Source: Firmicutes bacterium UBA2598 (GTDB taxonomy: Bacteria > Bacillota > PH28-bin88). Taken from it: a stretch of 64,000 bases of DNA. Positions 1 to 64,000 of the stretch are shown piece by piece; position 1 is the first letter of the stretch, and each line of letters begins with the position of its first letter. The notes below the pieces were generated by a model. That model was not told the DNA's origin, did not search any database, and was given only the letters and a program-made list of their open reading frames with translations. The translations under genes and the position numbers were made by a program. Location of the stretch: the NCBI GenBank assembly GCA_002339345.1, contig DDKM01000069.1, positions 21,973 to 85,972 of the forward strand, in the 5' to 3' direction.

Positions 1-3000
1 CTGGGGATCCACCACTTCCAGGCTGGGTCGCTCACCCGGCATAATGTCTTCATTGGTCACTTCCACCGCTCCAAAGAATACCCGGGCCCCTTCCCAGAAG
101 TCATCGCCGGTAATGGTGATATAGGTGCCACCTTCCTTGGGACCCCGGCTGGGGTAGATGTTTTTGATCACCGGCTTGGTCAGGGCTTCGTAATAGGTGA
201 AGGCACCGGCCAGCACACCGGCTCCCCCGTCCCTGTTGATGACGGTAACATCATGGATACCGGGTGGATTGGCGGGAAACACCGCTCTGATTTCAGTTTT
301 GCTAATAGCCTTGACGTTGGCAGCCCGGACCCAGCCCACCCAGACGGTAGGATTGGGGGCAAAGTTCTGCCCGGTAATGACAACCTCCACGTTACCGGTG
401 GTGGGGCCGAAATCCGGGACCACCGCCTGTACCAGGGGTAGGACGTCCACCGTAATGAAACTGAACCCGCCAGGCAGGGTAAAGGTACCTCCATCGGCGT
501 TTCTAATCCTGATGTTGACATTGGCCCGGGGTTCCAGCAGGGCGGGCAAACGTACCCGCAAGGTCTTGTTATCCACGAAAAATACCTGGGGAGCGGGTAT
601 TTCCCCCCAGACATCATTGCCCTCATCGTCCTTCCCCAGGTATACGTCACCAAAGAATACCTGGGCGCCCGGGTAGAACTGCTCACCGGTCAGGGTGATG
701 ATGCCCCCGCCCTGGTAGGCTCCCCTGCTGGGCTCCACACCGGTAATGCGTGGTGCGCTGTAATAGAAGAAATACCTGGGTGAGACCGGGTTGGGGTCCC
801 ACCAGGTATAGGACTGGCCGTCCGGGTTGGTTACGGTAACCCCGTGCTGGCCAGGGTCCCCTGGCGGAGTAATCAGCTCAATTGTTTCCACATCCCGCAC
901 CACCACCCTGGCGGAATCGGCCAGGTAGTTACCTATCCGCACCATAGCACCGGTGGCAAAGTTGGTACCCTTGATAGTGACAGCCGTCCCGCCCGTTACC
1001 GGACCCTCGGCGGGAGTGACGGTGAAGATGATGGGAGCATTGAAAGCCGGCGGGTGGTAGTAAAACCCGTTGGGCAAGATATACTCACCATAGGCGTTAC
1101 GCACCCGCACGTTTTTCCAGCCCACGGTGTTGGGCGGGGTACGGACGGTGATGCGCTCACCGTCCCCGTCGGGTTCCACCCGCCTTGGACCATCAAAAAG
1201 GGCGTTTTCCCAGAATACATTGCCCTGGGCATCGACATAACCAAAGGACACTTCCAGGCCGCCCACATCGGTGCTGAAGTTAGCTCCCCGGATAACCACC
1301 CGGGTACCCCCGGATACTGGACCGAAGGCCGGTGTAATGGAATCAACCCGCAAGGCACTACCACGGTACGTATAGGCCTTGCGTAAGCGGGCGGTGGCGC
1401 CATCCGGGTTTTCCACCGTCACATCACGTACACCAGGGGTTAGGGCCACAGGCACCCTGGCATAGACGTGTTGAGAATCCAGCACCACCACATCGGTGGC
1501 ATACTCCAGCCCGATGAGCACCCGGAATTCTTGCCCCGGGCCGGGACTGCGGAAATCCTGCCCTGTGATAATAATAGGGGTTTTTTCACCCAGCGGGCCC
1601 TCGGGATTACCCAGTTGATCCGGGTCATCCGGCCGCCACTCCACGAGGGGAACCAGCAAGCGGTTGACGGCAAAAACCTTGGGCCGGCTTTCCGGCACCT
1701 TGTAGGTGAACCCATTTCTTTTAACCACCTCGAATACATCCACCTCGGCGAGGTCGGGATTTTCCGGGTCCCGGTAGATGTACAGGGTGAGGATGACATC
1801 CTGCTGACCCAAGCTGCCGCCCGGGGTCAGGGCCCGCAGCGCCCGCGGCGGAATATCGTCATCGGGGTTTTCATCATATACCTTCAGCTCACCGGCAGGA
1901 ATGCCACCGATGGTCAGGGAGGTGCGGGACCAGTCAATGTTACCGTAACCGGGCGGGCTGCCGAAGTTGGGCGGGTTGGTCAGCACCACCGTGACCATGG
2001 TGCCCCCCTCCAGGCTGCCCTCATTGGGTGTGATGCTGTCAATGATGATTTCCCTTTCCGGCATGTGGTAGGTAAAGTCCACCTTGTTGGACTGCCGGCC
2101 GTCAGGGTTTTGCACCAGCACGTCCTTTCGCCCGGCGGTGTTACCAGGGGTCAACAGTTCAATGGTGTTGGTGGTCACCCGCAGGACGGTAGCCTGGAAA
2201 CTGCCGAAATAGACCTTGGGCAGCACCGGACCCTGGGGGCTTACCCCCACCCGGAAATCGCTCCCGATAATGGTCATGGGTTCACCACCCAGGGTAAGGC
2301 CGGTATTCTTTGGCTCGCCAAGGGGGCCCAGCAAATCGGTGATTTGGGGCGAACTCAAGGCGGTGGAATAGGTGAATCCCTCCGCCACCCGCACCTTTTT
2401 CTGTGTTTCCTGTCCACCGTCCATGATCACCGCTTCCACCGAAACGGTGCCAGTCAATCCAGACGGGGCAGCCACCTTTAACAGGGTATCCTTGCGAAAG
2501 ACGCCTGGCTCCAGTTCCTTTAAGGGCACCTCGATGCCGCCGATACGCACCTTGATGCCGGTTCCGAGGGAGAAGTTGGTGCCAGTAATTTCAATTTCCT
2601 GGCCGGCCATGCCGAAGTTGGGGGTAATGGTGGTAATGACCGGCCCCTCCAGGTATTCGAAACCTGCCGTAGCCAGGTCCCAGGTGTTGTCCGGGTTTAA
2701 GACCAACACATCCTTTTTGCCCACTTCGTTGCCCGCAGGCACCTCCACCGTCAACCGGCCGTCATTGTCACCGGCATCGGGCAGGTAATCCACCACCTTG
2801 GCAGTCTTGCCGCTAATCTTCACCACTGCCTGCTGCTGGAAATTATTACCGGTAATATCGATGAGGTAGCCGCCGCCGATGCCCCCGGTATTGGGAGTAA
2901 TGGTCTTAATGACTGGCACCGCCGCCACAGCTTCTCTGATCGGAGGTAAAAAGGGCACAGTAGTCACTAGAAAAACCAGGATCAGGATCAGCGCCACCGG

Positions 3001-3021
3001 GCGGCGGTGTCTTTTCAGCAT
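1..3021 (-). CDS. Large secreted/cell-surface protein with at least 10 tandem IPT/TIG-like domains (C-terminus lies beyond the window)
   Basis: Not in the ORF track because it runs off the window. The reverse-complement translation from ATG at 3019-3021 (GGAGGG RBS 7 nt upstream) stays open for 1007 codons down to position 1. The N-terminus MLKRHRRPVALILILVFLVTTVPFL looks like a signal/anchor. It is followed by repeated ~90-aa modules of the form xITxIxPNxGxxxGGTxVTIxGxNF ... FTY, which is typical of IPT/TIG. Confidence 0.85.
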   Translation of the reverse strand, partial: MLKRHRRPVALILILVFLVTTVPFLPPIREAVAAVPVIKTITPNTGGIGGGYLIDITGNNFQQQAVVKISGKTAKVVDYLPDAGDNDGRLTVEVPAGNEVGKKDVLVLNPDNTWDLATAGFEYLEGPVITTITPNFGMAGQEIEITGTNFSLGTGIKVRIGGIEVPLKELEPGVFRKDTLLKVAAPSGLTGTVSVEAVIMDGGQETQKKVRVAEGFTYSTALSSPQITDLLGPLGEPKNTGLTLGGEPMTIIGSDFRVGVSPQGPVLPKVYFGSFQATVLRVTTNTIELLTPGNTAGRKDVLVQNPDGRQSNKVDFTYHMPEREIIIDSITPNEGSLEGGTMVTVVLTNPPNFGSPPGYGNIDWSRTSLTIGGIPAGELKVYDENPDDDIPPRALRALTPGGSLGQQDVILTLYIYRDPENPDLAEVDVFEVVKRNGFTYKVPESRPKVFAVNRLLVPLVEWRPDDPDQLGNPEGPLGEKTPIIITGQDFRSPGPGQEFRVLIGLEYATDVVVLDSQHVYARVPVALTPGVRDVTVENPDGATARLRKAYTYRGSALRVDSITPAFGPVSGGTRVVIRGANFSTDVGGLEVSFGYVDAQGNVFWENALFDGPRRVEPDGDGERITVRTPPNTVGWKNVRVRNAYGEYILPNGFYYHPPAFNAPIIFTVTPAEGPVTGGTAVTIKGTNFATGAMVRIGNYLADSARVVVRDVETIELITPPGDPGQHGVTVTNPDGQSYTWWDPNPVSPRYFFYYSAPRITGVEPSRGAYQGGGIITLTGEQFYPGAQVFFGDVYLGKDDEGNDVWGEIPAPQVFFVDNKTLRVRLPALLEPRANVNIRIRNADGGTFTLPGGFSFITVDVLPLVQAVVPDFGPTTGNVEVVITGQNFAPNPTVWVGWVRAANVKAISKTEIRAVFPANPPGIHDVTVINRDGGAGVLAGAFTYYEALTKPVIKNIYPSRGPKEGGTYITITGDDFWEGARVFFGAVEVTNEDIMPGERPSLEVVDPQ

Positions 3022-3037
3022 CACATTTCCCTCCACA

Positions 3038-3075
3038 CAAAAACAATACCAAAACTACTACCCAGGGGTAGTAGT
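3038..3075 (-). terminator. Intrinsic terminator after flgL, directly abutting the RBS of the IPT/TIG gene
   Basis: On the minus strand, a perfect 10-bp inverted repeat ACTACTACCC/GGGTAGTAGT (tight loop) is followed by TTTGGTATTGTTTTTG. Confidence 0.6.
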
Positions 3076-3166
3076 CGGAATCCGCATAGCGATGAAACTC
3101 TATGGATAGTCCAGGGCAAAGGTGGTTGATGAATTAATCCAAATTGATTGCCAGTTCAGTGCGCGC

Positions 3167-4063
3167 TTAGCGCAGGAAGTCAATCAGGCTGGGTTGGATG
3201 ATCCTCGCCCCTGTGGCCAGGGCTGCCTGGTAAGCATATTCCTGGTTCTTAAATAGCATCACAGCCTTGGGAAGGTCCACGTCCTCCATTTTGGACAGGA
3301 TGTCCACTGCCAGCACCTCCGCCTGGGATACCCGGTCCAGGGCCAGGCGCAGGCGGTTACTCTTGGCACCCAGGGTGGCCCGGTGATTCAGGATATGGTC
3401 ACCGTACTGGTCGAGTTTTTGCAGCAGATCGCCGGACAACTGGGCGGTGTTGCCGCTCTCCAGAGCCGCCTTCAGCTCAAACAATACCTGGAATACTGCA
3501 CTCTGGCCGCCTGCCACGGCAAATACCGAGGCCCCATCGGCATTGACAGCCACGGTAACTCCGGGGGCCACCTCCCAATTCATGGCCTGTTCATTGCCAC
3601 GGTACTCCACCATATCTCCCACCCGCTTGAAGGGAGGTTCGGTGGTATGGCTGCCACCGAACACATACCTGCCACCGAAGGCGGTATTGCCCACTTGGAC
3701 CAGTTCGTCAATGAGCTGGTTCACTTCCATGGCCAGGGCATTGCGGGAATCTTGGGGGATGGTACCGGATCCGCCGTACACCGCCAGTTCCCTGGCCCGC
3801 TGCAGAACGGTGGTAGCACCGCTCAAGGCATCCTCGGAGGTGTCGATCCAGCCGATGCCGTCCTCCATGTTCCGTACATGCTGGGCCTGTTCGGCTAATA
3901 CCGATTTGAAGGAAAGGATCTGGGCCATGCCGATGGGATCGTCAGAAGGACGGCGCACCAGCCGGCCGGAGGACATCTGATCCTGCATTTTGTTCATCCG
4001 CTGTAGGTTCCGGTTCAGGTTGGTCAAAATGGTATCACTGAGCATGCGGTTGGTAACTCTCAC
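3167..4063 (-). CDS. flgL: Flagellar hook-associated protein 3 (FlgL)
   Basis: 298 aa with a GTG start and GGGAGGG RBS. The N-terminus MRVTNRMLSDTILTNLNRNLQRMNKMQDQMSSG and the flagellin-like N/C termini are typical of FlgL. It lies immediately downstream of flgK. Confidence 0.9.
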   Translation of the reverse strand: MRVTNRMLSDTILTNLNRNLQRMNKMQDQMSSGRLVRRPSDDPIGMAQILSFKSVLAEQAQHVRNMEDGIGWIDTSEDALSGATTVLQRARELAVYGGSGTIPQDSRNALAMEVNQLIDELVQVGNTAFGGRYVFGGSHTTEPPFKRVGDMVEYRGNEQAMNWEVAPGVTVAVNADGASVFAVAGGQSAVFQVLFELKAALESGNTAQLSGDLLQKLDQYGDHILNHRATLGAKSNRLRLALDRVSQAEVLAVDILSKMEDVDLPKAVMLFKNQEYAYQAALATGARIIQPSLIDFLR

Positions 4064-4075
4064 CCTTAGCCCTCC

Positions 4076-5569
4076 CTACCGCTTGAGCTGTGTCACGATG
4101 ACTTCCAGCATTTCATCAACCACGGCAATCACCCGGGCGGAAGCCTGGTAGGCCCGCTGGTAAAGCACCATGTTGGCCATCTCTTCATCCAGGGACACAC
4201 CGGATACCATTTCCTTCCGCTGTTCCAGCTGGGCCAGCAGGGCGGCCTGGTTGTCCGCCATGCGGGTGGACTCATTGGTAGCCACACCCAGCCGGGCGAT
4301 AAAATCCTTGTAGAAATTATCAAAGGTGGTGCCGCCAACCCCTGGACCAGCCAGCTCCAAGGTGCTGCCATCGGCGGAAACCCTTAGCCTTGTGGATTTT
4401 AAAGCTACGATGTTCAGGGCATTAGCCCCATCGCCCGCCGCACCGGTAGTGCTGGCGGCGATTTTGCGCACATTCCCTCTGATCTCCGGGGCGACCTCCA
4501 TGTCCGCCGCCCCGGTGCCGGTGAAAAAATAATGTCCGGAGTTGCCATCCAGATCAATGCCATCCTGGTGTACCTGGTTTACCAAATCAATCAGGCCCCT
4601 GGCCAGCACGTCCAGGTCCTTCATATAGGATGTGACCAGATCCCTGGCGGTTGCCAAACCCTTCATGGCGCCGTTGGTCACATTCAGCTGGGGCGGCGGA
4701 TCGGGCGGCTCACCGGAGACCAGTTTCTGCCAGTGAATAATCCCGTCTGGCTGCAAGGCCAGTACCGCTGGTTCCCGCCAGTACACCAAGTCGCGGGGGC
4801 CGGTGCTGCCCTGTTCCGTCGCGGAAAGGATCACCCGGATAGCCCCGGTCTCCCTCCCTGTTTGGGGATCCAGGATTTCCTCGGTAGTAAAAGGAATGAT
4901 TCTGGCCAGCTCATCCAGTAACTTGTCCCGCTGATCCTTCAGGTCATTGGGCTGGTGCCCCGACTGTTGGATATTGGCAATCTGGGTATTTAAATCCGCT
5001 ACCTGCCGGGCGATGGAATTAACCTGTATCACCCGGATTTCGGCGGTGCGTAAAAGGTCGCTGTGGACAGTATTGAGCTGGGCATAGGTATGGCGGATGG
5101 CTTCCGCTAAAGCGATGCTGGTCTCCCGTACGGTAGTGCGTACGGGAGAGCTTTCCGCGTTTTTGCTGAGTTCCTGCCAGCTGTTCCAGAACTGGGACAG
5201 AATGGTGTTCAGGCCGCTCTCCGAGGGCTCCATGAAAATAACTTCCACCTGCTGGAGGGCATCCCGGCGCACCTCCCATTGGCCCAAGGAGGCGCTTTCC
5301 GCGCGAATCTGGGTATCCAAAAAGGCGTCCCGGATGCGCCTGATCATCAGTATATCAACCCCGGTCCCCACCTGGCCGGGACCGGCCTCCCTATTCATCC
5401 CAGGCATGGGAAAGGGAGTGCTTGCCGCCATGACCGTCTGTTGGCGGGTAAAACCGGGAGTGCTGGCATTGGCGATATTATGGGCGGTGGTTTGCAGGGC
5501 CTTTTGCTGGGCCTGCATACCGCGCAAAGCGCTGTTAATGGTGGAAAACTGCCCGGGCATGGACAACAC
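4076..5569 (-). CDS. flgK: Flagellar hook-associated protein 1 (FlgK)
   Basis: 497 aa. It contains FSTINSALRGMQAQQKALQTTAHNIANASTPGFTRQ (flagellar basal-body rod / FlgK N-terminal motif) and a C-terminal LYQRAYQASARV. The true start may be the ATG at 5560. Confidence 0.9.
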   Translation of the reverse strand: MLSMPGQFSTINSALRGMQAQQKALQTTAHNIANASTPGFTRQQTVMAASTPFPMPGMNREAGPGQVGTGVDILMIRRIRDAFLDTQIRAESASLGQWEVRRDALQQVEVIFMEPSESGLNTILSQFWNSWQELSKNAESSPVRTTVRETSIALAEAIRHTYAQLNTVHSDLLRTAEIRVIQVNSIARQVADLNTQIANIQQSGHQPNDLKDQRDKLLDELARIIPFTTEEILDPQTGRETGAIRVILSATEQGSTGPRDLVYWREPAVLALQPDGIIHWQKLVSGEPPDPPPQLNVTNGAMKGLATARDLVTSYMKDLDVLARGLIDLVNQVHQDGIDLDGNSGHYFFTGTGAADMEVAPEIRGNVRKIAASTTGAAGDGANALNIVALKSTRLRVSADGSTLELAGPGVGGTTFDNFYKDFIARLGVATNESTRMADNQAALLAQLEQRKEMVSGVSLDEEMANMVLYQRAYQASARVIAVVDEMLEVIVTQLKR

Positions 5570-5574
5570 ATCCT

Positions 5575-6066
5575 CTACACCATTTTATCGATCAGGGCAG
5601 GCTTGGCACCTTCCACCTGCCCGGTGGAGGTGTACGTCAACCCCTCTGGCCCGGTCATGGCCTTGAGCAACCGGTTAACATATCCCAGGGACTGTCGGAT
5701 AAGCAGCCGGTTCACCTCGTGCAGGTCCTGCAGCCGGGCGTAATTCTCCTGCAGCTCTTGGGAAATTCTTTCCAAATCCGCCTTGTTGGCACCAGCGTAG
5801 GGCAGTACCTGCCGCAGGGTAATGCCGGGATCCATGTTCAGTTCACCGGCTAGCCGCTGCTGGACGGATACCCGATCCGCCTCCAAGGCTGCCAATTGCT
5901 GGCCGGCATCCTCCTGCAGCCTGGTGATGGCCACCAGGCGTTCCATGTCATTATTTTTGAGGGCGTCCAGTTCCTCCCGACCAAATTGAATCAACTGGAT
6001 AATTAACTGGTTTTGCCGGGACAACAAATCTGTCAGTGCGGCAAACAGCCCTTCCCCGGTCATCAC
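5575..6066 (-). CDS. flgN: FlgN-like flagellar export chaperone
   Basis: 163 aa, helical and Q/L-rich. It sits between flgM and flgK, and its start overlaps the flgM stop (ATGATGA). The call rests on synteny and composition. Confidence 0.7.
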   Translation of the reverse strand: MMTGEGLFAALTDLLSRQNQLIIQLIQFGREELDALKNNDMERLVAITRLQEDAGQQLAALEADRVSVQQRLAGELNMDPGITLRQVLPYAGANKADLERISQELQENYARLQDLHEVNRLLIRQSLGYVNRLLKAMTGPEGLTYTSTGQVEGAKPALIDKMV

Positions 6067-6353
6067 CCGTTCTCCCCCCGCGGCGACGACATTTCCGCCA
6101 ACAACTTACGGGCCAATTCCCGGGCCGGTATTTCATAGGTGCCTTCCGCCAAACGCTGCCGTATTTCCGCCACCCTGTCCTCCCGGACCAGAGGGTCTGC
6201 CGCCTGGCTTGCCAGTTCCTTTAAAGCCCGGGCTTTTGGCGAAAGCTCCAGTTTATCACCGGCCTCCCTTTGCTTGTCTTCCAAAACCTTGCTAGCCCTT
6301 TGATATGACCCGCAGGCAACCGGCGGGATACCCCCGCGGCCGCTGATTTTCAT
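6063..6353 (-). CDS. flgM: Anti-sigma-28 factor FlgM
   Basis: The C-terminal VREDRVAEIRQRLAEGTYEIPARELARKLL matches the FlgM family. The ORF is open up to 6437, but I prefer the internal ATG at 6353 (MKISGRG...) because the longer form overlaps cheB. Confidence 0.75.
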   Translation of the reverse strand: MKISGRGGIPPVACGSYQRASKVLEDKQREAGDKLELSPKARALKELASQAADPLVREDRVAEIRQRLAEGTYEIPARELARKLLAEMSSPRGENG

Positions 6354-6420
6354 CCCCAACACCACCCGTTTGTACTGTACAATTTCTTTATCGGCACGGG
6401 AGATACCGGACTTTAGCCCT

Positions 6421-7497
6421 TTAACCCAAAGCGGCAACTATTTCCGCCGCCATTTGCGGCAGCGGAACCACCTTATCAGCCAGCCCGGCCTCCACCACCG
6501 CCTTGGGCATACCGTAGACAACGCATGTACTTTCCGCCTCCGCCAGGGACCGGCCACCCTTTTCCTTGATGGCCCTGATGCCCCGCAGGCCGTCATTACC
6601 CATCCCGGTCAGGATCACTCCCAGGGCACTGGCACCATAGATTTTGGCGACGGATAACAGCATTACATCCACCGAGGGCTTGAATAGGGTATCCACCGGT
6701 GAGTTGTAGTCCAGTACAACCCTCACTTCACCCGCCCGCTCCTCCAGGTGAAGCTGCTGGCCGGCCGGGGCCACCAAAGCGGTCCCAGGTTTGACCACAT
6801 CACCCGCCTCTGCCTCCTTGACGGAAATTTTACTCTTGTCGTTCAGGCGCTGGGCGAGGGGCCGGGTGAAACCCGGCGGCATGTGTTGTACAATTAGAAT
6901 TCCCACCGGCAGGTTATCAGGAAGGGCTGTTACCACCGTGTGGAGGGCGGACGGCCCACCGGTGGAGGTGCCGAGGCCCACTACCTGCAGCCTGTTCCCC
7001 GCCCGGCCGGCCACAGCTGCCATTGGTCTGGGGGACGCGGCAATTTGCCCACCTGCGGGGGGTAGGTGGGCTGTTTGTAACCGGCATACTTTACTTACCT
7101 GGACACCAGCCACCGCCTTCACTTTGGCCGGCAAATCATCCGCCAACAGGCCCAGGTCAGCCTGGCGGGCCGGTTTGGCCACAAAATCAACCGCCCCCAG
7201 TTCCAGGGCTCTGATGGTGGCTTCCGCTCCTTCGGTGGTGAGGGCACTGACCATCACCACCGGCAAGGGATATGTGCAAATAATCCGTTCAAGGGTCTCC
7301 AGGCCGTTTAGGCCCGGCATTTCGACATCAAGGGTAACTACCTGGGGCCTTAACAAGGGAATTTTTTCCAAAGCTTCTGCGCCGCTGCGGGCAAACCCCA
7401 CCACCTGAATCTCCGGATCCCGCTCCAGCATACTGGTGAGCACCCGGCGCATAAAAGCGGAATCATCCACCACCAGCACCCTAACTGGCCTGTTCAT
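6421..7497 (-). CDS. cheB: Chemotaxis protein-glutamate methylesterase CheB (receiver + methylesterase domains)
   Basis: 358 aa. The N-terminal receiver is VRVLVVDDSAFMRRVL...DVEMPGLNGLE. The C-terminal CheB esterase domain contains GTSTGGP...HMP...GMGNDG. Confidence 0.93.
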   Translation of the reverse strand: MNRPVRVLVVDDSAFMRRVLTSMLERDPEIQVVGFARSGAEALEKIPLLRPQVVTLDVEMPGLNGLETLERIICTYPLPVVMVSALTTEGAEATIRALELGAVDFVAKPARQADLGLLADDLPAKVKAVAGVQVSKVCRLQTAHLPPAGGQIAASPRPMAAVAGRAGNRLQVVGLGTSTGGPSALHTVVTALPDNLPVGILIVQHMPPGFTRPLAQRLNDKSKISVKEAEAGDVVKPGTALVAPAGQQLHLEERAGEVRVVLDYNSPVDTLFKPSVDVMLLSVAKIYGASALGVILTGMGNDGLRGIRAIKEKGGRSLAEAESTCVVYGMPKAVVEAGLADKVVPLPQMAAEIVAALG

Positions 7498-9547
7498 ATC
7501 GTTTATCCACCCCGGCCTGGCTCACCAGACCACGCACATCCAGGATCAGGGCAACCTTACCATCCCCCATAATAGTGGCGCCAGCCAAGCCCGGCACCTG
7601 CCCAATATAATCGCCAAGGGATTTAATCACGATTTCCTGTTCACCAATCAGTTCATCCACAATAAAACCCACCCGCCGGTCGGAAAGGCCAACCACCACC
7701 ACCGGGTACCTTTCCCGTCTACTGGCCGCGGAGGACATACCCAGCACTGTATCCAGATGGAACAGCGGCATCACTTCACCCCTAACCAGTACCACTTCCC
7801 GCTTCTGCATGTATTGGACGTCCGCCCGGGTCACACTGATAATTTCCATCACATTGCCCAGCGGGAAGGCGAAAAACTGTTTATTGAGTTCCACCAGCAG
7901 GGACCGGCTGATGGCCAGGGTCAGGGGAAGTTTGATGGTAAAACGGGTACCACGGCCCAGGCGGGTATCAATTTCAATCATACCGTTGATGCGTTCCAAA
8001 TGGGAGCGTACGATATCCATTCCCACCCCCCGGCCGGAAACATCGCTGACGGACTGGGCAGTGGAGAAGCCGGGCAGGAAAATCAGGTTCAGGGCTTCCC
8101 TGTCGTTCAGCCTGGCCGCCCCTTCGCCGGTGATTAACCCCTTTTCCACCGCCCTTTGCCGCAACTTGGCGGCATCGATCCCCCGGCCGTCATCCTCAAT
8201 GGTGATGACAATCTGGTTTTCCTGGTGAAATGCCTTCAGGCGCACCGTCCCATACCGGGGTTTGCCGGCCGCCAGGCGTTCTGCCGGCTCCTCGATGCCG
8301 TGGTCGATGGCATTGCGCAACAAATGAATGAGGGGATCGCCGATCTCCTCGATGACGGTACGATCAAGCTCCGTTTCCCGGCCCTCAACCAAAAATTCGA
8401 TTTCCTTCCCGGCCTTCTGGGCCAGGTCCCTGACCATCCGGGGGAAACGGTTGAAGACCTGTTCGATGGGAAACATGCGGGCTTTCATGATCTCTTCCTG
8501 CAGGTCACCGGTAATGCGGCCGATATGTACAGAAACCTCTTCCAGGGTATCCACCAGTTCTTCCGAACCCAGCCTATTCTTGAGGTGCGAGCCTACCTGG
8601 GCCAGCCGGCCCCTGTCAATAACCAGTTCACCCACCAGGTTCATCAGGTTCTCCAATCGCTGGACATCCACCCGTACCGTTTGGCTGAGTTTACGCTGAG
8701 TCCTTTCCATGGGCTTTAACTCGGCCATGTCTTCTCCGCCGGTGAACCCCCTCGTATTCACAACCTGCGGCTCTCGGGGACCGAGGGTTACCTGTTGGAC
8801 ATGCACCCCGGCAATTTCGGAAACGGAGTTGATAATATTGGAAATGGTGTCCCCGTCCTCCCGGGTGATGATCACCATTTGAAAGGTATCACCAAATTTT
8901 TCCCCTTCGATTTCCTCGGTGGTGGGAATGGTTTTAATTACTTCACAGGCATTCTTCAGGTTGTTGAAGACGATATAAGCCCTGGCCGCCTTCATCAGGC
9001 ATCCCTGTTCCAGGGTTACCGCCACATGATAGACCTGATACCCCTTTTCCTCCGCCGCCATGATTACATTACGTTCGATGTCATCCAGCGGGGGGATGGG
9101 CAATGCCAATGGCTCTGGAGTTTCCACAGTTGCTGCAATCTCCGCGTCCGCTGGGATTCCACCGCCGGCCACCAACTTCAGCCGTGCCACAACACCCTCC
9201 ACATCCAGGGCCCTTTCCTCGCCACTCAAAATATCTGCCTTAATAGCCTGCAGCATATCCAGACAGGCCAGCAACAGGTCCACAATGGAGCTGGTCACAG
9301 CCAATTCCCGCTTGCGAATTTTATCCAGCACATTTTCCATTTCATGGGTCAGGGTAGCCATCCGCTCAAAGCCCATGGAAGCGGAGGATCCTTTTAAGGT
9401 ATGGGCGGCACGAAAGATCCGGTTGACCAGGCCCATGTCCTGGCGGTCCTGTTCCAACATGATAATGGCCTGGTCCATTTCCTGTAGTTGCTCAGAGACT
9501 TCATCCAGGAAAATACTGAGGTACTGGGACATGTCAAAACCGCTCAT
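7481..9547 (-). CDS. cheA: Chemotaxis histidine kinase CheA
   Basis: 688 aa. It has an Hpt H-box (FRAAHTLKGSSASMG), HATPase N/G boxes (HLLRNAIDHG, DDGRGID, GRGVGMD) and a C-terminal CheW-like domain. The start overlaps the cheW stop (ATGA). Confidence 0.95.
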   Translation of the reverse strand: MSGFDMSQYLSIFLDEVSEQLQEMDQAIIMLEQDRQDMGLVNRIFRAAHTLKGSSASMGFERMATLTHEMENVLDKIRKRELAVTSSIVDLLLACLDMLQAIKADILSGEERALDVEGVVARLKLVAGGGIPADAEIAATVETPEPLALPIPPLDDIERNVIMAAEEKGYQVYHVAVTLEQGCLMKAARAYIVFNNLKNACEVIKTIPTTEEIEGEKFGDTFQMVIITREDGDTISNIINSVSEIAGVHVQQVTLGPREPQVVNTRGFTGGEDMAELKPMERTQRKLSQTVRVDVQRLENLMNLVGELVIDRGRLAQVGSHLKNRLGSEELVDTLEEVSVHIGRITGDLQEEIMKARMFPIEQVFNRFPRMVRDLAQKAGKEIEFLVEGRETELDRTVIEEIGDPLIHLLRNAIDHGIEEPAERLAAGKPRYGTVRLKAFHQENQIVITIEDDGRGIDAAKLRQRAVEKGLITGEGAARLNDREALNLIFLPGFSTAQSVSDVSGRGVGMDIVRSHLERINGMIEIDTRLGRGTRFTIKLPLTLAISRSLLVELNKQFFAFPLGNVMEIISVTRADVQYMQKREVVLVRGEVMPLFHLDTVLGMSSAASRRERYPVVVVGLSDRRVGFIVDELIGEQEIVIKSLGDYIGQVPGLAGATIMGDGKVALILDVRGLVSQAGVDKRYEQAS

Positions 9548-10074
9548 CTGGCTTCCGCTCCCAACTGCCTGGCCGACTGCAGCTCTTTTTGCTCATGATC
9601 GTACAACACCTTGTCCAAGTCCAGCAGAATAATCAGTTGCTCCTGCCACTTACCTACCCCGCGCAGGTAGGCCACATCCACCCCTGATAGCACCGGTGGC
9701 GGCGGTTCAATATTGGCCTTGGGCAGACGGAGCACCTCAGACACCGAATCCACGATCATCCCGACGGTCACACCGTTTACCTCCACCACCATAATACGGG
9801 AATTCTGGGTCTGTTCTTCCGCCGGCAGCCCGAACCGCTTGTGCAGGTCAATGACAGGGACGATGCGGCCGCGGAGGTTGATAACTCCTTCCACAAACTC
9901 AGGGGTGCGGGGCACCTCTGTGATGGCCTGCATGCGGATAATCTCGTGCACCGAAGAAATATCCACTCCATAGGTTTCACCAGCCAACTGGAAAACCACC
10001 AACTGTTCTTCCCCATTTTCCAGCTTTTTTTCATCAATCACCTGTCTCACCCTTTCTGAAAGGCTAGAACCCAA
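9544..10074 (-). CDS. cheW: Chemotaxis coupling protein CheW
   Basis: 176 aa with a typical CheW core (QLVVFQLAGETYGVDISSVHEI...INLRGRIVPVIDL). The start is uncertain: either TTG at 10074 or a downstream GTG. Confidence 0.88.
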   Translation of the reverse strand: MGSSLSERVRQVIDEKKLENGEEQLVVFQLAGETYGVDISSVHEIIRMQAITEVPRTPEFVEGVINLRGRIVPVIDLHKRFGLPAEEQTQNSRIMVVEVNGVTVGMIVDSVSEVLRLPKANIEPPPPVLSGVDVAYLRGVGKWQEQLIILLDLDKVLYDHEQKELQSARQLGAEAR

Positions 10075-10155
10075 TTACCAGGGGATTTCTTCCGCTCTAA
10101 TTCAACAAATTACCCTAAAATTCCTTTGCTGTTATTTACTGAGCCAGTAATTTTG

Positions 10156-11367
10156 TCAAGAAAACATGCGGCTGGGCCGGGTATGGCGATACCTCCGGCG
10201 GGACCGGCGGTATCCCACAATTTTCCCAACCAGGAAGATAAGGAGGGCAGATAGGCTGATGCGCAGCCACCATTCACTGGCAGAAAGGCCACCAGGCCAA
10301 TCCTCCGCAGCCACCAAGGATACCCGGCCCACTTCCGACCCGTCCAAGCGAAATACCATTTCACCGGCCCGTTGGCCCTGGGTCAGTGGCCCGCGCCACC
10401 TTTCCAGCTTGATGATGCCAGTAGGTACCGGCCCACCGGCCTGGCCCAAATAACGCAAGGTGGTTTCCGCCACCAGCCCATACTGTCTATCCTTGGGACC
10501 AGTCAGATAAGCAACCTGTTGACCCTCCTCTACCAGAATGTTGTTGTGGAAGTTGGCAAAACCATAATCCAATAGGGCGCTGGCGTCATTGAATACATCC
10601 CTGGCATTGCTGTTCAGCACCACCGCCAAAAAGCTGTCAGTACCACGGGTGGCTGCGGCAACCAGGTTATAACCGGCCTGGGAGGTGTAACCAGTTTTGA
10701 CCCCGGCGATACCCTCATACACCCCCAGCAGGCGGTTATGATTGACCAGGGTGCTCTCCCACACTGCCCCCTGCCACTCCCTGGTGCGGGTGGCCACAAT
10801 TTGCCGGAATTTTGCATTGGCCATGGCTGCCCTGGTAATCTTGGCCAAATCCGCAGCAGTGGAATAATGATCGGGATGGTGTAACCCGTGGGGATTGATA
10901 AAATTGGAACCGGTGGCCCCCAATTCCCTGGCCTTCTGGTTCATCATCCGGGCAAAACCCTCCATGGAACCACCGATATGTTCCGCGATGGCCAGAGCGG
11001 CATCATTGCCGGAGTTCAACATCATGGCATATAACAGGTCTTCCAGGGTCTGCTGCTCCCCGGCCTTCAGGTAAACCCGGGTACCCTCCACCCGGGGCGG
11101 GTTGACCCCGATGGTGATTAGTTCATCCATCTGCCCCCTTTCCAGTGCCACCATGGCGGTCAGGATCTTGGTGGTGCTGGCAGGGTACATCCGTTCACTG
11201 CCGTTTTGCTGGTATAACACGCGCCCGGAAGCCAGATCCATTAAAAGGGAGGCCTTGGCGGCCATCCGGGGGGGATTGGGTGTGGCTGTAGCTGGTGTAG
11301 CGATAGTCAAGCTGGAAAACAGCAGGGCTATGAGTACAATTAGTTTCCAGAAGGTCTTGATGGGCAT
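10156..11367 (-). CDS. D-alanyl-D-alanine carboxypeptidase (PBP5/DacB-DacF type, S11 family), C-terminal membrane anchor
   Basis: 403 aa with a signal peptide. All three catalytic motifs are present: SxxK (ASTTK), SxN (SGND) and KTG (VKTGYT). GGAGGGG RBS. Confidence 0.9.
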   Translation of the reverse strand: MPIKTFWKLIVLIALLFSSLTIATPATATPNPPRMAAKASLLMDLASGRVLYQQNGSERMYPASTTKILTAMVALERGQMDELITIGVNPPRVEGTRVYLKAGEQQTLEDLLYAMMLNSGNDAALAIAEHIGGSMEGFARMMNQKARELGATGSNFINPHGLHHPDHYSTAADLAKITRAAMANAKFRQIVATRTREWQGAVWESTLVNHNRLLGVYEGIAGVKTGYTSQAGYNLVAAATRGTDSFLAVVLNSNARDVFNDASALLDYGFANFHNNILVEEGQQVAYLTGPKDRQYGLVAETTLRYLGQAGGPVPTGIIKLERWRGPLTQGQRAGEMVFRLDGSEVGRVSLVAAEDWPGGLSASEWWLRISLSALLIFLVGKIVGYRRSRRRYRHTRPSRMFS

Positions 11368-11535
11368 CCTATCCCCTCCATCGGCATGTTTCGTCCTTTA
11401 ACGACGACAAGCCCATTATAACATGGGTGTTCCGGCGGATGGGATGGCATTTGCTGTCACCTGGACTGTCCCTATTCAGGGGATTATGTTATAGTTAGCG
11501 GAGGGAAGATTTTCATCAAGGGGGAGAGGTTGGCC

Positions 11536-12174
11536 ATGGAACCCAGGGTAGAACTTGTCCGGTGGACACCCGACGCCGACCGGCTGGCCATGGAAGCGGC
11601 GGCCATTTGCTATGATACGGAACCGGACCCGGCGGTAATTCGCTTCTGTATTAAAAGCGGGCACCACTCGGTACTGGAACACAATGCCTTTACATTTAAG
11701 ATCTGGGTTGCCCGGGTCATCAGCCAGCAGTTCACCCGGCACCGGCTGGCTTCTTTTTCCCAGCGTTCTCAACGCTACTGTGTGGAAGACGCCTTTGCCT
11801 ATTATACTCCACCGGAAATTGCCAAACAGCCGGAAATCTGCGCCCAGTGGCACGATTTCCAGGCCCGTATCCAGGAATTTTATAATCAGATGATTCAAAA
11901 GGGGATACCGGCGGAAAGCGCCCGGATGGTGTTATCCAACGCCACAGAAACGGTATTCTACATGACCATGAACGCCAGGGAGCTACGGCATTTTTTCCGC
12001 CTACGCCTGTGCCGCCGCGCCCAGCGGGAGATCCGGCTCATCGCCTGGCGGATGCTGGAACAGGTGCAGGGTGTGGCCCCCCTGTTATTCGCGGACATTG
12101 ACTACCCCTGCAAAATGGCGGGCAGCTGTGACCAGGGCAAGATGTCCTGTGGCCTCATCAAGGCCAAAGACTAA
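11536..12174 (+). CDS. thyX: FAD-dependent thymidylate synthase ThyX
   Basis: Carries the ThyX signature RHRLASFSQRSQRY. I prefer the ATG at 11536 (GGGGGAGAGG RBS) over the TTG at 11530 given in the track. Confidence 0.92.
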   Translation: MEPRVELVRWTPDADRLAMEAAAICYDTEPDPAVIRFCIKSGHHSVLEHNAFTFKIWVARVISQQFTRHRLASFSQRSQRYCVEDAFAYYTPPEIAKQPEICAQWHDFQARIQEFYNQMIQKGIPAESARMVLSNATETVFYMTMNARELRHFFRLRLCRRAQREIRLIAWRMLEQVQGVAPLLFADIDYPCKMAGSCDQGKMSCGLIKAKD

Positions 12175-13712
12175 TGGTACCTTACCCCGTAAGAAAGGGT
12201 TTTCAGCTTCTCCGCCCGGGGACCGGCCTTTAACACCGTCCCCGGGTGGACGGTATCCGCGATGATCCACTTACCGCCGGGCACCACCACCTCCGTGGCC
12301 GCTTCCGACGGACTGCCCAGTTCCCGCACCTTGACATCACCACCGGCCCTGATGCTGCCATTGCGGAAAGTGCCCGGCCGGCCGTCGATGGTGACGGTAT
12401 CGCCGGCATAAATCTCGGTATAATAGGCTCCCTTGCCCATCACCCGCACCATACCGCTGGCTTCCAGCCTGGAGTTCTGGGCATAGGCCACAGTAATACT
12501 GGATTTCCTGTTCTCCTGGGCCTCCACCGCATCGGCAAACCGTCGGGACTCCTGCCGGAAACGATCGATGAACTCCGCCATTTCCCCGAGCTTTTTAAAG
12601 GATACCGGCCCCAGGCCGGTCATTCTCTTCTGAGCATCCACCACCACCGCCATAATGCCTTCCAGATTCACAATTTCCTGGGACCGGGACTGGGCCTTGA
12701 TTTCATCTAATAGATCCACCAGGGACTGCAGGGCAGAAGCCACGTGGGTATATTTCTTCTCCAGCAGCAGTTTCAGCAGCACTCCCTCCCCAAACTGGAT
12801 TAACTGCGGGTTAGCTCCCACGACAGGGTTTTCCTTTAACTGGTATGCTGCATCCAATAACTCCTGCAGGAGGCTGCCGATTTCCGCTGACTGCTCCACC
12901 ACCTTTTTATACAGTACCACAGAACCACCTGCCCTGATGGTGCTACTCAGCACATTTTGGTGAATTTTCACGTCTCCACCGGCATAGATAACCGCATGGG
13001 AAACGGTGCCCATTACCTCCACCTGCCCCAGGGCTTCCACCGTCATTCCCTCCGCTACCCCGCCCTTAATCACCAGGTCGCCCCGGAAACGGATATGGCC
13101 GATGGTGTGATCTACATTGCCGTTAATTACATGGACTGGGTAAACAGCAAACAGGGGACCGTTCTGCTCCGGCCGGCCGTTGATGGTGGCAACCACCCGG
13201 GACCCGTCCGGCTCCACCTCCGCTCCCTGCCCTGCCTTCAACACCACATCCCGAGGCTTTGGCGGCGGGACCGGCTGTCCCAGCACATTGGTGCCCGGCA
13301 CCCCCTCCTCCGGTGGAATGCGGATCCCCAACACCTCGCCGGGGGCTACGCTGATGATGCCCGCAAAACTAACCATCTCCGCCTGCCGGGCTTCCTCCTC
13401 CCTTTGCTGTTGTTTCTCCCGGAACACACACCTGATGGAGGCATCCCTTCCCGGTTGTGGCGGGTTGCCCCGAGCTACAGGGATCTCTTGCCCCAAATGA
13501 TTTAATGCCTTTTCCACCAGTTCCGGGTCAATCCCGAACACAACGCCCTTTTCCTCAAGAACCGCCAGCACAGCCTCCCTTGTCAATTCAGGCGAAGCAT
13601 GCTCACCGTCATCCACCTGGTCTTCCAGCAGTTGGGGCGGTTTTGGCAAACTAACAAAGGCTGTCATTTTATCCGCTGAGATGCGAATCCTGATCCCCAG
13701 ATCGTTACCCAT
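12171..13712 (-). CDS. DUF342 / FapA (flagellar assembly protein A) family protein
   Basis: The ORF is open to 13880, but the upstream part covers a riboswitch and terminator. I prefer the ATG at 13712 with its AAAGGGGTGA RBS (MGNDLGIRIRISADKMTAFVSL...). The C-terminal repetitive beta-helix-like segments (GDVKIHQNV..., GGSVVLY..., GDTVTIDG..., GGDVKVRE...) are typical of DUF342. Confidence 0.8.
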   Translation of the reverse strand: MGNDLGIRIRISADKMTAFVSLPKPPQLLEDQVDDGEHASPELTREAVLAVLEEKGVVFGIDPELVEKALNHLGQEIPVARGNPPQPGRDASIRCVFREKQQQREEEARQAEMVSFAGIISVAPGEVLGIRIPPEEGVPGTNVLGQPVPPPKPRDVVLKAGQGAEVEPDGSRVVATINGRPEQNGPLFAVYPVHVINGNVDHTIGHIRFRGDLVIKGGVAEGMTVEALGQVEVMGTVSHAVIYAGGDVKIHQNVLSSTIRAGGSVVLYKKVVEQSAEIGSLLQELLDAAYQLKENPVVGANPQLIQFGEGVLLKLLLEKKYTHVASALQSLVDLLDEIKAQSRSQEIVNLEGIMAVVVDAQKRMTGLGPVSFKKLGEMAEFIDRFRQESRRFADAVEAQENRKSSITVAYAQNSRLEASGMVRVMGKGAYYTEIYAGDTVTIDGRPGTFRNGSIRAGGDVKVRELGSPSEAATEVVVPGGKWIIADTVHPGTVLKAGPRAEKLKTLSYGVRYH

Positions 13713-13735
13713 GCTATTCACCCCTTTCCAGTCCG

Positions 13736-13774
13736 TATAATACCTAAAAGCCCTCTGTCCTGAAGGCAGAGGGC
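13736..13774 (-). terminator. Intrinsic terminator serving as the riboswitch expression platform (and the only terminator after rmlA)
   Basis: On the minus strand, GCCCUCUG(CC)-loop-(GG)CAGAGGGC is followed by UUUUAGGUAUUAU. It lies about 25 nt before the RBS of the DUF342 gene. Confidence 0.75.
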
Positions 13775-13783
13775 AAACGTATA

Positions 13784-13892
13784 CCTCCAGCGGCAACCCG
13801 GCGATCTTGGCCCTGCCGATGTCCGGCAAAAGCTGTAGACCCGTAGCTTTGCGTCCCTCCCTTTCGGAAGGTTTGCCCAAAGGCGCTTAGGT
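13784..13892 (-). promoter_or_regulatory. c-di-GMP-I (GEMM-I) riboswitch aptamer
   Basis: The minus strand reads AAGCGCCUUUGGGCAAACCUUCCGAAAGGGAGGGACGCAAAGCUACGGGUCUACAGCUUUUGCCGGACAUCGGCAGGGCCAAGAUCGCCGGGUUGCCGCUGG. It contains GGCAAACC, a GAAA-tetraloop hairpin, GACGCAAAGC and a 3' GGGUUnCCG, in the same order as the Vc2-type aptamer as I recall it. Confidence 0.85.
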
Positions 13893-13989
13893 GCTTGCAT
13901 TCTGGTGGTTAAATGATTAATATATTTTTCGACGCTTTCGGACGGGCTCCTGCCAAATATTGCGTCAAACGAGTGAAAAATGTGCAAGA

Positions 13990-15054
13990 TCAATCATCCA
14001 GCAACAGGCGGGAATGGTCAGTCACCAGTAAGCGGTGGGCCTTTGGCCGCCCGGGTCCCCGGGCGATTACCGCACACCGGCCGATGACACTATCCGCCAG
14101 GCGTCCGGCCTCCCGCAAAACAGCCCCTTCCATCACAATGCTCTGCTGTACCTCCACCCCCAAAAGCCTGCTTTTGTTCCCAATGGAGGTATATGGCCCC
14201 ACATAACTGTTGACAACTTCACAGCCCTCACCGATAATGACCGGTCCGCAGATTACGGAATTCCGGATCCTGGTACCACCCCCTACCGCGACCTTGCCCT
14301 GGATCATGGAGGCGGCATCCGACTGACCGCCCATTTGGCCTGCCAGCCGGTCCAAAAGGTAGCGGTTGGCGTCCAGCAGATCATCCACCAGTCCGGTATC
14401 CTTCCACCACCCCTGCAGGGTATGGGCTGTTACCTGGGCCTGATCCTCCACCAACACCTGGATGGCATCGGTTATTTCCAGTTCATTGCGCCAGGAAGGG
14501 GTGATGCGGTTGATGGCAGAAAATATTTGCGGTTGAAAAAGGTAGACACCGATCAGGGCCAGGTTGCTGACCGGCCGGGCTGGCTTCTCTACCACCCTGA
14601 TCACCCGGGAATTCTCCACCTCCGCCACCCCGAACAGGCGAGGATTCGCCACCGGAGTAACCACCACCAGGGCCTGGCAGTCCTCCCGGTAAAATCGCTG
14701 GATGATCTGTGACAGGTCTTCCTGCAGTAAGTTATCCCCCAAGTACAGCATGAAGGGATCATCTCCCAAGAACGGCCTAGCCACTAAAACGGCGTGGGCC
14801 AAACCCAAGGGTTCCTCCTGGTGGATGTAGGTTACCTTTACACCAAATCGCTGCCCGTCTCCTATCGCCGCCATGATCTCCCTGCGGGTATCACCCACCA
14901 CCAGGCCGATTTCCCGGACACCAGCCTGAGACATGCCCTCCAGGATATAATAAAGGATGGGCTTGTTGGCAACCGGCAGCAGCTGTTTGGCACAGGCGTA
15001 GGTCAGGGGCCGCAGGCGGGTTCCCTTACCACCGCTTAAAATCAGGCCTTTCAT
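13990..15054 (-). CDS. rmlA: Glucose-1-phosphate thymidylyltransferase, long form with a C-terminal left-handed beta-helix domain
   Basis: I prefer the start at ATG 15054 (GGGAGGTGG RBS), giving MKGLILSGGKGTRLRPLTY (nucleotidyltransferase G-loop). The C-terminus has hexapeptide repeats. It is the last gene of the rml cluster. Confidence 0.85.
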   Translation of the reverse strand: MKGLILSGGKGTRLRPLTYACAKQLLPVANKPILYYILEGMSQAGVREIGLVVGDTRREIMAAIGDGQRFGVKVTYIHQEEPLGLAHAVLVARPFLGDDPFMLYLGDNLLQEDLSQIIQRFYREDCQALVVVTPVANPRLFGVAEVENSRVIRVVEKPARPVSNLALIGVYLFQPQIFSAINRITPSWRNELEITDAIQVLVEDQAQVTAHTLQGWWKDTGLVDDLLDANRYLLDRLAGQMGGQSDAASMIQGKVAVGGGTRIRNSVICGPVIIGEGCEVVNSYVGPYTSIGNKSRLLGVEVQQSIVMEGAVLREAGRLADSVIGRCAVIARGPGRPKAHRLLVTDHSRLLLDD

Positions 15055-15074
15055 GGTCCACCTCCCGTCCGATG

Positions 15075-15527
15075 CTAACCATCCTGCCGGTCCCACTTAT
15101 AGGGAATGGTGCCAGCATGGGGATCCATCCGCAGTTCATCGGGCTGCTGGTGGTTGTAGGGTCTGTCGGGGCAGTTCATCACCAGCACCTCCCCGGGGCC
15201 GATAGCCTTGAAGCCGTGCCATATACCTGGGGGTACCTGTACCAAGAGGGGCCGGTGTTCCCCCATAAACACCTCCAGGATTTCCCCCCTGGTCTGGCTT
15301 TCCGGCCGCTGATCATATAAGACCACCTTGGCCATCCCGCTAATTACCGCAAGGTTATCGGTTTGCAGCTGGTGACAGTGCCAGGCCTTGACCACCCCCG
15401 GGTAGGCAGTGGTGACATATACCTGGCCGAAACCCTTAAACAAATCCTCATCCCGGCGGAGTATTTCCGTCAAACGTCCCCGCTCGTCTGGGATCACCCG
15501 CAGATTCTTGATCTTGACCCCCTCCAT
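15075..15527 (-). CDS. rmlC: dTDP-4-dehydrorhamnose 3,5-epimerase-like cupin (short form)
   Basis: 150 aa cupin lying between rmlB and rmlA. Its start overlaps the rmlB stop (TAATG). The sequence resembles the short RmlC-like/WxcM family. Confidence 0.75.
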   Translation of the reverse strand: MEGVKIKNLRVIPDERGRLTEILRRDEDLFKGFGQVYVTTAYPGVVKAWHCHQLQTDNLAVISGMAKVVLYDQRPESQTRGEILEVFMGEHRPLLVQVPPGIWHGFKAIGPGEVLVMNCPDRPYNHQQPDELRMDPHAGTIPYKWDRQDG

Positions 15528-16525
15528 TAGTAACGATCCCTCCTCTTAAAAACTACCCCCAGTTCTGGATTACACCACTCCGGGTGAGCCTGGTACCACC
15601 GAACGGTGGCCTGCAGGCCGGCTTGGAAGGAGTGAAGGGGGAACCATTGCAGTTCCGTGGCAATCTTGGTGGCATCAATGGCATACCGGCGGTCATGACC
15701 GGGCCGGTCCGGCACAAAGGTAATCAGGTCAGCTGGTTTTCCCAACAACTCCAACACCGCCATGGCGACCTGCAAATTGCTAAGTTCACCACCCCCACCG
15801 ATGTTATAAACCTCACCGGGTTTCCCGCCATGCATCACAGCGTCCAATGCCCGGCAGTGGTCCTCAACGTGGATCCAGTCCCGTACCTGCTGTCCATCAC
15901 CGTATAAAGGCAACGGCCGCCCTGCCAGGGCGTTGCTAATGAGCAGGGGAATGAACTTTTCAGGGTATTGGTAAGGGCCGTAATTATTTGAACAGCGCGT
16001 GATCATCACCGGCAACCCGTAGGTGCGGTGATAGGCCCTGGCTAGGCAGTCCGCGCCTGCTTTACTGGCGGCATAGGGATTGTTGGGCTTAAGGGGTGAA
16101 CCCTCGTCAAACCGTCCGTCCTCTCCCAGGCTGCCGTAAACCTCATCGGTGGAAACCTGTACGAATCCCTTGACACCATAGCAGCGGGCCGCTTCCAGCA
16201 GGTTCTGGGTACCGGCCACATTGGTCCGGACAAAGGCGGCGGAGTCGTTGATGCTGCGATCAACGTGGGTTTCCGCCGCCAGGTTCACAACCAGATCCAC
16301 TCCCCGGTTGAACACCCGCCGCACCGTGCGCCGACAAGCAATATCTCCCCGTATAAAACAATAGTTGGGGTGACTGGACAGATCCGCCAAATTGGCTGGG
16401 TTACCGGCATAGGTCACCTTATCCAAATTGACGATGGTGTAGTCATATCTGTGCAACAGGTAGCGGATGAGATTACTGCCGATAAAGCCCATTCCTCCGG
16501 TTACCAGTATTCTTTTAAAGCTCAA
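15527..16525 (-). CDS. rmlB: dTDP-glucose 4,6-dehydratase
   Basis: 332 aa with a Rossmann motif (GGMGFIGSN), the catalytic YAASKAGAD (YxxxK), and a strong overall RmlB-like sequence. Confidence 0.93.
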   Translation of the reverse strand: MSFKRILVTGGMGFIGSNLIRYLLHRYDYTIVNLDKVTYAGNPANLADLSSHPNYCFIRGDIACRRTVRRVFNRGVDLVVNLAAETHVDRSINDSAAFVRTNVAGTQNLLEAARCYGVKGFVQVSTDEVYGSLGEDGRFDEGSPLKPNNPYAASKAGADCLARAYHRTYGLPVMITRCSNNYGPYQYPEKFIPLLISNALAGRPLPLYGDGQQVRDWIHVEDHCRALDAVMHGGKPGEVYNIGGGGELSNLQVAMAVLELLGKPADLITFVPDRPGHDRRYAIDATKIATELQWFPLHSFQAGLQATVRWYQAHPEWCNPELGVVFKRRDRY

Positions 16526-17414
16526 TGCCTTGACCCCCTTGTGGTTGTGGGCAAATGCCCTTATCTCCCATCAGGTAAGCGCCCAGGGCCTGTCGGTAGT
16601 TACGCAACATGGGAAATCCCTCCCTCCGCCACCTGTCATTGGCCAGTACACTGAAGGCCGGCCTAAGGGCGGGACGCCCCAATTCCATGGAGGTTGTGGG
16701 TATGATTTGCCAGGCCTGGTAACCGGCCAGCAGAGCCACAGCCTGGGCCAACTGGTACCAAGAGCAGCTGCCGCCATTGGTCAGGTGATAGATACCGGCC
16801 AGGGGAGCGGTGATGCCACGAGCTATCAAACGGCAGACAGCCATGGCCAGATCCCTGGTATAGGTGGGGCACCCCACCTGATCCGTCACCACCCGCATCC
16901 ATCCCACCTGTTGCAGTGAGCGGAGAGTGGTATCAACAAAATTGCGGCCGCCCGGACCGAACAACCAGGAGGTACGGAATATGACAGGGCAGCCAGCCAC
17001 CCGTAATAGCGCCCGTTCCCCGGCCAGTTTTGATTTCCCATATACGTTAATGGGACGAGGAGGAGCATCTTCCCGGTAAGGCGTGCTAGCCCGCCCATCA
17101 AAAACGTAATCGGTGCTGAAATGGACCAAGGGGATTCCCTGTTCCCGGCAGGCCAGGCCGAGGTTTAAAGGTCCAAGGGTATTGACACGGAAGGCTCTAA
17201 CCGGTTGGTGCTCACACCCGTCCACAGCGGTATAGGCAGCGGCATTGACCACAACATAGGGACGTATTTTCGCTACCACCTGTAGGACAGCGGTTCTATC
17301 TGCGATATCCAAATCCCGGCGGGTCAGAGCTTCCACCACCCACCCTGCCCTGCCAAATTCCGCCAGAAGGGCAGTGCCCAGCATACCGGCGGCTCCGGTC
17401 AGCAGGACCAGCAC
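16515..17414 (-). CDS. rmlD: dTDP-4-dehydrorhamnose reductase
   Basis: 299 aa with a GTG start. Contains LLTGAAGMLG (Rossmann), the YGKSKLAGE catalytic motif and an RmlD-like C-terminus. Confidence 0.9.
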   Translation of the reverse strand: MLVLLTGAAGMLGTALLAEFGRAGWVVEALTRRDLDIADRTAVLQVVAKIRPYVVVNAAAYTAVDGCEHQPVRAFRVNTLGPLNLGLACREQGIPLVHFSTDYVFDGRASTPYREDAPPRPINVYGKSKLAGERALLRVAGCPVIFRTSWLFGPGGRNFVDTTLRSLQQVGWMRVVTDQVGCPTYTRDLAMAVCRLIARGITAPLAGIYHLTNGGSCSWYQLAQAVALLAGYQAWQIIPTTSMELGRPALRPAFSVLANDRWRREGFPMLRNYRQALGAYLMGDKGICPQPQGGQGIEL

Positions 17415-17541
17415 CAGCCATCACCCCCCGGGTTCTCCCCCATTTGTTCAGGGCAGCCCATAAAGCCCTGATCCAGGGTATGCGTGGATGCCGAGAGGGG
17501 TGAAAACAAACCAGGTGGATAACCGGATGGCAAATTGGGTC

Positions 17542-17570
17542 TTGACGGCATATTGGGGTTGGTGTATACT
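17542..17570 (+). promoter_or_regulatory. Sigma-A-type promoter of the trp operon
   Basis: TTGACG (17542-17547), a 17-nt spacer, then TATACT (17565-17570). It lies about 170 nt upstream of trpE. Confidence 0.55.
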
Positions 17571-17600
17571 CAGCCCAATCACACAACATGCGGGGCCGTT

Positions 17601-17657
17601 GAGGGCTGCCGGTGCCAGTTGAGTTGAGATTGAGTTGAGTTGAGCGGAGCCGAGGAG
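17601..17657 (+). promoter_or_regulatory. Candidate TRAP (trp RNA-binding attenuation protein) binding site: tandem GAG triplets
   Basis: GAG triplets begin at 17621, 17626, 17632, 17637, 17642, 17647 and 17652 with 2-3 nt spacers. A further GAG abuts at 17655 and a distal one lies at 17601. The array sits immediately 5' of the attenuator terminator. Confidence 0.6.
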
Positions 17658-17681
17658 AAGCAACACCATGGGGATTGATCC

Positions 17682-17720
17682 GGGGTGGTGCTCCTTTGGA
17701 GCGCCACCCCTTTAATTTTT
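17682..17720 (+). terminator. trp leader attenuator (intrinsic terminator)
   Basis: GGGGTGGTGCTCC (17682-17694) pairs with GGAGCGCCACCCC (17698-17710) with one G-U pair, followed by TTTAATTTTTT. It lies 23 nt before the trpE start. Confidence 0.8.
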
Positions 17721-17742
17721 TCCTAAAAGGAGGCTGGATGGG

Positions 17743-19230
17743 ATGATTCATCCCGATTACAACACATATTTGCACCTTTTCCGGCCGGACGGTTTGGTTC
17801 CCCTCTGGATGGACCTGGTGGCGGATCTGGATACCCCTGTTTCCCTGTACCGGAAACTGTGTCCAGGCAGCAGCCATTCCTTTTTGCTGGAGAGCGTGAC
17901 CGGCGGTGACCAGGTGGCGCGCTACTCCTTCATCGGGCTGGAACCCATGGCGGTCATCACCAGTAGGGGCGGGGTAATTCAGACGAATCAGAACGGCCGC
18001 CGCCAGTGCGCACAGGGGCAACCCCTCGCCTACCTGTCCGAGCTTTTGACATCTTATCATGTGGAGCCCTTGCCGGGCCTACCCCGCTTCTTCGGCGGAG
18101 CGGTGGGTTATTACGGCTATGACCTCAGCCGGTGCCTGGAAAAACTGCCCCAGCTGGCCCCCGACGACCTCAACCTGCCGGAATGCTATGCCATCATCCC
18201 GCGCCTTTTATTGGCCTATGACCATGCCCAGCGCCGGCTGAAAATCATCGCCCTGATCCAGGCAGGGAAGGATCCCAGCCGCACCTACCGGGAGGGGGAG
18301 GATCTCATCCACCGGACGGTGGATCTCCTACACCGGCCCATCACCGCGGACAGTCCGGTTCTCCCCCTGGGCAAAGGCCCGGAACTGGGGAACAATTACG
18401 CAGTCTGCAATACCGACCAGGAGCGATTTATCCAAAATGTGCACCGGGCCCTGCAGTACATCCGGTCGGGAGATATTTTTCAGGTGGTGCTTTCACAACG
18501 GTGGCAGCGGCCTTATAGCGGCGATCCCTTTATGGTCTACCGCACCCTGCGGGCCATCAACCCATCGCCCTACATGTTCTATCTAAACTTCCCGGAGGTG
18601 CAACTGGTGGGCGCCTCACCGGAAATGCTGGTACGGGTGGAGGGTGGTGAGGTGAGATACCGGCCCATCGCAGGTACCCGCCCCAGGGGAGCCACAGATG
18701 AGGAGGACCTGCGGTTGGCCCGGGAGTTGGCTGCTGACCCCAAGGAGCAAGCGGAACATGTTATGCTGGTAGATTTGGGACGTAACGACCTGGGCAAGGT
18801 ATGTGCCTACGGGTCGGTGGAGGTACCCCGGTTCATGCAGGTGGAACACTACTCCCACGTCATGCATTTGGTATCAGATGTGACAGGCAAGCTGGCTCCG
18901 GGCCGGAATGCCCTGGACGCCCTGATGGCCTGCTTCCCAGCCGGCACCGTCACCGGTGCGCCCAAGGTGCGGGCCATGGAGATCATTGAAGAACTGGAGC
19001 CAACCCGCCGCGGACCCTACGCCGGTGCGGTGGGTTACCTGGGTTTCAACGGTAACATGGACACCTGTATCACCATTCGTACCATGGTCTTTCGAAATAA
19101 TCAGGCCTTTGTGCAGGCCGGAGCGGGTATTGTGGCAGACTCCCATCCGGAGCTGGAGCATCTGGAAACATGGAACAAGGCCCGGGCACTACTGGTGGCC
19201 CTGGCCCTGGCGGAGGAGGTGCAACGGTGA
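17743..19230 (+). CDS. trpE: Anthranilate synthase component I
   Basis: 495 aa with an AAGGAGG RBS. The conserved chorismate-binding region ([30 protein letters not shown]-like [18 protein letters not shown]) is present. Confidence 0.95.
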
Positions 19231-19793
19231 TTGTTCTGATTGACAACTACGATTCCTTTACCTACAACCTGGAACAATACCTGGGTGAACTTGGCCAACA
19301 GGTAGCGGTTTACCGCAACGATGCCATTACGGTGCCGGAAATCCAGGCCATGGATCCCACCCACTTGGTGATCTCCCCCGGCCCCTGCACCCCCCTGGAA
19401 GCCGGCATCTCGGTGGAGTGCATCATCCGCCTGGCCGGCCGGGTACCCATTCTCGGTGTATGCCTGGGTCATCAGAGCATTGGCGCGGCCTTTGGCGGCC
19501 GGGTGGTCCGGGCCAGGGAACCGGTACACGGCAAGACTTCCCTGATTTATCACGACGGACAAGGGGTTTACACAGGCCTGCCGAACCCCTTTACCGCCAC
19601 CCGCTACCACTCTCTGGTACTGGACCCCTTCACCCTGCCCCCCTGCCTGGCGGTAACCGCCCGGACGGTGGACGGCACAATCATGGGCGTACGGCACAGG
19701 GAGTTACCCATCGAGGGAGTACAGTTCCACCCGGAGTCCATTCTTACCCAGGAGGGAAAACGCCTGCTGGCCAACTACCTTACCCAGAACTGA
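19227..19793 (+). CDS. trpG: Anthranilate synthase component II (glutamine amidotransferase)
   Basis: I prefer the GTG at 19227, which overlaps the trpE stop (GTGA) and has a GGAGGAGG RBS. The product begins [14 protein letters not shown] and carries the catalytic GVCLGHQ. Confidence 0.9.
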
Positions 19794-19859
19794 CTAATCT
19801 TTAAGGAAGGCATTGCCCTGATGGGACACAACTGGAAAATGAAAAAGGAGGAGAGCAGA

Positions 19860-20882
19860 GTGGAGTTGAGAAAAGCGCTGGCCCGGATTACCGCGGGCCA
19901 ACACCTGACCGAGGAAGAAGCCCTGGCGGTAATGGAGGAGATGATGACGGACAAAGCCACTCCAGCCCAGATCGGGGCTTTCCTGGTGGCCCTGAAAATG
20001 AAGGGGGAAACCGTAGAAGAAATCACCGGCATGGCCCGGGCCATGCGGGCCAAAGCCACCCCTTTGGAAACCGGCCTGCCCAATATCATGGATACCTGCG
20101 GCACTGGCGGGGATACCCGGAATACCTTCAACATTTCCACCACCGCCGCCTTTGTCATCGCAGGGGCTGGTGTGCCGGTAGCCAAACATGGAAACCGGGC
20201 AGTTTCCAGCCGTTGCGGCAGTGCCGACTTGCTGGAAGCCCTGGGTGTACCTATCTCCCTTTCCCCTGTTGACACCGCCAAGTGCCTTAAAGAGGTGGGA
20301 TTGGCATTCCTCTTTGCCCCCGTCTTCCATCAGTCCATGCGTTTTGCCGCCGCACCCCGCCGGGAGCTGGGACTGCGCACGGTTTTTAATATTTTGGGTC
20401 CCCTGACCAACCCCGCCGGAGCCACCTGCCAGGTATTGGGGGTTTATGACCACTCCCTGACAGGGGTAATGGCCTCTGTGCTAGGCCGGCTGGGCTGCCG
20501 TAGAGCCTTCGTCTGCCATGGGTATGACGGCACCGATGAGGTCTCCATTTCCGGCCCCACCCGGGTCTCCATGCTCCGGGAAGGTGAAGTGGTTACCTTC
20601 GATTTACACCCGGGTGATGCGGGGATTGCCACTGCAGACATGGAAACCATTCAAGGGGGCGGGCCGGAACAGAACGCCCGCATTACCATGAGCATCCTGG
20701 AAGGCCGCAAGGGGCCCTGCCGGGATGTGGTGGTGCTGAACGCCGGTCTCGGCCTAGTTGCCGCCGGCCTGGCGGAAAACCTGCGGGAAGGGGTGGATCT
20801 GGCCTGTTACAGCCTGGACAGCGGCAAGGCCCTGGGTAAACTGGAAGCCCTTGTAGCCTTCGGTAAGGGGTGTGCAGCATGA
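19860..20882 (+). CDS. trpD: Anthranilate phosphoribosyltransferase
   Basis: Contains the GTGGD motif (DTCGTGGDTRNTFNIST) and KHGNRAVSS. The ORF is open from 19821. I prefer the GTG at 19860 (AAGGAGGAG RBS, typical ~340 aa length), but the start remains uncertain. Confidence 0.88.
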   Translation: MELRKALARITAGQHLTEEEALAVMEEMMTDKATPAQIGAFLVALKMKGETVEEITGMARAMRAKATPLETGLPNIMDTCGTGGDTRNTFNISTTAAFVIAGAGVPVAKHGNRAVSSRCGSADLLEALGVPISLSPVDTAKCLKEVGLAFLFAPVFHQSMRFAAAPRRELGLRTVFNILGPLTNPAGATCQVLGVYDHSLTGVMASVLGRLGCRRAFVCHGYDGTDEVSISGPTRVSMLREGEVVTFDLHPGDAGIATADMETIQGGGPEQNARITMSILEGRKGPCRDVVVLNAGLGLVAAGLAENLREGVDLACYSLDSGKALGKLEALVAFGKGCAA

Positions 20883-21706
20883 TGTTAGAAAACATCCTAG
20901 CCCATAAAGAACAGGAAATTGCAAGGGCCATCAGCACCAACGCCATAGCACGATTGATGGAGGAAATCCGCAGCGCTCCTGCCCCGCGGGATATGCTGGC
21001 CTCCTTACGACAATCCACCCACAAACCGGCCCTGCTGGCGGAAATCAAACAGGCCTCCCCTTCCCGGGGTGTACTCAAAGAGGCGGCAACCTTTGACCCC
21101 GCAGCGCTGGCCGTCGCTTATACAGAGGCGGGAGCGGCTGCTTTGTCTGTACTGACCGACCACCGCTTTTTCGGCGGAAGCCTGGACCACCTTACCCAGG
21201 CCAGGGAGGCATCCCCCCTCCCCGTCCTCTGCAAGGACTTCTTCATCCATCCTCACCAGGTTTACGCGGCCAGGGCAGCCGGTGCGGATGCCATTTTATT
21301 GATCGCCAGGGTCCTGGCCCCCGCAAGGTTGACAGCCCTTTACCATCTGGCTTTAAACCTGGGTATGGCGGTTTTGGTGGAGGTGCACCGACCAGAGGAG
21401 GTGGGGCCTGTCCTGGACCTTAACCCTGCACTGGTGGGGATCAACAACCGCGACCTCAACAGTTTCCATACCGACCTCTCCACCACCGCCCGCCTGCGCC
21501 CGCTGATTCCTCCGGGACCGCTGGTGGTCAGCGCCAGTGGGGTATCCACTGGGGAGCATGTCCGGTACCTGACCGCCCAGGGTGTGGATGCACTGCTGGT
21601 GGGGGAGGCCCTCTCCACCTGCACCAACCCTGTCCAGCAGGTGCAACGGCTGTACGGGAAGGACAAGGAGGAATGCCTGGATGGACAAAGCCAGAATTTG
21701 GATTAA
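20879..21706 (+). CDS. trpC: Indole-3-glycerol phosphate synthase
   Basis: The ATG at 20879 overlaps the trpD stop (ATGA). Motifs LLAEIKQASPSRG, CKDFFI and EVH...INNRDL are typical of TrpC. Confidence 0.92.
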   Translation: MMLENILAHKEQEIARAISTNAIARLMEEIRSAPAPRDMLASLRQSTHKPALLAEIKQASPSRGVLKEAATFDPAALAVAYTEAGAAALSVLTDHRFFGGSLDHLTQAREASPLPVLCKDFFIHPHQVYAARAAGADAILLIARVLAPARLTALYHLALNLGMAVLVEVHRPEEVGPVLDLNPALVGINNRDLNSFHTDLSTTARLRPLIPPGPLVVSASGVSTGEHVRYLTAQGVDALLVGEALSTCTNPVQQVQRLYGKDKEECLDGQSQNLD

Positions 21707-22325
21707 AATCTGTGGCATTACATCTCTAACGGTGGCCAGGGCCGCAGTTGAAGCAGGGGTGGACGCCCTGGGTTTCGTTTTTGCCCCAAGCCCCCGACGG
21801 GTGGAACCGGAGCAGGCCCGGGACATTATTCAGGACCTGCCTGCCGGAATCCGCCGTGTGGGAGTGTTTGTGGACACCCCTCCGGCAGAAATGGCCAAGG
21901 TGGCGGAATATTGCGGGTTGGACACCATCCAGTTGCACGGGCAGGAACCGCCAGACCAGTGCCGGGTGGGTGATCTCCAGGTGATTAAAGCCTTCCGGGT
22001 GGCGGGTCCAGGTTTAAGCCAGGAAGTCATACCCTACCTGCCGGTAGTGGATGCCTTGCTTTTGGACACCCATCATCCTGCCAGTGCCGGTGGTACCGGT
22101 GTTACCTTTGACTGGTCCCTGGCCAGGGAGTTGCGGGATATAGACCGGCCATTAATCCTCGCCGGAGGACTCACCGCCGCCAACGTACAGGATGCCATCC
22201 GATGTGTACAACCCTTCGGAGTGGATATCAGTTCCGGTGTGGAAATAGCCGGCCGGAAAAATCCGGAACTGATCCGGCGCTTCGTCAAGGCGGCCAGAAC
22301 AGTACAACAAATAACCGCACCGTAA
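21681..22325 (+). CDS. trpF: Phosphoribosylanthranilate isomerase
   Basis: I prefer the ATG at 21681 (AAGGAGGAA RBS). The product begins MDKARIWIKICGITS and contains QLHG, which fits PRAI. It overlaps the trpC end. Confidence 0.9.
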   Translation: MDKARIWIKICGITSLTVARAAVEAGVDALGFVFAPSPRRVEPEQARDIIQDLPAGIRRVGVFVDTPPAEMAKVAEYCGLDTIQLHGQEPPDQCRVGDLQVIKAFRVAGPGLSQEVIPYLPVVDALLLDTHHPASAGGTGVTFDWSLARELRDIDRPLILAGGLTAANVQDAIRCVQPFGVDISSGVEIAGRKNPELIRRFVKAARTVQQITAP

Positions 22326-22337
22326 GGAGGAAAACCT

Positions 22338-23510
22338 ATGCTTCCAGATGAACAAGGCCGGTATGGGCCATACGGCGGCCGTTTCGTACCGGAGACGGTA
22401 ATTCCCGCCCTTGTGGAACTTGAACAGGCCTATAACGAGGCTGCCGCAGACCCAACCTTCCAAAGGGAAGTGGACTATTACCTGCAAAAGTATGTCGGCC
22501 GGGCCACCCCCCTGTATTTCGCTGAGAGACTGTCCGAATCCGCGGGAGGTGCCCGCATCTTTCTTAAGCGGGAAGACCTGAATCACACCGGTGCCCATAA
22601 AATCAATAACACCATCGGCCAGGTGCTGCTGGCCCGCCGGATGGGTAAAAAGAGGGTCATTGCTGAAACCGGGGCCGGCCAGCACGGGGTAGCCACCGCC
22701 ACCGCCGCCGCCCTTTTCGGCCTGGCATGCACCGTCTTTATGGGCGAAACGGATATCAGGCGCCAAAGCCTGAACGTCTACCGCATGGGCCTGCTGGGAG
22801 CGGAAGTGGTCCCGGTGACCAGCGGCACCCGCACCCTGAAGGATGCCACCAGTGCAGCATTACGGGAATGGGTGACCAGGGTCCGGGACACCTATTACGT
22901 CATCGGCTCCGTTGTAGGCCCACACCCTTACCCACGCATGGTCAGGGATTTTCAAGCGGTAATCGGCAGGGAGGTTCGCCAGCAAATGATGGAAATGTAC
23001 GGCCGCCTGCCGGACACGGTGGTGGCCTGTGTGGGCGGCGGCAGCAACGCCATGGGTATCTTCCATCCACTGCTGGCAGACCCGGTCAATCTGGTGGGTG
23101 TGGAAGCGGGAGGCCACGGGTTGGCCACCGGGAATCATGCTTCCACCCTCCAGTGCGGACAGCCCGGCGTGCTGCACGGATCCCTCTCTTACCTGCTGCA
23201 GGACAGTGACGGCCAGGTGCTGGAGGCCCACTCCATTTCCGCCGGCCTGGATTATCCAGGGGTAGGACCGGAACACAGCTACCTGAGGGATACCGGGCGG
23301 GTGCGATATACCGCCATTACCGATGCCGAGGCACTGGCGGCCTTTCACCAGTTGGCCCGCACCGAAGGCATTCTCCCCGCTCTGGAAAGCGCCCACGCGG
23401 TAGCCCAGGCCCTGAAGATGGCACCGGAACTTAACCAAGACCACCTCCTGGTGGTGTGCCTGTCCGGCCGGGGCGATAAGGATGTGGAGGTGGTGCAGTC
23501 ATGCGGGTAA
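22338..23510 (+). CDS. trpB: Tryptophan synthase beta chain
   Basis: 390 aa with an AGGAGGA RBS. Contains the PLP-lysine motif HTGAHKINN and GGGSNAMG. Confidence 0.96.
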
Positions 23511-24304
23511 AGCAGGTAATGGAAAGGCTAAGGAAAGATGGGCGTAAGGCTCTGATACCCTATCTGATGGCGGGAGACCCCTCCCCGGATTTCACCCACC
23601 GAGCGGTACTGGAACTGGCGGGTCTAGGCGCCGATATGGTGGAGCTGGGCATCCCCTTTTCCGACCCCATGGCGGACGGTCCGGAAATCCAGGCCGCCGC
23701 CCAGCGTGCCCTGTACGGAGGTACTACCGTGGCCACAGTTTTGGAACTGGTCAGGTCCATCCGGCAGGAAAGCGCCATTCCCCTGATCTTGATGGGCTAC
23801 TATAACCCTATCTTCCGCTACGGGCTGAAGGAGTTTGCCGGCACCGCAGCAGAAGCAGGGGTGGATGGGGTAATCGTGCCGGATCTGCCCTTGGAGGAAA
23901 GCTCTCCCCTGTTTGACCAGCTGACAAAGGTGGGCATTGACTTTATCCCCCTGGTTGCCCCCACCACCTCACCGGACCGGATGGCCCAAATAGGGCAAAG
24001 GGCGCCCGGCTTGATCTACTGCGTTTCCCGCACCGGTGTCACCGGTACCGGCGGGGAAACCGATGACAACCTTCCCGCTTACCTCAACACCGTGCGGCAG
24101 CAAACAAAACGCCCGACGGTGGTTGGTTTTGGCATCGATGGCCCCGCCAGGGCGGTAGCGGCTGCCCGCCATGCCGACGGTGTGGTGGTGGGCAGCGCCC
24201 TGGTGCGGTTTTTTGCTGGTGGAACCGGCAACCCTCTGGGCCAGGCAGGTGAACTGATCCAGACCATCCGGTCCGCCCTGGATGGAATGACCAGTACGGA
24301 ATAA
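23501..24304 (+). CDS. trpA: Tryptophan synthase alpha chain
   Basis: 267 aa overlapping the trpB end. [24 protein letters not shown] and GFGI are typical TrpA motifs. Confidence 0.95.
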
Positions 24305-24417
24305 CGATTCCCGGCGGGGGTAAGCCCAACCATACCGATTGTGGCAGGAAGCCGTGCGAAAGGACTCCTTGACGAAATATGGGCCAAGGAAACTACCGGG
24401 ATTGCTCGGTTAAGGGA

Positions 24418-24704
24418 ATCGGGATAGGGGACAGCAAGTAGCCGCCGACCCTCCCACACCACCAGCAAGGGGGTCATACCCATGCGGTTCGTCAAGATTA
24501 ACGGACCACTAATCCATTCATCAAGGGAACCGGCAAGTATCTTCATATAGGCCAGGCGGAAGTAGTTCAGCCAGCCGATGATTACTTTATTCTACAGTAG
24601 GTCCCCGCACCTCACGGTGGACACCCTTGCCCTTGGCTAATGGTTCCCACTGCCAAGTCCATAGCGGGCTTTCACCGCCAAACTATCGCCCATGCCGGGC
24701 GCAC
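24418..24704 (-). mobile_element. Decayed, internally deleted group II intron (class C-like) relic
   Basis: The minus strand starts GTGCGCCCGGCATGGGCG...GGTGAAAGCCC...TTAGCCAAGGGCAAGGGTGTCC, a GUGYG 5' end with IIC-like domain I. It contains a maturase (domain X) remnant, KVIIGWLNYFRLAYMKILAGSLDEWI. This is followed by a D5-like GAACCGC...GGTGGTGTG and a D6-like helix with a bulged A 7 nt before the terminal GAT. At 287 nt it is far too short to be functional. Confidence 0.75.
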
Positions 24705-24711
24705 CGATAAT

Positions 24712-24747
24712 GGGAGGTACCCAACCGGGGTACCTCCCATTTGTTTG
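24712..24747. terminator. Strong hairpin: terminator for the plus-strand (trp) transcript and stem-loop flanking the 5' end of the IIC intron on the minus strand
   Basis: An 11-bp perfect stem GGGAGGTACCC/GGGTACCTCCC with a 5-nt loop, followed on the plus strand by ATTTGTTTG. It lies 10 nt beyond the stop of the minus-strand gene 24748..25374 and 7 nt before the intron's GTGCG on the minus strand. Confidence 0.7.
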
Positions 24748-25374
24748 CTAGTCGAGCAACTGCGGCGGGAAGGGCGGCCAGGTGGGGACGAAATCCGGGC
24801 ACTCGCCGGCCACTTCGCACTCTTCCGGTTCGGGACAAAAACCGTAGGCGGGAATTAACAACTGCACCTCCGCAAACAGTTTAAAGAGAATTAGTTTGCC
24901 GATACAGCACCGGACGGTGGTGGAGTCGATGAGGAAGCACTCCAGGCACTCCAGGAACACATCGCACTCCGGCTCCAGGCCCGCTTCACCGGCCCTGGCC
25001 AGGCGAACGGTAAACTCCTCCATGATGGGGTCACTGGTGAAGGTGTGGGTACCTGTGTCATCGGTCCAGCGGAAGGTGTAGCGCCAGAAAAATACCACCC
25101 GAACCCGGCGGCCGGCCAAGATTGTGCAGGTGGGGCCGGGGAAATAGGGCGGTGCATCCACTACCTCGGCGGATACGCATTCCACATCGGTAATGGTCCC
25201 GGTCGCCAGACCGGACAGGTCGGTTACCGGCTGGTTGACCTCGGTCAGCTTGCACTCCTCGTATACCTTTTTGGTTTTAATGCAGACGATCTCCGTTGGC
25301 GGAGGACACCCGTATACGGGATCACAAGGACCGGGTCCCACCTCCTGACGCATGTTCGATTTCTTTTTGTCCAC
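24748..25374 (-). CDS. Hypothetical Cys-rich protein (14 Cys; possible spore-coat-type structural protein)
   Basis: 208 aa with a GTG start and AAGGAGGG RBS. There is no signal peptide. It has many Cys residues in EC/CxxC-like contexts and I recognise no family. Confidence 0.7.
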   Translation of the reverse strand: MDKKKSNMRQEVGPGPCDPVYGCPPPTEIVCIKTKKVYEECKLTEVNQPVTDLSGLATGTITDVECVSAEVVDAPPYFPGPTCTILAGRRVRVVFFWRYTFRWTDDTGTHTFTSDPIMEEFTVRLARAGEAGLEPECDVFLECLECFLIDSTTVRCCIGKLILFKLFAEVQLLIPAYGFCPEPEECEVAGECPDFVPTWPPFPPQLLD

Positions 25375-25591
25375 TGTTGTTAGCCCTCCTTTTTTTTGGC
25401 GGTCGTCTCACCTCTGTTTTACGGTTATGGGGAGAGCCTAATCCCTGTTGCTACCACATTCTATGTATAAAATGGGGGATTGGTGTACGGTTTTGCCCAC
25501 TTCCGCAAAGAATGCTCATCCTTTTTTACGGAAGGGCATATAAATGTTATTGATTAAGCGGACAGGACCGTGACAAGGGAGGATTAGTCCC

Positions 25592-27310
25592 ATGTTTATT
25601 CAAACAGGCCAAGAAACGGGATGGTTCATCCGGCCAACATCGGCGGGACTGGAGCTAAAAAGCCTAGTGGGAGGAATGGCAGGTCAATCCATTACCCTTT
25701 CCTGCCCGGAAACCACCGGCTGGATAGCCGCCACTGATCCTTCCTCACTCATTCACCTGGTAGGGTCATCCCAGGCAGGCGGATTGGTGCACTGGTACGG
25801 GATAGAAGAAAACTGGCTGGAAAAGAGCCTTCCTCCAAGCCAGGGTCCTTGCAAAGTACTGGCAACCAACTGCCCATCGGAGCGATCCCTACAATTGTTG
25901 GTAGCTAAGGGGGAAGGGCACTCTCAGACATGGTCATTGGACTTCCTGGAATGGAAGGGTGGGCAGTGGTTGCCCCCGGTTGCTCTTCTGGGAAGTGAAA
26001 AGCATTGGCCAAGGGCAATGCCCTTTTTAGCCGGCAGTATTGATCCTAACGGAATGTGCCACCTGATGTACGCCTATCCGCGTGATGGCGGGGACTGGAT
26101 TTTGTACCACACCTACAGAAAACGCGACCAGGGCCCATGGGGCCGGCCCTTTTTGGTTAGCAGCAGCGCTTGTTCCTCCCCTGCCCCCACCATTTTGGCA
26201 GACAGCCTCGGCCACGTGCACCTGTTGTGGGTGGATAACGGGACGGGAGAGCTGAAATACAGGCAGCGGATGGCTGGCGGGTGGCCCCATGGGGGCTGGA
26301 TGGAGGAAAGGGTCCTGGTGGCCTGGAACCCTGATCTGCAGGCACCGGTGCTGTTGGTCCAAGGGGAAATGTGTTTGGTAGCCTGGCTGCACGGAACGGG
26401 GGTGTTGGGTACCCTTTCCCAGGACAATGGTAAGACCTGGGAACCTCCTTTGCCTTACCCTGCTGGTGAATGCAGGTGTTATCCCTTTAGTAGCGCAAGA
26501 ATACCCGGGTTACCTCAGGGAACCATGATTCTGGCGGAAAACCAGTCCCTTGCTGGCTTGATCACGCCATTGCTCTTTGCCAATCCGTCCCCCCTGCTGC
26601 TGGAGCCGGTAACCGCCCCCCCGAGAGACCTGCCACCGGCTAGCGAAGAGGTGAAATTGACCATCACCCCGGAATTGGAATTATTTATACAACAACACAA
26701 TGAATACCTGCAGCAGATGATGAAGCAGGTGGAGGAGCTGCGCACCGCCAACAGGCAGATGGAGCGTACCCTGCAGGAAAAAACACGGGAAGCCACACAT
26801 GCCCAGCAAGTAGCCAGGCAGCAGGAAGTACGTTTCCGCACCCTGCAGCAGCAGTACCAGGCCCAGTATGATACTTTAAAACTGATGGAAGCGAACCTCC
26901 AGCGGTTAAGCAGTGACAAGCATGGAGCGGAACTCCAAGCTAAAAAAGTGGCGGAGCAAGCGGAAGGACTGCGGGAGGAAATCAGGGTCATGGGGAACCT
27001 GTGCAAGGAAAAGGAGGTGGAAATCAGCAAGCTCCGCCGTCAATGCCAGGAGCAGGAAAGGGAATTAACCACCCTGCGAACCACCCAGCGGGAACAGGAA
27101 CGGGAGGTAGGTATCCTCAAGAAAGCCCTGGCGGACCAGGAAAACCGGGTAACAGCCCTGCTGACCCAAGTACAACAAAGGGAAGACACCATGGAAGCCA
27201 TGGGGCGCCAGATCAAGGAACTGGAGAGCGTCCTGCAGGCTACCCAGGCCCAACTAGCCCAGCGCAAGCCCGGATTGCTGGAAAGAATCGGACGAGTGAT
27301 CCAGCCCTAA
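25592..27310 (+). CDS. Hypothetical protein: N-terminal W-rich beta-propeller-like region with one BNR/Asp-box (SQDNGKTW) plus a ~230-aa C-terminal Q/E-rich coiled coil
   Basis: 572 aa with a GGGAGG RBS. The Asp-box motif S-x-D-x-G-x-T-W was seen once. The C-terminal heptad-like Q/E/R/L-rich sequence starts around residue 345. Confidence 0.75.
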   Translation: MFIQTGQETGWFIRPTSAGLELKSLVGGMAGQSITLSCPETTGWIAATDPSSLIHLVGSSQAGGLVHWYGIEENWLEKSLPPSQGPCKVLATNCPSERSLQLLVAKGEGHSQTWSLDFLEWKGGQWLPPVALLGSEKHWPRAMPFLAGSIDPNGMCHLMYAYPRDGGDWILYHTYRKRDQGPWGRPFLVSSSACSSPAPTILADSLGHVHLLWVDNGTGELKYRQRMAGGWPHGGWMEERVLVAWNPDLQAPVLLVQGEMCLVAWLHGTGVLGTLSQDNGKTWEPPLPYPAGECRCYPFSSARIPGLPQGTMILAENQSLAGLITPLLFANPSPLLLEPVTAPPRDLPPASEEVKLTITPELELFIQQHNEYLQQMMKQVEELRTANRQMERTLQEKTREATHAQQVARQQEVRFRTLQQQYQAQYDTLKLMEANLQRLSSDKHGAELQAKKVAEQAEGLREEIRVMGNLCKEKEVEISKLRRQCQEQERELTTLRTTQREQEREVGILKKALADQENRVTALLTQVQQREDTMEAMGRQIKELESVLQATQAQLAQRKPGLLERIGRVIQP

Positions 27311-27329
27311 CCATGATAGTGTAAATCAG

Positions 27330-27378
27330 ACCGCCGGCGGGACAAACGGGGATGTCCTGCCGGCGGTTTTCTATTTTG
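27330..27378 (+). terminator. Intrinsic terminator after the BNR/coiled-coil gene
   Basis: ACCGCCGGCGGGAC / GTCCTGCCGGCGGT stem (one mismatch) followed by TTTTCTATTTT. Confidence 0.8.
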
Positions 27379-27466
27379 GGTGAGCAAAACCGTCTACCGT
27401 CTTTGCCACATTGACCAGAAGCTGCTATATTTAGTAATAGCTCTTATTAAAGGGAGGTTGCCGTCT

Positions 27467-28090
27467 ATGCACAAACGAGTCCGCACCTTGATCACCGGCA
27501 CCCTGCTTGCTTCCGCACTGGTTGTCATGACCTGGTTACCCGCCGGGGCTTACATTCCCCGGTGGCCGGAACCATCCTGGTTTGCCCAGTTCGGCCAAAC
27601 TACTCCTGCTCCCGCCCCCGCACCGGGACAAGCTCCGGAGGTAAACCAGCCAGTTCCTGTATCGGCCCCCCAGCCCGCCCCTGCTCCTCACCCGGCGACA
27701 GTTCAGGTCACGGCTGACGAACAAAAGGTCCTGGATCTCATCAACCGGGAACGGGCCAAGGCCGGGCTGCCTGCCCTGGAAATGGATACCCGCTTGGTGT
27801 TCCTCGCCCGCCAGAAAAGCCAAGATATGGTGGACAACAAGTATTTTGGCCACAACTCACCCACATACGGTAGCGCTTATGACATGATGCGGGCGGCAGG
27901 CCTCAAGTACCGTTATGCAGCGGAAAACCTGGCCCGCCACAGCAATGTTACATATGCCCACATGTTGTTGATGGAAAGCAGCACCCACCGGTCTAAGATC
28001 TTGAGCACTCACTACAGCCAGGTAGGTATTGGGATCGTCCGGACACGCACTGGGGGAATTATGATGACCCAGATGTTTATTGGACAGTAG
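27467..28090 (+). CDS. Secreted CAP/SCP-domain protein (YkwD-like)
   Basis: I prefer the ATG at 27467 (AAGGGAGG RBS). It has a signal peptide (MHKRVRTLITGTLLASALVVMTW), a Pro/Ala-rich linker, and a CAP domain (LINRERAKAGLPAL...YFGHNSPTYGS...AENLA...GIGIV). Confidence 0.85.
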   Translation: MHKRVRTLITGTLLASALVVMTWLPAGAYIPRWPEPSWFAQFGQTTPAPAPAPGQAPEVNQPVPVSAPQPAPAPHPATVQVTADEQKVLDLINRERAKAGLPALEMDTRLVFLARQKSQDMVDNKYFGHNSPTYGSAYDMMRAAGLKYRYAAENLARHSNVTYAHMLLMESSTHRSKILSTHYSQVGIGIVRTRTGGIMMTQMFIGQ

Positions 28091-28209
28091 TGCCAAACTC
28101 AGGCGGATCCATGGGTTAACACCGCAGGGAGTCCTCAGTAACTACCTGACACAGGTAAACATAAAATGCCAGTAACACAAGGCCCCAGGCCAAAGGAGGC
28201 TGTGCTCCC

Positions 28210-28794
28210 GTGCTCACCTATGAAATCCGCCAGGGTGACACCCTTTTTCTGGTGGCTCAGCGTTTTGGCATTACCGTCCAGGACATCCTCCTGTACAACC
28301 AGATTCCCAACCCGGACCGCATTGACGTGGGACTGGTCATTCGCCTGCCGGTGGATATCCTGCCCCCCACCGTTCCCTCGCCCCTGCCGGTGCGGAATAT
28401 CGCCTCCCGCTGTGCCGATGGAATGCTGCTCACACTGCTGGTTGATCGGATGTTTTACCTGCGGAACCAGCCGGTGGGTTTGACCCTGGTGAAAACGAAC
28501 ATCTCCGGCCGTCCCATCACCCTCAATTACCTCTCCTCCCAGCGGTACGATTTCATTATCTACCAGGATGGGCTGGAGGTATGGCGCTGGTCAGCCGGGC
28601 AGGTCTTTCTGCCGGTACTGCAGCAGGTAACCCTGGCCCCTGGCCAATCCCAGGTGTTTTCCGCCGTCTGGAACCAAGCAACTCCAGCGGGATTGCCGGT
28701 TCCGCCTGGGGTGTACCGGGCGGTAGCCATCAATACCGCCAGTGAACTCCGTGACCAGCCGGTTTCCACCCGCTTCCGCATTGCTGCACTATAG
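28210..28794 (+). CDS. LysM domain protein with C-terminal BsuPI-like (intracellular proteinase inhibitor) domain
   Basis: 194 aa with a GTG start and AAAGGAGG RBS. The N-terminal LysM is YEIRQGDTLFLVAQRFGITVQDILLYNQI. The C-terminal QRYDFIIYQDGLEVWRWS...LAPGQSQVFSAVW resembles BsuPI. Confidence 0.8.
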   Translation: MLTYEIRQGDTLFLVAQRFGITVQDILLYNQIPNPDRIDVGLVIRLPVDILPPTVPSPLPVRNIASRCADGMLLTLLVDRMFYLRNQPVGLTLVKTNISGRPITLNYLSSQRYDFIIYQDGLEVWRWSAGQVFLPVLQQVTLAPGQSQVFSAVWNQATPAGLPVPPGVYRAVAINTASELRDQPVSTRFRIAAL

Positions 28795-28850
28795 TGGCCA
28801 GGCAAATGCCTGTGGCGGTCGCGGCGGCATCCTAAGCAGACCCTAATGTT

Positions 28851-28884
28851 AAACGGTGGCCACTCGGGAGGCCACCGTTTTTTG
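28851..28884 (+). terminator. Intrinsic terminator (between convergent LysM gene and cstA)
   Basis: Perfect 11-bp stem AAACGGTGGCC/GGCCACCGTTT with an 8-nt loop, followed by TTTTTT. Confidence 0.85.
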
Positions 28885-28903
28885 TAATGTTGTTTTTCTC
28901 AGG

Positions 28904-30652
28904 TTACGCCCCGACTGACGTGCGGTTGGCCTGGCTTATGGCCAGCAGTTTGCGCCCGGCCAGGATGATCACCGCTACCGCCAGAACAATGAGCACTATA
29001 TCGGAGATGATGAGGGGAATGTTCTTGGCCGGCAGATACCTGGTTACCAGCAACTTGTACAGAGCAAAGAGGGTGGTGGCCATCATAAACAGCGCCGGAA
29101 TGAGGGTGAACCAGGTGGGCTTCTTCCGGGCGGCCAGCCACACGGTTACGGCAATCAAGGCCAGGGCGGCCAGGAGTTGGTTAGCGGAACCGAAGATGGG
29201 CCAGATCATCCGGAATGTGTTGGTATAACCAAGGTAAAACATTACCGCCACCGATATGCCGGCGTTGAAGTAATAGGACTTGAGCACAGCGTTGGGCTTC
29301 TTGAACAGCAGGCCCCACAGTTCCTCAAAGAGGTACCGGTTCAGGCGGACAGCGGTATCCAGGGTGGTCACCACAAAGCCTTCCACCAACAGGATGCCGA
29401 AGACGGTACCCACTGCCATGGGAATGCCCAATCCTTTGTTCAGGAGGCCGCCCATCCCCAGGGCAAAGGCCAGGATGGGGTTGGACGCTCCCTTGGCCGG
29501 GTAAACGATGTCCACATAGGTACCAAAGGCCAGGCCGCCGGCTACCGCTGCGATCACCACCACCGCCAGGGTGGATTCCAGCAGCATGCCACCATAGCCG
29601 ACCTTGCGGGCGTCGCTCTCTTTGGCTATCTGTTTGGACACGGTGCCGCCTGCTACCAGGCTGTGGAAACCGGAAATGGCGCCACAGGCGATGGTGATAA
29701 ACAGGAAGGGCCAAATCAGCCCCATCTTGGCAGTCCCTTCGGCCACGTTCCAGGCCGGCGCCTCCAAGGTGACCCCGGTGAAACCGCCGGCCAGCACGCC
29801 AATCAGCAGAGCGCCGATGCCAAAGTAGAGGATGAAGGAGTTCATGAAATCCCGGGGCTGCAGGATGGCCCACACGGGAATACCGGCGGCGAAGAAGACG
29901 TAGACGGAGAGGATGATCATCCAGGTTTTAGGCTGCAGGGTAACAGGTGCCAAAACACCGATGAGGATGGACAGCAGGGCAACGGCCAGGGCCAGAAAAC
30001 CAGCAATCCTGGTATTAATGCCCCTGCGGTACATCAGGTAGCCCAGAATGGGCGCAAAGCCTGTCATCACGATCACCGAGGTTGATGCAATTCCGCCGAT
30101 CTTGGCGAACTCCACTCCGTCTTTAACCAGTGTTTTCAACACTGTGGTCCCGGGTTCCACCTTCATGACGGTAAGCGGCACCAGGGAGGTCAGGGCGGTG
30201 GCGGTCAGACCCAGGAACGCGGAGGTTACCAGAAAAATAACCGCCAGGGTGAACAGGATGAAAAGGATGAAACCAGCTCTACCCAGGGAGTTGTTGGCCA
30301 CTTCCGCCATGGATTTGCCCTTTTCCCGCAAACTGACGAACAGGGTAGTATAATCCTGGACCGCTCCGAAAAAGATGCCGCCCAGTACTACCCACATGTA
30401 GGCGGGCGCATACCCGTACATGAGCGCCGTTACAGGCCCGATAATGGGACCAGCGCCGGCAATGGAGGCAAAGTGGTGGGAAAATACCACTCCGAATTTG
30501 GTGGGAACATAGTCCACCCCATCTTTCAACTGGTTGGCGGGAGTGGGATTGTTGTCATTTTCCTCGAAAACTCCAGCAATGTAATGGCCATAAATCCGGT
30601 AAGCCAAAAAGAATAAAGGCAGGGCAACAACCAATAACACCAGAACGTTCAA
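28904..30652 (-). CDS. cstA: Carbon starvation protein CstA family transporter (peptide/pyruvate transporter type)
   Basis: 582 aa polytopic membrane protein with a TTG start and GAGAGGAGG RBS. The N-terminus (FLAYRIYGHYIAGVF...PTPA...DGVDYVPT...FGHHFASIAGAGPIIGP) is typical of CstA. Confidence 0.92.
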   Translation of the reverse strand: MNVLVLLVVALPLFFLAYRIYGHYIAGVFEENDNNPTPANQLKDGVDYVPTKFGVVFSHHFASIAGAGPIIGPVTALMYGYAPAYMWVVLGGIFFGAVQDYTTLFVSLREKGKSMAEVANNSLGRAGFILFILFTLAVIFLVTSAFLGLTATALTSLVPLTVMKVEPGTTVLKTLVKDGVEFAKIGGIASTSVIVMTGFAPILGYLMYRRGINTRIAGFLALAVALLSILIGVLAPVTLQPKTWMIILSVYVFFAAGIPVWAILQPRDFMNSFILYFGIGALLIGVLAGGFTGVTLEAPAWNVAEGTAKMGLIWPFLFITIACGAISGFHSLVAGGTVSKQIAKESDARKVGYGGMLLESTLAVVVIAAVAGGLAFGTYVDIVYPAKGASNPILAFALGMGGLLNKGLGIPMAVGTVFGILLVEGFVVTTLDTAVRLNRYLFEELWGLLFKKPNAVLKSYYFNAGISVAVMFYLGYTNTFRMIWPIFGSANQLLAALALIAVTVWLAARKKPTWFTLIPALFMMATTLFALYKLLVTRYLPAKNIPLIISDIVLIVLAVAVIILAGRKLLAISQANRTSVGA

Positions 30653-30746
30653 ACCTGTTCCTCCTCTCTACCTTGCTACTGCATAATGGGCCAGGCTATC
30701 CCCCATCCCTTCCCCCCTTATTGCCTGATAATATGCCCTATTATCC

Positions 30747-30836
30747 ATTATAGGTGAAAGGACAAAAGAAATACGGTTATGCCGACATCATGTCAGGATG
30801 GCCGTATAAAATGTTTGAAATATTGCATTAAATGTT
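30747..30836 (-). promoter_or_regulatory. Putative cstA promoter region with two 9-bp direct repeats (candidate LytTR sites)
   Basis: On the minus strand, AACATTTAA (30836..30828) and AACATTTTA (30815..30807) start exactly 21 bp apart. A TATAAT -10 lies at 30752..30747 with a poor -35. Confidence 0.35.
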
Positions 30837-31595
30837 CAGCATTTGGCGTAAATCCCTGACACACAGCCGGGAAACAGGTACCTGGGTTTTTTGTTGATCC
30901 GCCAGCACTAACTGGTAGGCCCCATTAAACCAGGGATGTATTTCTTTAACCCAGTCCAGGTTTACCAGGTACCCCCTGTGGCAGCGGAAAAAGGGCGGTG
31001 AGGGCAGGCGGTCCTCCAGCTCATGCAGGGAGAGGGCAGTCCGGAAGCAGTCGTTTCCCGTTTTGATAAACACCGCCCGGCCTTCGGCATAGGCAACTGC
31101 CACCTCGGTGTGCTTAAAAAGGATCCACCGGCCGTCCCTGTCCACCGTAAGCCTGACCGGCTGAGGCGGCGCCACCCACACCCCATCCAACCTGGAAAGT
31201 AATTGATCGATGCGCTGCACCGCCCTTTCCTTCCGGTTCAAGTTGCGGACCAGGCGGTGGACGGTGCGGGCCAGGCGCTCGGCGGAAAAGGGTTTCAGAA
31301 GATAGTCGATGGCTTCCACCTCGAAGGCATCCACCGCATGCTGGTCATAGGCGGTGGCAAACACAATGAGGGGCGGTTCCGGTTGCCGCAGCAGTTCCCG
31401 GGCTACCTGTAGCCCACACCGCCCCGGCATCTGAATATCCAAAAATACCACATCGGGCAACAGCCGCCGGTATGCCTGCAGGGCCTGGTCCCCGGTAGCC
31501 GCCTCGCCGCACACCTGGATATTAGGGTAGTCCCGTAACAAGTAGATCAATTCATCCCGGGACAGAGCCTCATCATCAACCACCAGCACTTGCAA
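30828..31595 (-). CDS. LytTR-family response regulator (LytT/BtsR-like)
   Basis: I prefer the TTG at 31595 (GGAGG RBS), giving MQVLVVDDEALSRDEL (receiver domain). The C-terminal LytTR DNA-binding domain contains FFRCHRGYLVNLDWV. It overlaps the end of the upstream kinase gene. Confidence 0.88.
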   Translation of the reverse strand: MQVLVVDDEALSRDELIYLLRDYPNIQVCGEAATGDQALQAYRRLLPDVVFLDIQMPGRCGLQVARELLRQPEPPLIVFATAYDQHAVDAFEVEAIDYLLKPFSAERLARTVHRLVRNLNRKERAVQRIDQLLSRLDGVWVAPPQPVRLTVDRDGRWILFKHTEVAVAYAEGRAVFIKTGNDCFRTALSLHELEDRLPSPPFFRCHRGYLVNLDWVKEIHPWFNGAYQLVLADQQKTQVPVSRLCVRDLRQMLNI

Positions 31596-33339
31596 GCAGC
31601 GCACCTCCTTCCACAGGCACCACCACCCGCACCTCGGTTCCTTTACCGACGGCGCTAGATAACTGCAAACCATAGGAATGTCCGAACATGGTCACCAACC
31701 GCTGGTGAACGTTTTTCAGGCCGATAGCTTTGCCGATCCCATGGCAGCCATCAACCAGGCAACTGGCCAACCTGTCGGGGGCCATACCCAGGCCGTTATC
31801 CATAACCAGGATCACCACATGGTTACCTTCCCGGCGGGCGATTACACGTACCAGACCCGGTCTGTCCAAAGGCTGCAGTCCGTGTTTGATGGCATTTTCC
31901 ACCAGGGGCTGCAGTGTAAGGGGCGGCAGATGGGTGTTCAGGGTGTCTGTTTCCACCTCAAATTCCACCGTTAACTGGCTGCCAAACCTGGCCTTTTCGA
32001 TGGCCAGATAGGACTGGACATGTCCCAGTTCCCTGTCCAGGGTAACCATGTCCTGCAAGGAGGACTGCAGGTTCTGGCGGAAAAAGTCTCCCAGGTGGAT
32101 GATCAGTCGGCGTGCTGTTTCGGGATCCTGGCGGCACATGGATACAATTACATTAAGGGAATTAAAGAGGAAGTGGGGATTGACCTGGGCTTGTAGCGCC
32201 TTTATTTCGGCCTTGGCCAGCAGTTGGGCCTGGATCTCCAGCCGGGTCAGTTCCAACTGGGTGGAGAAGAGATGGGCCAGACCCTGGGCCATCTCCAGGT
32301 CTACCGCGTTGATGCGGTGCCGCCTGGCAAAATAAAGTTTGAGGGTTCCCACAGTGTCCTCTTCCCGCTTCAGGGGAACGACAATGGCGGAAGTCAGGGT
32401 GCACCCCTTGAACTGGCACCCAATGTCCTCCCGTTTGCTGGTCACCACCGGCTGCCCGGTAGCCAGCACCCTTTTGGTGGCCTCGGTATGAATGGTCGCA
32501 CCAGGCCGGTGATGGTCATCACCCAGGCCAATATGGGCAAGGATATGCTCCCGGTCGGTGAGGGCCACCGCCGCCACCTGGGTGGCCTGTTTGATAATCC
32601 GCGCTGCAGCCAGGGCGGAATCTTGATTCAACCCACGGCGCAGGTAGGGTAAGGTTTGATCGGCAATCTGCAGGGCCTTCTGGGCATGCACCGCACCTGC
32701 CCGCTGTTCCTCGGCCATCACACTCTGAAGAATAAGCACAAAAATGGTGATCCCGGCAGCGTTGGCCAGGATCATGGGCAGGCCAATCAACTGTACAAGT
32801 TCCCACGCCTTCTCGAATGGTTTAGCCATCAGCAAAATAATGCCCATTTGCAGTGTTTCGGCCAGGGCACCGGTCACAAAGGCAAGCCAGGCAGGGATGT
32901 GCACCCGGCCGAACCGCTGGCCCACCAGCCCAGCCAATAAACCCTCAATAATGGTGGATAGGCCACAGGACAGGGCGGTAAAGCCGCCCATGGTCATACG
33001 GTGCACCCCGGCAATCATCCCAGCGCCCAGGCCAACCGCCGGACCACCCAACAGGCCGGCAATAAAAACTCCCACCACCCGGGAATTGGCGATGGCCTGT
33101 TCCGGGGCAACCTGAAAGATGCCCAATTCCTTGACAAAGGTTTTGGCCTGTACCGGAATCCCGGTATAGGTACCCAAAATACCAAACAGGCCAAAAACCA
33201 CCATTAGGAACACCCGGTCACCGGCGGACATCTGGTCCCGGCCGATCATCTGCCGGAAAGCGCGGGACCGGGTTAAAACAAAGGCCACCGTCACGGTGAT
33301 GCCGGTTCTTTCAAGGAGCAACAACAACAGGCTGTACAT
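31576..33339 (-). CDS. LytS/BtsS-type sensor histidine kinase (5TM-LYT + GAF + His kinase/HATPase)
   Basis: 587 aa with N-terminal multi-TM segments and a GAF-like middle region. Contains LQAQVNPHFLFNSLN (the LytS-type H-box) and HATPase motifs (ENAIKHG, DNGLGM). Confidence 0.9.
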   Translation of the reverse strand: MYSLLLLLLERTGITVTVAFVLTRSRAFRQMIGRDQMSAGDRVFLMVVFGLFGILGTYTGIPVQAKTFVKELGIFQVAPEQAIANSRVVGVFIAGLLGGPAVGLGAGMIAGVHRMTMGGFTALSCGLSTIIEGLLAGLVGQRFGRVHIPAWLAFVTGALAETLQMGIILLMAKPFEKAWELVQLIGLPMILANAAGITIFVLILQSVMAEEQRAGAVHAQKALQIADQTLPYLRRGLNQDSALAAARIIKQATQVAAVALTDREHILAHIGLGDDHHRPGATIHTEATKRVLATGQPVVTSKREDIGCQFKGCTLTSAIVVPLKREEDTVGTLKLYFARRHRINAVDLEMAQGLAHLFSTQLELTRLEIQAQLLAKAEIKALQAQVNPHFLFNSLNVIVSMCRQDPETARRLIIHLGDFFRQNLQSSLQDMVTLDRELGHVQSYLAIEKARFGSQLTVEFEVETDTLNTHLPPLTLQPLVENAIKHGLQPLDRPGLVRVIARREGNHVVILVMDNGLGMAPDRLASCLVDGCHGIGKAIGLKNVHQRLVTMFGHSYGLQLSSAVGKGTEVRVVVPVEGGALLASAGG

Positions 33340-33342
33340 TTC

Positions 33343-34119
33343 CTAGACCTCCCCGCCGGATGCCCTTCCCCGTTCCCTGTCCAGCAACTCCACCATTCGT
33401 GGCAAAATGTCCCCGGCATTGCCTCGCAGGACACAGGCAGCACGGTCATCCCAGGGAGTGGGATCCCTGTTGATGATGATCACCTGCCGGGCCAGTTCCG
33501 GCAGGAAAGCCACCGGATAAACCTGCAGGCTGCTGCCTACCACCAACAGCAGGTGACAGCCGCCCATGGCGGCCACCGCCCCCTGGTAATCCCGGCCCAT
33601 AGGGTCCTCGAATAAAACCACATCAGGTCTTAGCACTCCCCCGCAGCGGCCGCACAAGGGCGGGTTGATACCTCCCCGGAATTGCCTGGCCGCTTCCTCC
33701 ATGGGGTATGAGGCGGCACACCGCAGGCAGTGGCATGTCCGCAGGTGCCCGTGGACCTCCCACACCCGTCGGGAACCTGCCCTGCGGTGTAGACTATCCA
33801 CGTTCTGAGTGATCAGCCCGGCCAGGTATCCAAGTTCTTCCAAACGGGCCAGGGCATAGTGGGCGGGGTTGGGCTCCACATCCCGGTAGGACATCCACCG
33901 CTCCAGATTAGCCCGGTAAAAGGCGGCGGGATCCCGGTGTAGGGCGCTGGCACTTGATATCCGCATGGGATCAACCTGCTGCCACAGGCCGGTACCCGCA
34001 CTGCGATAATCGGGGATGCCGCTTTCGGTGCTAACTCCGGCACCGGTAAGGGCAAAGGTGCACGGCGACTGTGCCACCAGTTGGGCTGCCTGTTCCAACA
34101 GGTGCTGGATCTCCCCCAT
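33343..34119 (-). CDS. cobB: NAD-dependent protein deacylase (Sir2 family)
   Basis: I prefer the ATG at 34119 (GGGAGGAGGG RBS). Contains GAGVSTESGIPDYRS, QNVDSLH, Zn-ribbon cysteines (CxxC...CxxC) and VVGSSLQV. Confidence 0.88.
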   Translation of the reverse strand: MGEIQHLLEQAAQLVAQSPCTFALTGAGVSTESGIPDYRSAGTGLWQQVDPMRISSASALHRDPAAFYRANLERWMSYRDVEPNPAHYALARLEELGYLAGLITQNVDSLHRRAGSRRVWEVHGHLRTCHCLRCAASYPMEEAARQFRGGINPPLCGRCGGVLRPDVVLFEDPMGRDYQGAVAAMGGCHLLLVVGSSLQVYPVAFLPELARQVIIINRDPTPWDDRAACVLRGNAGDILPRMVELLDRERGRASGGEV

Positions 34120-34183
34120 TCTGCTGTCCCTCCTCCCACAAATGGCAATCCTATCGGGTAAATGGTAATTTAAAGTATATATA

Positions 34184-35374
34184 TTATTTCTTGTCATATC
34201 GTCCCTTTTCCTGCCGGAACCGGTTTGGGTCTAACCCGCCCGCCAGCTTGATCACAGGCTTGCCGTATTTTTCCCTTAGACGGTCCTGGACTTCTGCCAG
34301 TCTGGCCTGGTACACATGGTGGTGGGACTCCTCCCATAGGGCCATTTGGTAAAAACCCTTATCCACCAGGTTGGAAACCTGCACCCCCACCAGGCGCACT
34401 GGTTCCACCTGGTGAAATTTTTCGTACAGATCAAGGGCGGTATGGTAGATTTCCCGGTCACTGGCCAGCACCTGTGCAGGAGTAACGGACCTGGTGCGGG
34501 TGGTAAAATCACTGCTGCGCATCTTAACAGTAAGGGTACGTGCCGCTTTACCCAGCCGTCGCATCCGGTACCCCACTTCCTCACTCAACCAGAGCAGTAC
34601 CGGGGGGATGTCCCCGGGATGACTAATATCCAACGGAAAGGTGATCTCCTCCCCTACCGACTTCACCTGATGTTCCTGGACCAGGGGGCGGGAATCCTCA
34701 CCCACGGCAAAAAGAGCCAATTCACGGCCCCGGGAGCCAAAGTGCCCTTCCAACAAGGAAACCGGCAACATCTGCAGTTGACCCACTGTGACAATGCCCA
34801 TGGCCTGCAACCGTCCGGCTGTGGAAGGACCGACACCGGGCAAAACACAGACGGGCAAGCCAGCCAGCACCTTTCTTGCTCCTTCGGCGGGGATCCTGTA
34901 CAGACCATCGGGTTTACCCAGGTCACAGGCGATTTTTGCCAACAGCTTATTGTGGGAAATACCAACTGAAATAGCTAGCCCGACCTGCTGCCTGATTTGG
35001 TTTTTTAGCCGCTGGGCAACCTCCATCCCCTCTCCATCGCCCACCTGCAGATAGGCCTCATCCACCGATACCGGCTCCACCCAAGGGGTCTGCCGGTACA
35101 ACAAATGGAATACCTCCTCCGACACCCGCCGGTACTTATCCATATTCACAGGTAAAAAAACGGCGTGGGGGCAAAGGCGGGCAGCGGTGATGAGGGGCAT
35201 GGCTGACCGGACTCCAAAGGCTCTGGCCTCATAGGAGCAGGCAGAAACCACACCCCGCTGATTCGGCCGTCCCCCTACAATAACCGGTCGGCCGCGGTAG
35301 GAAGGCTCATCCCGTTGTTCCACCGAAGCGTAAAAAGCATCCAGGTCACATAAAAGGATGTCCCCCCTGGTCAA
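34184..35374 (-). CDS. dinB: DNA polymerase IV (Y-family)
   Basis: 396 aa with a TTG start. ILLCDLDAFYASVEQRD, SVDEAYL and the HNKLLAKIA motif are typical of DinB. Confidence 0.93.
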   Translation of the reverse strand: MTRGDILLCDLDAFYASVEQRDEPSYRGRPVIVGGRPNQRGVVSACSYEARAFGVRSAMPLITAARLCPHAVFLPVNMDKYRRVSEEVFHLLYRQTPWVEPVSVDEAYLQVGDGEGMEVAQRLKNQIRQQVGLAISVGISHNKLLAKIACDLGKPDGLYRIPAEGARKVLAGLPVCVLPGVGPSTAGRLQAMGIVTVGQLQMLPVSLLEGHFGSRGRELALFAVGEDSRPLVQEHQVKSVGEEITFPLDISHPGDIPPVLLWLSEEVGYRMRRLGKAARTLTVKMRSSDFTTRTRSVTPAQVLASDREIYHTALDLYEKFHQVEPVRLVGVQVSNLVDKGFYQMALWEESHHHVYQARLAEVQDRLREKYGKPVIKLAGGLDPNRFRQEKGRYDKK

Positions 35375-35397
35375 TTGAGGGCCCCCCTTTCCCTGCC

Positions 35398-36009
35398 TTA
35401 ACCCCTGGCAGACATCAAACCCAGAGGGTTCAAAATTTCCCGCATTTGTTGTGCATCACGCTGACGCACCCGGATGATTAATTCCACATCCGCCCCGTAT
35501 GTGCTGTCCACCACCTGGGCTTGGTAGCGGTTTACCAGGTACAACACCTGATTCACCACCGAATACTGGCAGTTAAAGTGGATTTCCACGGTAACCGTTT
35601 CCACCTTCACGCCCGCAAGCTGGATGGCATCGGCAGCCGCCCCTCCATAGGCTTCGATTAACCCCCGTATACCCAACTTGCGCCCGCCAAAATAGCGGGT
35701 AACCACCACCGCCACATTAGTCACACCTTTGCTGAAGATGGCCCCCAGGATAGGCTTTCCGGCAGTTCCCCGCGGCTCCCCGTCATCATCACAGTTGGAG
35801 ATTTCTCCGGTCCCCCACCCCACCCGAAAAGCCCAGCAATTATGGGTGGCCTGTTTATGTTGATCCGCTATCTCGGCAATAAACACCCGCGCTTCCTCCT
35901 CCCTTTGCACCGGCCGGACATGTGCCAGAAACTCCGATCGCTGGATCAGCGCGCGGGTGACAGCTGAGCCAGTCACTGTCCGGAACTGGTCTGACGCCAT
36001 TTGTTCCAA
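35398..36009 (-). CDS. yigZ: YigZ / IMPACT (UPF0029) family protein
   Basis: 203 aa with a TTG start and GGAAGGAGGGGG RBS. Contains KGSEFLAH-like RSEFLAHV..., ATHNCWAFRVG, DDGEPRGTAG and VVTRYFGG. Confidence 0.85.
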   Translation of the reverse strand: MEQMASDQFRTVTGSAVTRALIQRSEFLAHVRPVQREEEARVFIAEIADQHKQATHNCWAFRVGWGTGEISNCDDDGEPRGTAGKPILGAIFSKGVTNVAVVVTRYFGGRKLGIRGLIEAYGGAAADAIQLAGVKVETVTVEIHFNCQYSVVNQVLYLVNRYQAQVVDSTYGADVELIIRVRQRDAQQMREILNPLGLMSARG

Positions 36010-36218
36010 GATACCCCCTCCTTCCAGATGATCCGGTCAGGCCCTTGGCAGATTCAATCATATTCCTTTTTCCCTACCCCACGCAAGTTTTTGGAAAATT
36101 TTATGCAGACAACAGCAGGGAAAGGATAACCATCATCCGAAAAATATACATAAGAAAAGACAGCGGTGGCGGTCCGGGCTGTTTCGGATTATTTATGGGG
36201 ATGCGGGGGGAATTGGAA

Positions 36219-37154
36219 ATGACGGAAAAGAAGAACGGGAAGACGGGTAGTGGGAAAACCAAAAAACTACTGATCTGGTTGGTGGCAGGGGTATTACTGG
36301 TAGGGGTGTTAGCGGTTTTTGGCATATCTGGTTACGTGGGCTGGAACCTGACCCACCCTGCCCGGCAGCCGGTGGATCAAAATCCCGGACAGATGGGTTT
36401 GACGTACAGAGACATTACCTTCACCAGCAGGGAAGACGGGCTGGAACTGAAGGGATGGCTGATTCCGGCCGGTAATGACCGCCCTACTGTCATTGTGGCC
36501 CACGGTTACCGTAAAAACAGACTACAGGATGATGTGCCAGCATTGCCCGTGGCTGCTTGGCTGGCCGGGAAGGGTTATAATGTGCTGATGTTTGATTTCC
36601 GCAATTCCGGTGAATCCGCAGGGACAATGACTTCAGTGGGGCAGCACGAGGTACGGGATCTCCTGGGTGCCATTGACTTCATCCGGCAGCAGAACAGTCA
36701 GCAGGTGATCCTGCTGGGCTATTCCATGGGCGCGGTCACCTCCATTATGGCTGCCGCCCGCTCACCGGAAGTGGCGGCGGTAATAGCCGACAGTCCCTTT
36801 GCCGACCTGCGCCGCTATCTCAATGCCAACCTCTCTGTCTGGACCGATCTGCCATCCTTTCCCTTTAACCCCGCCTTCATGCTGGTAGTGCCGCCTTTAA
36901 CCGGTTTAAACCCCGATGCTGTCAGTCCAGTACGGGATATCCCCCTTTTGGGCAACCGGCCGGTACTTTTGATTCATGGAGATGCCGACCGGGATATCCC
37001 CTTGGCCAACTCGGAAGAACTGGCTGCAGCTTATGCCAATACCACCTTGGCGGTATTCCCCGGCGCTACCCATGTCAAGTCCTACGCTTCCGACCCTGCT
37101 GCCTACCTACAGGTATTAGCCGACTTTTTAGATGGTGTAACCGGTTCCCCCTAA
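36219..37154 (+). CDS. Membrane-anchored alpha/beta hydrolase (serine hydrolase)
   Basis: The ORF is open from 36045. I prefer the ATG at 36219 (MTEKKNGK... followed by a TM helix), but the start is uncertain. It has the nucleophile elbow GYSMG, HGYRKN (oxyanion region) and a late HG.AD...H. Confidence 0.75.
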   Translation: MTEKKNGKTGSGKTKKLLIWLVAGVLLVGVLAVFGISGYVGWNLTHPARQPVDQNPGQMGLTYRDITFTSREDGLELKGWLIPAGNDRPTVIVAHGYRKNRLQDDVPALPVAAWLAGKGYNVLMFDFRNSGESAGTMTSVGQHEVRDLLGAIDFIRQQNSQQVILLGYSMGAVTSIMAAARSPEVAAVIADSPFADLRRYLNANLSVWTDLPSFPFNPAFMLVVPPLTGLNPDAVSPVRDIPLLGNRPVLLIHGDADRDIPLANSEELAAAYANTTLAVFPGATHVKSYASDPAAYLQVLADFLDGVTGSP

Positions 37155-37160
37155 CCCATT

Positions 37161-37529
37161 TCAGGAGTGGCGAACGTGTTCCAGGCCTTCCTGGAACAGG
37201 TTCAAAATATGGTGGTCATCCAGGGTATAGTACACGCTTTTGCCATCCTTGCGGAACCGTACCAGCCGTAAATTTCGCAGCACCCGCAGTTGGTGGGAAA
37301 CGGCGGAGTTGGTCATGCCCAGGGCGTCGGCCAGGTCACAGACACACATTTCCGCGATAGCCAAGGCGTGGATGATCCTTACCCGGGTGGGCTCCCCCAA
37401 AACCTTGAATACTTCCGCCAGGCGGGCCACCTCCTCATGGCTAAGGCTAGCCCGGCGCACCGCTGTCACCACGGCAGGTGTTACACATTGTACTTCACAT
37501 GTATCATGGCTTGTTTCACCAGCCATCAC
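37161..37529 (-). CDS. ArsR/SmtB-family metalloregulatory repressor
   Basis: 122 aa. Contains AEMCVCDLADALGMTNSAVSHQLRVLR (CVC metal site plus wHTH) and extra N-terminal cysteines (CEVQC). Confidence 0.88.
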   Translation of the reverse strand: MMAGETSHDTCEVQCVTPAVVTAVRRASLSHEEVARLAEVFKVLGEPTRVRIIHALAIAEMCVCDLADALGMTNSAVSHQLRVLRNLRLVRFRKDGKSVYYTLDDHHILNLFQEGLEHVRHS

Positions 37530-37564
37530 TGCCCACCCCCTTCATAATTTAATTTGAAGTAGCT

Positions 37565-38197
37565 TCAGCCCTTGCGATTGCGGCGGGCAAGGCTCCAGCC
37601 GTAAGTACCCCCCGCCAGGACTATAGCCACCAGTAAAGTCCAGCCCACCAATACTTCCCCTTCCACTATCCGCCATAGGAGGTTGCCTTTAATGGCAAGG
37701 TAGCGGACGGAAAACACCAGGAAAACGGTCCAAACCCATATGGCGCCAGCGGTATACCCCAAAAAAAGGGGCAAGGGCATCCTGGCCATGCCAGCTAGAT
37801 AAGATACATAGGTACCGAAAAAGAAAGGACGGCAGAGGGCAACCACCTTGGGGCCGTACCGAGCAAACCACTTTTCCGCCAACTCCAGTCTGGCCGGGTT
37901 CAACCAAACCCTTTGCCCGTACTTCAGTACCAGTTTCCGCCCTCCCGTCCTGCCCACAAAGTAGGGGCCCAGGGCTCCCAGCGTATAACCGACGGTACCA
38001 CAAACAACCAGTAGCCACAACCTGTCTGCCCCGGGTGTGATAGAGGCCAGCAACCCGACCACCAGTGCCGAAGGAAAGGGCACTGACAGGCCTTCCAGCA
38101 CCATTGCGCCAAAGGCCCCCAGGACCCCCCATTCGCTGAAGATCTCCACCAGCCGCTGTACCAAATCACCATACCAGACCAAAGATATCATCTCCAA
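37565..38197 (-). CDS. DedA/SNARE-associated family membrane protein
   Basis: 210 aa with 4-5 TM segments. Contains G.PFP..., the typical DedA loop, and YTLGALGPYFVGRTGGRKL. Confidence 0.8.
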   Translation of the reverse strand: MEMISLVWYGDLVQRLVEIFSEWGVLGAFGAMVLEGLSVPFPSALVVGLLASITPGADRLWLLVVCGTVGYTLGALGPYFVGRTGGRKLVLKYGQRVWLNPARLELAEKWFARYGPKVVALCRPFFFGTYVSYLAGMARMPLPLFLGYTAGAIWVWTVFLVFSVRYLAIKGNLLWRIVEGEVLVGWTLLVAIVLAGGTYGWSLARRNRKG

Positions 38198-38199
38198 CG

Positions 38200-39126
38200 C
38201 TAAATGCCCTGGAATAGCATTGTGGACAGGTACCTTTCGCCGGTATCCGGCAGGATTACCACCAACCGTTTGCCCTGGTTTTCCGGCCGTGAAGCCAGGG
38301 TCAAGGCAGCATAGGCGGCGGCGCCGGCGGAAATGCCCACCAACAGCCCTTCCTCGCGGGCCAGCAGCCGTGCTGTGTTTACAGCGTCCTGTTCACTGAC
38401 CTGGATAATCTCATCCAGCAGGTCAGTGCGCAAAATGGCCGGCACAAACCCGGCCCCAATACCCTGGATTTTATGGGGTCCGGGCTGTCCCCCGGAAAGG
38501 ACGGGAGAATCCGCCGGTTCTACTGCCACCAGCTTTACACCGGGCAGGCGTTCCTTGAGTACCTCTCCCACACCGGTAATGGTACCACCGGTCCCTACGC
38601 CAGCCACAAAAATGTCCAGCCGGCCGCCGGTATCAGCCCAGATTTCCTCTGCCGTGGTTTGGCGGTGTGCTATCACATTGGCCTGGTTGTTAAATTGCTG
38701 GGGAATGAAGGAATTGGGATTTTCGGCCGCCAGTTCCTCCGCCTTGGCAATGGCGCCACGCATACCGTCCACGCCAGGGGTAAGCACCAGTTCGGCACCG
38801 TAAGCCTTTAGGAGGGCGCGCCGTTCCACGCTCATGGTCTCCGGCATGGTGAGGATTAAACGGTAACCCTTGGCCCCCGCCACTAAGGCCAGGCCTATCC
38901 CGGTGTTACCGCTGGTGGGTTCGATGATCAGGGTACCGGGACCTATTCGCCCCTCCCTTTCCGCTGCCTCAATCATGCTCAGGGCAATCCGGTCCTTGAC
39001 ACTGCCGCCGGGATTGAAATATTCCACCTTGGCCAGCACCTCCGTGCCGGCCGGATTGATCTTGGACAAGCGCACCAGAGGTGTTCTGCCAATCAGTTCC
39101 GTAACATTGTTATAAATTTGTTGCAT
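38200..39126 (-). CDS. cysK: Cysteine synthase A (O-acetylserine sulfhydrylase)
   Basis: 308 aa. Contains GNTPLVRL-like GRTPLVRL, the PLP-lysine motif GGSVKDR, TSGNTG and GTGGT. Confidence 0.95.
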
Positions 39127-39178
39127 TTGGTATAAGAACCTCCTCCGCCCCGGACTTGGAACAATCCATTCCTATTAT

Positions 39179-42100
39179 TTACCGGGGAAAGGGAAATTCC
39201 TGCCCCGGCCGGCAAATTCCCCAGTGGGGACATGCTGGACATAACCACCCAGGCTGTGGTGCAAACCGCTCAACTACCCTGGGCCCGGTTAGTAGTCCGG
39301 TCATTTCTTCCACCTTCTCCACCAGTTCCCCGGCCATGGCGGTTGTTACCGGCAGGGTAACTGCCTGGTCAACCTGCATAAAATACAGGCATACCTCCTG
39401 TACCGGCCTGTCTAGCCAGGATGCCACCCCCACGGCGTAGGCCATGGCCTGTACCCTGTAATACTCTGCCAGCCTGGGAACATCCCCTGCCGCCAGCCGG
39501 TTTGTTTTGAGGTCCACCACCGTTAAACTGCCCCCAGCTTCCTCCAGCACCTGGTCCACCACGCCCTCCAGCCGGAAATTCCCAATGGCAAGGGACAGGC
39601 CCATTTCATGCCAGCGGCCCACGGCAGCCTGTACCCTTTGAAAAAGAGGGCTGTGGGCATAATTGGCCAGCAGGGGCATCACCTCCGCCATGGCTGCCGT
39701 CAACCTGTCGCCGGTAAAACCTTCAGCCCTTAACACTTGATCCACCAACACCGGGAGGTGTTCCGGCTGCCGCAGCAGTTCACAAACCCGGTGAATCACC
39801 GTCCCACGGGTGGCGGCATCCAGTTTTCCCTCTATACCCCTTCCCAGGGAGGGGATTCGCCTGCCCAGGCCAAGACTATGACTCAGGTAATAGCGGCGCG
39901 GGCAGTGCACCAGGTCCACCAGGGCGGTAACGGGCAGGGAAATACCGGCCACACCCCCTGCCTCCGCCGGGCGCAACCTGGCAGTGACCAGACCGGTTGT
40001 GGCCAGGGCTTCCTGTTGGGCAAAGATTCCAGCCTGTTCCGGCCCCACCGGGCCGGTTCCTCCGGCAAGGACCGCCAGTTGGGTCCGGAGGCCGGGATAA
40101 CGGTCAATCAGGCGGGGCGGAAGTTCGACGCCGGAGTCCGAATTGCTGTCCGCCATGGTCAGTTTGATGGCTCGGGTACCATCGCCGTAGGGTAAAAGCC
40201 CCTTTTCCCAGTTGGCCCGATCCCACCCGAGCAACGCATCCACCCAGCGGGTATACCGACCCTGGGCCAACAACTCACGGGAAGGTACCTGCCGGTCTGG
40301 CATGCCAGCCAGCACCAGGTAATCCCTGGCCCGGGTGGTGCCCACGTACAATATCCGCACCGTTTCCGCCCTGTGGGCCCGGCGGTCCTCCTCCTCCACC
40401 ATCTCCCACAAGTTGTGCTTCTCCCATCTTCCGGGAGCGACGGGTGCCTTTAACACCACCCCGCTCCCGGCACTAAAGGCCAGCCGGGGTGATTGATGGC
40501 GATCCTCCCTGGACAGGTCGGTCAAAAAAACCACCGGAAACTCTAACCCCTTGGAGCGGTGGATGGATAATAATCGTACGGCATCCCCTCCTTCACAGGA
40601 CAAACTGGCTTCCCTTTCCCTGACTCCCCCCATCATGTCCTTCTCCAGGACACTGACAAAATCGTCCAAGGTATGCACCTGCTTCCCGGATCGGGAACGG
40701 GCCATTTCTTCCAGTTTTAGGATATTGGCATAGGCCTGCCTGCCCACCGGCCATGTCAACACCACCTGGCGATAGCCGGTATTGTCCAAAAGAAGCGGCA
40801 ACAGGCGGGAAACGGGCAACCGGAGGGCAATAGGGCGGAAGCGCCGCAACAGGGAGGTCAGGACATCCAATTTGCCTGATTCCTCGGCAGAAAGGTTGAT
40901 ATCCCGAAACCTGCGGAACCCCCGCAGAAGATCCCCCTTCCCCCTGTCTGCCAACGCAAGCAGGGTGTCATCCATTACCCCGCAAAAGGGTGAACGCAAC
41001 ACCGCCGCCAGGGCCAACCTGTCTGTAGGGTTAACCAGCAGCTTTAATAGGGCCAGGATATCCCGGATCTCTTGTTTGGCGTAAAAGCCGTCACCTCCAA
41101 CCACGTAGTATGGTATACCGACGTCCGCCAGTGCCCGTTCATAGGCCTTGACATGGGTCATGGCCCGAAAGAGCAGGGCAATATCGCCAAATTTGACCGG
41201 TCTGGGAACCTCCCCTCCACCTCCCCGGCCAGCTTCCCAAATCAAGCGTTCGCCACCGGCGACCATGGTAATGATGCGCCGGGCGATGGCTTGCGCCTCC
41301 CGTTGGCGGTAGTCCAGATTATCCTCCCCTTGGGCCGGAACGGCCAGGAATTCCACACACGGCTGGGTATTGCCGGATTTCCTTCGCGCCTTAATGGTCA
41401 CATCGGTAACTTCAGGCATTAGCAACGGAAAAAAACTGTTGATGAAGCTGATGAGATCCTCCTGGGAACGGAAGTTTTCCACCAGGGGCACCACCCGGGC
41501 CCGCTCCTCACCCGCTTCTGCCGCCTCCCGTTGGGTGGCGAGGAAAAGTTCCACATTGGCACCCCGGAAGCGGTAAATGGATTGTTTATAGTCGCCCACA
41601 ACGAACAGTTTGCCCCAATGGCGCCCGCCGTCCGGCCCAGTCACCAGCAGGTCCAAGATCTGTTTTTGCAGGTCATTGGTGTCCTGGTACTCATCCACCA
41701 TCACCTGTTGGTAAAGTTTGCGGTAATGGTCGGCCAAACCGGGGTTGTGCTGCAGCAAATCCCTGGCTCCCCTCTCCAAATCGGTAAAGTCCAAGGATGC
41801 CTGTTGCCCCTTCCGCCGCCGGTATTCTTCATCCACACCGCCCAGTAATCGGGAAACCTCCCCCGCCACCGCAATGCTAATAAAACGGCAGACGGCATTA
41901 ACTGTCCCTTCCCGGACCGTCCTAAACCGGCCTACCTGCTGGGCGATCACCCGCGCCGGGTTGCGGAACCCCCCTTTGAGCACATCCAGGGCCGCCAGCA
42001 GTTCCAAAGGGCTGGTTGCCGGGTTTTGCAGAACGGGGAACACCTTAAACCATAACTGCTGCCAGCGTACCAGGGCTTCCCTGGTCTTGGGTGCACCCAC

Positions 42101-42781
42101 TGCTGAGGGTGGCACCCGCGCCAAGTCCTCCCCGGCCTCCAGTAATTCCACTATGGCTGCATCCACCGGTTGACGGTCCGGGGGTTGCCCCGGCAGGTCG
42201 GTATAGGTAACCCCCGCGGCCTGGATGCTCCGGTACAGGCGGGATAGGGCGTTCTGGCAGGCCGGAAAACCCATCACTTCAATGAGATGCCTCAACCAAC
42301 GCCAGTCCTCCGCCAGGGCAGCCAACAACGCATCTTCTAGACATCCCTGGAGAAGTTCCTCCGCCTTGGCCTCCTCCAGTACGGTAAAGGATGGATCCAC
42401 CCCGGCCTGGGCAGGGTTCTCCCTGAGCAACCTTGCACAAAAGGAATGGATGGTGGTGATGGGGGCGCTGTCCAGCTGTTTCAGCAACTCCCGCAGATGA
42501 AGATAAACAGCGGCGTTCCGCTCCCGTTCCGCCTCCTGCACCTTGGACAGAATGGCCTGCCGCACCCTGGCCCGCATTTCCTGGGCGGCTTTGTTGGTGA
42601 AGGTGATGGCCAGGATGGACTGGACAGGCAGACCTGGTTGGCCAGGTACCATGGCCAACAGCCCCAGGTAACGTTCCACCAGCACCCGTGTCTTACCTGC
42701 CCCTGCCCCCGCCGGTACCACCAAATCGCATCCTGTGGTAAAAGCTGCCTCACGTTGGCGGTCTGTTAAAGGGAAGGTCAT
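39179..42781 (-). CDS. addA: ATP-dependent helicase/nuclease subunit A (AddA/RexA)
   Basis: 1200 aa. It has a UvrD-type Walker A (AGAGAGKT), VDEYQDTN, and a C-terminal PD-(D/E)xK nuclease region (GVVDQV...VVDLKT). The start overlaps the addB stop (ATGA). Confidence 0.93.
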   Translation of the reverse strand: MTFPLTDRQREAAFTTGCDLVVPAGAGAGKTRVLVERYLGLLAMVPGQPGLPVQSILAITFTNKAAQEMRARVRQAILSKVQEAERERNAAVYLHLRELLKQLDSAPITTIHSFCARLLRENPAQAGVDPSFTVLEEAKAEELLQGCLEDALLAALAEDWRWLRHLIEVMGFPACQNALSRLYRSIQAAGVTYTDLPGQPPDRQPVDAAIVELLEAGEDLARVPPSAVGAPKTREALVRWQQLWFKVFPVLQNPATSPLELLAALDVLKGGFRNPARVIAQQVGRFRTVREGTVNAVCRFISIAVAGEVSRLLGGVDEEYRRRKGQQASLDFTDLERGARDLLQHNPGLADHYRKLYQQVMVDEYQDTNDLQKQILDLLVTGPDGGRHWGKLFVVGDYKQSIYRFRGANVELFLATQREAAEAGEERARVVPLVENFRSQEDLISFINSFFPLLMPEVTDVTIKARRKSGNTQPCVEFLAVPAQGEDNLDYRQREAQAIARRIITMVAGGERLIWEAGRGGGGEVPRPVKFGDIALLFRAMTHVKAYERALADVGIPYYVVGGDGFYAKQEIRDILALLKLLVNPTDRLALAAVLRSPFCGVMDDTLLALADRGKGDLLRGFRRFRDINLSAEESGKLDVLTSLLRRFRPIALRLPVSRLLPLLLDNTGYRQVVLTWPVGRQAYANILKLEEMARSRSGKQVHTLDDFVSVLEKDMMGGVREREASLSCEGGDAVRLLSIHRSKGLEFPVVFLTDLSREDRHQSPRLAFSAGSGVVLKAPVAPGRWEKHNLWEMVEEEDRRAHRAETVRILYVGTTRARDYLVLAGMPDRQVPSRELLAQGRYTRWVDALLGWDRANWEKGLLPYGDGTRAIKLTMADSNSDSGVELPPRLIDRYPGLRTQLAVLAGGTGPVGPEQAGIFAQQEALATTGLVTARLRPAEAGGVAGISLPVTALVDLVHCPRRYYLSHSLGLGRRIPSLGRGIEGKLDAATRGTVIHRVCELLRQPEHLPVLVDQVLRAEGFTGDRLTAAMAEVMPLLANYAHSPLFQRVQAAVGRWHEMGLSLAIGNFRLEGVVDQVLEEAGGSLTVVDLKTNRLAAGDVPRLAEYYRVQAMAYAVGVASWLDRPVQEVCLYFMQVDQAVTLPVTTAMAGELVEKVEEMTGLLTGPRVVERFAPQPGWLCPACPHWGICRPGQEFPFPR

Positions 42782-45700
42782 TGCAGCACCTTCTTTCCAC
42801 CCATCCGGGCGGCATCAAACCGACACACAGAGGGATATGGGCAATAAGGCGGGCACTGGCCCAGGGGCCGGGCCGGAAAATAGCCCGACCGGGCCTGCCG
42901 CACGGTGGTAATAATCAACCTTTCCAGTTTGCTCAATAAGCTGTCCCAGCTTTCCGGCGGGATCTGGTTCTCTGGCCGGCTACTGACCCCCACCCGCTGG
43001 GCCAGATCTGACCTCCATAACCCGTGGTTACGGCCAGGATTTTGCAGTGTATAATAGCCGCCGCCGGCACCTTTAGATCGCGCCAGACCCATCACCCTTT
43101 CCAATGCCAGCAGGTACAAGGCCACCTGGATATCGTGCCCTTCCCGCAACTCGGTATAGCTGGGGACCTGGCCGGACTTGTAGTCAAAGGCTGCCCAGGT
43201 GCCATCCGGCGCCATATCCACCCGGTCAATTTTTCCCCTGACCAACACCCTGTCCTGCCCCTTCCCCAATTCCAGACAATTGGTGGTGGACGCGGGATCC
43301 ATGTCAGGCCGCAAGGGCAAGCCAAAACCCAATTCCAGCCATTGGGGAGTGAGCGCTCCCTCCAAGTTGACCAGTGACAGTTCATAGTCCAACACTCCCG
43401 CCAGCACAGCCCTGATCCGTGCCCTGGCCAGTTCCCACAGGACCGGATGGCGCACCCCGCCGCCAGCGGCAAACTCCAGGCAAACCTGGTCAAAAACCCC
43501 GTTCAGTTCCCGGTGCAGGGCATCCCTTTCGCCCTGGTCCAGCAACTGCCCCCGATATTTGGTAAAAAAGCGGTACAAAGCCTGGTGCAGTAAGTTACCA
43601 CGTTCCAAAGCGGTCAGATCCTCTTCCTCCTCTGCCGGCGGTTCCAGGTTTAACTGAATCCGGGCAAAAAAGGCAAAGGGGCACTGGATTAAAAGGTTAA
43701 GCTGGCTGACGCTGAAAACATGATTTTCCCCCAGCTTAGCGGCCAGGGCACCGGTATCCCCCAGCACACCATCCCACCGCCCGTATACGGGTCCGAAGCG
43801 ATCTTCCTCCATCATCGCCGCCGCCAGCCGCTGGTTCAACGCACCGCCCTCCAGGGAGTGCAACACCGGTACCATCAAAGGGGCCACGGGATCATTTTCC
43901 CGGCTCCAAAGGGCAGCGAACAGTTTTTCACCGGCTTCCGCCACTCCGGCCACCCCGTCCCAATTGGACGCCACCAGTTCCTCCTGGGGCAGATGGTGTA
44001 CCGGCAAGCTGCCGGGCAGGAAAAGCCGTTTAACCTCATCCAGGAAAATGGAGGGTAAGCCCTCACCGCTGTCATCGGCCCCCGGGCAACTCAGGTAAAG
44101 GCGGTGGGTAGCACGGGTGACTGCCAGATAGAAAAGATACTCCTCCCGCTGGTACCTGTGGACCATGGTATCCACTTCGATACCCCTGTCCAATAGCTCC
44201 TGCCGGTCATCTTCAGGTAAAAGCCAGTCCGGTGTAATGGGGTGGGGAAACAACCCCTGGGCCAACCCGGCCACAAAAACCACCTTGTAGGAAAGCCCCC
44301 GGCATCGGGGAGCATCCAGTACAGCCACCCCGCCGCCCTGACCCCTGGCGGAACTACAGATTCGATATTCCGCTGCAAGTTCCAGTTGCTCTTTAAATGT
44401 ATGCAGATCCACCTGTTCCTTTGATAATCCAGTGATTTCCGCCGCCAATTCCAGATGATCCAGCACCTGTTCTAATTCCTGCAGAGCGCTCAAGTCACCA
44501 GTTGCTACCCGCCAGGCCGTGTCGTCCTGCCGGTGCGCAACCTTCCCTGCATTTGACGCCACCCGCAAGCGCTCCATCAGCTGCCGCAGGGAGTGGACAA
44601 TTTCCTGGACGGTTCCCTGTCTGGGCAGATCACCCAGGCTGCCATATATGGAGGAGGCGATGACCGGTAAATCCTCCATGGCCTTGACATACCAGTTCGG
44701 CTGACGGCCGACCAACCCAGTCGGCAGTTCAAAGGTGTTGCCCCTTTGCAACTCCTGCTGCCTGGCCCTCTGTATTTCCTGCTGCCAGATGGTCATCCAC
44801 TGACCCAAACCAGCAGGATACCCCCAGCGGGTAAATGTTTCGGCAAAGAGTTCCGTACCGCGGCGGCGTCCCCAGGTAAAATAGGGTGAGCGTACCAGGT
44901 TGGGTATCCGGCGCAAATCACCCATGATGGCATCCAGTAAGCAGGTGATGGCATTAAACAAAGGGCTGGCGGCCAGGCTGAATTCCTCCGCCGCGGCACA
45001 GGGCACTCCGTTTCTGGCCAGGGCCTGCACCAACACTTCCCGGTATTGGGCGGTGTCCCTAACCACCACCGCCACATCACCTGCCGCTACGAAACCATCC
45101 GCCACCAATCTTTTGATTTCACCGGCGATCATGCCCGCTTCCCGGATAATGCTGGGTGCAAACATAAGGTGAATGGAACCGTCGGCGGGCAGGATGGGAG
45201 GAAAAACTGTAAAACAGTTCTGTTCCACATGCTGCAGACCGGCTGGCAGGGGTTCGGCGGTCTCCCACCAGGCAACCGTCTCCACCGCCTCTGCAACCAA
45301 ACCAGACAGTGTCCGGTCGGTCAGCTGGAACACCGCTGGCCCCTTGATCCTGGCAAGGAACAGCACTACCGGAACACCCAGCTTCTCCATCACCCTCAGC
45401 AATTGCCGTTGCAGGGGCAACAAGTCAAAGAAACCTTCTGCCACCACCAGTGCCGGGGACTTCTGCCCCCATGCCTCCGGCAGCACTTCAGCAGCCAGGC
45501 GATAAGCTTCCTCGTGGTCCATCAGGCCGTAGCGGGACAACAACCCCTGGTAATGGGCAAATATCTCAACAAGGACCTGCCGGCGTTCATTGCCTTTCGC
45601 CCAATTGGCCAGATCCGCCGGAACAGTCCCCGCCCTTTTCCACTCTCCCAACAACCCTTCCACCGCCTTGACGAAACCGGGGTAAGCAGCGACAGCCGTA

Positions 45701-46029
45701 AAGGGCTGCATTGCCCCTTCCGCAACACAGGCCTGGATGGCCTTGGCAACGATCAGGCGCTGGAGATCGGGGGTGAGAAGAAAGCGATCGGGGTAGTGGC
45801 TTTGCACCGTCTCCCGGGCAAAAACATCAAAGGATATTACATGCAGACACCCACCCGGCGGTAGGGTTTGCCTTGCCATTTTTTGCACGCGCCTGGCCAT
45901 GGCCGGGGTGGGAGTAAGATAAATGATCTCCCCCGCCGGATTGGCCAAGATGGATTCCCGGCACTGGGGCAGTCCCGTTCCCACCGCCCGCATCTGGTCA
46001 AATAAATACACTTTCGGCATGCAACTCAC
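42778..46029 (-). CDS. addB: Helicase/nuclease subunit B (AddB/RexB) with C-terminal Fe-S nuclease domain
   Basis: 1083 aa. The nuclease domain (GKIDRVD...DYKSG) is flanked by Cys (CPFAFF ... CPPYCPYPSVC), matching the iron-staple arrangement. The N-terminus lacks a recognisable GxGK[ST]. The start is GTG 46029 or ATG 46020. Confidence 0.88.
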   Translation of the reverse strand: MSCMPKVYLFDQMRAVGTGLPQCRESILANPAGEIIYLTPTPAMARRVQKMARQTLPPGGCLHVISFDVFARETVQSHYPDRFLLTPDLQRLIVAKAIQACVAEGAMQPFTAVAAYPGFVKAVEGLLGEWKRAGTVPADLANWAKGNERRQVLVEIFAHYQGLLSRYGLMDHEEAYRLAAEVLPEAWGQKSPALVVAEGFFDLLPLQRQLLRVMEKLGVPVVLFLARIKGPAVFQLTDRTLSGLVAEAVETVAWWETAEPLPAGLQHVEQNCFTVFPPILPADGSIHLMFAPSIIREAGMIAGEIKRLVADGFVAAGDVAVVVRDTAQYREVLVQALARNGVPCAAAEEFSLAASPLFNAITCLLDAIMGDLRRIPNLVRSPYFTWGRRRGTELFAETFTRWGYPAGLGQWMTIWQQEIQRARQQELQRGNTFELPTGLVGRQPNWYVKAMEDLPVIASSIYGSLGDLPRQGTVQEIVHSLRQLMERLRVASNAGKVAHRQDDTAWRVATGDLSALQELEQVLDHLELAAEITGLSKEQVDLHTFKEQLELAAEYRICSSARGQGGGVAVLDAPRCRGLSYKVVFVAGLAQGLFPHPITPDWLLPEDDRQELLDRGIEVDTMVHRYQREEYLFYLAVTRATHRLYLSCPGADDSGEGLPSIFLDEVKRLFLPGSLPVHHLPQEELVASNWDGVAGVAEAGEKLFAALWSRENDPVAPLMVPVLHSLEGGALNQRLAAAMMEEDRFGPVYGRWDGVLGDTGALAAKLGENHVFSVSQLNLLIQCPFAFFARIQLNLEPPAEEEEDLTALERGNLLHQALYRFFTKYRGQLLDQGERDALHRELNGVFDQVCLEFAAGGGVRHPVLWELARARIRAVLAGVLDYELSLVNLEGALTPQWLELGFGLPLRPDMDPASTTNCLELGKGQDRVLVRGKIDRVDMAPDGTWAAFDYKSGQVPSYTELREGHDIQVALYLLALERVMGLARSKGAGGGYYTLQNPGRNHGLWRSDLAQRVGVSSRPENQIPPESWDSLLSKLERLIITTVRQARSGYFPARPLGQCPPYCPYPSVCRFDAARMGGKKVLQ

Positions 46030-46050
46030 CCTTTCCCTGGCAACCCAACG

Positions 46051-47028
46051 CTATCCCACAAACAATTGCCGGTCAAGCCCCTTCACCCAAGGTGTCCACC
46101 TTTCCCCTTCTTCCTCCGCGGATTGCTGGGCCTGACTGAACTTATCCACCTCGGCATCCACCATATCGGCATAGTGGAGAAGCATGGCTTCCAGGAATTT
46201 AGGTCTTTTTGGCGATTGCCACTCGTAACGGCCATGGTGGCTGACAATCATATGCAGGATCTTTAGCCGCAAATCGGGATCAAAATCCGCAATGGACCGG
46301 ATGCGGTCATTGACCATCTCCACTCCCACCACGATGTGTCCCAAAAGCCGGCCCTCATCGGAATAGTCGATAACTGTCTGGTAAAGAAACTCCCGTACCT
46401 TGCCCACATCATGGAGAATGGCTCCACAGGTGAGGAGATCCACATCCACTTGGGGATAAACCGAAGCCATGGCATGGGCCACCTTAACCACCTGCAGGGT
46501 ATGTTCCAGAAGGCCGCCCAGGTAGGCCTGATGGTGTGCTTTGGCGGCCGGGGCGCTGGCAAAGGATTTCCGCCATTCCGGGTCTGCCAGGAAGGACTCC
46601 AGCAACGCCCTCAACTGCGGGTGCTGTACCCCGGATATCAACTGGCGAAGTTCCTTCCCCATTTTGGCAATGTTCTGGCCGGTGACGGGTAGGAAACTAC
46701 GGGGATCCACCTGCTCCGGCGGAATACGGACCAGCTTATCCACGTTCAGCTGCACCCTGCCGCCGAATTCCGTTACCGTTCCCGCCACATAAAGACAATC
46801 GCCGCGTTCAAAGGCAGCCGCCAGTTCCTCGGCATTGTCCCACACCTTGGCCTCCACCTCACCAGTGCTGTCACCCAGCACCAGGCTCAGGTAACGACCG
46901 GGCTTTTCCCGAAAAGCCTGCATGTCCTTGCGCCGGACTTGGAAAACACCTTCCACCTGCCCGCCCTTGGGCATTTTCACCAGCTGATGCACCTTGCTAT
47001 GCTCTCCCATGACACTGGTCCTGTTCAA
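46051..47028 (-). CDS. yhaM: 3'-5' exoribonuclease YhaM-like (OB-fold + HD domain)
   Basis: 325 aa. An N-terminal OB-fold region is followed by an HD domain (LLEHTLQV...ILHDVGK...HMIVSHHG). Confidence 0.85.
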   Translation of the reverse strand: MNRTSVMGEHSKVHQLVKMPKGGQVEGVFQVRRKDMQAFREKPGRYLSLVLGDSTGEVEAKVWDNAEELAAAFERGDCLYVAGTVTEFGGRVQLNVDKLVRIPPEQVDPRSFLPVTGQNIAKMGKELRQLISGVQHPQLRALLESFLADPEWRKSFASAPAAKAHHQAYLGGLLEHTLQVVKVAHAMASVYPQVDVDLLTCGAILHDVGKVREFLYQTVIDYSDEGRLLGHIVVGVEMVNDRIRSIADFDPDLRLKILHMIVSHHGRYEWQSPKRPKFLEAMLLHYADMVDAEVDKFSQAQQSAEEEGERWTPWVKGLDRQLFVG

Positions 47029-47107
47029 TACCGGTCCCCCCTATCCTATTAACCCTTTAATACATTCGCCTACGGCAAGGCACTTCCCTACCGATACCAA
47101 CCGGTCA

Positions 47108-47139
47108 GCAAAAAAGGATCGGCAAAAACACCGATCCCT
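47108..47139 (-). terminator. Intrinsic terminator after rlmI
   Basis: On the minus strand, a GGGATCGG / CCGATCC stem is followed by TTTTTTG. Confidence 0.75.
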
Positions 47140-47171
47140 TCAACCAGACCTTGCACCTGCCATGGGGAAAT

Positions 47172-48356
47172 TTACAGCACCCGCAGAACAGCGCACTTTA
47201 AATAGTAGGACTCATCATAACCCATCAGTGTGGGATGATCCTTGGCCTGTCTTCGCATTTCCAACAATTGAATCCTTCGTCGCACATCCTTTGCCGCCTG
47301 CTGGAGCATGTTCAGAAACAGGTCTTCAGTGAGGTGATAAGAACAGGAGTTGGTAACCAAAAGACCGCCCGGTGGCAGTAACCGCATAGCCCGCAGGTTG
47401 ATCTCCTTATAACCCCGCAAGGCCCCTTCCACCGCCCCCCGGCTTTTAGTAAAGGCCGGGGGATCAAGGATAATCAGATCATACCGTTCTCCCGCCTGGT
47501 CCTTGGCCCGCAACACATCAAAGGCGTTACCATGCCGGAACAGGCACCTGTCCTCCCAACCGTTAATTCGGGCATTTTGCGCCGCCAGGGTTACCGCATC
47601 GGCAGAGATGTCCAGACCCTCAACCTCACGGGCACCATAGTGGGCAGCATGCAGTGCAAAGGAACCGGTATGGCAAAACATATCCAGCACCCTGGCCCCC
47701 CGGGCCAGTCCTCGCAGTGCGGCCCTGTTTTCCCGCTGGTCCAGGAAATAGCCTGTCTTTTGGCCGTTGACAATGTCCACATTGATCCGGATGCCATTTT
47801 CTTTGATTTCCACCACCTGGGGGCAATGGCCCCATATGGTTCCCTTAATCAAAGGCAGGCCCTCAAGCTCACGTACCGCCATATCGTTACGCTCATAAAT
47901 ACCTAAAGGTTTCACTAGTTCAGCCAGTTCCTGCACAATGACATCCTTCCACTGGTCCATCCCCAAGGTAAGGGTCTGGATGACTAGGTATCCGGCAAAA
48001 TCGTCTACGATGAGGCCAGGCAGCAAATCAGCCTCACCAAAAACAAGACGCCACGAGTCACTGTCACCCTGTTCCATGAGCCTTTGCCGGAAGGAATAGG
48101 CGGCTTGCAGGCGGCGTCGTATCAACTCGGACCCTACGTCCTCTTCTTGCTGGGTCATCAACCGCACGATGATCATGGAAGCGGGATTGATGTACCCCTT
48201 CCCCAGGAATCGACCGCGGAAATCCGCCACCTCCACAATTCCGCCGGCGGTAACCGGCCCCTTGATTTCTGCCACCTCCGTCCGGTAGATCCATGGGTGG
48301 CCATTTTCAATTCTTTTCTGCCGGCCGGGTTGCAATTTGACCACAGTTTTGCTCAT
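47172..48356 (-). CDS. rlmI: Class I SAM-dependent 23S rRNA m5C methyltransferase (RlmI-like, PUA + MTase)
   Basis: I prefer the ATG at 48356 (GGGGAG RBS), giving MSKTVVKLQPGRQKRIENGHPWIY. Contains VLDMFCHTGSFALHAA (SAM motif I) and ILDPPAF (motif IV). Confidence 0.88.
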   Translation of the reverse strand: MSKTVVKLQPGRQKRIENGHPWIYRTEVAEIKGPVTAGGIVEVADFRGRFLGKGYINPASMIIVRLMTQQEEDVGSELIRRRLQAAYSFRQRLMEQGDSDSWRLVFGEADLLPGLIVDDFAGYLVIQTLTLGMDQWKDVIVQELAELVKPLGIYERNDMAVRELEGLPLIKGTIWGHCPQVVEIKENGIRINVDIVNGQKTGYFLDQRENRAALRGLARGARVLDMFCHTGSFALHAAHYGAREVEGLDISADAVTLAAQNARINGWEDRCLFRHGNAFDVLRAKDQAGERYDLIILDPPAFTKSRGAVEGALRGYKEINLRAMRLLPPGGLLVTNSCSYHLTEDLFLNMLQQAAKDVRRRIQLLEMRRQAKDHPTLMGYDESYYLKCAVLRVL

Positions 48357-48465
48357 CAGCCACTCCCCGCTTGCCATCAAAGTTTATCCCAGGTACCCTA
48401 CCTCCACAGGGACGGGATTATGCCATATGATTACGGTAAAAGCGGCCGTGTCCAGGCCGCCCCCT

Positions 48466-48657
48466 CTAGTCATCGATGATGATTGCCCCAGTGGGACATT
48501 CGCTGGCCGCCACCCTGACCAAATCCGCCAGACCAGCCGGCACCTCAGCAATCTTGACGCAGGACTTACCTTCTTCATCCCAGTCAAATACCGCTGGACA
48601 GGTATCAATGCAAACACCACAGGCAATACACTCTTCCGCCAGGACCCTTGTTTTCAC
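48466..48657 (-). CDS. Small [4Fe-4S] ferredoxin
   Basis: Contains CIACGVCIDTCP ... ECPTGAI. I prefer the GTG at 48657 (GGAGGTGAGG RBS). The ORF is open to 48672. Confidence 0.8.
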   Translation of the reverse strand: MKTRVLAEECIACGVCIDTCPAVFDWDEEGKSCVKIAEVPAGLADLVRVAASECPTGAIIIDD

Positions 48658-48749
48658 TGTCCTCACCTCCATGTTGTAGGTGGGGGTGCACTCCCTCCTG
48701 GTCCCATTGTGTCATGATCCAGGAATAACCTCTGTAATGAATATCACAA

Positions 48750-49646
48750 TTATAATAGCAAACGCAAAATGACGTAGAGGGTGAGGAAACTTAGAGTTGT
48801 GGTCACCAGAGTGACGCCGGACACCAGCTCCGGTTCGGTATCATACTCGATGGCCAGCAGGGCTGTAAGAATGGCGGTAGGGGTAGCGGCCTGAATAATC
48901 AACACCTTGGCGGTTAGCCCTTCAATCCCAGCCACCTTAACCATGGCAAAGGCCACCAGGGGCATCACCAACAGTTTGACAACGGTGGCAAAGGCCACCT
49001 TGCCGTAATCGCCTCCCAGCTTGGTGGATTGTAACTGCATCCCTAGGGCCACCAGCATCAACGGGATGGCCGCCTGCCCCAACATGTCTACCGGCTTCAT
49101 GATAAAATCCGGCGGAACCACACCCAGCCACCGGAATACTGCAGCCAGCACCACCGCCTGCAGGGCGGGCATTTTTACAACGCTTAATAGGGCTGCCCGC
49201 AAATCTGCCTTGGCCCGGGCCGCCAGGAAAACCCCTAGGGAATACATCAGGATCACGGTATTGACATTGACCAGGATTCCCCGATCAAAACCCCCTTGGC
49301 CAAAGGCAAACAATAGGACTGGCAGGCCGTAGTTACCGTTATTGCAAAAAATCGTACCCAACAAAAGGCCGGACCTTTTGGGCTCGCCTATGTTGGAGAG
49401 CCTGGCGGCAACGGCCACCAGGACATAGACCAGCGCCGTCAACACCACCGAAAAAAGGTTGATCAGCCAGATTTCGCCACCCGAGATTTCGGTATTCAGC
49501 AGGGAAGTAAAGGCCAGCGCAGGGACCAGTACATATAGAGTAACCTGGGAAATGGGACGGGGACTGGTATCCGCCACCTGCCGCAGGAAATAGCCGACAG
49601 CCACCAGCAGCAATACCGGCAGTAATACATCGATAAATACTTGCAA
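48750..49646 (-). CDS. AEC (auxin efflux carrier) family permease
   Basis: 298 aa with a TTG start and about 9-10 TM segments. The N-terminus MQVFIDVLLPVLLLVAVGYFL and the overall pattern are typical of the membrane transport protein / AEC family. Confidence 0.8.
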   Translation of the reverse strand: MQVFIDVLLPVLLLVAVGYFLRQVADTSPRPISQVTLYVLVPALAFTSLLNTEISGGEIWLINLFSVVLTALVYVLVAVAARLSNIGEPKRSGLLLGTIFCNNGNYGLPVLLFAFGQGGFDRGILVNVNTVILMYSLGVFLAARAKADLRAALLSVVKMPALQAVVLAAVFRWLGVVPPDFIMKPVDMLGQAAIPLMLVALGMQLQSTKLGGDYGKVAFATVVKLLVMPLVAFAMVKVAGIEGLTAKVLIIQAATPTAILTALLAIEYDTEPELVSGVTLVTTTLSFLTLYVILRLLL

Positions 49647-49686
49647 TGATAAAACCTCTTTCCGATGAAGTGTTTACTTACTGTCC

Positions 49687-50967
49687 TTATTTGCGCAGCA
49701 GTTCCAGCGGATACAGAGTAATCTTGGGAATCAGGGTAATGAGTAAAAGGCCAATAATCATGGCTATCACCAAGGGTACTGCCCTTTTAACCACGTCTTC
49801 CATTTTAATCCCCGCAATGTTGGAAGCGACATACAGGTTAATCCCCACCGGCGGGGTAACCAAGCCGATACCCAGGTTGGTAATCATCACCACCCCGAAG
49901 TGGACGGGATTGATCCCAACCTGGGTGATGATGGGTACCAGGATAGGGGTAAGGATGATAATGGCAGCAGCAGTTTCCATAAAGGTACCGATGACCAACA
50001 GGAAAACATTTATCATGAGCAGGATCGCCAGTGGATTCTGGGAAAGTCTCAATAGCCACTGGGCCAGTTCCTGGGGAATCTTTTCCCTGGTCAATACCAG
50101 GCCAAACAGGGCCGCACAAGCGATGATAAACATGATCACCGCAGTGGTCATCACACTGACCGACAGCACCTGATAGACATTGGACCAGTTCAATTCGCGG
50201 TAAACTAGACCGCCAACAATAAATCCATACACCACTGCTACCACGGCCGCCTCCGTGGGGGTAAAAACACCACCGTAAATACCTCCCAGGATAATTACCG
50301 GCATCAACAGGGCCAGGAATGCTTCCCGAAAAGCCTGCCATACATCAAGCCAGGAAGCCGGTTGTTCACGTCCGTATCCGGAAGACCGGCTAATGACATA
50401 GGCTACCACCATCAAAGCAAGACCGATGACAATCCCTGGTCCAAAACCGCCCAGGAACAAATCACCGATGGAAGTACCAGCTCCTACCCCGTAAAGAACC
50501 AGAGGAATACTCGGTGGAATGATAATACCGATGGAACCGGAGGTGGCCTGGATGGCGGTGGCGAAATCCTTCCGGTAACCCCTGGCCACCATGGCCGGGA
50601 TGAGAATGCTGCCCAGGGCAGCCGTAGTAGCTGCACCGGAGCCGGAAATGGCAGCAAAGAACATCCCCGCGAGTACCGAAACAATGGCCAGCCCGCCGGT
50701 AAACCGGCCCACCAACACATTGGCGAATTTTACCAGACGATGAGAGATCCCACCACTAGCCATCAGGTTGCCGGCTAAGATAAAAAAGGGTATCGCCATC
50801 AGTGGAAAGGAATCCGTGGCACCGAACATGCGCTGGGGAATGACGATGAGGAAGGAGGCGGCACCCTTGGAATAAAAAGCGGCCGCAGCCGATAGACCAA
50901 GGCTTACAGCTATTGGCGCCCCGATGAATAAAAGAATAATCAGGGATGAGAACAGGATCACAGTCAA
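49687..50967 (-). CDS. dctM: TRAP transporter large permease subunit
   Basis: 426 aa polytopic protein with a DctM-like sequence. The TTG start overlaps the dctQ stop. Confidence 0.92.
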   Translation of the reverse strand: MTVILFSSLIILLFIGAPIAVSLGLSAAAAFYSKGAASFLIVIPQRMFGATDSFPLMAIPFFILAGNLMASGGISHRLVKFANVLVGRFTGGLAIVSVLAGMFFAAISGSGAATTAALGSILIPAMVARGYRKDFATAIQATSGSIGIIIPPSIPLVLYGVGAGTSIGDLFLGGFGPGIVIGLALMVVAYVISRSSGYGREQPASWLDVWQAFREAFLALLMPVIILGGIYGGVFTPTEAAVVAVVYGFIVGGLVYRELNWSNVYQVLSVSVMTTAVIMFIIACAALFGLVLTREKIPQELAQWLLRLSQNPLAILLMINVFLLVIGTFMETAAAIIILTPILVPIITQVGINPVHFGVVMITNLGIGLVTPPVGINLYVASNIAGIKMEDVVKRAVPLVIAMIIGLLLITLIPKITLYPLELLRK

Positions 50968-51443
50968 TTTCCTTCCCCCTTACGGTTCACCAACAGTTCA
51001 TGGGCTTGGACCAGGGTGTTTAACAACAACATTACACCACTCAAGGGTATCACCACATACACATAACCCATGGGGAGTTGCAGAACAGGGGAAAACTGGG
51101 TCATGGAGTGGGTAATTAAACGGGCTCCGTAATAGGTCATCAAACCGTAAAACAGACAACTTGCCGCCATTGCCAGCAGTGCCATGCCTACCCGGACAGG
51201 CCGGGGGAACCATTTTACAAACATCTCCACCACCGCATGGGCCCTTTTTTCCACTGCCAGGGCTGCGCCCAGGAAGGTCAACCACACCATGATATACCTG
51301 GCCACTTCCTCCGACCAAGGCAGGGGGCGCTCCACAACAAAACGGAAGAATACCTGGGTGAAAACAACTACCACCATCACCACCAGCAATGAGTTCAAAA
51401 ATGCGCGGAAAAAGGAGTTCATTTTGGATACAACCCAGGCCAA
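50964..51443 (-). CDS. dctQ: TRAP transporter small permease subunit
   Basis: A 4-TM small protein. I prefer the TTG at 51443 (GGAGGG RBS 7 nt upstream). The ORF is open to 51560, but that part overlaps dctP. Confidence 0.82.
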   Translation of the reverse strand: MAWVVSKMNSFFRAFLNSLLVVMVVVVFTQVFFRFVVERPLPWSEEVARYIMVWLTFLGAALAVEKRAHAVVEMFVKWFPRPVRVGMALLAMAASCLFYGLMTYYGARLITHSMTQFSPVLQLPMGYVYVVIPLSGVMLLLNTLVQAHELLVNRKGEGN

Positions 51444-51519
51444 TGTCTGTCCCTCCTTTCTGATGGACTGGACGGGGGGCGGTGGAACCCGCCCCCCATG
51501 CCTACTCCCTTGTTCTAGA

Positions 51520-52560
51520 TTACCTGGTGTTGATGATCCGGTCAATAAGGTCTTTGCCAATCTGGTCCCCGTATTTGTCGTATACAGCTTTGATGGCTTC
51601 CTGGAAAGGCGTGGTGTCCGGCTCCGTCACCTGTACACCAGCAGCCTTGATTTGCTCAAGATACTGGGCATTGGCCTTGTGCAGGGCTTCCCGCTCATCT
51701 GCTGCGCCCTCCATGGCAAATTGACGGAACAGTTGTTTGATATCTTCCGGGAAGGTTTCCCAGACCGATTTGCTTACCATCAAAACCATAGGAGAATAAT
51801 TGTGATTAGTGAGGGCAAGGTATTTTTGCACCTCAAATAACCTGGAAGTAGCGATAATGGCCAGGGGGTTTTCCTGCCCGTCCACCGTTCCCTGCTGAAG
51901 AGCGGTAAATACCTCGGCGAAGGCCATGGGTGTCGGGTCGGCGCCCAGTGCCCGCCAGGCATCCATGTGGATGGGATTTTCCATGGTCCGCAGTTTGATT
52001 CCCTTGACATCGGCCGGTGAGTTAATCGGACGCTTGGAGTTTGTCATTTGACGGAAACCGTTTTCCCAGAAAGACAGTCCGATGAGGTTATGTTCCGTCA
52101 TCCGGTTCAACAGATCCCGGCCAATCTCTCCATCCAGCACCTTGTAGGCATGATCCCGGTCACGAATGAGGAAGGGAAGATCGAATACCTTCATTCCTGG
52201 TACAAAGTTGGCGGTCACCGCAGTGGTGGCCAGAACCACGTCCACAGTGCCGAGGCGGGCGCCTTCAATTAATTCCCGCTCTCCGCCCAGGGCACTAGCG
52301 GCAAAGACATCCATCTTAACCCTGCCATTGGTGCTTTGTTCCAGTTTTTTCGCCATATCTTTGAGCGCCTCATCCATGGGGTGTCCTGCGGCCGCTACAT
52401 GGCCGGCTTTTAGCTGCCAAGTTTTTTCCGGTACCCCGGCCTGTTCACCACCGCTGGTTTTACCGCCGCCGCAACCAGCCAGCAAACCTGACAACAAAAC
52501 CAAAACCGCCAGTAGTGCTGTCCCCTTAAATGCTTTACCTGATTTGAACACCTTCTTCAC
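51520..52560 (-). CDS. dctP: TRAP transporter substrate-binding lipoprotein (DctP family)
   Basis: 346 aa with a lipobox (LLAGCGG). The DctP-like core includes FWENGFRQMTN. The start is GTG 52560 or GTG 52551. Confidence 0.9.
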   Translation of the reverse strand: MKKVFKSGKAFKGTALLAVLVLLSGLLAGCGGGKTSGGEQAGVPEKTWQLKAGHVAAAGHPMDEALKDMAKKLEQSTNGRVKMDVFAASALGGERELIEGARLGTVDVVLATTAVTANFVPGMKVFDLPFLIRDRDHAYKVLDGEIGRDLLNRMTEHNLIGLSFWENGFRQMTNSKRPINSPADVKGIKLRTMENPIHMDAWRALGADPTPMAFAEVFTALQQGTVDGQENPLAIIATSRLFEVQKYLALTNHNYSPMVLMVSKSVWETFPEDIKQLFRQFAMEGAADEREALHKANAQYLEQIKAAGVQVTEPDTTPFQEAIKAVYDKYGDQIGKDLIDRIINTR

Positions 52561-52709
52561 CTCTCATCAATAATTACCTTGGTTAAGTCCACCCCAATCA
52601 TCTTATGACAAGCTAGCTATACTCCCCTTACCCTCTCCCCCTTCCATACTTCTTTTAACACCCATTCGGGATAGGTAAGTAACCATGTCCTACCGGTTCC
52701 CCCCCTCTG

Positions 52710-53966
52710 TCAAGCCAGAGGCTCGGTGTTTAAACCCAGGGATAAGGCTAGCAGCTCCACGGGATGCACCACCTTGATATCCAACCCATGGCGTCTGATA
52801 CCATATTCCAACTGCATGCGGCAGGCCGGGCATCCCGTGGCCAGCAGATCAGCACCTGTCTCCTTGAGATGTTTAATTTTTCTGTCCAGCACGCCGATGG
52901 AAACCTGGTAGTTAAACAGGTTATAAGTACCGGCACCCCCGCAACAGCGATCCGCTTCTACCATCTCCCGGAAAGTGATGCCGCCAATGGAAGACAACAA
53001 CTGGCGGGGGGCATGTTTTACACCTTGGTACCTGATCAAGTGGCAAGCATCGTGGTAGGTAACCGTAACGGGAGGGATCCCGTCACCGGTGAGGAGATCC
53101 ACCTTTTCCACAAGGAAGACACTGATATCCGCCACCTTGGCGGCAAATTCGGCAGCCTCTTCCGCCTCGTCGGTGCCGGCAAACAACCCGGCGTATTCTC
53201 GCATCGCTGAACCACAAGAGGCACAATCGGTAATAACCGCCTCCACTCCGGCTTCCCGAAAGACCATGATGTTTCGCCAAGCCATTTCACGGGCCATTTG
53301 CCAGTCCCCAGAATGGTGGTGGGCTGCCCCACAGCAAACCACCCCATCGGGTATAATCACCTCCAGGCCCTGTCTTTCCAATACTCTTACTGCCGCCCGG
53401 GCCACCTGGGGGAACACCTGGTTTCCCATGCAACTCAGAAAAAAACCAATCCTTCTCCCATCGCCCAAGGGTATGGCTGCCGTACCTTGTGACCACCCCC
53501 GCCGGAAAGTGTGGGCCGGCAGGGCGGGCATCAGATCCTCCCTTAATTTGAGAGCACCTGGCAATAGCCCATTTACCCGGGCCCGCCGGGCCAACTTTAG
53601 CACACCCATCGCCGCCGCGAACCGGCGGGGATTTCTCAGCAACTGGCGCAATAGTAACCGCTTTACCCGGGCGTGGGGTAAATACCCCGCCAGTTCATGC
53701 CTGGCCGCCACCATGATGCGGTCCGTATTAACCCCCGGCGGGCAATTGGCCACACAAAGACGGCAACCCAGGCAGAGGTCGACATATTTGGCCAGGCGTG
53801 GGGAGGGCGCCAGTTTTCCTTCCAGCATTTCCCGCATCAGACGGATCCGGCCCCGCGCCACCGATCCCTCCTGGCCAATGACCGCAAACACCGGGCATAC
53901 CGCTTGACACGCTCCACACCGCATGCACCGGTATATCTCGTCGGCATATTGTGTTAACCTTTTCAT
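52710..53966 (-). CDS. (Fe-S)-binding oxidoreductase subunit, GlcF-like (2x[4Fe-4S] + two CCG domains)
   Basis: I prefer the ATG at 53966, which overlaps the glcD-like stop (ATGA). Contains CMRCGACQAVCP, CLGCRLCVANCP, and CCG-type motifs (VCCG, CCGGAG). Confidence 0.88.
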   Translation of the reverse strand: MKRLTQYADEIYRCMRCGACQAVCPVFAVIGQEGSVARGRIRLMREMLEGKLAPSPRLAKYVDLCLGCRLCVANCPPGVNTDRIMVAARHELAGYLPHARVKRLLLRQLLRNPRRFAAAMGVLKLARRARVNGLLPGALKLREDLMPALPAHTFRRGWSQGTAAIPLGDGRRIGFFLSCMGNQVFPQVARAAVRVLERQGLEVIIPDGVVCCGAAHHHSGDWQMAREMAWRNIMVFREAGVEAVITDCASCGSAMREYAGLFAGTDEAEEAAEFAAKVADISVFLVEKVDLLTGDGIPPVTVTYHDACHLIRYQGVKHAPRQLLSSIGGITFREMVEADRCCGGAGTYNLFNYQVSIGVLDRKIKHLKETGADLLATGCPACRMQLEYGIRRHGLDIKVVHPVELLALSLGLNTEPLA

Positions 53967-55357
53967 TCCCCATCCTCCCGGAGAAATATCTTGCCCGGAT
54001 TGAGGATACCGTTGGGATCCAGCGCCCTTTTCATATCGCGCATCACATCCACACCCGTCCGGCCCAATTCCCATTCCAGGTATTTTTTCTTTTCCAAACC
54101 GATGCCGTGTTCTCCGCTCAGGGTACCTCCGAGGGCCAGGGCTTCCCGGAACATCTCATCCACTGCCACGTGCACCCGGGCCATCTCCTCGGCGTTTCTT
54201 TCATCGGTGCAGATAATTGGATGCAGGTTACCATCCCCGGTATGTCCCAATATAGGAATCCGTAACTGGTATTTTCGGGCGATCTGTTTGATCTTTTCCA
54301 CCATCACCGGCAGCAGGTTACGAGGAACAGTGATATCTTCCGTCATTACCGTGGGGGTGCTTCGGGCCATGGCCGCAAAAGCTGCCTTCCGGCTGGCCCA
54401 TAGTTGGGCGGCCTCCTCCTCGGTGGCCGCCACACGCACCTCCCTGGCTCCACAACCGGCACATACTTCCGCCACCTTTTTAATTTGTACTGGCACGTCA
54501 ACGGGAGAGCCATCCACCTCGATCAGGATGGCTGATGCTGCATCGGTAGGTAACCCACATGGACGGGATGCCTCGATCAACTGCATCGCTTCCTGATCCA
54601 TCAGTTCCAGGGTTGTGGGGATAATCTTCGCCTTGATGATGGCGGAAACCGCCCTGGCCCCATCGGGTAGGGCATCGAAAATGGCCAACAGGGTCCGTTT
54701 GTCTTCCGGTAATGGTATCAACCTGAGGGTCAGCTCGGTAAAAACACCCAGGGTGCCTTCCGAACCGGTAAACAGCTTGGTCAGGTCATACCCAGTAACG
54801 TTTTTAATGGTCTTCCCGCCGACCCGCATCACCCGTCCGTCTGCCAGCACCACCTGCATTCCCAGTACATAATCTCTGGTAACACCGTACTTGAAGCCCC
54901 TGGGTCCACCGGCATTGGTGGCTACATTGCCGCCAATGGTAGACATATTCAATGCCTGCGGATCAGGTGGAAAAAACAGGCCGTGGGCCTCCACCGAACG
55001 CTGGAATTCACCGGTAACCACCCCGGGTTGGACAACCGCCACCAGGTTTTCAGTATCAATCTCCAGGATTTTGTTCATCCTGTTCATGGCCAGTACAATA
55101 CCGCCTTTTATCGGTACACTGGCCCCGCAAATATTGGTGCCTCCTCCCCTGGGTACCACTGGGATTCCTTTTCCGTTAGCCACTTTCAGTACAGCGGACA
55201 CCTCTTCCGCTGAAGCCGGGAAAACCACAACATCGGGCAAATGGGTGGTGGTTACAGCATCGTAGGAGTAGCAAACCAGGTCTTCCGGGCTGGACAGAAC
55301 ATAGTCCTCTCCCACAATCTTCCGAAGTTCTGTTAAAAAATTGTCGCTTAACATCAA
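53963..55357 (-). CDS. FAD-linked oxidase, GlcD-like (glycolate / D-lactate dehydrogenase subunit)
   Basis: 464 aa with an FAD-binding PCMH domain (VVPRGGGTNICG). The C-terminal GTLSGEHGIG motif is typical of GlcD / D-LDH. Confidence 0.9.
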   Translation of the reverse strand: MMLSDNFLTELRKIVGEDYVLSSPEDLVCYSYDAVTTTHLPDVVVFPASAEEVSAVLKVANGKGIPVVPRGGGTNICGASVPIKGGIVLAMNRMNKILEIDTENLVAVVQPGVVTGEFQRSVEAHGLFFPPDPQALNMSTIGGNVATNAGGPRGFKYGVTRDYVLGMQVVLADGRVMRVGGKTIKNVTGYDLTKLFTGSEGTLGVFTELTLRLIPLPEDKRTLLAIFDALPDGARAVSAIIKAKIIPTTLELMDQEAMQLIEASRPCGLPTDAASAILIEVDGSPVDVPVQIKKVAEVCAGCGAREVRVAATEEEAAQLWASRKAAFAAMARSTPTVMTEDITVPRNLLPVMVEKIKQIARKYQLRIPILGHTGDGNLHPIICTDERNAEEMARVHVAVDEMFREALALGGTLSGEHGIGLEKKKYLEWELGRTGVDVMRDMKRALDPNGILNPGKIFLREDGE

Positions 55358-55397
55358 CGCACTTCCTCCTGAAGGTCCACTTTCCTATCTGGTCTTT

Positions 55398-55408
55398 TGG
55401 TTGGACCA
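55398..55408. promoter_or_regulatory. Candidate FadR-subfamily GntR operator (TGGT-N3-ACCA)
   Basis: A perfect palindrome TGGTTGGACCA lies in the divergent intergenic region, about 41-44 bp upstream of the glcD-like start. Confidence 0.45.
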
Positions 55409-55571
55409 GAATACTGCAAGGACAATTTTCAGACATTAATTTCGGCAGCCGTAAGACCAAATCCTGCTGAGATTTAACGAAAAAAATAAAATATATGGAA
55501 TTGTGATAATAGTTATACAGAAGGAAAATTTCCCTTGAGGGGTAATAAATTGTTTAGGGGTTTCCGGGCAG

Positions 55572-56327
55572 GTGAAAACCGCCCGGAGTAGCGAAAGGGG
55601 GCACGGGTTTTTGAAACTGCAACCGGTCAAGACGCAAAAGGTATACCAGGTGGTACTACTGCAACTCCGCCAGTTATTACAGGAGGGTCATTTGAAACCG
55701 GGAGAAAAACTGATACCCGAGCGGGAACTGGCGGAACAATTGCAAGTAAGTAGGACCTCACTGCGGGAAGCCTTACGGGCACTGGAAATTCAAGGCTTGA
55801 TTGAAACCAGACCGCGTGGCGGCACCTTTATCCGGCACACCGATGCCCAAACTCTGCTGGCGGCCCTGAACCAGCTTTTAGACGGCAATTCCCTGACCTC
55901 AATTCTAGAAATGCTGCAGGTCCGGCAAATCTTGGAGTCGGAATGCGCAGCAATTGCTGCCCAGAGGCGCACCATGCACGACCTCATCCAGATGGAAAAG
56001 AGCCTGCAGGACATGATGCGCTATGAAACGGAGGAAGATCTTGGCCTGGAGGCTGATCTTCAATTCCATTTTTATGTGGTTCGTTCCACAGGGAACTCCA
56101 CCCTGACTGGTATCATGCACATGCTTAGCAATAATATGAAGGAAACAATCCGGGCCACCAGGCACACCCGTTTTTCCCAGCCTGGCCGGTTCATGGAGAC
56201 CTTCCAGGAACACGAAAACATTTTCCTGGCCATCCGGGATAGGGAACCCGACCGCGCCCGCCGCGCAACTGCCGACCACATCACCAAAATCCAAGAGGAA
56301 ATGTTAAAGGAAAGGGGGTTTTGGTAG
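55572..56327 (+). CDS. GntR-family transcriptional regulator, FadR subfamily (FCD domain; LldR/PdhR-like)
   Basis: Contains a wHTH (LIPERELAEQLQVSRTSLREALRALE) and a C-terminal FCD-like helical domain. The start is uncertain: GTG 55572 or a downstream TTG. Confidence 0.88.
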   Translation: MKTARSSERGHGFLKLQPVKTQKVYQVVLLQLRQLLQEGHLKPGEKLIPERELAEQLQVSRTSLREALRALEIQGLIETRPRGGTFIRHTDAQTLLAALNQLLDGNSLTSILEMLQVRQILESECAAIAAQRRTMHDLIQMEKSLQDMMRYETEEDLGLEADLQFHFYVVRSTGNSTLTGIMHMLSNNMKETIRATRHTRFSQPGRFMETFQEHENIFLAIRDREPDRARRATADHITKIQEEMLKERGFW

Positions 56328-56383
56328 TAACTCTGATGAAAAGAAAAGAAGAACCACAAGGGTCCTCCTCAGATAATCGTAAT

Positions 56384-57514
56384 TTAAACGGCAGGGTTGG
56401 TACCGGGTTCTCCCAGGATATCCTGGAGTTCCACCATTTCATCCGCCTCGTGGCGCACCCATGGACGGAGCAAGCTGGCCAGGATTCTCTTTCCCCGGGC
56501 TAGGCGCTGTGGGCACAAACAGTTCAGAAACAAGCGGTCCCCGATCATCACCAGCGTGCCTCCGATGGCATAGTCCTTGCTGCTGGATTGCCAGCCGTGC
56601 TGTTTACCCCTGCCAAAAACCCAATCATAAACAACGGCTGCCAGTCCGGCGCTCTGCTCCACCGGACGCCTGGCCTTGACGAATATGTCCGCATGGTCTA
56701 AGATCCTTTGGGCTTCCTGCAGCTCAGATATCCGGAACCTGGCCCGGCAGGGGTTGACCGGATCTCCCTCGGAGGTTACCAACACCTGGGGCACGGAACA
56801 ATTTATTACCTCCCTAATCCAATTCTCCCGGCGGTGGGAATATCCTTTCATAAAGGAATTCCAGCCAGCCGTACAATCTGCAAAACCAGCCGCAGCCCGT
56901 TCCCGGTGAAGGATTTTCAATAATTCCGGCTTAAAATGGGCAGGTAGGCAAACACCGCCAGGTGAAAGCCAATGGTACTGTTCCAAGGGCAACAGCCTGG
57001 CTAGCAACAGCAACCCCGTCTGCAGTATAAGTTCCTTGGAACGGCGCACCACCCTGGACATCCCGGACAGGAGATCTGTCATGGTTATTGCCTCTCCGGC
57101 CACCGCTGACACCTGGTAAAGGGAAAGGCTTGTTTCCGGCCACAAGTGAATGAGCTGTCGTTGCCAGTAATCCAGCTCACTGAGGTTTTCCTGTTGAAAG
57201 ATGGCGGCCAGACAACGTCCGCCATCAGGCATAAAATCAAAGAGAAACCAGTCCAAAAAGGACTCCAGGTCTTCCAACCCAAGGCCGTCACCCGCCCCAG
57301 TTCCTTGCCAGAAGACCATCATAGCCCTTTTCATCTGGTGCTCCCACCTGGGGGAAATGACGAAGTCCGCCATCCGTCCCATCAGGGATCTGGCCGCCAC
57401 TTCCCAGCGGCGGGAAACCAGGTCATAAACCATGGCTCCCCAATTCCCGCAACAGGCGGGATACTCCCTACCGCTGCCACAACCGCAAAACTGACTGCCT
57501 TCCAACCCTTCCAT
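56384..57514 (-). CDS. Hypothetical protein with an N-terminal SEC-C-type metal-binding motif
   Basis: 376 aa with an AGGGGTGGA RBS. The N-terminus contains CGCGSGREYPACCG (SEC-C-like CxC...CC). I do not recognise the rest. Confidence 0.7.
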   Translation of the reverse strand: MEGLEGSQFCGCGSGREYPACCGNWGAMVYDLVSRRWEVAARSLMGRMADFVISPRWEHQMKRAMMVFWQGTGAGDGLGLEDLESFLDWFLFDFMPDGGRCLAAIFQQENLSELDYWQRQLIHLWPETSLSLYQVSAVAGEAITMTDLLSGMSRVVRRSKELILQTGLLLLARLLPLEQYHWLSPGGVCLPAHFKPELLKILHRERAAAGFADCTAGWNSFMKGYSHRRENWIREVINCSVPQVLVTSEGDPVNPCRARFRISELQEAQRILDHADIFVKARRPVEQSAGLAAVVYDWVFGRGKQHGWQSSSKDYAIGGTLVMIGDRLFLNCLCPQRLARGKRILASLLRPWVRHEADEMVELQDILGEPGTNPAV

Positions 57515-57691
57515 GTCTGTTCCACCCCTGGCTGGTATTAACTATAGCGCCTTTCTTTTCCACGGAAAAGCGGGGTTTTCCTGCCAGGCGGGAAAAGTAC
57601 CCATATTTCGGCAATACTTATTAGGCTATGGCAGAATGTGACATAAAGCATCACTAAAGCAGGTTGGTGTATACGAAACCGCCAATGGGTC

Positions 57692-59380
57692 TCAATGGTC
57701 GATGGTTTCCGGCCACATTTCTAAACCGCCTTCTAAAAAGGCCACTCTGGTGAAACCCGCTCCCAGCAAGGTGCGGGCGGCTTCATAGCCCCTTAGCCCC
57801 AGTTCACACAGAGTGATGATCTCCTTATCTTGCGGTATTTCCATAAGCCTTGCCCGCAGTTGGTTGGAGGGAATAGCCAGTACCCGCTGGTCCTCGATGC
57901 GGCGTCCAGCTATTTCGCCGGGTTGGCGCAAATCCAGCAATACCAGATCCTCGCCCCGGTCCAGTTTGGCTTTGGCCTCTGCCGGTGTTACCCCTTGCAC
58001 CAGGCCATCCAGTTTATTCCGGAGGGTATTGGTGGCGTGAAGGGCGATGTCCATGGCCGAGGCGAAGGGCGGGGCGTAGGCCAAGTCCAGGTTGGCCAAC
58101 TGGTCGAGGGTACAGCCCATGGCCAGAGCAGTGGCCAACACATCCAGGCGCTTGATGGCATCACCGGCGCCCAGCACCTGAGCGCCCAGCAGGCGGCGGG
58201 AACATGCTTCGGCAATAACCTTGACGATAACCCGGGAACGCATGGGAAAGTAATGGGAAGTATCGGTGGCCGGCACAACAGCGGTAACCACCTGGTAGCC
58301 CAGCGCCTCTGCTTCGACGGTGGACAGGCCGGTCCGGCCAATATTCAGATCAAAGGCCTGCAGAGCGGTAGTGCCCAGCACCCCGGGAAAGCGGCTATCC
58401 CTGCCAGCGATATTGTCCCCCATCACCCGACCGTGTTTGTTGGCGGTTGAAGCCAGGGGCAGGTAAACCTGGTGTCCGGTAACCAGATGCAGGTTTTCCA
58501 CACAGTCGCCACCGGCAAAGATAGCCGGATCACTGGTGCGCAGGCAGGCATCAACGGCGATGGCGCCGGTTGTACCAAGGGCCAGGCCAGCTTCCCTGGC
58601 CAGATGGACATTGGGCCGCACCCCGGCAGCGATAATCACCATGTCGGTGTCAATGGTATCGATGGTGGTCAATACCCGCCGCACCATCCCGCCAGCGTCC
58701 CCTTCCAGTCCCAACACCTGCTGCCCTGTACGTACATCCACCCCCCTTTGTCCCATCTGCCGCTGCAGCAGGTTGGCCAAATCCGGGTCCAAAAGCCTGG
58801 GCAGCACCTGAGGCTGCAGTTCCAGAAGGGTAACCTTCAACCTTTGCCCGGCCAAGGCGTCTGCTACCTCCAGCCCGATTAACCCCGCGCCAATAACGGC
58901 CACCCGTTTGATCTCCTTGGTGCGGATAGCCTGGATCACCCTCGCCACGTCGTGGGGGTGGTGAAAGGAAAAGACCCGCTGTAAATCGGTTCCGGGAATA
59001 GACAGTTCTATAGGCACGGAGCCCGTAGCCAGCACCAGGCGGTCGTATGGCCACACCTGCCGTTTACCTGTTCCCAAATGGGTGGCAATAACCTCCTGGC
59101 GGTTCCGGTCAATACCTTCGGCCAGAACCCCGGTAATCACTGCCACATTTTTTTCCTGGCGGAAAAAGTCTATATCCCGTACCAGGCCGGCAGCAGTGGT
59201 GGTCAATTCTTTCATGGGTACCAAACCGGCCAGATGATAGGGCAGCCCGCAACTGCCATAGGAGATCATGTCTCCCTTTTCCAGGATGGTTATTTCCGCA
59301 TGGGGATCCAGGCGCCGTACCCGGGCAGCGGTTTTTGGGCCGGTGGCCACCCCTCCGATAATTAAAACCCTGGTCTTCAT
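57692..59380 (-). CDS. CoA-disulfide reductase / NADH oxidase family flavoprotein with C-terminal rhodanese domain
   Basis: 562 aa. Contains VLIIGGVATG (FAD), the redox Cys in SYGSCGLPY, a second dinucleotide fold (VAVIGAGLIGLE), and a C-terminal rhodanese with an active-site-like loop (ITLCELGLRG). The ATG overlaps the upstream stop (ATGA). Confidence 0.88.
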   Translation of the reverse strand: MKTRVLIIGGVATGPKTAARVRRLDPHAEITILEKGDMISYGSCGLPYHLAGLVPMKELTTTAAGLVRDIDFFRQEKNVAVITGVLAEGIDRNRQEVIATHLGTGKRQVWPYDRLVLATGSVPIELSIPGTDLQRVFSFHHPHDVARVIQAIRTKEIKRVAVIGAGLIGLEVADALAGQRLKVTLLELQPQVLPRLLDPDLANLLQRQMGQRGVDVRTGQQVLGLEGDAGGMVRRVLTTIDTIDTDMVIIAAGVRPNVHLAREAGLALGTTGAIAVDACLRTSDPAIFAGGDCVENLHLVTGHQVYLPLASTANKHGRVMGDNIAGRDSRFPGVLGTTALQAFDLNIGRTGLSTVEAEALGYQVVTAVVPATDTSHYFPMRSRVIVKVIAEACSRRLLGAQVLGAGDAIKRLDVLATALAMGCTLDQLANLDLAYAPPFASAMDIALHATNTLRNKLDGLVQGVTPAEAKAKLDRGEDLVLLDLRQPGEIAGRRIEDQRVLAIPSNQLRARLMEIPQDKEIITLCELGLRGYEAARTLLGAGFTRVAFLEGGLEMWPETIDH

Positions 59381-60975
59381 GCCAAAAACTCCAAAAAAGG
59401 TTTTTCAATATCCACCAGGGCATTCACCACCAGTTCGACCAACCCGCCGTAATGAATATTAAATTTCTCGGTCGTGTGGTAGAATTCTAAGATGTCCCTG
59501 ATAGCCCCTTTACAGTTGGAACAAGGGGCACAGATGTACTTAGGAGTGCCGGGATCCATGGAACCCTGGAAGGCCTGCAGGATTTGCCTAAACTTCATGC
59601 GGGAACCGACCTGTTTTCTAAACTCGGGGAAATTCATGGATTGCATGATGGCAAACCCGCTCCCGCCACCACAGCAGTAGTTGTTCACTCCATGGGGAGT
59701 CATTTCCCGAAACTGGGGACAGATGGCCTGCAAGATTTGCCTCTGGGGCTTAACCACTCCCATCATCCTGACCACGTTACAAGGGTCATGGAGGGTCACG
59801 GGGAAATTGTTTTTTTGGGGATCTAATTTCAACACCTTCCGGTTTACCATTTCCCACAGAAGAGGCAGGAAGCTTTCCACCGGGATTTTGTCCTCACCCA
59901 CCGTAATCCTGTCCATACTAACCGCGCTTGCCTTGTGGGCATGACCGCATTCACCAATGATAATTCGCCGCACTCCCAACTGTTTCGCCACCTTAAACTG
60001 CTCCTGGGCCACCCTCCTGGCCTGGACGTCATCATACCAAAGACCGTAGTTAACGTTGTCATAGCCAATCATATCACTGCTTAGCGTCCAATCCAAACCT
60101 GCCTCGGTAAAGAGAACAGCAAAGGCGGCGGGATTATCCGGCCAGGTCATGAACTCGCCGGCGTTGTGGGTTAAAAGAATGTCAGCTCCCTTTTTATCCA
60201 CTGGAATTTTAATCTTTTTGCCAGTTTTGGCAAAAATGTCATCTTCCATAAATTCCAGCATATCCAAAAAGGCGGGCTTGGTGAGGCCGGTGGATGAACC
60301 TGTCTTTAACTGGAGCATGGTACCTTTTTCATGTAGTGGTTTGGGAGCAATGCCCATTTCCTGGCTGAAGATCTTTCTGATTTCACGGGCCAGTAAGCCG
60401 TTATCCAGCCCTAATGGGCAGGCTTGGGCACAGCGTCGGCACAGGTTACACCGGTAGGCCAGTTCTCCCAACCTGGCGATTGTCTCCCAATTTATGTCAA
60501 TATCCGCTCCCACCAAGCTGCCCAGCATTTTCCCGCTCTTGGTCAAATGCTTTTTGACGATTTTGCGTAAGACCTCAGACCGGAAAATGGGCCTGTAAAT
60601 CTCCTGACCCCCGCTGGCTTTAAAAATATGGCAGGCCTCGGAACAAGTATTGCACTTGGCACAATATTTAATGGAAAGAACCAGGGGTTGCAAGAAATTC
60701 CGGTTAACATCATCGGAAAAGATTTTTGCCAGGCCACTCAAAAAGCTGTTTACCACTTGCTCCTCTTCTGCCTTTGTCTGCGGCCTGATGAGGGTGTCAA
60801 TCCCCACATACCCATCCAAAGTGGTACAGTGTTTCTCCTTCCAGGCATCTTTGGGAACTGTTAAGGGTGGTTCCATGCCAGGTTGATCATATGGGGCTGG
60901 CAGATCCATCAATTTGCCCAATTGAACCAGCTGTTCCGTCCGTTTGCCCATGTCTTGGGGTTTCAGATTTTTCAT
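59377..60975 (-). CDS. HdrD/DsrK/HmcF-like cytoplasmic Fe-S protein (2x[4Fe-4S] + CCG domain)
   Basis: 532 aa. Contains CAKCNTCSEACH and CNLCRRCAQACP, followed by HDPCNVV...NNYCCGGGSG...CAPCSNC (CCG-type cysteines). Confidence 0.85.
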   Translation of the reverse strand: MKNLKPQDMGKRTEQLVQLGKLMDLPAPYDQPGMEPPLTVPKDAWKEKHCTTLDGYVGIDTLIRPQTKAEEEQVVNSFLSGLAKIFSDDVNRNFLQPLVLSIKYCAKCNTCSEACHIFKASGGQEIYRPIFRSEVLRKIVKKHLTKSGKMLGSLVGADIDINWETIARLGELAYRCNLCRRCAQACPLGLDNGLLAREIRKIFSQEMGIAPKPLHEKGTMLQLKTGSSTGLTKPAFLDMLEFMEDDIFAKTGKKIKIPVDKKGADILLTHNAGEFMTWPDNPAAFAVLFTEAGLDWTLSSDMIGYDNVNYGLWYDDVQARRVAQEQFKVAKQLGVRRIIIGECGHAHKASAVSMDRITVGEDKIPVESFLPLLWEMVNRKVLKLDPQKNNFPVTLHDPCNVVRMMGVVKPQRQILQAICPQFREMTPHGVNNYCCGGGSGFAIMQSMNFPEFRKQVGSRMKFRQILQAFQGSMDPGTPKYICAPCSNCKGAIRDILEFYHTTEKFNIHYGGLVELVVNALVDIEKPFLEFLA

Positions 60976-60998
60976 TGTTCTATCCTCCCTCGGATAGT

Positions 60999-61856
60999 CT
61001 AATTCCCTTTGTTGTTAATGTGGGGAGCCGACCATGAGGTTTTGGGCTGGTAGCTCAAGGCCTTGCGGACACTTGCTTCTATCTTGGCGCCCCGAAGATT
61101 CGGCTCGTTCTCCCACAAAACCTTATGGAAGGTGAAATATTTGCCCACATAATGACTCATCTTGGTAAAAGGAATATAAACGAGAAGGGCTCCCAGCAAA
61201 ATGATGTGTACCGTCAAAACGCCGCCGTGGGTAAAGGGAGTAAAAGTAAACAACCCCTTCATGATCATCCGGCCGTAGTTGAACCCGGGGTCGCCAACCC
61301 AAACCATCATTCCGGTGATCACAACTGCAAAGATAAATAACAGGTTAAAATATTCCTGGGGTGTTGTGTATTTTCTTAACGTGGTATCGGTAAACCTGCG
61401 CAAAATAAGGGCTATTGAGCCCAAGGCGGTAAGCAAGGCCCCGACGGAACCCGATATTAAAGTGGCATAATAGATGAAGGAAGGAAGACCCGATGGCTCT
61501 GTCAGGGCTCCCACCCCCAACAAGATGGTCCACACACCGAGAAAATAGATGCCCAAATGCATGGTATAGGACAGCCACCAGAAAGGCCTCTGGTTTACAA
61601 ACAAGTTCTTGATAAACAGCATCTCTTTGAGCATTTCTTTCAGCTCGCCCACATGGGAGACTTCCCTAGGCTTTGCCCACCATTGGTAGTCCTCAAAATA
61701 GGATCCGCCATATTTGGCCCGTTCCCCTGTTTCCTTGGGCACAGGGTACAGTTCCCACCTGCTGTGCATAGGCATTTTGGCATATTTTAGGGCCTTCCAG
61801 AGGGACACAAAGACAAAAATAAACAAGGAGAAATAGATATAAACAAGCAGGATCAA
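60999..61856 (-). CDS. NarI-like (nitrate reductase gamma / DsrM / HmcE-like) membrane cytochrome b
   Basis: 285 aa with a TTG start and AAGGAGG RBS. It has 5-6 TM helices with conserved His residues. It sits between the NrfD-like and HdrD-like genes. Confidence 0.75.
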   Translation of the reverse strand: MILLVYIYFSLFIFVFVSLWKALKYAKMPMHSRWELYPVPKETGERAKYGGSYFEDYQWWAKPREVSHVGELKEMLKEMLFIKNLFVNQRPFWWLSYTMHLGIYFLGVWTILLGVGALTEPSGLPSFIYYATLISGSVGALLTALGSIALILRRFTDTTLRKYTTPQEYFNLLFIFAVVITGMMVWVGDPGFNYGRMIMKGLFTFTPFTHGGVLTVHIILLGALLVYIPFTKMSHYVGKYFTFHKVLWENEPNLRGAKIEASVRKALSYQPKTSWSAPHINNKGN

Positions 61857-61873
61857 TTTATCCAGCCTCCTTC

Positions 61874-63031
61874 TTACCTGGCTGTTTCCTCTTTAACGCT
61901 TACGGCTATCTTGTAAAGGACAGTAAGAATCAGCCCCCCAATGGCCCAAATACCAAGGGTGATTAACACCTCCGGCAGGGTAGGCACATATTCCACCACC
62001 TTTTTAAAGGCATTGGGAACAAACCCGGCGATCACCAAACCCAGGCCCTTTTCAATCCACAGGGAGACAAACACCGCCACACACGCTATGGTCAGCGTTC
62101 TTTCATTGGTACGGGTTTTCGGGTTAAGCAAAAGCACCAGGGCTATTATTGCCAGTAGTGTAAAAGTCCACATGAAGGGAACCAGGTTGCCTTGTCCGTA
62201 CAGGCCAACAAATAGGTACTGCAAACTGTACATGTGCCCCGGTACCTGGCTGTAAAAGGCTGTGAACAGTTCCAGCCCCACGAAGAACACGCTGACAGCC
62301 ATGGCATAGGTAACGATGGACGCCAGTTTACCAATGGCCTCTTCCCCGGCGTCAAACTTGCTGATCCGCTTCATCACCAAGCAAAGGATTATCAATAAAG
62401 CCGGGCCGGCGGCAAAGGCGGAAGCCAGGAAGCGGGCGGCCAGGATGGCGGTCATCCACAAGTGCTTACCGGGAAGGCCGGCATACAGGAAGGCGGTAAC
62501 GGTGTGGATGCTCACCGCCCAGGGGATGGAGACGTAAATCAGGGTCTTGACCCACTTGGGCGGTACAACGCCTTTACGCTCCGCTTCCAGCACGTTCCAC
62601 CCGATCAGGATATTCAATAAGAGATAGCCGTTTAATACGACCATATCCCAGAACAGGATAGAGTTAGGGGTCGGATACAGAAGCACGTTAAACAGCCTAG
62701 TTGGTTTTCCCAGGTCAACGATAATGAAAAGCAAACACATGGTAACAGCGGCAACCGCCAAAAACTCGCCGAAGATGGTAATCCTGCCGAAGGACTTGAC
62801 ATTGTGCAGGTAATAGGGTAGAACCACCATCACGGCGGAGGCCGCCACCCCCACCAGAAAGGTAAACTGGGCGATGTAAAGGCCCCAGGAGACGTCCCTA
62901 CTCATACCGGTGACGGTCAATCCCTGCTGCAGTTGGGCCAGGTAGTACATAAACCCGATTCCAAACAGGGCGACAAGCAGCGCGACCCACTGCCCATATC
63001 CTTTACTGCCCCTCAAAGCCTTTGCCAGCAT
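61874..63031 (-). CDS. NrfD/PsrC-family integral membrane protein (DsrP/HmcC-like)
   Basis: 385 aa with about 10 TM segments. The N-terminal region [17 protein letters not shown] is typical of the NrfD family. Confidence 0.85.
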
Positions 63032-63043
63032 AACTACCCCTCC

Positions 63044-63820
63044 TCACGACACGATGTAATAGATTTTGGGTTTTGTGCCTAGATCGGGTTTGCGCTGTAT
63101 GGTGTAACGGGCACGCAGCACCTTTCTTACCGCGGACTCGGGGTCATCCAGATCGCCGAAAACTAAGGCATTGTGTTTACATGCTTCCACACAGGCTGGG
63201 ACCAACCCGGCAGCCAGCCTCTCTTCACACAGGTTGCACTTTTCCACCACCCCTTTTTCCCGGGTGGGGAAAGCGCCATTCACTTCCTTGATGAAAGGCC
63301 TGGGGTCCCTGAAGTTAAAGCTTCTGGCGCCAAATGGGCAGGCAGCCATGCAGTAGCGGCAGCCGATACACCGGTGATAGTCCATCATGATTATACCGTC
63401 CGACCGCTTGTAGGTGGCCTTGGTGGGGCATACCCGCACACAGGACGGATTGGCGCAATGGTTGCAGAATACCAGCACCGGCTTGCCCTTGACACTTTCC
63501 GCAAGATAGGCGTGTTTTTGTTCGGGAAAGGTGTTTTCAAAGGGTTCGGTCCACACCCACTTGATCTCTTCCTTGACAGAGCCGATGTCAGGTACGTTGT
63601 GGGTCTGGTGACAGGCCAGAATACAGTCGGTACAGTCGGGTTCCCCTTCTTCCCAGCACTTCTGCATATCCACTACCATGGCCCACTGTTTACCGGGCAG
63701 GGCTTCCGGGTTGGCAGCATACTTGGTCTGGTTGCTGCCGGCGAACACCCGGGCTACCGGGAGGGCTCCCAAACCCAAGGCACAGAACCCGCCGATCTTG
63801 ATAAAACTCCTCCTCTGCAT
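63044..63820 (-). CDS. Tat-exported 4x[4Fe-4S] ferredoxin-like protein (DsrO/HmcB/NrfC-like)
   Basis: 258 aa with a twin-arginine signal (MQRRSFIKIGGFCALGLGALPVARVFA). It has multiple CxxCxxCxxxC(P) clusters (CNHCANPSCVRVCP, CIGCRYCMAACP, CNLCEERL...). Confidence 0.88.
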   Translation of the reverse strand: MQRRSFIKIGGFCALGLGALPVARVFAGSNQTKYAANPEALPGKQWAMVVDMQKCWEEGEPDCTDCILACHQTHNVPDIGSVKEEIKWVWTEPFENTFPEQKHAYLAESVKGKPVLVFCNHCANPSCVRVCPTKATYKRSDGIIMMDYHRCIGCRYCMAACPFGARSFNFRDPRPFIKEVNGAFPTREKGVVEKCNLCEERLAAGLVPACVEACKHNALVFGDLDDPESAVRKVLRARYTIQRKPDLGTKPKIYYIVS

Positions 63821-63824
63821 GTTA

Positions 63825-64000
63825 TCACCTACCCTCCTTCGGTTGGATGTGGCACGTCCAGCAGTCGGGTTTTACCCCCACGTAACTGTGGCAGCTGTTG
63901 CAGAACTGGACCTGGCTTAGCTGGTTGCTGGTTGTCTTGACCTGTTTCGGCGGTATGTTGGCATGGCAATCCAAACAGGTATTCTGCAGGCTCATTTCAT
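63825..64000 (-). CDS. Multihaem c-type cytochrome, C-terminal fragment (rest lies beyond the window)
   Basis: Not in the ORF track because it is short and truncated. The reverse-complement frame reads ...LQNTCLDCHANIPPKQVKTTSNQLSQVQFCNSCHSYVGVKPDCWTCHIQPKEGR*. That gives three CxxCH haem-binding motifs in 58 aa. The stop is at 63825-63827, 5 nt before the next ATG. Confidence 0.8.
   Translation of the reverse strand, partial: EMSLQNTCLDCHANIPPKQVKTTSNQLSQVQFCNSCHSYVGVKPDCWTCHIQPKEGR

Follow-up and report, generated by a model that had tools for sequence, protein, structure and literature searches.

Within the 64-kb window, by which we mean the whole stretch of DNA analysed, a minus-strand gene encodes a protein with both domains of the FapA family (Pfam PF20250 and PF03961), FapA_N at 138.4 bits (E 2e-40, cut-off 27) and FapA at 111.5 bits (E 7.5e-32, cut-off 31). 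The genes cheW-cheA-cheB-flgM-flgN-flgK-flgL lie downstream, so that the placing of a DUF342/FapA gene beside che and flg genes in the first-pass annotation of this DNA is borne out. The order fapA-thyX-cheW-cheA is conserved in relatives and, because the thyX that follows fapA is convergent, the putative controlled unit is fapA alone. The closest database homologs of the protein are only 44–52% identical to it, and its N-terminus from ATG 13712 aligns with homologs from residue 1. Judging by genomic context, this FapA may help to assemble flagella or place them at the pole, as has been shown for FapA of Vibrio vulnificus. The region from the upstream gene to fapA is laid out as follows, in the direction of transcription:

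13888..13989, minus strand: gap of 102 nt from the stop codon of an NTP-transferase (RmlA-like) gene to the aptamer
13789..13887, minus strand: c-di-GMP-I (GEMM-I) aptamer (RF01051, 66.7 bits)
13737..13774, minus strand: intrinsic terminator (terminator scan)
13719..13729, minus strand: ribosome binding site (RBS) GGAAAGGGGUG, read from the sequence and ending 6 nt before the start codon
12171..13712, minus strand: fapA (DUF342), 513 aa, from ATG 13712; the putative regulated gene

The first-pass annotation had recognised a GEMM-I aptamer here from the minus-strand sequence, which is present as it was quoted. The RF01051 search proposed there matched 13789..13887 (minus strand) at 66.7 bits (E 7.2e-11), well above the gathering score of 35 bits, with model positions 1–87 of 87 aligned and no truncation (cmscan). 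This is the sole gathering-level match to any of 4227 Rfam families in the entire window. Every element that had been named could be located: GGCAAAC (13877-13871), the 6-bp CCUUCC/GGGAGG hairpin with its GAAA cap (13871-13856), and both GACGCAAAGC and GGGUUGCCG. The parts of the aptamer are:

13877, minus strand: G, equivalent to ligand-contacting G20 (RF01051 model alignment)
13876-13875 / 13852-13851 with hairpin 13871-13866 / 13861-13856, minus strand: P1a
13865-13862, minus strand: GAAA tetraloop of P1a
13850, minus strand: A, equivalent to A47 (RF01051 model alignment)
13848-13838 / 13806-13795 with distal stem 13833-13830 / 13813-13810, minus strand: P1b
13814..13829, minus strand: distal P1b hairpin extension UUGCCGGACAUCGGCA, a lineage-specific insertion (15 nt in the cmscan alignment)
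13793/13792, minus strand: CC, equivalent to C92 (RF01051 model alignment)

The extension UUGCCGGACAUCGGCA is missing from all six relatives, whose alignment rows have gaps at this point. The GAAA tetraloop is present and the P1b receptor region reads UCUACAG...CCAAGAU, against CUAAg...uAuGa in the consensus and CCAUGAC in the relatives, docking itself not being readable from sequence. The lower score of the window aptamer (66.7 bits against 79–88 in relatives) is due to the deviating receptor, CCAAGAU, together with the P1b insertion; a purpose-built covariance model gave it 84.2 bits. In a set of only seven FapA-linked homologs, three of them closely related, 97.4% of pair cells in the P1a and P1b helices (22 pairs) are paired, compared with 22–48% in slid controls. 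Compensatory changes on both sides were seen in 6 pairs (12 cells) of the same seven sequences, and none of 500 shuffles reached the covariation score. Judged by match and covariation, the leader RNA is an ordinary, genuine member of the RF01051 c-di-GMP-I class. What is known of that class is unchanged by it, and any Rfam-based pipeline could find the element. With Vc2 of Vibrio cholerae, the type example of RF01051, it has in common the two-hairpin architecture, the GAAA tetraloop and the G20-, A47- and C92-equivalent bases; it departs from Vc2 and the family model in the P1b insertion, the receptor and a Bacillota-type intrinsic terminator platform. The expression platform of Vc2 is not known to be terminator-based.

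In the window that platform consists of a hairpin, GCCCUCUGCC-UUCA-GGACAGAGGGC (13774-13750, −17.0 kcal/mol alone), and a U-rich tail, UUUUAGGUAUUAU (13749-13737). The local segment folds at −20.3 kcal/mol (z = −3.0) and hairpin plus tail were equalled in 0 of 100 shuffles of the same 80 nt which, with the terminator scan, upholds the earlier claim that the aptamer has its own intrinsic terminator ahead of the FapA gene. The U tract is short, UUUU being followed by A. The aptamer lies 14 nt from the terminator and ends 76 nt before ATG 13712, on the same strand as fapA and with the terminator in between. An equivalent terminator is found 5–44 nt past the aptamer in all six leaders tested (the window and five relatives), beyond chance expectation, and one is also visible after the aptamer in locus L029. 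L029 also has a sequence similar to GGAAAGGGGUG ahead of its FapA start. No match to the sigma-A or sigma-D promoter consensus better than those in shuffles was found in the 102-nt gap (13888..13989), the expected place for a promoter, nor did the terminator scan find a minus-strand terminator-like site between 13990 and the aptamer. The suggestion in the first-pass annotation that this hairpin may also gate read-through from rml is less secure than its central claim.

The aptamer and terminator stand ahead of FapA in seven independent lineages, among them a distant paralog: the window, L001/L007, L003/L004, L006/L010, L005/L008, L014 and L029. The genes upstream of the leader differ between lineages, and in the relatives the riboswitch accompanies FapA, not rml. 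The riboswitch was retained or gained ahead of two FapA clades that share only 28% identity and lie in gene neighbourhoods unrelated to each other, whilst about 15 other FapA loci lack the aptamer and terminator. The core of the first-pass annotation, a c-di-GMP-I aptamer and terminator in a FapA leader near che and flg genes, is thus confirmed by the search tools and recurs as a layout in six other lineages. The segment 13737..13887 (minus strand) is a predicted fapA 5′ leader carrying a canonical class-I c-di-GMP riboswitch, and we put the probability of this identity, with terminator-based control, at above 0.9. We found no description of the pairing of a c-di-GMP-I riboswitch with FapA in papers, and the gene association is apparently undescribed and modestly new.

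An aptamer followed by a terminator suggests that fapA transcription would be controlled by premature termination. With c-di-GMP bound, the aptamer would be folded and the terminator 5′ arm free, so that the hairpin could form and RNA polymerase would stop before fapA. If c-di-GMP is absent, a segment of the aptamer would instead pair with the spacer or the terminator 5′ arm and the polymerase would pass; high c-di-GMP would then mean lower FapA. We consider an OFF switch of this kind the most likely polarity, somewhat better than an even bet. It is favoured because no part of the terminator falls within the aptamer and both can coexist: the spacer is 9–17 nt, no nucleotides are shared with the aptamer helices in any leader, and the two structures are thermodynamically compatible in 6/6 leaders, with a coupling from about zero (+0.01) to −0.66 kcal/mol that is never meaningfully antagonistic. 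For the full-length transcript at equilibrium, the predicted structures contain the terminator both with and without a folded aptamer, and any switching would therefore be kinetic.

Two parts of the aptamer come into question for this pairing in the window, the GGGCAAAC core and the P1b 3′ strand; in relatives the 3′ strand of P1b or of P1 would usually take this place. The candidates in the window are:

13771..13778, minus strand: candidate antiterminator (i), partner strand GUUUGCCC, the exact 8-nt complement of the aptamer core GGGCAAAC (13878-13871)
13809..13818, minus strand: candidate antiterminator (ii), CGGCAGGGCC in the distal P1b 3′ strand, complementing the terminator 5′ arm GCCCUCUGCC (13774-13765)

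Four nucleotides of the strand GUUUGCCC are also the first four of the terminator 5′ arm. For a transcript ending at the loop of the terminator, the minimum free energy (MFE) fold contains the pairing of GUUUGCCC with GGGCAAAC and beats the aptamer-constrained fold by 7.0 kcal/mol. This pairing is an energetically better competitor than that of CGGCAGGGCC with GCCCUCUGCC put forward originally; it is not above shuffles (191/400) and is not conserved in relatives. The originally proposed duplex does exist, at −13.6 kcal/mol, but does not rise above chance in the window, where 120 of 1000 shuffles were as good. The match of the P1b 3′ strand to its complement in the terminator 5′ arm was equalled by 12/1000 shuffles in L001, 22/1000 in L014 and 37/1000 in L029, and was not significant in L006 (371/1000) or L005 (472/1000); the combined p over five lineages is 0.015–0.036, a post hoc value. 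This cross-lineage trend is only suggestive as support for an OFF switch. The OFF logic through GCCCUCUGCC and GGCAGGGC set out in the first-pass annotation is accordingly plausible and fits the trend, but is not significant in the window itself. An unbiased test, in which spacer, 5′ arm and loop were shuffled and any aptamer partner was allowed, gave no excess complementarity in any leader (window: 191/400 for ddG, 301/400 for duplex energy). In L005, the P1 3′ strand CCAGAGGUC pairs with the terminator arm GGCCUCUCC and the pairing persists in the full-length MFE fold; as modelled, this leader is a clear case of the textbook three-part OFF-type design, with the P1 3′ strand predicted to double as antiterminator.

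Lower FapA at high c-di-GMP would, by analogy, agree with the role of c-di-GMP as a general repressor of flagellar motility and with the behaviour of the flgB leader of C. difficile. There the riboswitch Cdi1_3 (Cd1) likewise has a terminator behind its class-I aptamer and lies ahead of flagellar genes, in Clostridia. It is a transcriptional OFF switch through which high c-di-GMP leads to loss of motility, and class-I switches of C. difficile, that of flgB included, are transcriptional OFF switches (PMC11477304). Cd1 differs in controlling an early flagellar operon of 29 genes, sigD among them, whereas the element in the window, for which we infer OFF action, precedes fapA alone.

The polarity of class-I switches varies, however, and the same riboswitch and terminator might act in the ON direction, with c-di-GMP preventing termination and inducing a FapA that serves as a sessile-side factor or flagellar brake. 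A close comparison is with B. thuringiensis, where Bc1 (mcpE leader) and Bc2 (cap leader) are also class-I aptamers with downstream terminators in Bacillota (PMC11218506). Bc2 is an ON switch; in Bc1, which controls a chemotaxis-related gene, the first terminator lies about 17 nt past the aptamer, similar to the window, and the terminators are reported to unfold on c-di-GMP addition (PMC11218506). Bc1 has two terminators, and its long platform acts in opposite directions on transcription and translation, in contrast to the single terminator and short platform in the window (PMC11218506). The unbiased shuffle test, favouring no particular antiterminator, leaves room for ON action, as does a long-range helix, GUCAGC/GCUGGC, read from the sequence of L006, which flanks the aptamer and would overlap the terminator 5′ arm. 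Against it stand the separation of the terminator from the aptamer helices and the lack of antagonistic coupling in every leader, the clearly OFF-type design of L005 and the tendency, across lineages, for the terminator 5′ arm to find its partner in an aptamer 3′ strand; moreover, a gene of flagellar-assembly type in a che/flg cluster would be expected to drop as c-di-GMP rises (PMC11477304). We regard ON polarity as unlikely.

It is improbable that constitutive termination or attenuation, ending the rml transcript or damping fapA, is the main role of the hairpin at 13774-13750, with the ligand acting on translation, on RNA stability or barely at all. The rml-like genes do lack another terminator and the 102-nt gap gave no recognisable promoter, the terminator is predicted in both aptamer states at equilibrium, and the RBS lies merely about 8 nt past the U-rich tail. 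Bc1, too, had little in vivo effect on downstream expression under physiological conditions (PMC11218506). However, aptamer and terminator stay with FapA in relatives that have genes unrelated to rml on the upstream side, L003 carries a further, separate terminator ahead of the leader, and a terminator right behind the aptamer in 7/7 leaders has the look of an expression platform. The distance from terminator to RBS also varies, being about 130 nt in L001 and L014 and about 180 nt in L029, which argues against a conserved RBS-masking mechanism.

With regard to the ligand, the A in GACGC-A-AAG is the equivalent of A47, the intercalating base of the Vc2 structures. The column of the G20 equivalent (alignment column 14) is G in 7/7 sequences, and the A47- and C92-equivalent columns are likewise invariant. 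G20 and C92 contact the ligand, and riboswitches for cGAMP have A20 (PMC6140456). The ligand-contacting bases are of the c-di-GMP type, and this is the predicted specificity. GEMM-I variants of altered specificity are known (PMC6140456), and two FapA-linked relatives (L005/L008 and L029) score highest with the variant model RF03167, so another cyclic dinucleotide, 3′3′-cGAMP as in GEMM-Ib or a variant ligand, deserves consideration. It is very improbable given the G at the G20 position in the window and all six relatives, where cGAMP types have A (PMC6140456), and given that the A of GACGC-A-AAG, where the RF03167 consensus has G, is kept in the window and all relatives. As this binding-site A is kept, the preference for RF03167 comes from the shortness of P1b and from P1 as modelled, and not from the bases of the binding site.

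A protein-coding reading of the region, as a 91-aa ORF (13718..13993, minus strand) or a FapA N-terminal extension from TTG 13880, can be set aside with near certainty: both frames are open in the window and a public 569-aa gene call (P0001) takes the long form of FapA, but the 91-aa ORF has no Pfam match, both frames close 18–135 nt past the GGCAAAC motif in all five relatives tested, conservation of the leader tracks the RNA helices with their compensatory changes, and the N-termini of FapA homologs match ATG 13712, which has a strong RBS. The 91-aa ORF, already doubted in the first-pass annotation, and P0001, which runs through the aptamer, are artefacts, and the locus thus exposes two annotation errors, a call that swallows a riboswitch and a spurious ORF.

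FapA/DUF342 proteins are widespread and barely studied outside Vibrio. FapA of Vibrio vulnificus has the families FapA_N and FapA in common with the protein described here and likewise a flagellar link, a likeness at the level of Pfam families. Its control is post-translational, with EIIA-Glc sequestering FapA from the flagellated pole and HubP recruiting it (PMC7914778; work cited in PMC9061725), in contrast to the control at the RNA level via c-di-GMP that we propose for fapA in the window. A far-reaching extension, which we hold to be doubtful, is that FapA/DUF342 is a dedicated and repeatedly recruited c-di-GMP output in uncultured Clostridia-like Bacillota, with FapA rather than a flagellar structural operon as the entry of c-di-GMP to the motility decision; in its boldest form the switch would be ON, and FapA, instead of serving assembly, would be a brake or re-localisation factor induced by c-di-GMP. 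The conserved c-di-GMP riboswitch before FapA is genomic evidence that the level of FapA would be set by the motile-to-sessile second messenger in these bacteria, and the link provides a concrete functional hypothesis for the FapA family in Bacillota.

The minus strand across 13700-13990 is identical to the sequence quoted in the first-pass annotation, which had proposed a c-di-GMP-I riboswitch with its own terminator ahead of a DUF342 gene, fapA. When the whole window was scanned with cmscan against 4227 Rfam families, the sole match at gathering level was to RF01051 (c-di-GMP-I), at 13789..13887 (-), scoring 66.7 bits against a gathering threshold of 35 (E = 7.2e-11) and covering the model untruncated from position 1 to 87; elsewhere in the window neither a T-box nor any other RNA family came up to its gathering score. 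This is a real element, found where the annotation placed it and standing far above chance. Its parts are as follows.

13877 (-), unpaired G directly before the closing GC, the G20 equivalent (Vc2 aptamer numbering)
13876-13875 with 13852-13851 (-), closing pair GC/GC of P1a
13871-13856 (-), 6-bp hairpin CCUUCC/GGGAGG of P1a, capped by GAAA
13848-13838 with 13806-13795 (-), P1b, plus a distal stem
13829-13814 (-), extra 15-16-nt hairpin in the distal P1b stem, seen in the window organism only when set against relatives
13793-13792 (-), CC after P1b, within which the C92 equivalent lies

The A of GACGC-A-AAG at 13850, which we take to be the equivalent of A47, is retained in the window and in all six relatives. 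G20 recognises one of the ligand's two guanines and C92 forms a pair with the second, while cGAMP-sensing relatives carry an A at position 20 (PMC6140456); a G occupies this position in the window and in all six relatives compared. The receptor for the GAAA tetraloop is slightly deviant (CCAAGAU, vs CCAUGAC in relatives), and this deviation, together with the insertion in P1b, accounts for the window's lower score, 66.7 bits vs 79-88 bits in relatives. The RNA passed the sequence-level tests for membership of RF01051 (model score, covarying hairpins, ligand-contacting bases and leader position); as regards tetraloop-receptor docking, the sequence shows the GAAA loop and the deviant receptor region. 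The window RNA is thus a predicted class-I c-di-GMP riboswitch of the RF01051 family.

Homologs of the window FapA are all distant (at most 52% identity) and all come from uncultured Bacillota. In the FapA loci of relatives, gathered in part through a locus search that used six close FapA sequences, FapA is preceded by a GEMM-I-type aptamer in seven independent lineages when the window is counted: the window, L001/L007, L003/L004, L006/L010 (Clostridiales bacterium PH28_bin88), L005/L008, L014 and L029, the last with a FapA only 28% identical and an unrelated gene neighbourhood. In an alignment of the seven aptamers, 97.4% of pair cells are standard pairs, vs 22-48% in controls with the partners shifted 1-3 columns; changes on both sides occur in six pairs (12 cells), and the covariation score was reached by none of 500 shuffles. 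For the aptamers of two of these lineages (L005 3862-3945 and L008 1945-2028; L029 1172-1253) the best-scoring model is the variant RF03167 (c-di-GMP-I-GGC). They keep the canonical A where the RF03167 consensus has G, and we therefore regard them as ordinary members of class I; the higher score of the variant model seems to come from its inclusion of P1 and its short P1b, and aptamers of this kind could get misfiled as specificity variants.

No aptamer was found by Rfam and/or by our own covariance model, built from the seven aptamers, in about 15 other FapA loci with sufficient upstream sequence (L009, L013, L015-L018, L021, L022, L025-L028 and L030-L032), among them the second FapA paralog of the L006 genome and the FapA of the cultured Oceanobacillus damuensis. 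The link to the riboswitch is thus specific to some FapA clades rather than family-wide. Distant paralogs without a riboswitch occur in partner-switching clusters with STAS, SpoIIE-phosphatase and HATPase_c (anti-sigma-kinase-like) genes (L026 1-3670, L027 1-3342, L030 819-4410); they include the second copy of PH28_bin88 and one from O. damuensis, and this context suggests that these copies receive another kind of regulatory input, at the protein level. A Jag_N domain (PF14804) at the N-terminus is fused to FapA_N in L005 4001-5971, L025 249-2237, L030 2001-4067 and L031 2001-3944. L005 has a riboswitch; L025 and L031 have none, and cheW and further che genes follow directly.

The terminator claimed by the first-pass annotation was recovered as GCCCUCUGCC-UUCA-GGACAGAGGGC at 13774-13750 (-), with a free energy of -17.0 kcal/mol, followed by UUUUAGGUAUUAU; the hairpin starts 14 nt after the aptamer. 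The built-in terminator scanner, limited to perfect stems and to loops no longer than 8 nt, overlooked hairpins with bulges or long loops in relatives and was replaced by a more tolerant scan for hairpins followed by a U-rich tail, run with a shuffle control. Each of the six leaders tested has an equivalent structure, lying 5-44 nt beyond the aptamer (-12 to -22 kcal/mol), equalled by 0 of 100 shuffles in five leaders and by 7 of 100 in L005; in L029 it reads GUAGCC...GGCUAC, then seven U. The recurrence of terminators behind the aptamers makes control of fapA by premature transcription termination a well supported prediction. Terminator and start codon are anywhere between about 25 nt and about 180 nt apart, so a conserved mechanism that masks the ribosome-binding site is unlikely. 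A small, conserved hairpin between aptamer and terminator in L001 (486-495, CGC-UAAA-GCG), L003 (3948-3957, CGU-GAAA-GCG) and L014 (2359-2368, CGC-UUAA-GCG), in which a single C-to-U change leaves a G-U pair, has no counterpart in the window.

As to polarity, we favour an OFF switch, in which c-di-GMP would raise termination and lower fapA expression, with a probability of roughly 0.6. The class-I switches of Clostridioides difficile, that of the flgB leader among them, turn expression OFF (PMC11477304), and L005 has the textbook OFF layout, the 3′ strand of P1 pairing with the 5′ arm of the terminator. Coupling between aptamer and terminator is about 0 (+0.01) to -0.66 kcal/mol, so the two are thermodynamically compatible in every leader. 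The opposite polarity has a precedent in Bc2 of Bacillus thuringiensis, an ON switch, and in the Bc1 leader of that species a terminator about 17 nt after the aptamer reportedly unfolds on addition of c-di-GMP (PMC11218506). However, terminator and aptamer helices have no nucleotides in common and are separated by a spacer of 9-17 nt, which argues against an ON switch here, and we consider it unlikely. A mostly constitutive attenuator, or control at another level, is a still more doubtful reading.

What might antiterminate in the preferred OFF arrangement was approached in two ways. In an unbiased test (400 shuffles), which set the aptamer-constrained energy against the minimum free energy for transcripts ending at the terminator loop and also scored aptamer-by-platform duplex energies, the platform was in no leader predicted to invade the aptamer better than its shuffled versions do, and we therefore claim no specific antiterminator. 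This includes an exact 8-nt complement between GGGCAAAC (13878-13871), the most conserved aptamer segment, containing the G20 equivalent, and GUUUGCCC (13778-13771), where the spacer meets the terminator, both on the minus strand. The pair is the energetically better competitor in the window and has a chance expectation of about 0.03 by our own estimate; its complementarity is not kept in relatives nor significant in energy-based shuffles, and with no excess over 400 shuffles it was dropped. The first-pass annotation had instead paired the distal P1b 3′ strand (CGGCAGGGCC, 13818-13809 (-)) with the terminator 5′ arm. That strand is indeed the best alternative partner of the arm in most leaders, a point in favour of OFF. 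A narrower, post hoc test of the P1b 3′ strand against the 5′ arm plus loop, counting shuffles that did as well, gave 120/1000 in the window itself, 12, 80 and 22 per 1000 in the three L001-type leaders, which are related, 37/1000 in L029, 371/1000 in L006 and 472/1000 in L005. Combined over five lineages (p = 0.015-0.036), this post hoc trend is only suggestive.

Two protein-coding readings overlap the element. The annotation's preference for an RNA over a 91-aa ORF (13718..13993) is borne out, since that ORF has no Pfam match and its frame closes 18-57 nt after GGCAAAC in 5/5 relatives tested. The public 569-aa FapA call (P0001, TTG at 13880) fails likewise, its frame closing 75-135 nt after GGCAAAC in the same five relatives; its extension, 13713-13880 (-), takes in the terminator and the greater part of the aptamer. 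The N-termini of FapA homologs line up with the ATG at 13712, which is preceded by a ribosome-binding site, GGAAAGGGGUG, and this is almost certainly the true start, giving 513 aa. In PH28_bin88 (L006 3400-5020, the same place as L010 2501-4111) the annotated FapA measures just 339 aa, and a 148-aa ORF is called antisense to its 5′ part. The tblastn match there covers residues 1-513 of the window FapA, so the short call is likely a mis-annotation or a frameshift.

The proposed che/flg neighbourhood was confirmed, these genes lying downstream of fapA:

5′ end of the minus-strand order (-), rmlD, rmlB and an rmlC-like gene
13990-15096 (-), NTP-transferase (RmlA-like) gene, directly before the riboswitch
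12171-13712 (-), fapA, after the riboswitch
11530-12174 (+), thyX (flavin-dependent thymidylate synthase), convergent to fapA
after thyX in minus-strand order, D-Ala-D-Ala carboxypeptidase gene
after the carboxypeptidase gene, cheW, cheA and cheB
after cheB, flgM, flgN and flgK
after flgK, flagellin-family gene, probably flgL

Because the convergent thyX follows it, fapA is effectively monocistronic in the window. The order fapA-thyX-cheW-cheA is shared by L001, L003 and L004; L006 resembles the window in having a carboxypeptidase gene called between fapA and cheW, but has no called thyX. The convergent thyX of relatives (L001 2272-2955, L003 5575-6516, L004 2728-3561) overlaps the 3′ end of fapA in L003/L004, as in the window (4 nt), and antisense or termination interplay at these shared ends is possible. 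Across relatives the riboswitch accompanies FapA, not rml, and the upstream genes differ; L003 has a separate terminator upstream of the leader. In the window's 102-nt gap between the RmlA-like gene and the aptamer, a terminator scan found no other terminator and consensus scoring supported no sigma-A promoter; gating of rml read-through by the same hairpin, as the first-pass annotation proposed, is one possible arrangement. A sigma-D/FliA promoter was rejected: candidate boxes (GCCGAATA in L001 and L014, preceding the aptamer by about 60 nt; GGCGAATA in L003) scored no higher than shuffles, and the window has no match to the consensus. Elsewhere, translations of an ORF block divergent from the rml-like genes (17743-20882 (+)) look like anthranilate synthase components I and II and anthranilate phosphoribosyltransferase (trpE, trpG, trpD), and at 180-2481 several ORFs, 119-337 aa long and distributed over both strands, have no Pfam match.

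The leader is predicted to work like those of C. difficile flgB and B. thuringiensis Bc1 and Bc2. Existing knowledge of FapA comes from Vibrio vulnificus, in which, unlike the RNA-level control predicted here, regulation is post-translational, exerted by EIIA-Glc and HubP (PMC7914778; work cited in PMC9061725). The searchable literature yielded no paper linking a riboswitch to FapA or DUF342, only coincidental matches; the riboswitch class is known, and FapA is apparently undescribed as a conserved target of it. A specialist would not be surprised by this finding, which provides an annotation correction for the fapA region and a clue to what DUF342 proteins do in Bacillota.

Follow-up and report, generated by a model that had tools for sequence, protein, structure and literature searches.

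Genes and features at the locus

The window analysed here is a 64,000-nt stretch of the source genome, a 2.44-Mb assembly of 110 contigs that is 84% complete (labelled G000; C-numbers denote contigs). The trp operon on its plus strand, whose upstream genes and trpA were recognized by Pfam (IGPS, PRAI, PALP and Trp_syntA), converges on a minus-strand gene for a Cys-rich protein. The 440-bp gap after trpA is accounted for by a 287-nt segment on the minus strand, which starts with GTGCG at 24704 and reads GTGCGCCCGGCATGGG..., and lies next to a GC-rich hairpin. The features at the locus are as follows.

23501–24304, plus strand: trpA, last gene of trpC-trpF-trpB-trpA (Pfam Trp_syntA, 8.5e-83)
24418–24704, minus strand: the 287-nt segment
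24709–24741: GC-rich palindromic hairpin of 14 pairs with a 5-nt loop (terminator scan; fold of −29.9 kcal/mol)
24748–25374, minus strand: gene for an uncharacterised protein of 208 aa with 14 Cys (translation; no Pfam match)

The hairpin consists of an 11-bp GC core (24712–24738) that can be extended to 14 pairs (24709–24741). Read on the plus strand, it precedes TGTTTGCT, and no other terminator-like site was found in 24100–25000. On the minus strand it comes after the stop (24748) of the Cys-rich protein gene and lacks a T-tract; hairpin and segment are both downstream of this gene and in the same orientation. Because the hairpin is the sole terminator-like site after trpA, the trp mRNA would carry a 3′ UTR of about 440 nt, lengthened by the 287 nt of the segment read in antisense, as the initial annotation of the region had proposed.

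Descent from a class C group II intron

The first ~105 nt and the last ~100 nt of the segment recur at about 20 places in the source genome, with identities of 86–92% for long matches and 84–97% for short partial ones and E-values down to 1e-37. At their outer limits the matches break off no more than one base from 24704 and 24418. With both ends repeated in the genome and bounded this sharply, the segment is more than a product of chance. Its 5′ piece, Segment A, is 86–91% identical over the full ~106–111 nt to the 5′ ends of copies in C20, C90, C99 and C55, has shorter partial matches (84–97%) in C84, C17, C10 and C35, and was found in 16 of 41 related genomes.

What follows Segment A elsewhere identifies the family. 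In C99, C55 and the related loci L048, L051, L053 and L055, the shared 5′ piece runs directly into a match to the Rfam model group-II-D1D4-3 (RF02001). The 1.48-kb copy in C99 scores 84 bits and the copy in C55, which runs off the contig end, 45 bits (gathering score 32), and scores in full-length introns of the relatives are 107–154 bits. C99 also matches D1D4-1 (RF01998; 45 bits, gathering score 35), and both C99 and C55 carry a frame resembling RT domain 0; RT frames also follow in the four relatives. The GTGCG at 24704 fits the GUGYG 5′ end noted in the initial annotation, and its homology to the 5′ ends of bona fide introns bears out the intron origin proposed there.

The class is indicated by the intron-encoded proteins (IEPs). 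Two full-length relatives that share the 5′ piece, L051 and L055, have intact IEPs of 473 and 502 aa. Against PDB sequences, the L051 IEP matched 7uim at 3.5e-124 and the GsI-IIC RT at 2.9e-114, compared to 2e-45 for LtrA. The IEP of L048, a locus in a genome of the same taxonomic family whose 5′ piece is 90% identical to that of the segment, matched the GsI-IIC RT at 7.8e-97. Overall, the relatives' IEPs match IIC RTs at 1e-97 to 1e-124 vs about 1e-33 to 1e-45 for IIA and IIB proteins, and judged by these comparisons the closest full-length relatives are of the class C type. Taken together, 24704 to 24418 on the minus strand is very probably what internal deletions have left of a class C (IIC) group II intron, a ribozyme-based mobile retroelement, and every part of the 287 nt is explained by intron homology.

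Anatomy of the relic and its internal deletions

Read 5′ to 3′ on the minus strand, the relic and its upstream spacer are composed of the following parts.

24705–24711, minus strand: spacer ATTATCG, 7 nt, between hairpin and intron, at the position of the 5′-exon IBS1 in class C introns
24600–24704, minus strand: Segment A, ~105 nt from the start of intron domain I (D1), opening with GUGCG (repeats in the genome and in relatives)
24598–24603, minus strand: deletion junction 1, in the hexamer GACCTA, about 1.3–1.4 kb lost
24509–24599, minus strand: Segment B, thumb/X (maturase) remnant of the IEP, reading ..L(stop)NKVIIGWLNYFRLAYMKILAGSLDEWI, interrupted by an in-frame stop and lacking a start codon
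24509–24517, minus strand: deletion junction 2, within ATGGATTAG, ~240 nt of the C-terminal part of the IEP lost
24491–24508, minus strand: last codons of the IEP, TAA stop (24500–24498) and a short linker (alignment)
24456–24490, minus strand: degenerate domain V (D5; alignment and folds)
24418–24455, minus strand: domain VI (D6) with bulged A at 24425 and 3′ end ...CCCGAU (fold)

The initial annotation recognized a multiply deleted element of 287 nt, and two deletions were mapped against paralogues. D1 homology stops at about 24600, so the switch to protein-derived sequence occurs ~105 nt into the element and earlier than the ~140 nt first proposed. The loss at junction 1 comprises the remainder of D1, including the part that carries EBS1, together with D2, D3, D4a and RT domains 0–7. 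D1 copies in C90 and C55 read ...GCGG(GG/AT)ACCTAA... at this point, and the X-domain paralogue C35b reads ...AAAGACCTAAACCGC...; GACCTA, reconstructed from these diverged paralogues, would be the microhomology at the junction.

Segment B, which aligns to paralogues C35b and C45, matches the Pfam family GIIM over 24508–24591 with 27.3 bits (cut-off 23). Its translation contains the peptide KVIIGWLNYFRLAYMKILAGSLDEWI, preceded two codons upstream by a stop and without a start codon. About 30 residues of a class C RT/maturase thus survive. When the 31-aa remnant was compared to 177,635 PDB sequences, it gave only two matches, both to IIC RTs and both at the expected position within the thumb/X domain (7uim residues 322–348 and GsI-IIC residues 316–343). 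Lacking an RT domain and a start codon and broken by a stop in frame, the relic does not have the intact RT ORF of an autonomous retroelement, and the maturase/X-domain remnant is as the initial annotation described it.

At junction 2, ATGGATTAG is common to the DEWI codons and to the C-terminal codons of the IEP. Past this point, C35b and C45 run GATGAATGGATT(A/G)GGCG.AGACTG... (...DEWIRRRLRMCIW...), and the relic switches to TGGTCCGTTAA, the IEP end that is present in C62, C84 and C99. A fragment in C84 (C84a) keeps the IEP end intact at the equivalent place, ...SLSKGYLMVR followed by a stop.

The 3′ terminal domain is intact. Its helix (GGGAGGG/CCCCU-A-UCCC) leaves A24425 unpaired, 7 nt before the terminal GAU (24420–24418) and within the 7–8 nt from the 3′ end that characterize the D6 branch-site bulge; the initial annotation had read this helix and its end at 24418 in the same way. 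D6 of the relic folds like that of the full-length L051, which ends in CUCGAU and shares ...CGAU with it.

The complete domains I–III of a functional ribozyme are absent: RF02001 and RF01998, found in the sister copies, have no match in the relic. Since the exon-binding and scaffold parts of D1, all of D2 and D3 and the RT are gone and D5 cannot fold, the relic is unable to splice, to reverse-splice or to be copied.

A shared domain V variant

The stretch GAACCGC...GGTGGTGTG at 24490–24455 had been taken for a D5-like element. It is homologous to D5, and this part of the claim stands; the canonical hairpin cannot be formed. A canonical IIC D5 has the same flanks, GAACCGC and GGUGGUGUG, and the 3′ strand also aligns, while the 5′ strand is scrambled, reading CCGCAUGGGUAU where pairing with the 3′ strand needs CCGCCUAGCGCG. 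A canonical D5 was defined as about 34 nt with a 9–10-bp helix containing the catalytic triad, a 2-nt bulge, a 3–5-bp helix and a tetraloop. RNAfold produced this structure for L051, L055 and a short copy in C17, and did not for the relic, C62, C84a or C99; in the relic the succession of helix, bulge, helix and tetraloop is missing.

The variant D5 is present in at least five copies at different loci (C22, C62, C84, C99 and C20), with positions window 24456–24490, C62:3743–3768, C84:2184–2209 and C99:27976–28001. A search of 400 further genomes of the phylum, allowing up to 3 mismatches, retrieved no instance, so that among the 401 genomes sampled from the phylum it is seen in the source genome alone. 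A search of metagenome contigs was likewise negative. In an alternative 4-bp helix of the variant, one pair is G-C in C84a, A-U in C99 and G·U in the relic and C62. This may reflect compensation, and with so few copies it is anecdotal.

If the relic belonged to a sub-lineage that spread by retrohoming after its D5 had changed, an active IIC lineage with a non-canonical catalytic hairpin would have existed. We consider this very unlikely. The shared variant is more likely due to gene conversion between dead copies, and spread before the change in D5 may be another mundane explanation.

Probable insertion behind a terminator-like hairpin

Class C introns target DNA behind terminator stem-loops, according to the passage of PMC7306698 that cites Robart et al. 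2007. The relic fits this preference. It begins 7 nt after the 11-bp core of the hairpin (24712–24738), in the sense orientation, with ATTATCG as the spacer before GTGCG. All 11 family 5′ ends that we examined, seven in the source genome including the relic and four in relatives, lie 4–10 nt after a GC-rich hairpin, which agrees with the homing preference invoked in the initial annotation.

Orthologues of the Cys-rich protein, 46–80% identical, occur in Bacillota and Syntrophomonadaceae MAGs. In three other Bacillota MAGs, the gene is directly followed by a hairpin and then by a T-tract of 8–10 T. Nothing similar to the relic occurs at eight orthologous loci, of which the three inspected have a plain terminator at this place, and the relic is therefore not a regular component of the 3′ region of this gene. 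The relic likely occupies the place of the minus-strand terminator T-tract. The reconstructed empty site reads ...CCCATTATCG joined directly to TTCCCTTAACC..., and its T-tract is weak, which counts against insertion of an intron behind a terminator of this gene. In the eight orthologue genomes the Cys-rich protein gene is not beside trpA, there is no shared intergenic sequence and no empty site was found; the exact hairpin sequence was absent from the metagenome contigs searched. As no close relative displayed an empty site, the insertion is deduced rather than seen. Any effects of the relic on its host are likely to be only passive.

Detection by Rfam models

At gathering thresholds, Rfam models found no intron family in the whole window and only a c-di-GMP riboswitch elsewhere (c-di-GMP-I, 13789–13887, minus strand, 66.7 bits). 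With a limit of E≤10 on 24200–24850, there was again no intron family and only a chance match to the Six3os1 lncRNA. The initial annotation had named RF00029 and the D1–D4 models as a check on the intron. The outcome was negative: RF00029, RF02001 and RF01998 have no match in the relic even at E≤10.

Two factors contribute to this silence. It is partly real, since the relic has no ribozyme core and its D5 is defective. In part it also reflects the models themselves, since the first ~85 nt of D1 are covered by none of them and RF00029 is weak on this lineage. Among intact relatives, L051 has no RF00029 match at E≤1 and L055 scores only 31.5 bits, below the gathering score of 40. Across the source genome RF00029 matches just two unrelated sites, in C8 and C21, and thus does not detect the D5–D6 of the relic's lineage. 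The C8 site (48073–48149, minus strand, 50.6 bits), at a contig end, is the only match above the cut-off in the genome and represents another family of group II introns. Screens based on Rfam consequently miss such relics despite unambiguous homology within the genome.

Probable history of the relic

Together, these features suggest the following course of events. A IIC intron would have retrohomed, on the minus strand and in sense orientation, immediately downstream of the stem-loop at the end of the Cys-rich protein gene; on the opposite strand, this stem-loop would terminate the convergent trp operon. About 1.6 kb would then have been lost in two internal deletions with junctions at the short repeats GACCTA and ATGGATTAG. 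Domain I would thereby have been cut to 105 nt and the maturase coding sequence to about 90 nt, with domain V scrambled and domain VI left intact. The remnant, now 7–16% different from its nearest paralogues, presumably drifted neutrally and would persist because the site is selectively neutral.

Other copies in the genome have decayed in a comparable way. At least five further mini copies of 112–191 nt keep both termini and lie beside a hairpin.

C17:90–209: 120 nt, 42 nt of D1 fused to canonical D5–D6
C90:310–470: 161 nt
C62:~3646–3815: about 170 nt
C20:31115–~30935: about 180 nt
C35:1–112 (C35a): at least 112 nt

The internal junctions differ in every mini copy, with no two alike. As the junctions are all different, the series points to repeated independent decay and not to the spread of one mini element.

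The same series bears on when the internal sequence was lost. Template switching by the RT during retrohoming could have integrated a cDNA that was already gutted, in which case the relic was dead on arrival. This would account for six minis in one genome with exact ends beside a hairpin and differing internal junctions, and template switching also uses short microhomologies of the kind found at the junctions. However, internal deletions that spare the ends are also expected from selection against harm to the flanking genes, and the relic would require two separate skips. The C90 mini copy is, moreover, joined exactly across a 22-nt imperfect direct repeat of the intron, GGTGGTGCAGGAAGTCGGCGGC in D1 vs GGTGGTGTGGGAGGGTCGGCGGC at the D5/D6 boundary (C90:~420–445 and window 24463–24441), a join typical of DNA replication slippage. 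Integration of a gutted cDNA is rather unlikely, although template switching may account for some of the deletions, and we favour deletion after insertion.

Several short copies with both termini intact could also be read as a non-autonomous, MITE-like derivative that is still mobile with the help in trans of a full-length intron RNP. C62 has the same 2-bp deletion and D5 changes as the relic and nearly the same start of the 3′ segment, and a helper may exist: four contig ends fall inside intron copies, and full-length copies may therefore be missing because they were not assembled (collapsed). No intact master copy was found in the 84%-complete assembly by an RVT_1 profile and tblastn with three full-length IEPs, which retrieved only fragments; the one RVT_1 match in the whole assembly contains an internal stop. 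Mobility of group II introns generally requires the ribozyme in cis, yet the relic is missing nearly all of D1 as well as D2 and D3, and its D5 is unfoldable. The copies diverge by 7–16%, no junctions are common to any two of them and the architecture of the relic is unique in the genome. A derivative that is still mobile is highly improbable.

The 155-aa open frame 24079–24546 (minus strand) exists and the region is GC-rich and folds readily, but a function of its own, as a protein gene or as a regulatory RNA of another class, is scarcely credible, because the frame has no Pfam match and is a patchwork running from the maturase remnant through D5, D6 and spacer into antisense trpA (the chimera described in the initial annotation), the chance lncRNA match is the only Rfam hit at E≤10, the sequence is absent downstream of orthologous genes and intron homology covers the whole segment. 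The frame should not be annotated as a gene. Decay of an inserted class C intron by internal deletion is the reading that we retain.

Comparison to known systems

The nearest systems are the bacterial IIC introns of Oceanobacillus iheyensis, Bacillus halodurans (B.h.I1) and Eubacterium rectale (E.r., 7uim) and the Geobacillus GsI-IIC RT (6ar1). The relic shares with them the GUGCG 5′ end, the ...GAU 3′ end, a D6 with a bulged A and CGC in the D5 base. It also shares a maturase remnant that, like the IEPs of its close relatives, is nearest to IIC RTs, and sense insertion a few nt after a terminator stem-loop, as the relevant passage of PMC7306698 has it. Unlike these introns, it has shrunk from roughly 1.9 kb to 287 nt: D2, D3 and the RT are missing altogether, D1 is mostly lost, the IEP lacks its C-terminal half and D5 is unable to form.

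ORF-less group II introns, as in Thermosynechococcus and archaea, keep all six RNA domains and splice with an IEP that acts in trans. The relic resembles these in being short, in having both ends and in lacking a working IEP, and differs in that the ribozyme core is missing.

A survey of group II intron fragments in bacterial genomes was reportedly made by Dai and Zimmerly in 2002. Many bacterial genomes contain such fragments (PMC3522654; Leclercq and Cordaux 2012). Like the surveyed fragments, the relic is truncated, inactive, in a non-coding location and accompanied by kin copies in the same genome. In contrast to them, it keeps both termini, its loss is internal and in two steps, and its genome holds a series of double-ended minis. 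The relic is ordinary genome debris, a fresh example of a well-known kind that illustrates the decay of class C introns behind terminators. The series of double-ended minis and the shared odd D5 are minor curiosities for the dynamics of intron extinction.

Other members of the intron family and their surroundings

Several further observations were made at loci that carry members of the family. Two intron fragments are arranged in series at C84:1000–2520 (minus strand) of the source genome. The first is a 3′ piece with the C-terminus of the IEP and the variant D5–D6, and the second has 65 nt of D1 fused to the X domain of a different IEP type (PIITGWANYY), its D5 being interrupted. In C45 (locus L017), an intron maturase fragment is followed, some 500 nt further downstream, by tandem cobalamin riboswitch aptamers (2049–2240, 138 bits, and 2326–2511, 130 bits).

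In the relatives, the IEP frame of the IIC intron at L048 (G003:C23) is broken at 1580–2281 by a second, different group II intron (RF01999, 121 bits; RF02003, 66 bits; weak RF00029), a nested, twintron-like insertion. At L051 (G019:C10), a c-di-AMP riboswitch (2322–2446, 97 bits) begins about 100 nt past the 3′ end of the full-length IIC intron, which is thereby placed between an upstream terminator and a riboswitch leader. Another genome of the same phylum, G028, has at least 18 copies of the intron 5′ end, mostly located exactly at contig ends, as would be expected if a full-length IIC intron had recently multiplied there and fragmented the assembly.

Follow-up and report, generated by a model that had tools for sequence, protein, structure and literature searches.

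Six consecutive genes lie on the minus strand at the right-hand end of the window, the 64,000-nucleotide stretch of DNA analysed here (Table 1). ORF calls and Pfam searches place them where an earlier note had, with the motifs it listed, and their domains are NrfD, Nitrate_red_gam, Fer4_8+CCG, Fer4_11 and Pyr_redox_2+Pyr_redox_dim+Rhodanese. Because the reading frames are long and the domain matches strong, these are not chance ORFs. They form a single tightly packed unit, as was proposed, with gaps of 4, 12, 17 and 23 nt followed by a 4-nt overlap; the first gap, between the cytochrome and FeS genes, had been given as 5 nt. The overlap, an ATGA at 59377-59380 shared by dsrK2 and npsr, can be read straight from the sequence.

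Table 1. Features at the right-hand end of the window (window coordinates).
Feature	Position	Strand	Remarks
dsrJ, 3' end	63825..64000	-	last 57 codons and stop in the window
dsrO, Tat-exported ferredoxin-like FeS subunit	63044..63820	-	258 aa; N-terminus MQRRSFIK
dsrP, NrfD-type integral membrane subunit	61874..63031	-	385 aa
dsrM2, NarI-like cytochrome b	60999..61856	-	285 aa; TTG start
dsrK2, HdrD/DsrK-like CCG iron-sulfur protein	59377..60975	-	532 aa
npsr-like CoADR-family flavoprotein-rhodanese fusion	57692..59380	-	562 aa; ISYGSCGLPY; C-terminal rhodanese domain
DUF7986 / SEC-C-motif-like protein	56384..57514	-	possible last gene of the transcription unit; membership uncertain
Terminator-like hairpin	56346..56370	-	10-bp stem, then T-rich tail; consensus match only

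The window edge cuts through an ordinary cluster of dissimilatory sulfite-reduction (dsr) genes of about 18 kb, leaving its downstream half in the region described here. Positions 5381-21689 of a public contig, L024, match window positions 64000-47692 with 100% identity and no gaps (window coordinate = 69381 minus L024 coordinate), and the host genome, a metagenome-derived one (NCBI assembly GCA_022735845.1), belongs to a Moorella/Calderihabitans-like member of the Bacillota. Upstream on L024 lie fdx, dsrA, dsrB, a 74-aa dsrD-like gene, dsrC, an RsbRD_N (DsrT) gene, dsrM, dsrK and dsrJ, giving the full order dsrA2B2-dsrN-HTH-dsrC' / fdx-dsrA-dsrB-dsrD-dsrC / dsrT-dsrM-dsrK-dsrJ-dsrO-dsrP / dsrM2-dsrK2-npsr, with dsrN beside the second, divergent dsrAB pair and not between dsrD and dsrC. 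The arrangement dsrABDC-dsrT-dsrMKJOP is as described in bacterial reducers (PMC10504309).

GGAGG-type ribosome-binding sites precede dsrB, dsrD, dsrC, dsrM and dsrK and then all genes from dsrO through dsrK2; no clear site was seen ahead of dsrT or dsrJ, and npsr has a weak site only, plus the ATGA overlap. Intergenic gaps are at most 36 nt, except for 112 nt ahead of dsrT, and the scan of L024 placed no terminator-like site in any gap from dsrA to the DUF7986 gene. This last gene, on the same strand and 177 nt downstream of npsr, is absent from beside Npsr at every other locus compared, and the gap before it, free of terminator-like sites, folds no better than shuffled sequence (z 0.05). The hairpin that follows it (L024 13011-13035) has the longest stem of the terminator-like hairpins in the scan; promoter and terminator counts are no higher than in shuffled sequence, and we infer operon boundaries solely from gene spacing.

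Several lines of evidence identify the cytochrome, FeS and NrfD genes as dsrJ, dsrO and dsrP, encoding subunits of a canonical DsrMKJOP complex whose M and K genes sit just past the window edge. First, all five subunits pass their NCBIfam equivalog cut-offs (score/cut-off: DsrJ 162.4/100 bits, DsrO 307.4/200, DsrP 489.6/350, DsrM 531/300, DsrK 749/400), as do three further upstream genes (dsrA 564/393, dsrB 508/342, DsrC 128/53.5), whereas Hmc models remain far under theirs (HmcB 90.3/420 for the DsrO protein, HmcE 27.5/275, HmcF 203/750). Second, the full-length dsrJ on L024 encodes 144 aa with exactly three CxxCH motifs, at residues 95, 120 and 133 (CLDCH, CNSCH and CWTCH in the window fragment), and is the three-haem DsrJ, not a large HmcA-type cytochrome. 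The earlier note had read the gene order as Hmc-like rather than dsrMKJOP; since L024 places dsrM-dsrK directly upstream of the cytochrome, the order is instead dsrMKJOP followed by a second dsrMK pair, and the Hmc-like appearance is an artefact of the window edge cutting the dsr operon. The same note considered a complete transmembrane module unusual in Firmicutes, which agrees with older Desulfotomaculum literature (PMC3569383) but is outdated: earlier papers already describe complete DsrMKJOP in Bacillota, in Moorella (PMC10504309) and Calderihabitans (PMC7306483), as well as second DsrMK copies. Many Bacillota genomes encode a DsrP at 70-81% identity, and relatives in that range carry the DsrP annotation in Bacillota and Syntrophobacteraceae.

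With the NarI-like and HdrD-like genes the cluster gains a second DsrMK pair, a divergent one. DsrK2 scores 380.7 bits with the NCBIfam DsrK model (cut-off 400), 211 with TmcB and 203 with HmcF; it is 27% identical to the upstream DsrK and keeps all cluster-binding cysteines, in two CxxCxxCxxxC motifs and a complete CCG set. DsrM2, the Nitrate_red_gam protein, reaches 38.8 bits with the DsrM model (cut-off 300) versus 531 for the upstream DsrM, lacks one canonical haem-ligand histidine and is 45-73% identical to the partners of K2-type genes in Bacillota and Archaeoglobi. Because K2 falls just under and M2 far under these cut-offs, the substrate of the pair could differ from DsrC trisulfide. 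Of the 23 loci fetched with K2, 22 have a full-length K2 relative (58-83% identity), and an M2 partner lies directly upstream in all of those loci except one short contig. DsrO/P matches share the locus in only three (L009, L010 and L021), where, unlike in the window, they never directly precede M2. In Bacillota and Archaeoglobi, M2K2 relatives mostly stand alone; the latter carry several copies, and one uncultured archaeon has four tandem pairs. Judged from these relatives, M2K2 probably belongs to the clade that Neukirchen et al. (2023) describe as 'basal' and DsrMK-only. Genomes with both DsrMK and DsrMKJOP have been reported, as have second copies such as the dsrMK of Desulfotomaculum ruminis.

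The last gene of the six encodes a CoADR/Nox-family flavoprotein with a redox cysteine and a rhodanese domain, as was first noted and as Pfam and motif matches confirm. It aligns over its full length (residues 4-556, E 1.3e-137) with the characterised NADH-dependent persulfide reductase Npsr of Archaeoglobus fulgidus (PDB 6PFZ) and scores 382 against an NCBIfam cut-off of 578.8 for true CoA-disulfide reductase. Cys44, the rhodanese Cys525 and Arg530 are invariant among 27 relatives; by sequence, the protein is of the Npsr type and keeps both catalytic cysteines. In Npsr the rhodanese cysteine takes the sulfane sulfur, which bound CoA passes to the FAD-proximal cysteine for reduction to H2S by NADH. 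The Npsr, CoADR-RHD and CoAPR enzymes convert persulfides or polysulfide to H2S with NADH via a bound-CoA 'swinging arm' (PMC7969121, PMC9405070), and the role of the A. fulgidus enzyme in a sulfate reducer was called a puzzle (PMC7969121).

The part worth following up, which holds up, is that npsr recurs inside dsr operons in one Gram-positive group. In a distance-based neighbor-joining tree of 89 Npsr sequences sampled by similarity to the query, the window Npsr groups within an 11-locus clade (96 of 100 bootstraps), all 11 members of which lie beside dsr genes and/or M2K2. Such neighbours were found at none of the five loci of the sister clade and at 3 of the remaining 73. The position of npsr beside an HdrD-like gene and dsr machinery is conserved in relatives, although arrangements vary (P-npsr, M-npsr-dsrC, dsrC-npsr-dsrN-M2-K2, M2-K2-npsr-dsrAB). 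Gaps between K2 and npsr are 6-180 nt in relatives, so coupling is not universal, and a hairpin with a T-run separates the two genes in L033 and L036. Among fairly close relatives, the Npsr proteins of Desulfovirgula and Thermanaeromonas (both ~51% identical) have no dsr neighbours, and no Npsr was seen near the DsrMK pairs of the Archaeoglobi loci fetched. The combination had been thought uncharacterised as a unit, and indeed we found no paper that characterises it or interprets the npsr-dsr link.

In the Dsr pathway, DsrAB reduces sulfite onto DsrC to yield DsrC trisulfide, which DsrK, anchored by DsrM(JOP), reduces with menaquinol-derived electrons. We favor, with a probability of roughly 0.7, the explanation that the tail of the dsr cluster as a whole comprises DsrMKJOP, a second DsrMK and a dsr-linked Npsr that serves the pathway. 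DsrM2K2 would be a second quinol-linked reductase of DsrC trisulfide, or of a related disulfide or persulfide. Npsr, which in this genome would be made in step with DsrK2 through translational coupling, would act as an accessory enzyme with which NADH reduces zero-valent sulfur arising in or entering the pathway; its substrates may be persulfides (of low molecular weight or on proteins), polysulfide and perhaps the sulfane sulfur of thiosulfate. From genomic context and the biochemistry of homologs that are roughly 40-50% identical, we infer that this NADH-driven sulfane-sulfur reduction tied to the Dsr pathway is the likely role.

It is unlikely, though the difference is in practice mainly one of degree, that Npsr is instead a housekeeping enzyme against sulfane-sulfur or CoA-persulfide stress with no dedicated Dsr step; its proximity to dsr genes would then reflect nothing more than the need of sulfide producers for such an enzyme. 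With >5,900 relatives at E <= 1e-50 the family is very large, and most members have no dsr neighbours; furthermore, Enterococcus faecalis CoAPR removes CoA persulfide under sulfide stress (PMC9405070), and protection against S0 was the role proposed for the A. fulgidus enzyme (PMC7969121). The 11 of 11 loci in the window's clade, the predicted translational coupling to dsrK2 and the Calderihabitans maritimus gene, flanked by dsrC and dsrN and co-regulated with both, all argue against this.

Slightly less probable still is that Npsr acts directly with DsrC and DsrK2, in NADH-linked reduction of DsrC trisulfide or persulfide, as a soluble electron input with a DsrL-like role, either parallel to quinol-driven DsrK or in series with it. 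The ATGA coupling would fit, as would the recurrence of M2-K2-npsr triads (the window, L006, L010, L033, L036 and L042), the more divergent MK-like pair (41% to K2) that takes the place of M2K2 ahead of npsr in L025, and the adjacency of dsrC and npsr in L028, L112 and L114. However, known Npsr substrates are small persulfides and polysulfide, and K2 is not an obligate partner, because L026, L113 and L028 have no M2K2 pair beside npsr.

That the six genes form one Hmc-like transmembrane complex, carrying electrons from a multihaem cytochrome outside the cytoplasm to a thiol or persulfide carrier inside it on which the flavoprotein acts, is very improbable: the packing (gaps of at most 23 nt) and, in the window viewed alone, an order resembling hmcA-B-C-E-F suggest it, but the contig extension already contradicts it, M2K2 relatives mostly have no adjoining J, O or P, and in the closest species representative npsr directly follows dsrP while M2K2 is on a separate contig.

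Compared with known systems, HmcABCDEF of Desulfovibrio has the same subunit types (cytochrome c, Tat FeS, NrfD-like, NarI-like and HdrD-like); HmcA, however, is a 16-haem cytochrome, and the Hmc models fail here. Nothing essential distinguishes the DsrMKJOP encoded here from that of Desulfovibrio, the A. fulgidus Hme complex or the Moorella thermoacetica cluster. M2K2 combines a NarI-like with a CCG protein, as do the stand-alone DsrMK of archaea and Gram-positive sulfate reducers; K2 is 58-62% identical to its counterparts in Archaeoglobi, Thermoprotei and Ca. Methanodesulfokora and 68-83% to those of Bacillota, almost all of which have no adjacent dsrJOP, whereas the window pair is appended directly to dsrP and coupled to npsr. 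Npsr of A. fulgidus (6PFZ) and Shewanella loihica (3NTA), Bacillus anthracis CoADR-RHD (3ICR) and E. faecalis CoAPR (8A56) share with the window flavoprotein both the two-domain architecture and the FAD-proximal and rhodanese cysteines, but none of these characterised enzymes has been reported from a dsr operon. By description, DsrL belongs to another family, of iron-sulfur flavoproteins, and is not a CoADR-type enzyme with a rhodanese domain. This NAD(P)H oxidoreductase is nevertheless a pyridine-nucleotide-dependent flavoprotein of some dsr clusters, and Npsr could likewise link NAD(H) to the pathway (PMC10591310), a parallel of possible role only.

The dsr locus of C. maritimus KKC1 (L112; KKC1_RS04115-04195; Inoue et al. 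2020, PMC7306483) encodes the same components: DsrT, K, J, O, P, M, A, B, D, ferredoxin, DsrC, a second DsrM and DsrK, and a COG0446+COG0607 'pyridine nucleotide-disulphide oxidoreductase', the counterpart of the window Npsr, which is listed there without interpretation. Identities to the window genes are 79% for K2, 62% for M2, 76% for DsrP, 75% for DsrB and 51% for Npsr. The order differs (K-J-O-P-M-A-B-D-fdx-C-npsr-N-M2-K2): npsr comes after dsrC, with dsrN intervening before M2K2, whereas in the window M2K2 lies between dsrP and npsr, with K2 overlapping npsr. Published RNA-seq of C. maritimus shows the entire set regulated together, with log2FC values of -5.1 for the oxidoreductase gene (RS04170), -6.2 for the second DsrM and -6.1 for the second DsrK, and the rest of the dsr cluster changed in the same direction (-5 to -7.2, except DsrE at -2.8; PMC7306483, Table 2).

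An earlier note had placed six consecutive, tightly packed minus-strand genes at the right end of the window. The ORF list and translations bear this out, and Pfam recovers every domain that the note named. Successive genes are separated by 4, 12, 17 and 23 nt, and the sequence has the ATGA in which the TGA of the CCG gene overlaps the ATG of the flavoprotein gene. The coordinates of these genes, and of other features mentioned below, are collected in the following table.

Features of the window and of contigs L116 and L019 (window coordinates unless a contig is named)
Feature	Coordinates	Strand	Details
Cytochrome fragment (dsrJ 3' end)	63825-64000	-	57 aa; CLDCH, CNSCH, CWTCH
FeS protein (DsrO)	63044-63820	-	N-terminus MQRRSFIK, RRSFIK motif
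NrfD protein (DsrP)	61874-63031	-	
NarI-like protein (M2)	60999-61856	-	
CCG protein (K2)	59377-60975	-	Pfam Fer4_8 and CCG
Flavoprotein-rhodanese fusion (Npsr)	57692-59380	-	ISYGSCGLPY
DUF7986 gene	56384-57514	-	376 aa; weak DUF7986 match; N-terminal CGCGSGREYPACCG motif
Hairpin past DUF7986 gene	56346-56370		longest stem in the scan
Regulator, oxidase and transporter genes	48750-56327		
c-di-GMP-I riboswitch	13789-13887	-	Rfam RF01051; 66.7 bits, gathering score 35
ORF with riboswitch at its 5' end	12171-13880		
Divergent dsrA/dsrB-like pair	L116 1506-6337		369 and 333 aa; 167 and 206 bits
Tandem M2K2-type pairs, uncultured archaeon	L019 2769-14551		four pairs

Exact-sequence look-ups with DsrO and DsrP returned no record; that with the flavoprotein led to JGI contig Ga0326299_1000022 (L024), whose sequence is that of NCBI DYZS01000071.1 (assembly GCA_022735845.1). 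L024 5381-21689 matches window 64000-47692 at 100% identity without gaps. 5' of the cytochrome it carries a ferredoxin gene, dsrA, dsrB, a 74-aa dsrD-like gene and dsrC, whose product ends in ...CKIAGLPKPTGCV; then follow an RsbRD_N gene (DsrT by its literature name), a 333-aa NarI-like gene and a 538-aa Fe-S gene. The earlier note had matched the gene order to hmcA-B-C-E-F, a resemblance that arose only because the window starts inside dsrJ: the extended contig reads dsrMKJOP, followed by a second M-K pair. A truncated operon can thus mislead when gene order is read from it.

Families were assigned by comparing NCBIfam model scores with curated cut-offs. The full-length DsrJ, of which the last 57 aa lie within the window, is a 144-aa protein with CxxCH at three positions only (residues 95, 120 and 133), and scores 162.4 bits on its model (NF038038, cut-off 100); DsrO, with the RRSFIK of a Tat-exported, ferredoxin-like protein, scores 307.4 (NF045797, cut-off 200) and DsrP 489.6 (NF045798, cut-off 350). 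The genes outside the window on the identical contig are equally clear, with 531 bits for the upstream DsrM (cut-off 300), 749 for the upstream DsrK (400), 564 for dsrA (393), 508 for dsrB (342) and 128 for DsrC (53.5). Canonical M and K subunits are encoded with J, O and P and clustered with dsrAB, dsrC and dsrD, and the cytochrome, FeS and NrfD genes of the window belong to a DsrMKJOP complex. HmcA is a large 16-haem cytochrome encoded first in Hmc, and the cytochrome here has 3 haems in 144 aa and is preceded by dsrK; the FeS, NarI-like and CCG proteins reach 90.3, 27.5 and 202.7 bits on HmcB, HmcE and HmcF, whose cut-offs are 420, 275 and 750. Tmc fails for the CCG protein (TmcB 211, cut-off 735), and HdrD is ruled out on HMM scores. 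Sequence matches of DsrP in the PDB were limited to NrfD subunits of ACIII/Psr, which are distant (about 1e-6).

A complete module had been called unusual for Firmicutes in the earlier note, and the older literature does describe Gram-positive sulfate reducers with DsrMK only (PMC3569383; PMC6378623). This view does not hold, and full DsrMKJOP in Bacillota is not new: Moorella thermoacetica has been described with dsrAB-dsrD-dsrMKJOP-dsrT (PMC10504309), Calderihabitans maritimus KKC1 has the full set (PMC7306483), and relatives annotated as DsrP, 70-81% identical to that of the window, occur in Calderihabitans, Moorella, Neomoorella, Thermoanaerobacteraceae and many Bacillota MAGs. The host itself looks like a member of the Bacillota from its proteins: the nearest DsrB sequences are those of C. 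maritimus (75%) and Thermanaeromonas (74%), and the window AddA and AddB score best on Gram-positive AddAB models, yet under their cut-offs. Directly 5' of fdx-dsrAB, upstream of the window on the same contig (L116), lies a second, divergent dsrA/dsrB-like pair that scores under the dsrA and dsrB cut-offs; next to it come dsrN, an HTH regulator and an 84-aa DsrC-like protein. Moorella has been described with a comparable arrangement, an early-branching second copy of dsrAB close to dsrC and dsrN (PMC10504309), and a Clostridia MAG (L028) has a similar set.

In the second pair, M2K2, K2 scores 380.7 bits on the DsrK model (cut-off 400), as against 211 for TmcB and 203 for HmcF; its C. maritimus orthologue passes at 409.5. 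Although only 27% identical to the upstream DsrK, K2 keeps both CxxCxxCxxxC motifs and the complete CCG cysteine set, and C105/108/111/115, C176/179/182/186, C399, C434-C435 and C482/485/488 are kept in 32 K2-type sequences. It has the two [4Fe-4S] ferredoxin motifs and the CCG-domain cysteines of a K subunit. M2 reaches 38.8 bits on the DsrM model (cut-off 300) and conserves three of the four histidines that serve as haem ligands in NarI. In the window protein Thr110 stands in place of the second histidine of helix 2, which is absent from all 32 M2-type sequences compared (relatives in L001-L022, L112 and L114), whereas it is present in all canonical DsrM compared (H141 in the upstream DsrM). 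Since the M2 family has conserved histidines of its own (H31, H244 and H279), its haem ligation may differ from that of canonical DsrM/NarI.

Full-length relatives of K2, 58-83% identical, were found in 22 loci in a scan of species-representative genomes, in Bacillota, Archaeoglobi, Thermoprotei and Ca. Methanodesulfokora. An M2 partner lies directly 5' in every locus except one short contig. The hosts of these M-K pairs are archaea and Gram-positive bacteria with dsr genes, although some, for example Ca. Dichloromethanomonas, may be without dsrAB. DsrO/P matches share the locus only in L009, L010 and L021, and never stand directly before M2 as in the window. Some hosts carry more than one pair: an uncultured archaeon has four in tandem, and an Archaeoglobaceae MAG has several over two contigs (L019, also L020 and L021). 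In L009 (WRGR01000033.1, labelled 'Actinomycetes bacterium'), whose K2 is 68% identical to that of the window, the order is dsrD-T-M-K-J-O-P-dsrC-dsrN-M2-K2; its taxonomic label may be wrong or the genes laterally transferred. A PDB sequence search with K2 found no solved relative. Recent horizontal insertion of M2K2 is a weak candidate: its G+C is 0.48-0.49 as against 0.53-0.59 in its neighbours, but third-position G+C is nearly equal. In MAG053 npsr directly follows dsrP and M2K2 lies on another contig, so that in the lineage of the window the pair seems to have entered or left the site between these two genes.

The flavoprotein aligns end to end (residues 4-556) with the NADH-dependent persulfide reductase Npsr of A. 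fulgidus (PDB 6PFZ, E 1.3e-137), and the same PDB search matched Shewanella Npsr, B. anthracis CoADR-RHD and E. faecalis CoAPR. Pfam assigns Pyr_redox_2, Pyr_redox and Pyr_redox_dim, with a rhodanese domain at residues 465-556. Cys44 in SYGSCGLPY is the single redox cysteine by the FAD, and Cys525, with Arg530 in the loop CELGLR, is the rhodanese catalytic cysteine; all three residues are invariant in 27 relatives, and Cys44, Cys293 and Cys525 are conserved over 89 sequences. A true CoA-disulfide reductase is disfavored by both models for that enzyme (TIGR03385, 382 bits, cut-off 578.8; NF007123, 363 bits, cut-off 458), and characterised Npsr enzymes are reported to be inactive on CoA disulfide (PMC7969121). 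In the known chemistry the rhodanese cysteine takes up sulfane sulfur, bound CoA swings the sulfur to the cysteine beside the FAD, and reduction by NADH releases H2S (PMC7969121, PMC9405070).

The Npsr family is huge and most of its members are without dsr neighbours; among 80 metagenome loci (37-52% identity), only 5 have dsr or M2K2 genes near npsr. The window protein belongs to a part of the family where this differs.

Gene order around npsr in loci with dsr or M2K2 neighbours
Locus	Source	Order
L025	PH28_bin88, 61%	MK-like pair-npsr; dsrABDC-T-M about 3 kb downstream
L026, L027	metagenomes	dsrB-D-C-T-M-K-J-O-P-npsr
L113	MAG053, closest species representative	T-M-K-J-O-P-npsr; M2K2 on another contig (L001)
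L028	Clostridia MAG	T-K-J-O-P-M-npsr-dsrC-dsrC-dsrA-dsrB-dsrN
L112	C. maritimus	K-J-O-P-M-A-B-D-fdx-C-npsr-N-M2-K2
L114	metagenome	order of L112 as far as the contig runs
L010, L036	Syntrophomonadaceae MAG; metagenome	M2-K2-npsr-dsrA-dsrB
L006, L033	short contigs	(M2)-K2-npsr

In a neighbor-joining tree of 89 Npsr proteins, the window type falls in one clade of 11 loci, all of which have dsr or M2K2 neighbours; the fraction is 0/5 in the sister clade and 3/73 in the remaining loci. The clade was recovered in 96 of 100 bootstraps and has D174, A310 and Q341 as specific residues. Thus the link to an HdrD-like gene, whose conservation the earlier note had set as a test, is real as an association, but the partner is the dsr cluster as a whole and not just K2. 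Spacing between K2 and npsr varies across loci, from -4 to about 180 nt, and a hairpin with a T-run lies between the two genes in L036 (about 8813-9000) and L033 (about 970-1123); in both, npsr is probably transcribed separately, in L036 together with the dsrAB genes downstream. A literature search on dsr genes with persulfide reductase, rhodanese or disulfide oxidoreductase found no discussion of the association.

For C. maritimus, published RNA-seq shows much weaker expression of all the dsr-cluster genes in CO than in N2 with pyruvate and thiosulfate (Table 2 in PMC7306483). There, log2 fold changes are -5.0 to -7.2 for DsrT, K, J, O, P, M, A, B, D, ferredoxin and DsrC, -5.3 for DsrN, -2.8 for DsrE, and -6.2 and -6.1 for the second DsrM and DsrK (PMC7306483). 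A member of the Npsr clade is co-regulated with dsr genes in this culturable strain. In the window and its extension, GGAGG-type ribosome-binding sites precede dsrB, dsrD, dsrC, dsrM, dsrK and dsrO through dsrK2; dsrT and dsrJ have no clear site and npsr only a weak one. The weak site together with the ATGA overlap fits re-initiation, that is, putative translational coupling of npsr to dsrK2. A consensus scan found no terminator-like site in the intergenic gaps from dsrA to the DUF7986 gene and its longest-stemmed hairpin just past that gene, but its totals match those of shuffled sequence, which makes this weak evidence. Over the extended locus the promoter and terminator scans gave 14 and 21 hits, as against 10.1 +/- 3.8 and 18.4 +/- 3.7 in shuffled sequence, and no promoter was assignable; in the 177-nt gap 3' of npsr, predicted folding does not surpass that of shuffled sequence (z 0.05).

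The DUF7986 gene, on the same strand 3' of npsr, adjoins Npsr in no other locus compared; the N-terminal motif of its product looks SEC-C-like in sequence. Just 3' of the dsr locus, a divergent GntR/FCD regulator adjoins genes for a GlcD-like FAD oxidase and a GlcF-like CCG protein, with a TRAP transporter (DctP/Q/M) and a Mem_trans permease in the same stretch, which looks like a cluster for uptake and oxidation of hydroxy acids (lactate/glycolate-type). Farther off, the ORF that overlaps the c-di-GMP-I riboswitch probably has its true start downstream of the aptamer.

Much of the global sulfur cycle is driven by the Dsr pathway. In the model of Santos et al. (2015), as cited by later papers, DsrAB puts sulfite-derived sulfur on DsrC as a trisulfide, which DsrK reduces with quinol electrons. 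M2K2 would be a second quinol-linked reductase for the DsrC trisulfide or a related substrate, and the dsr-linked Npsr would reduce pathway-connected sulfane sulfur with NADH. We tentatively hypothesize, with a chance of roughly one in four, that the dsr-associated Npsr clade supplies a cytoplasmic step that is missing from thiosulfate/sulfite respiration as known in these Bacillota. In one version, the rhodanese cysteine would strip sulfane sulfur from thiosulfate or from persulfides of DsrC or other carriers, the flavin domain would reduce it to H2S with NADH, and the freed sulfite would pass to DsrAB; if so, Npsr would be an NADH-dependent thiosulfate/sulfane reductase in organisms without PhsABC. 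In another, Npsr and DsrK2 would jointly reduce the DsrC trisulfide, a four-electron step to which NADH and quinol would each contribute two electrons. C. maritimus is reported to respire thiosulfate without phs genes (PMC7306483). Searches with relatives' proteins found no genes for thiosulfate uptake or sulfur relay (YeeE, TusA, DsrE), either in the window or in its upstream extension. The potential of thiosulfate/HS- + HSO3- is about -400 mV and that of NAD+/NADH -320 mV, so that NADH would reduce thiosulfate slightly uphill, a reaction that ought to be possible as long as DsrAB holds the sulfite concentration down. An Npsr clade fixed in dsr clusters offers a concrete, cheap hypothesis on electron and sulfur hand-offs in the Dsr pathway. 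With it, the role of Npsr and the cytoplasmic handling of sulfane sulfur and thiosulfate in Gram-positive sulfite reducers become directly testable in a culturable strain.

The bulk of the finding is an ordinary one, a known system in the form of a canonical dsr operon cut by the window edge. M2K2 agrees with a DsrMK-only clade already described from archaea, Deltaproteobacteria and Clostridia, in which we infer that K2 belongs, as well as with the genomes reported to hold DsrMK alongside DsrMKJOP (PMC10504309) and the second dsrMK copies of Desulfotomaculum (PMC3569383). NADH-dependent reduction of persulfide and polysulfide with tightly bound CoA is likewise known from the homologues 6PFZ, 3NTA and 8A56 (PMC7969121, PMC9405070). 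The same components, that is, dsr, a second DsrMK and the flavoprotein, already stand in the gene table of one paper, the flavoprotein without comment (PMC7306483). What appears new is a variant that combines the dsr operon with a second DsrMK pair and a clade-specific Npsr.
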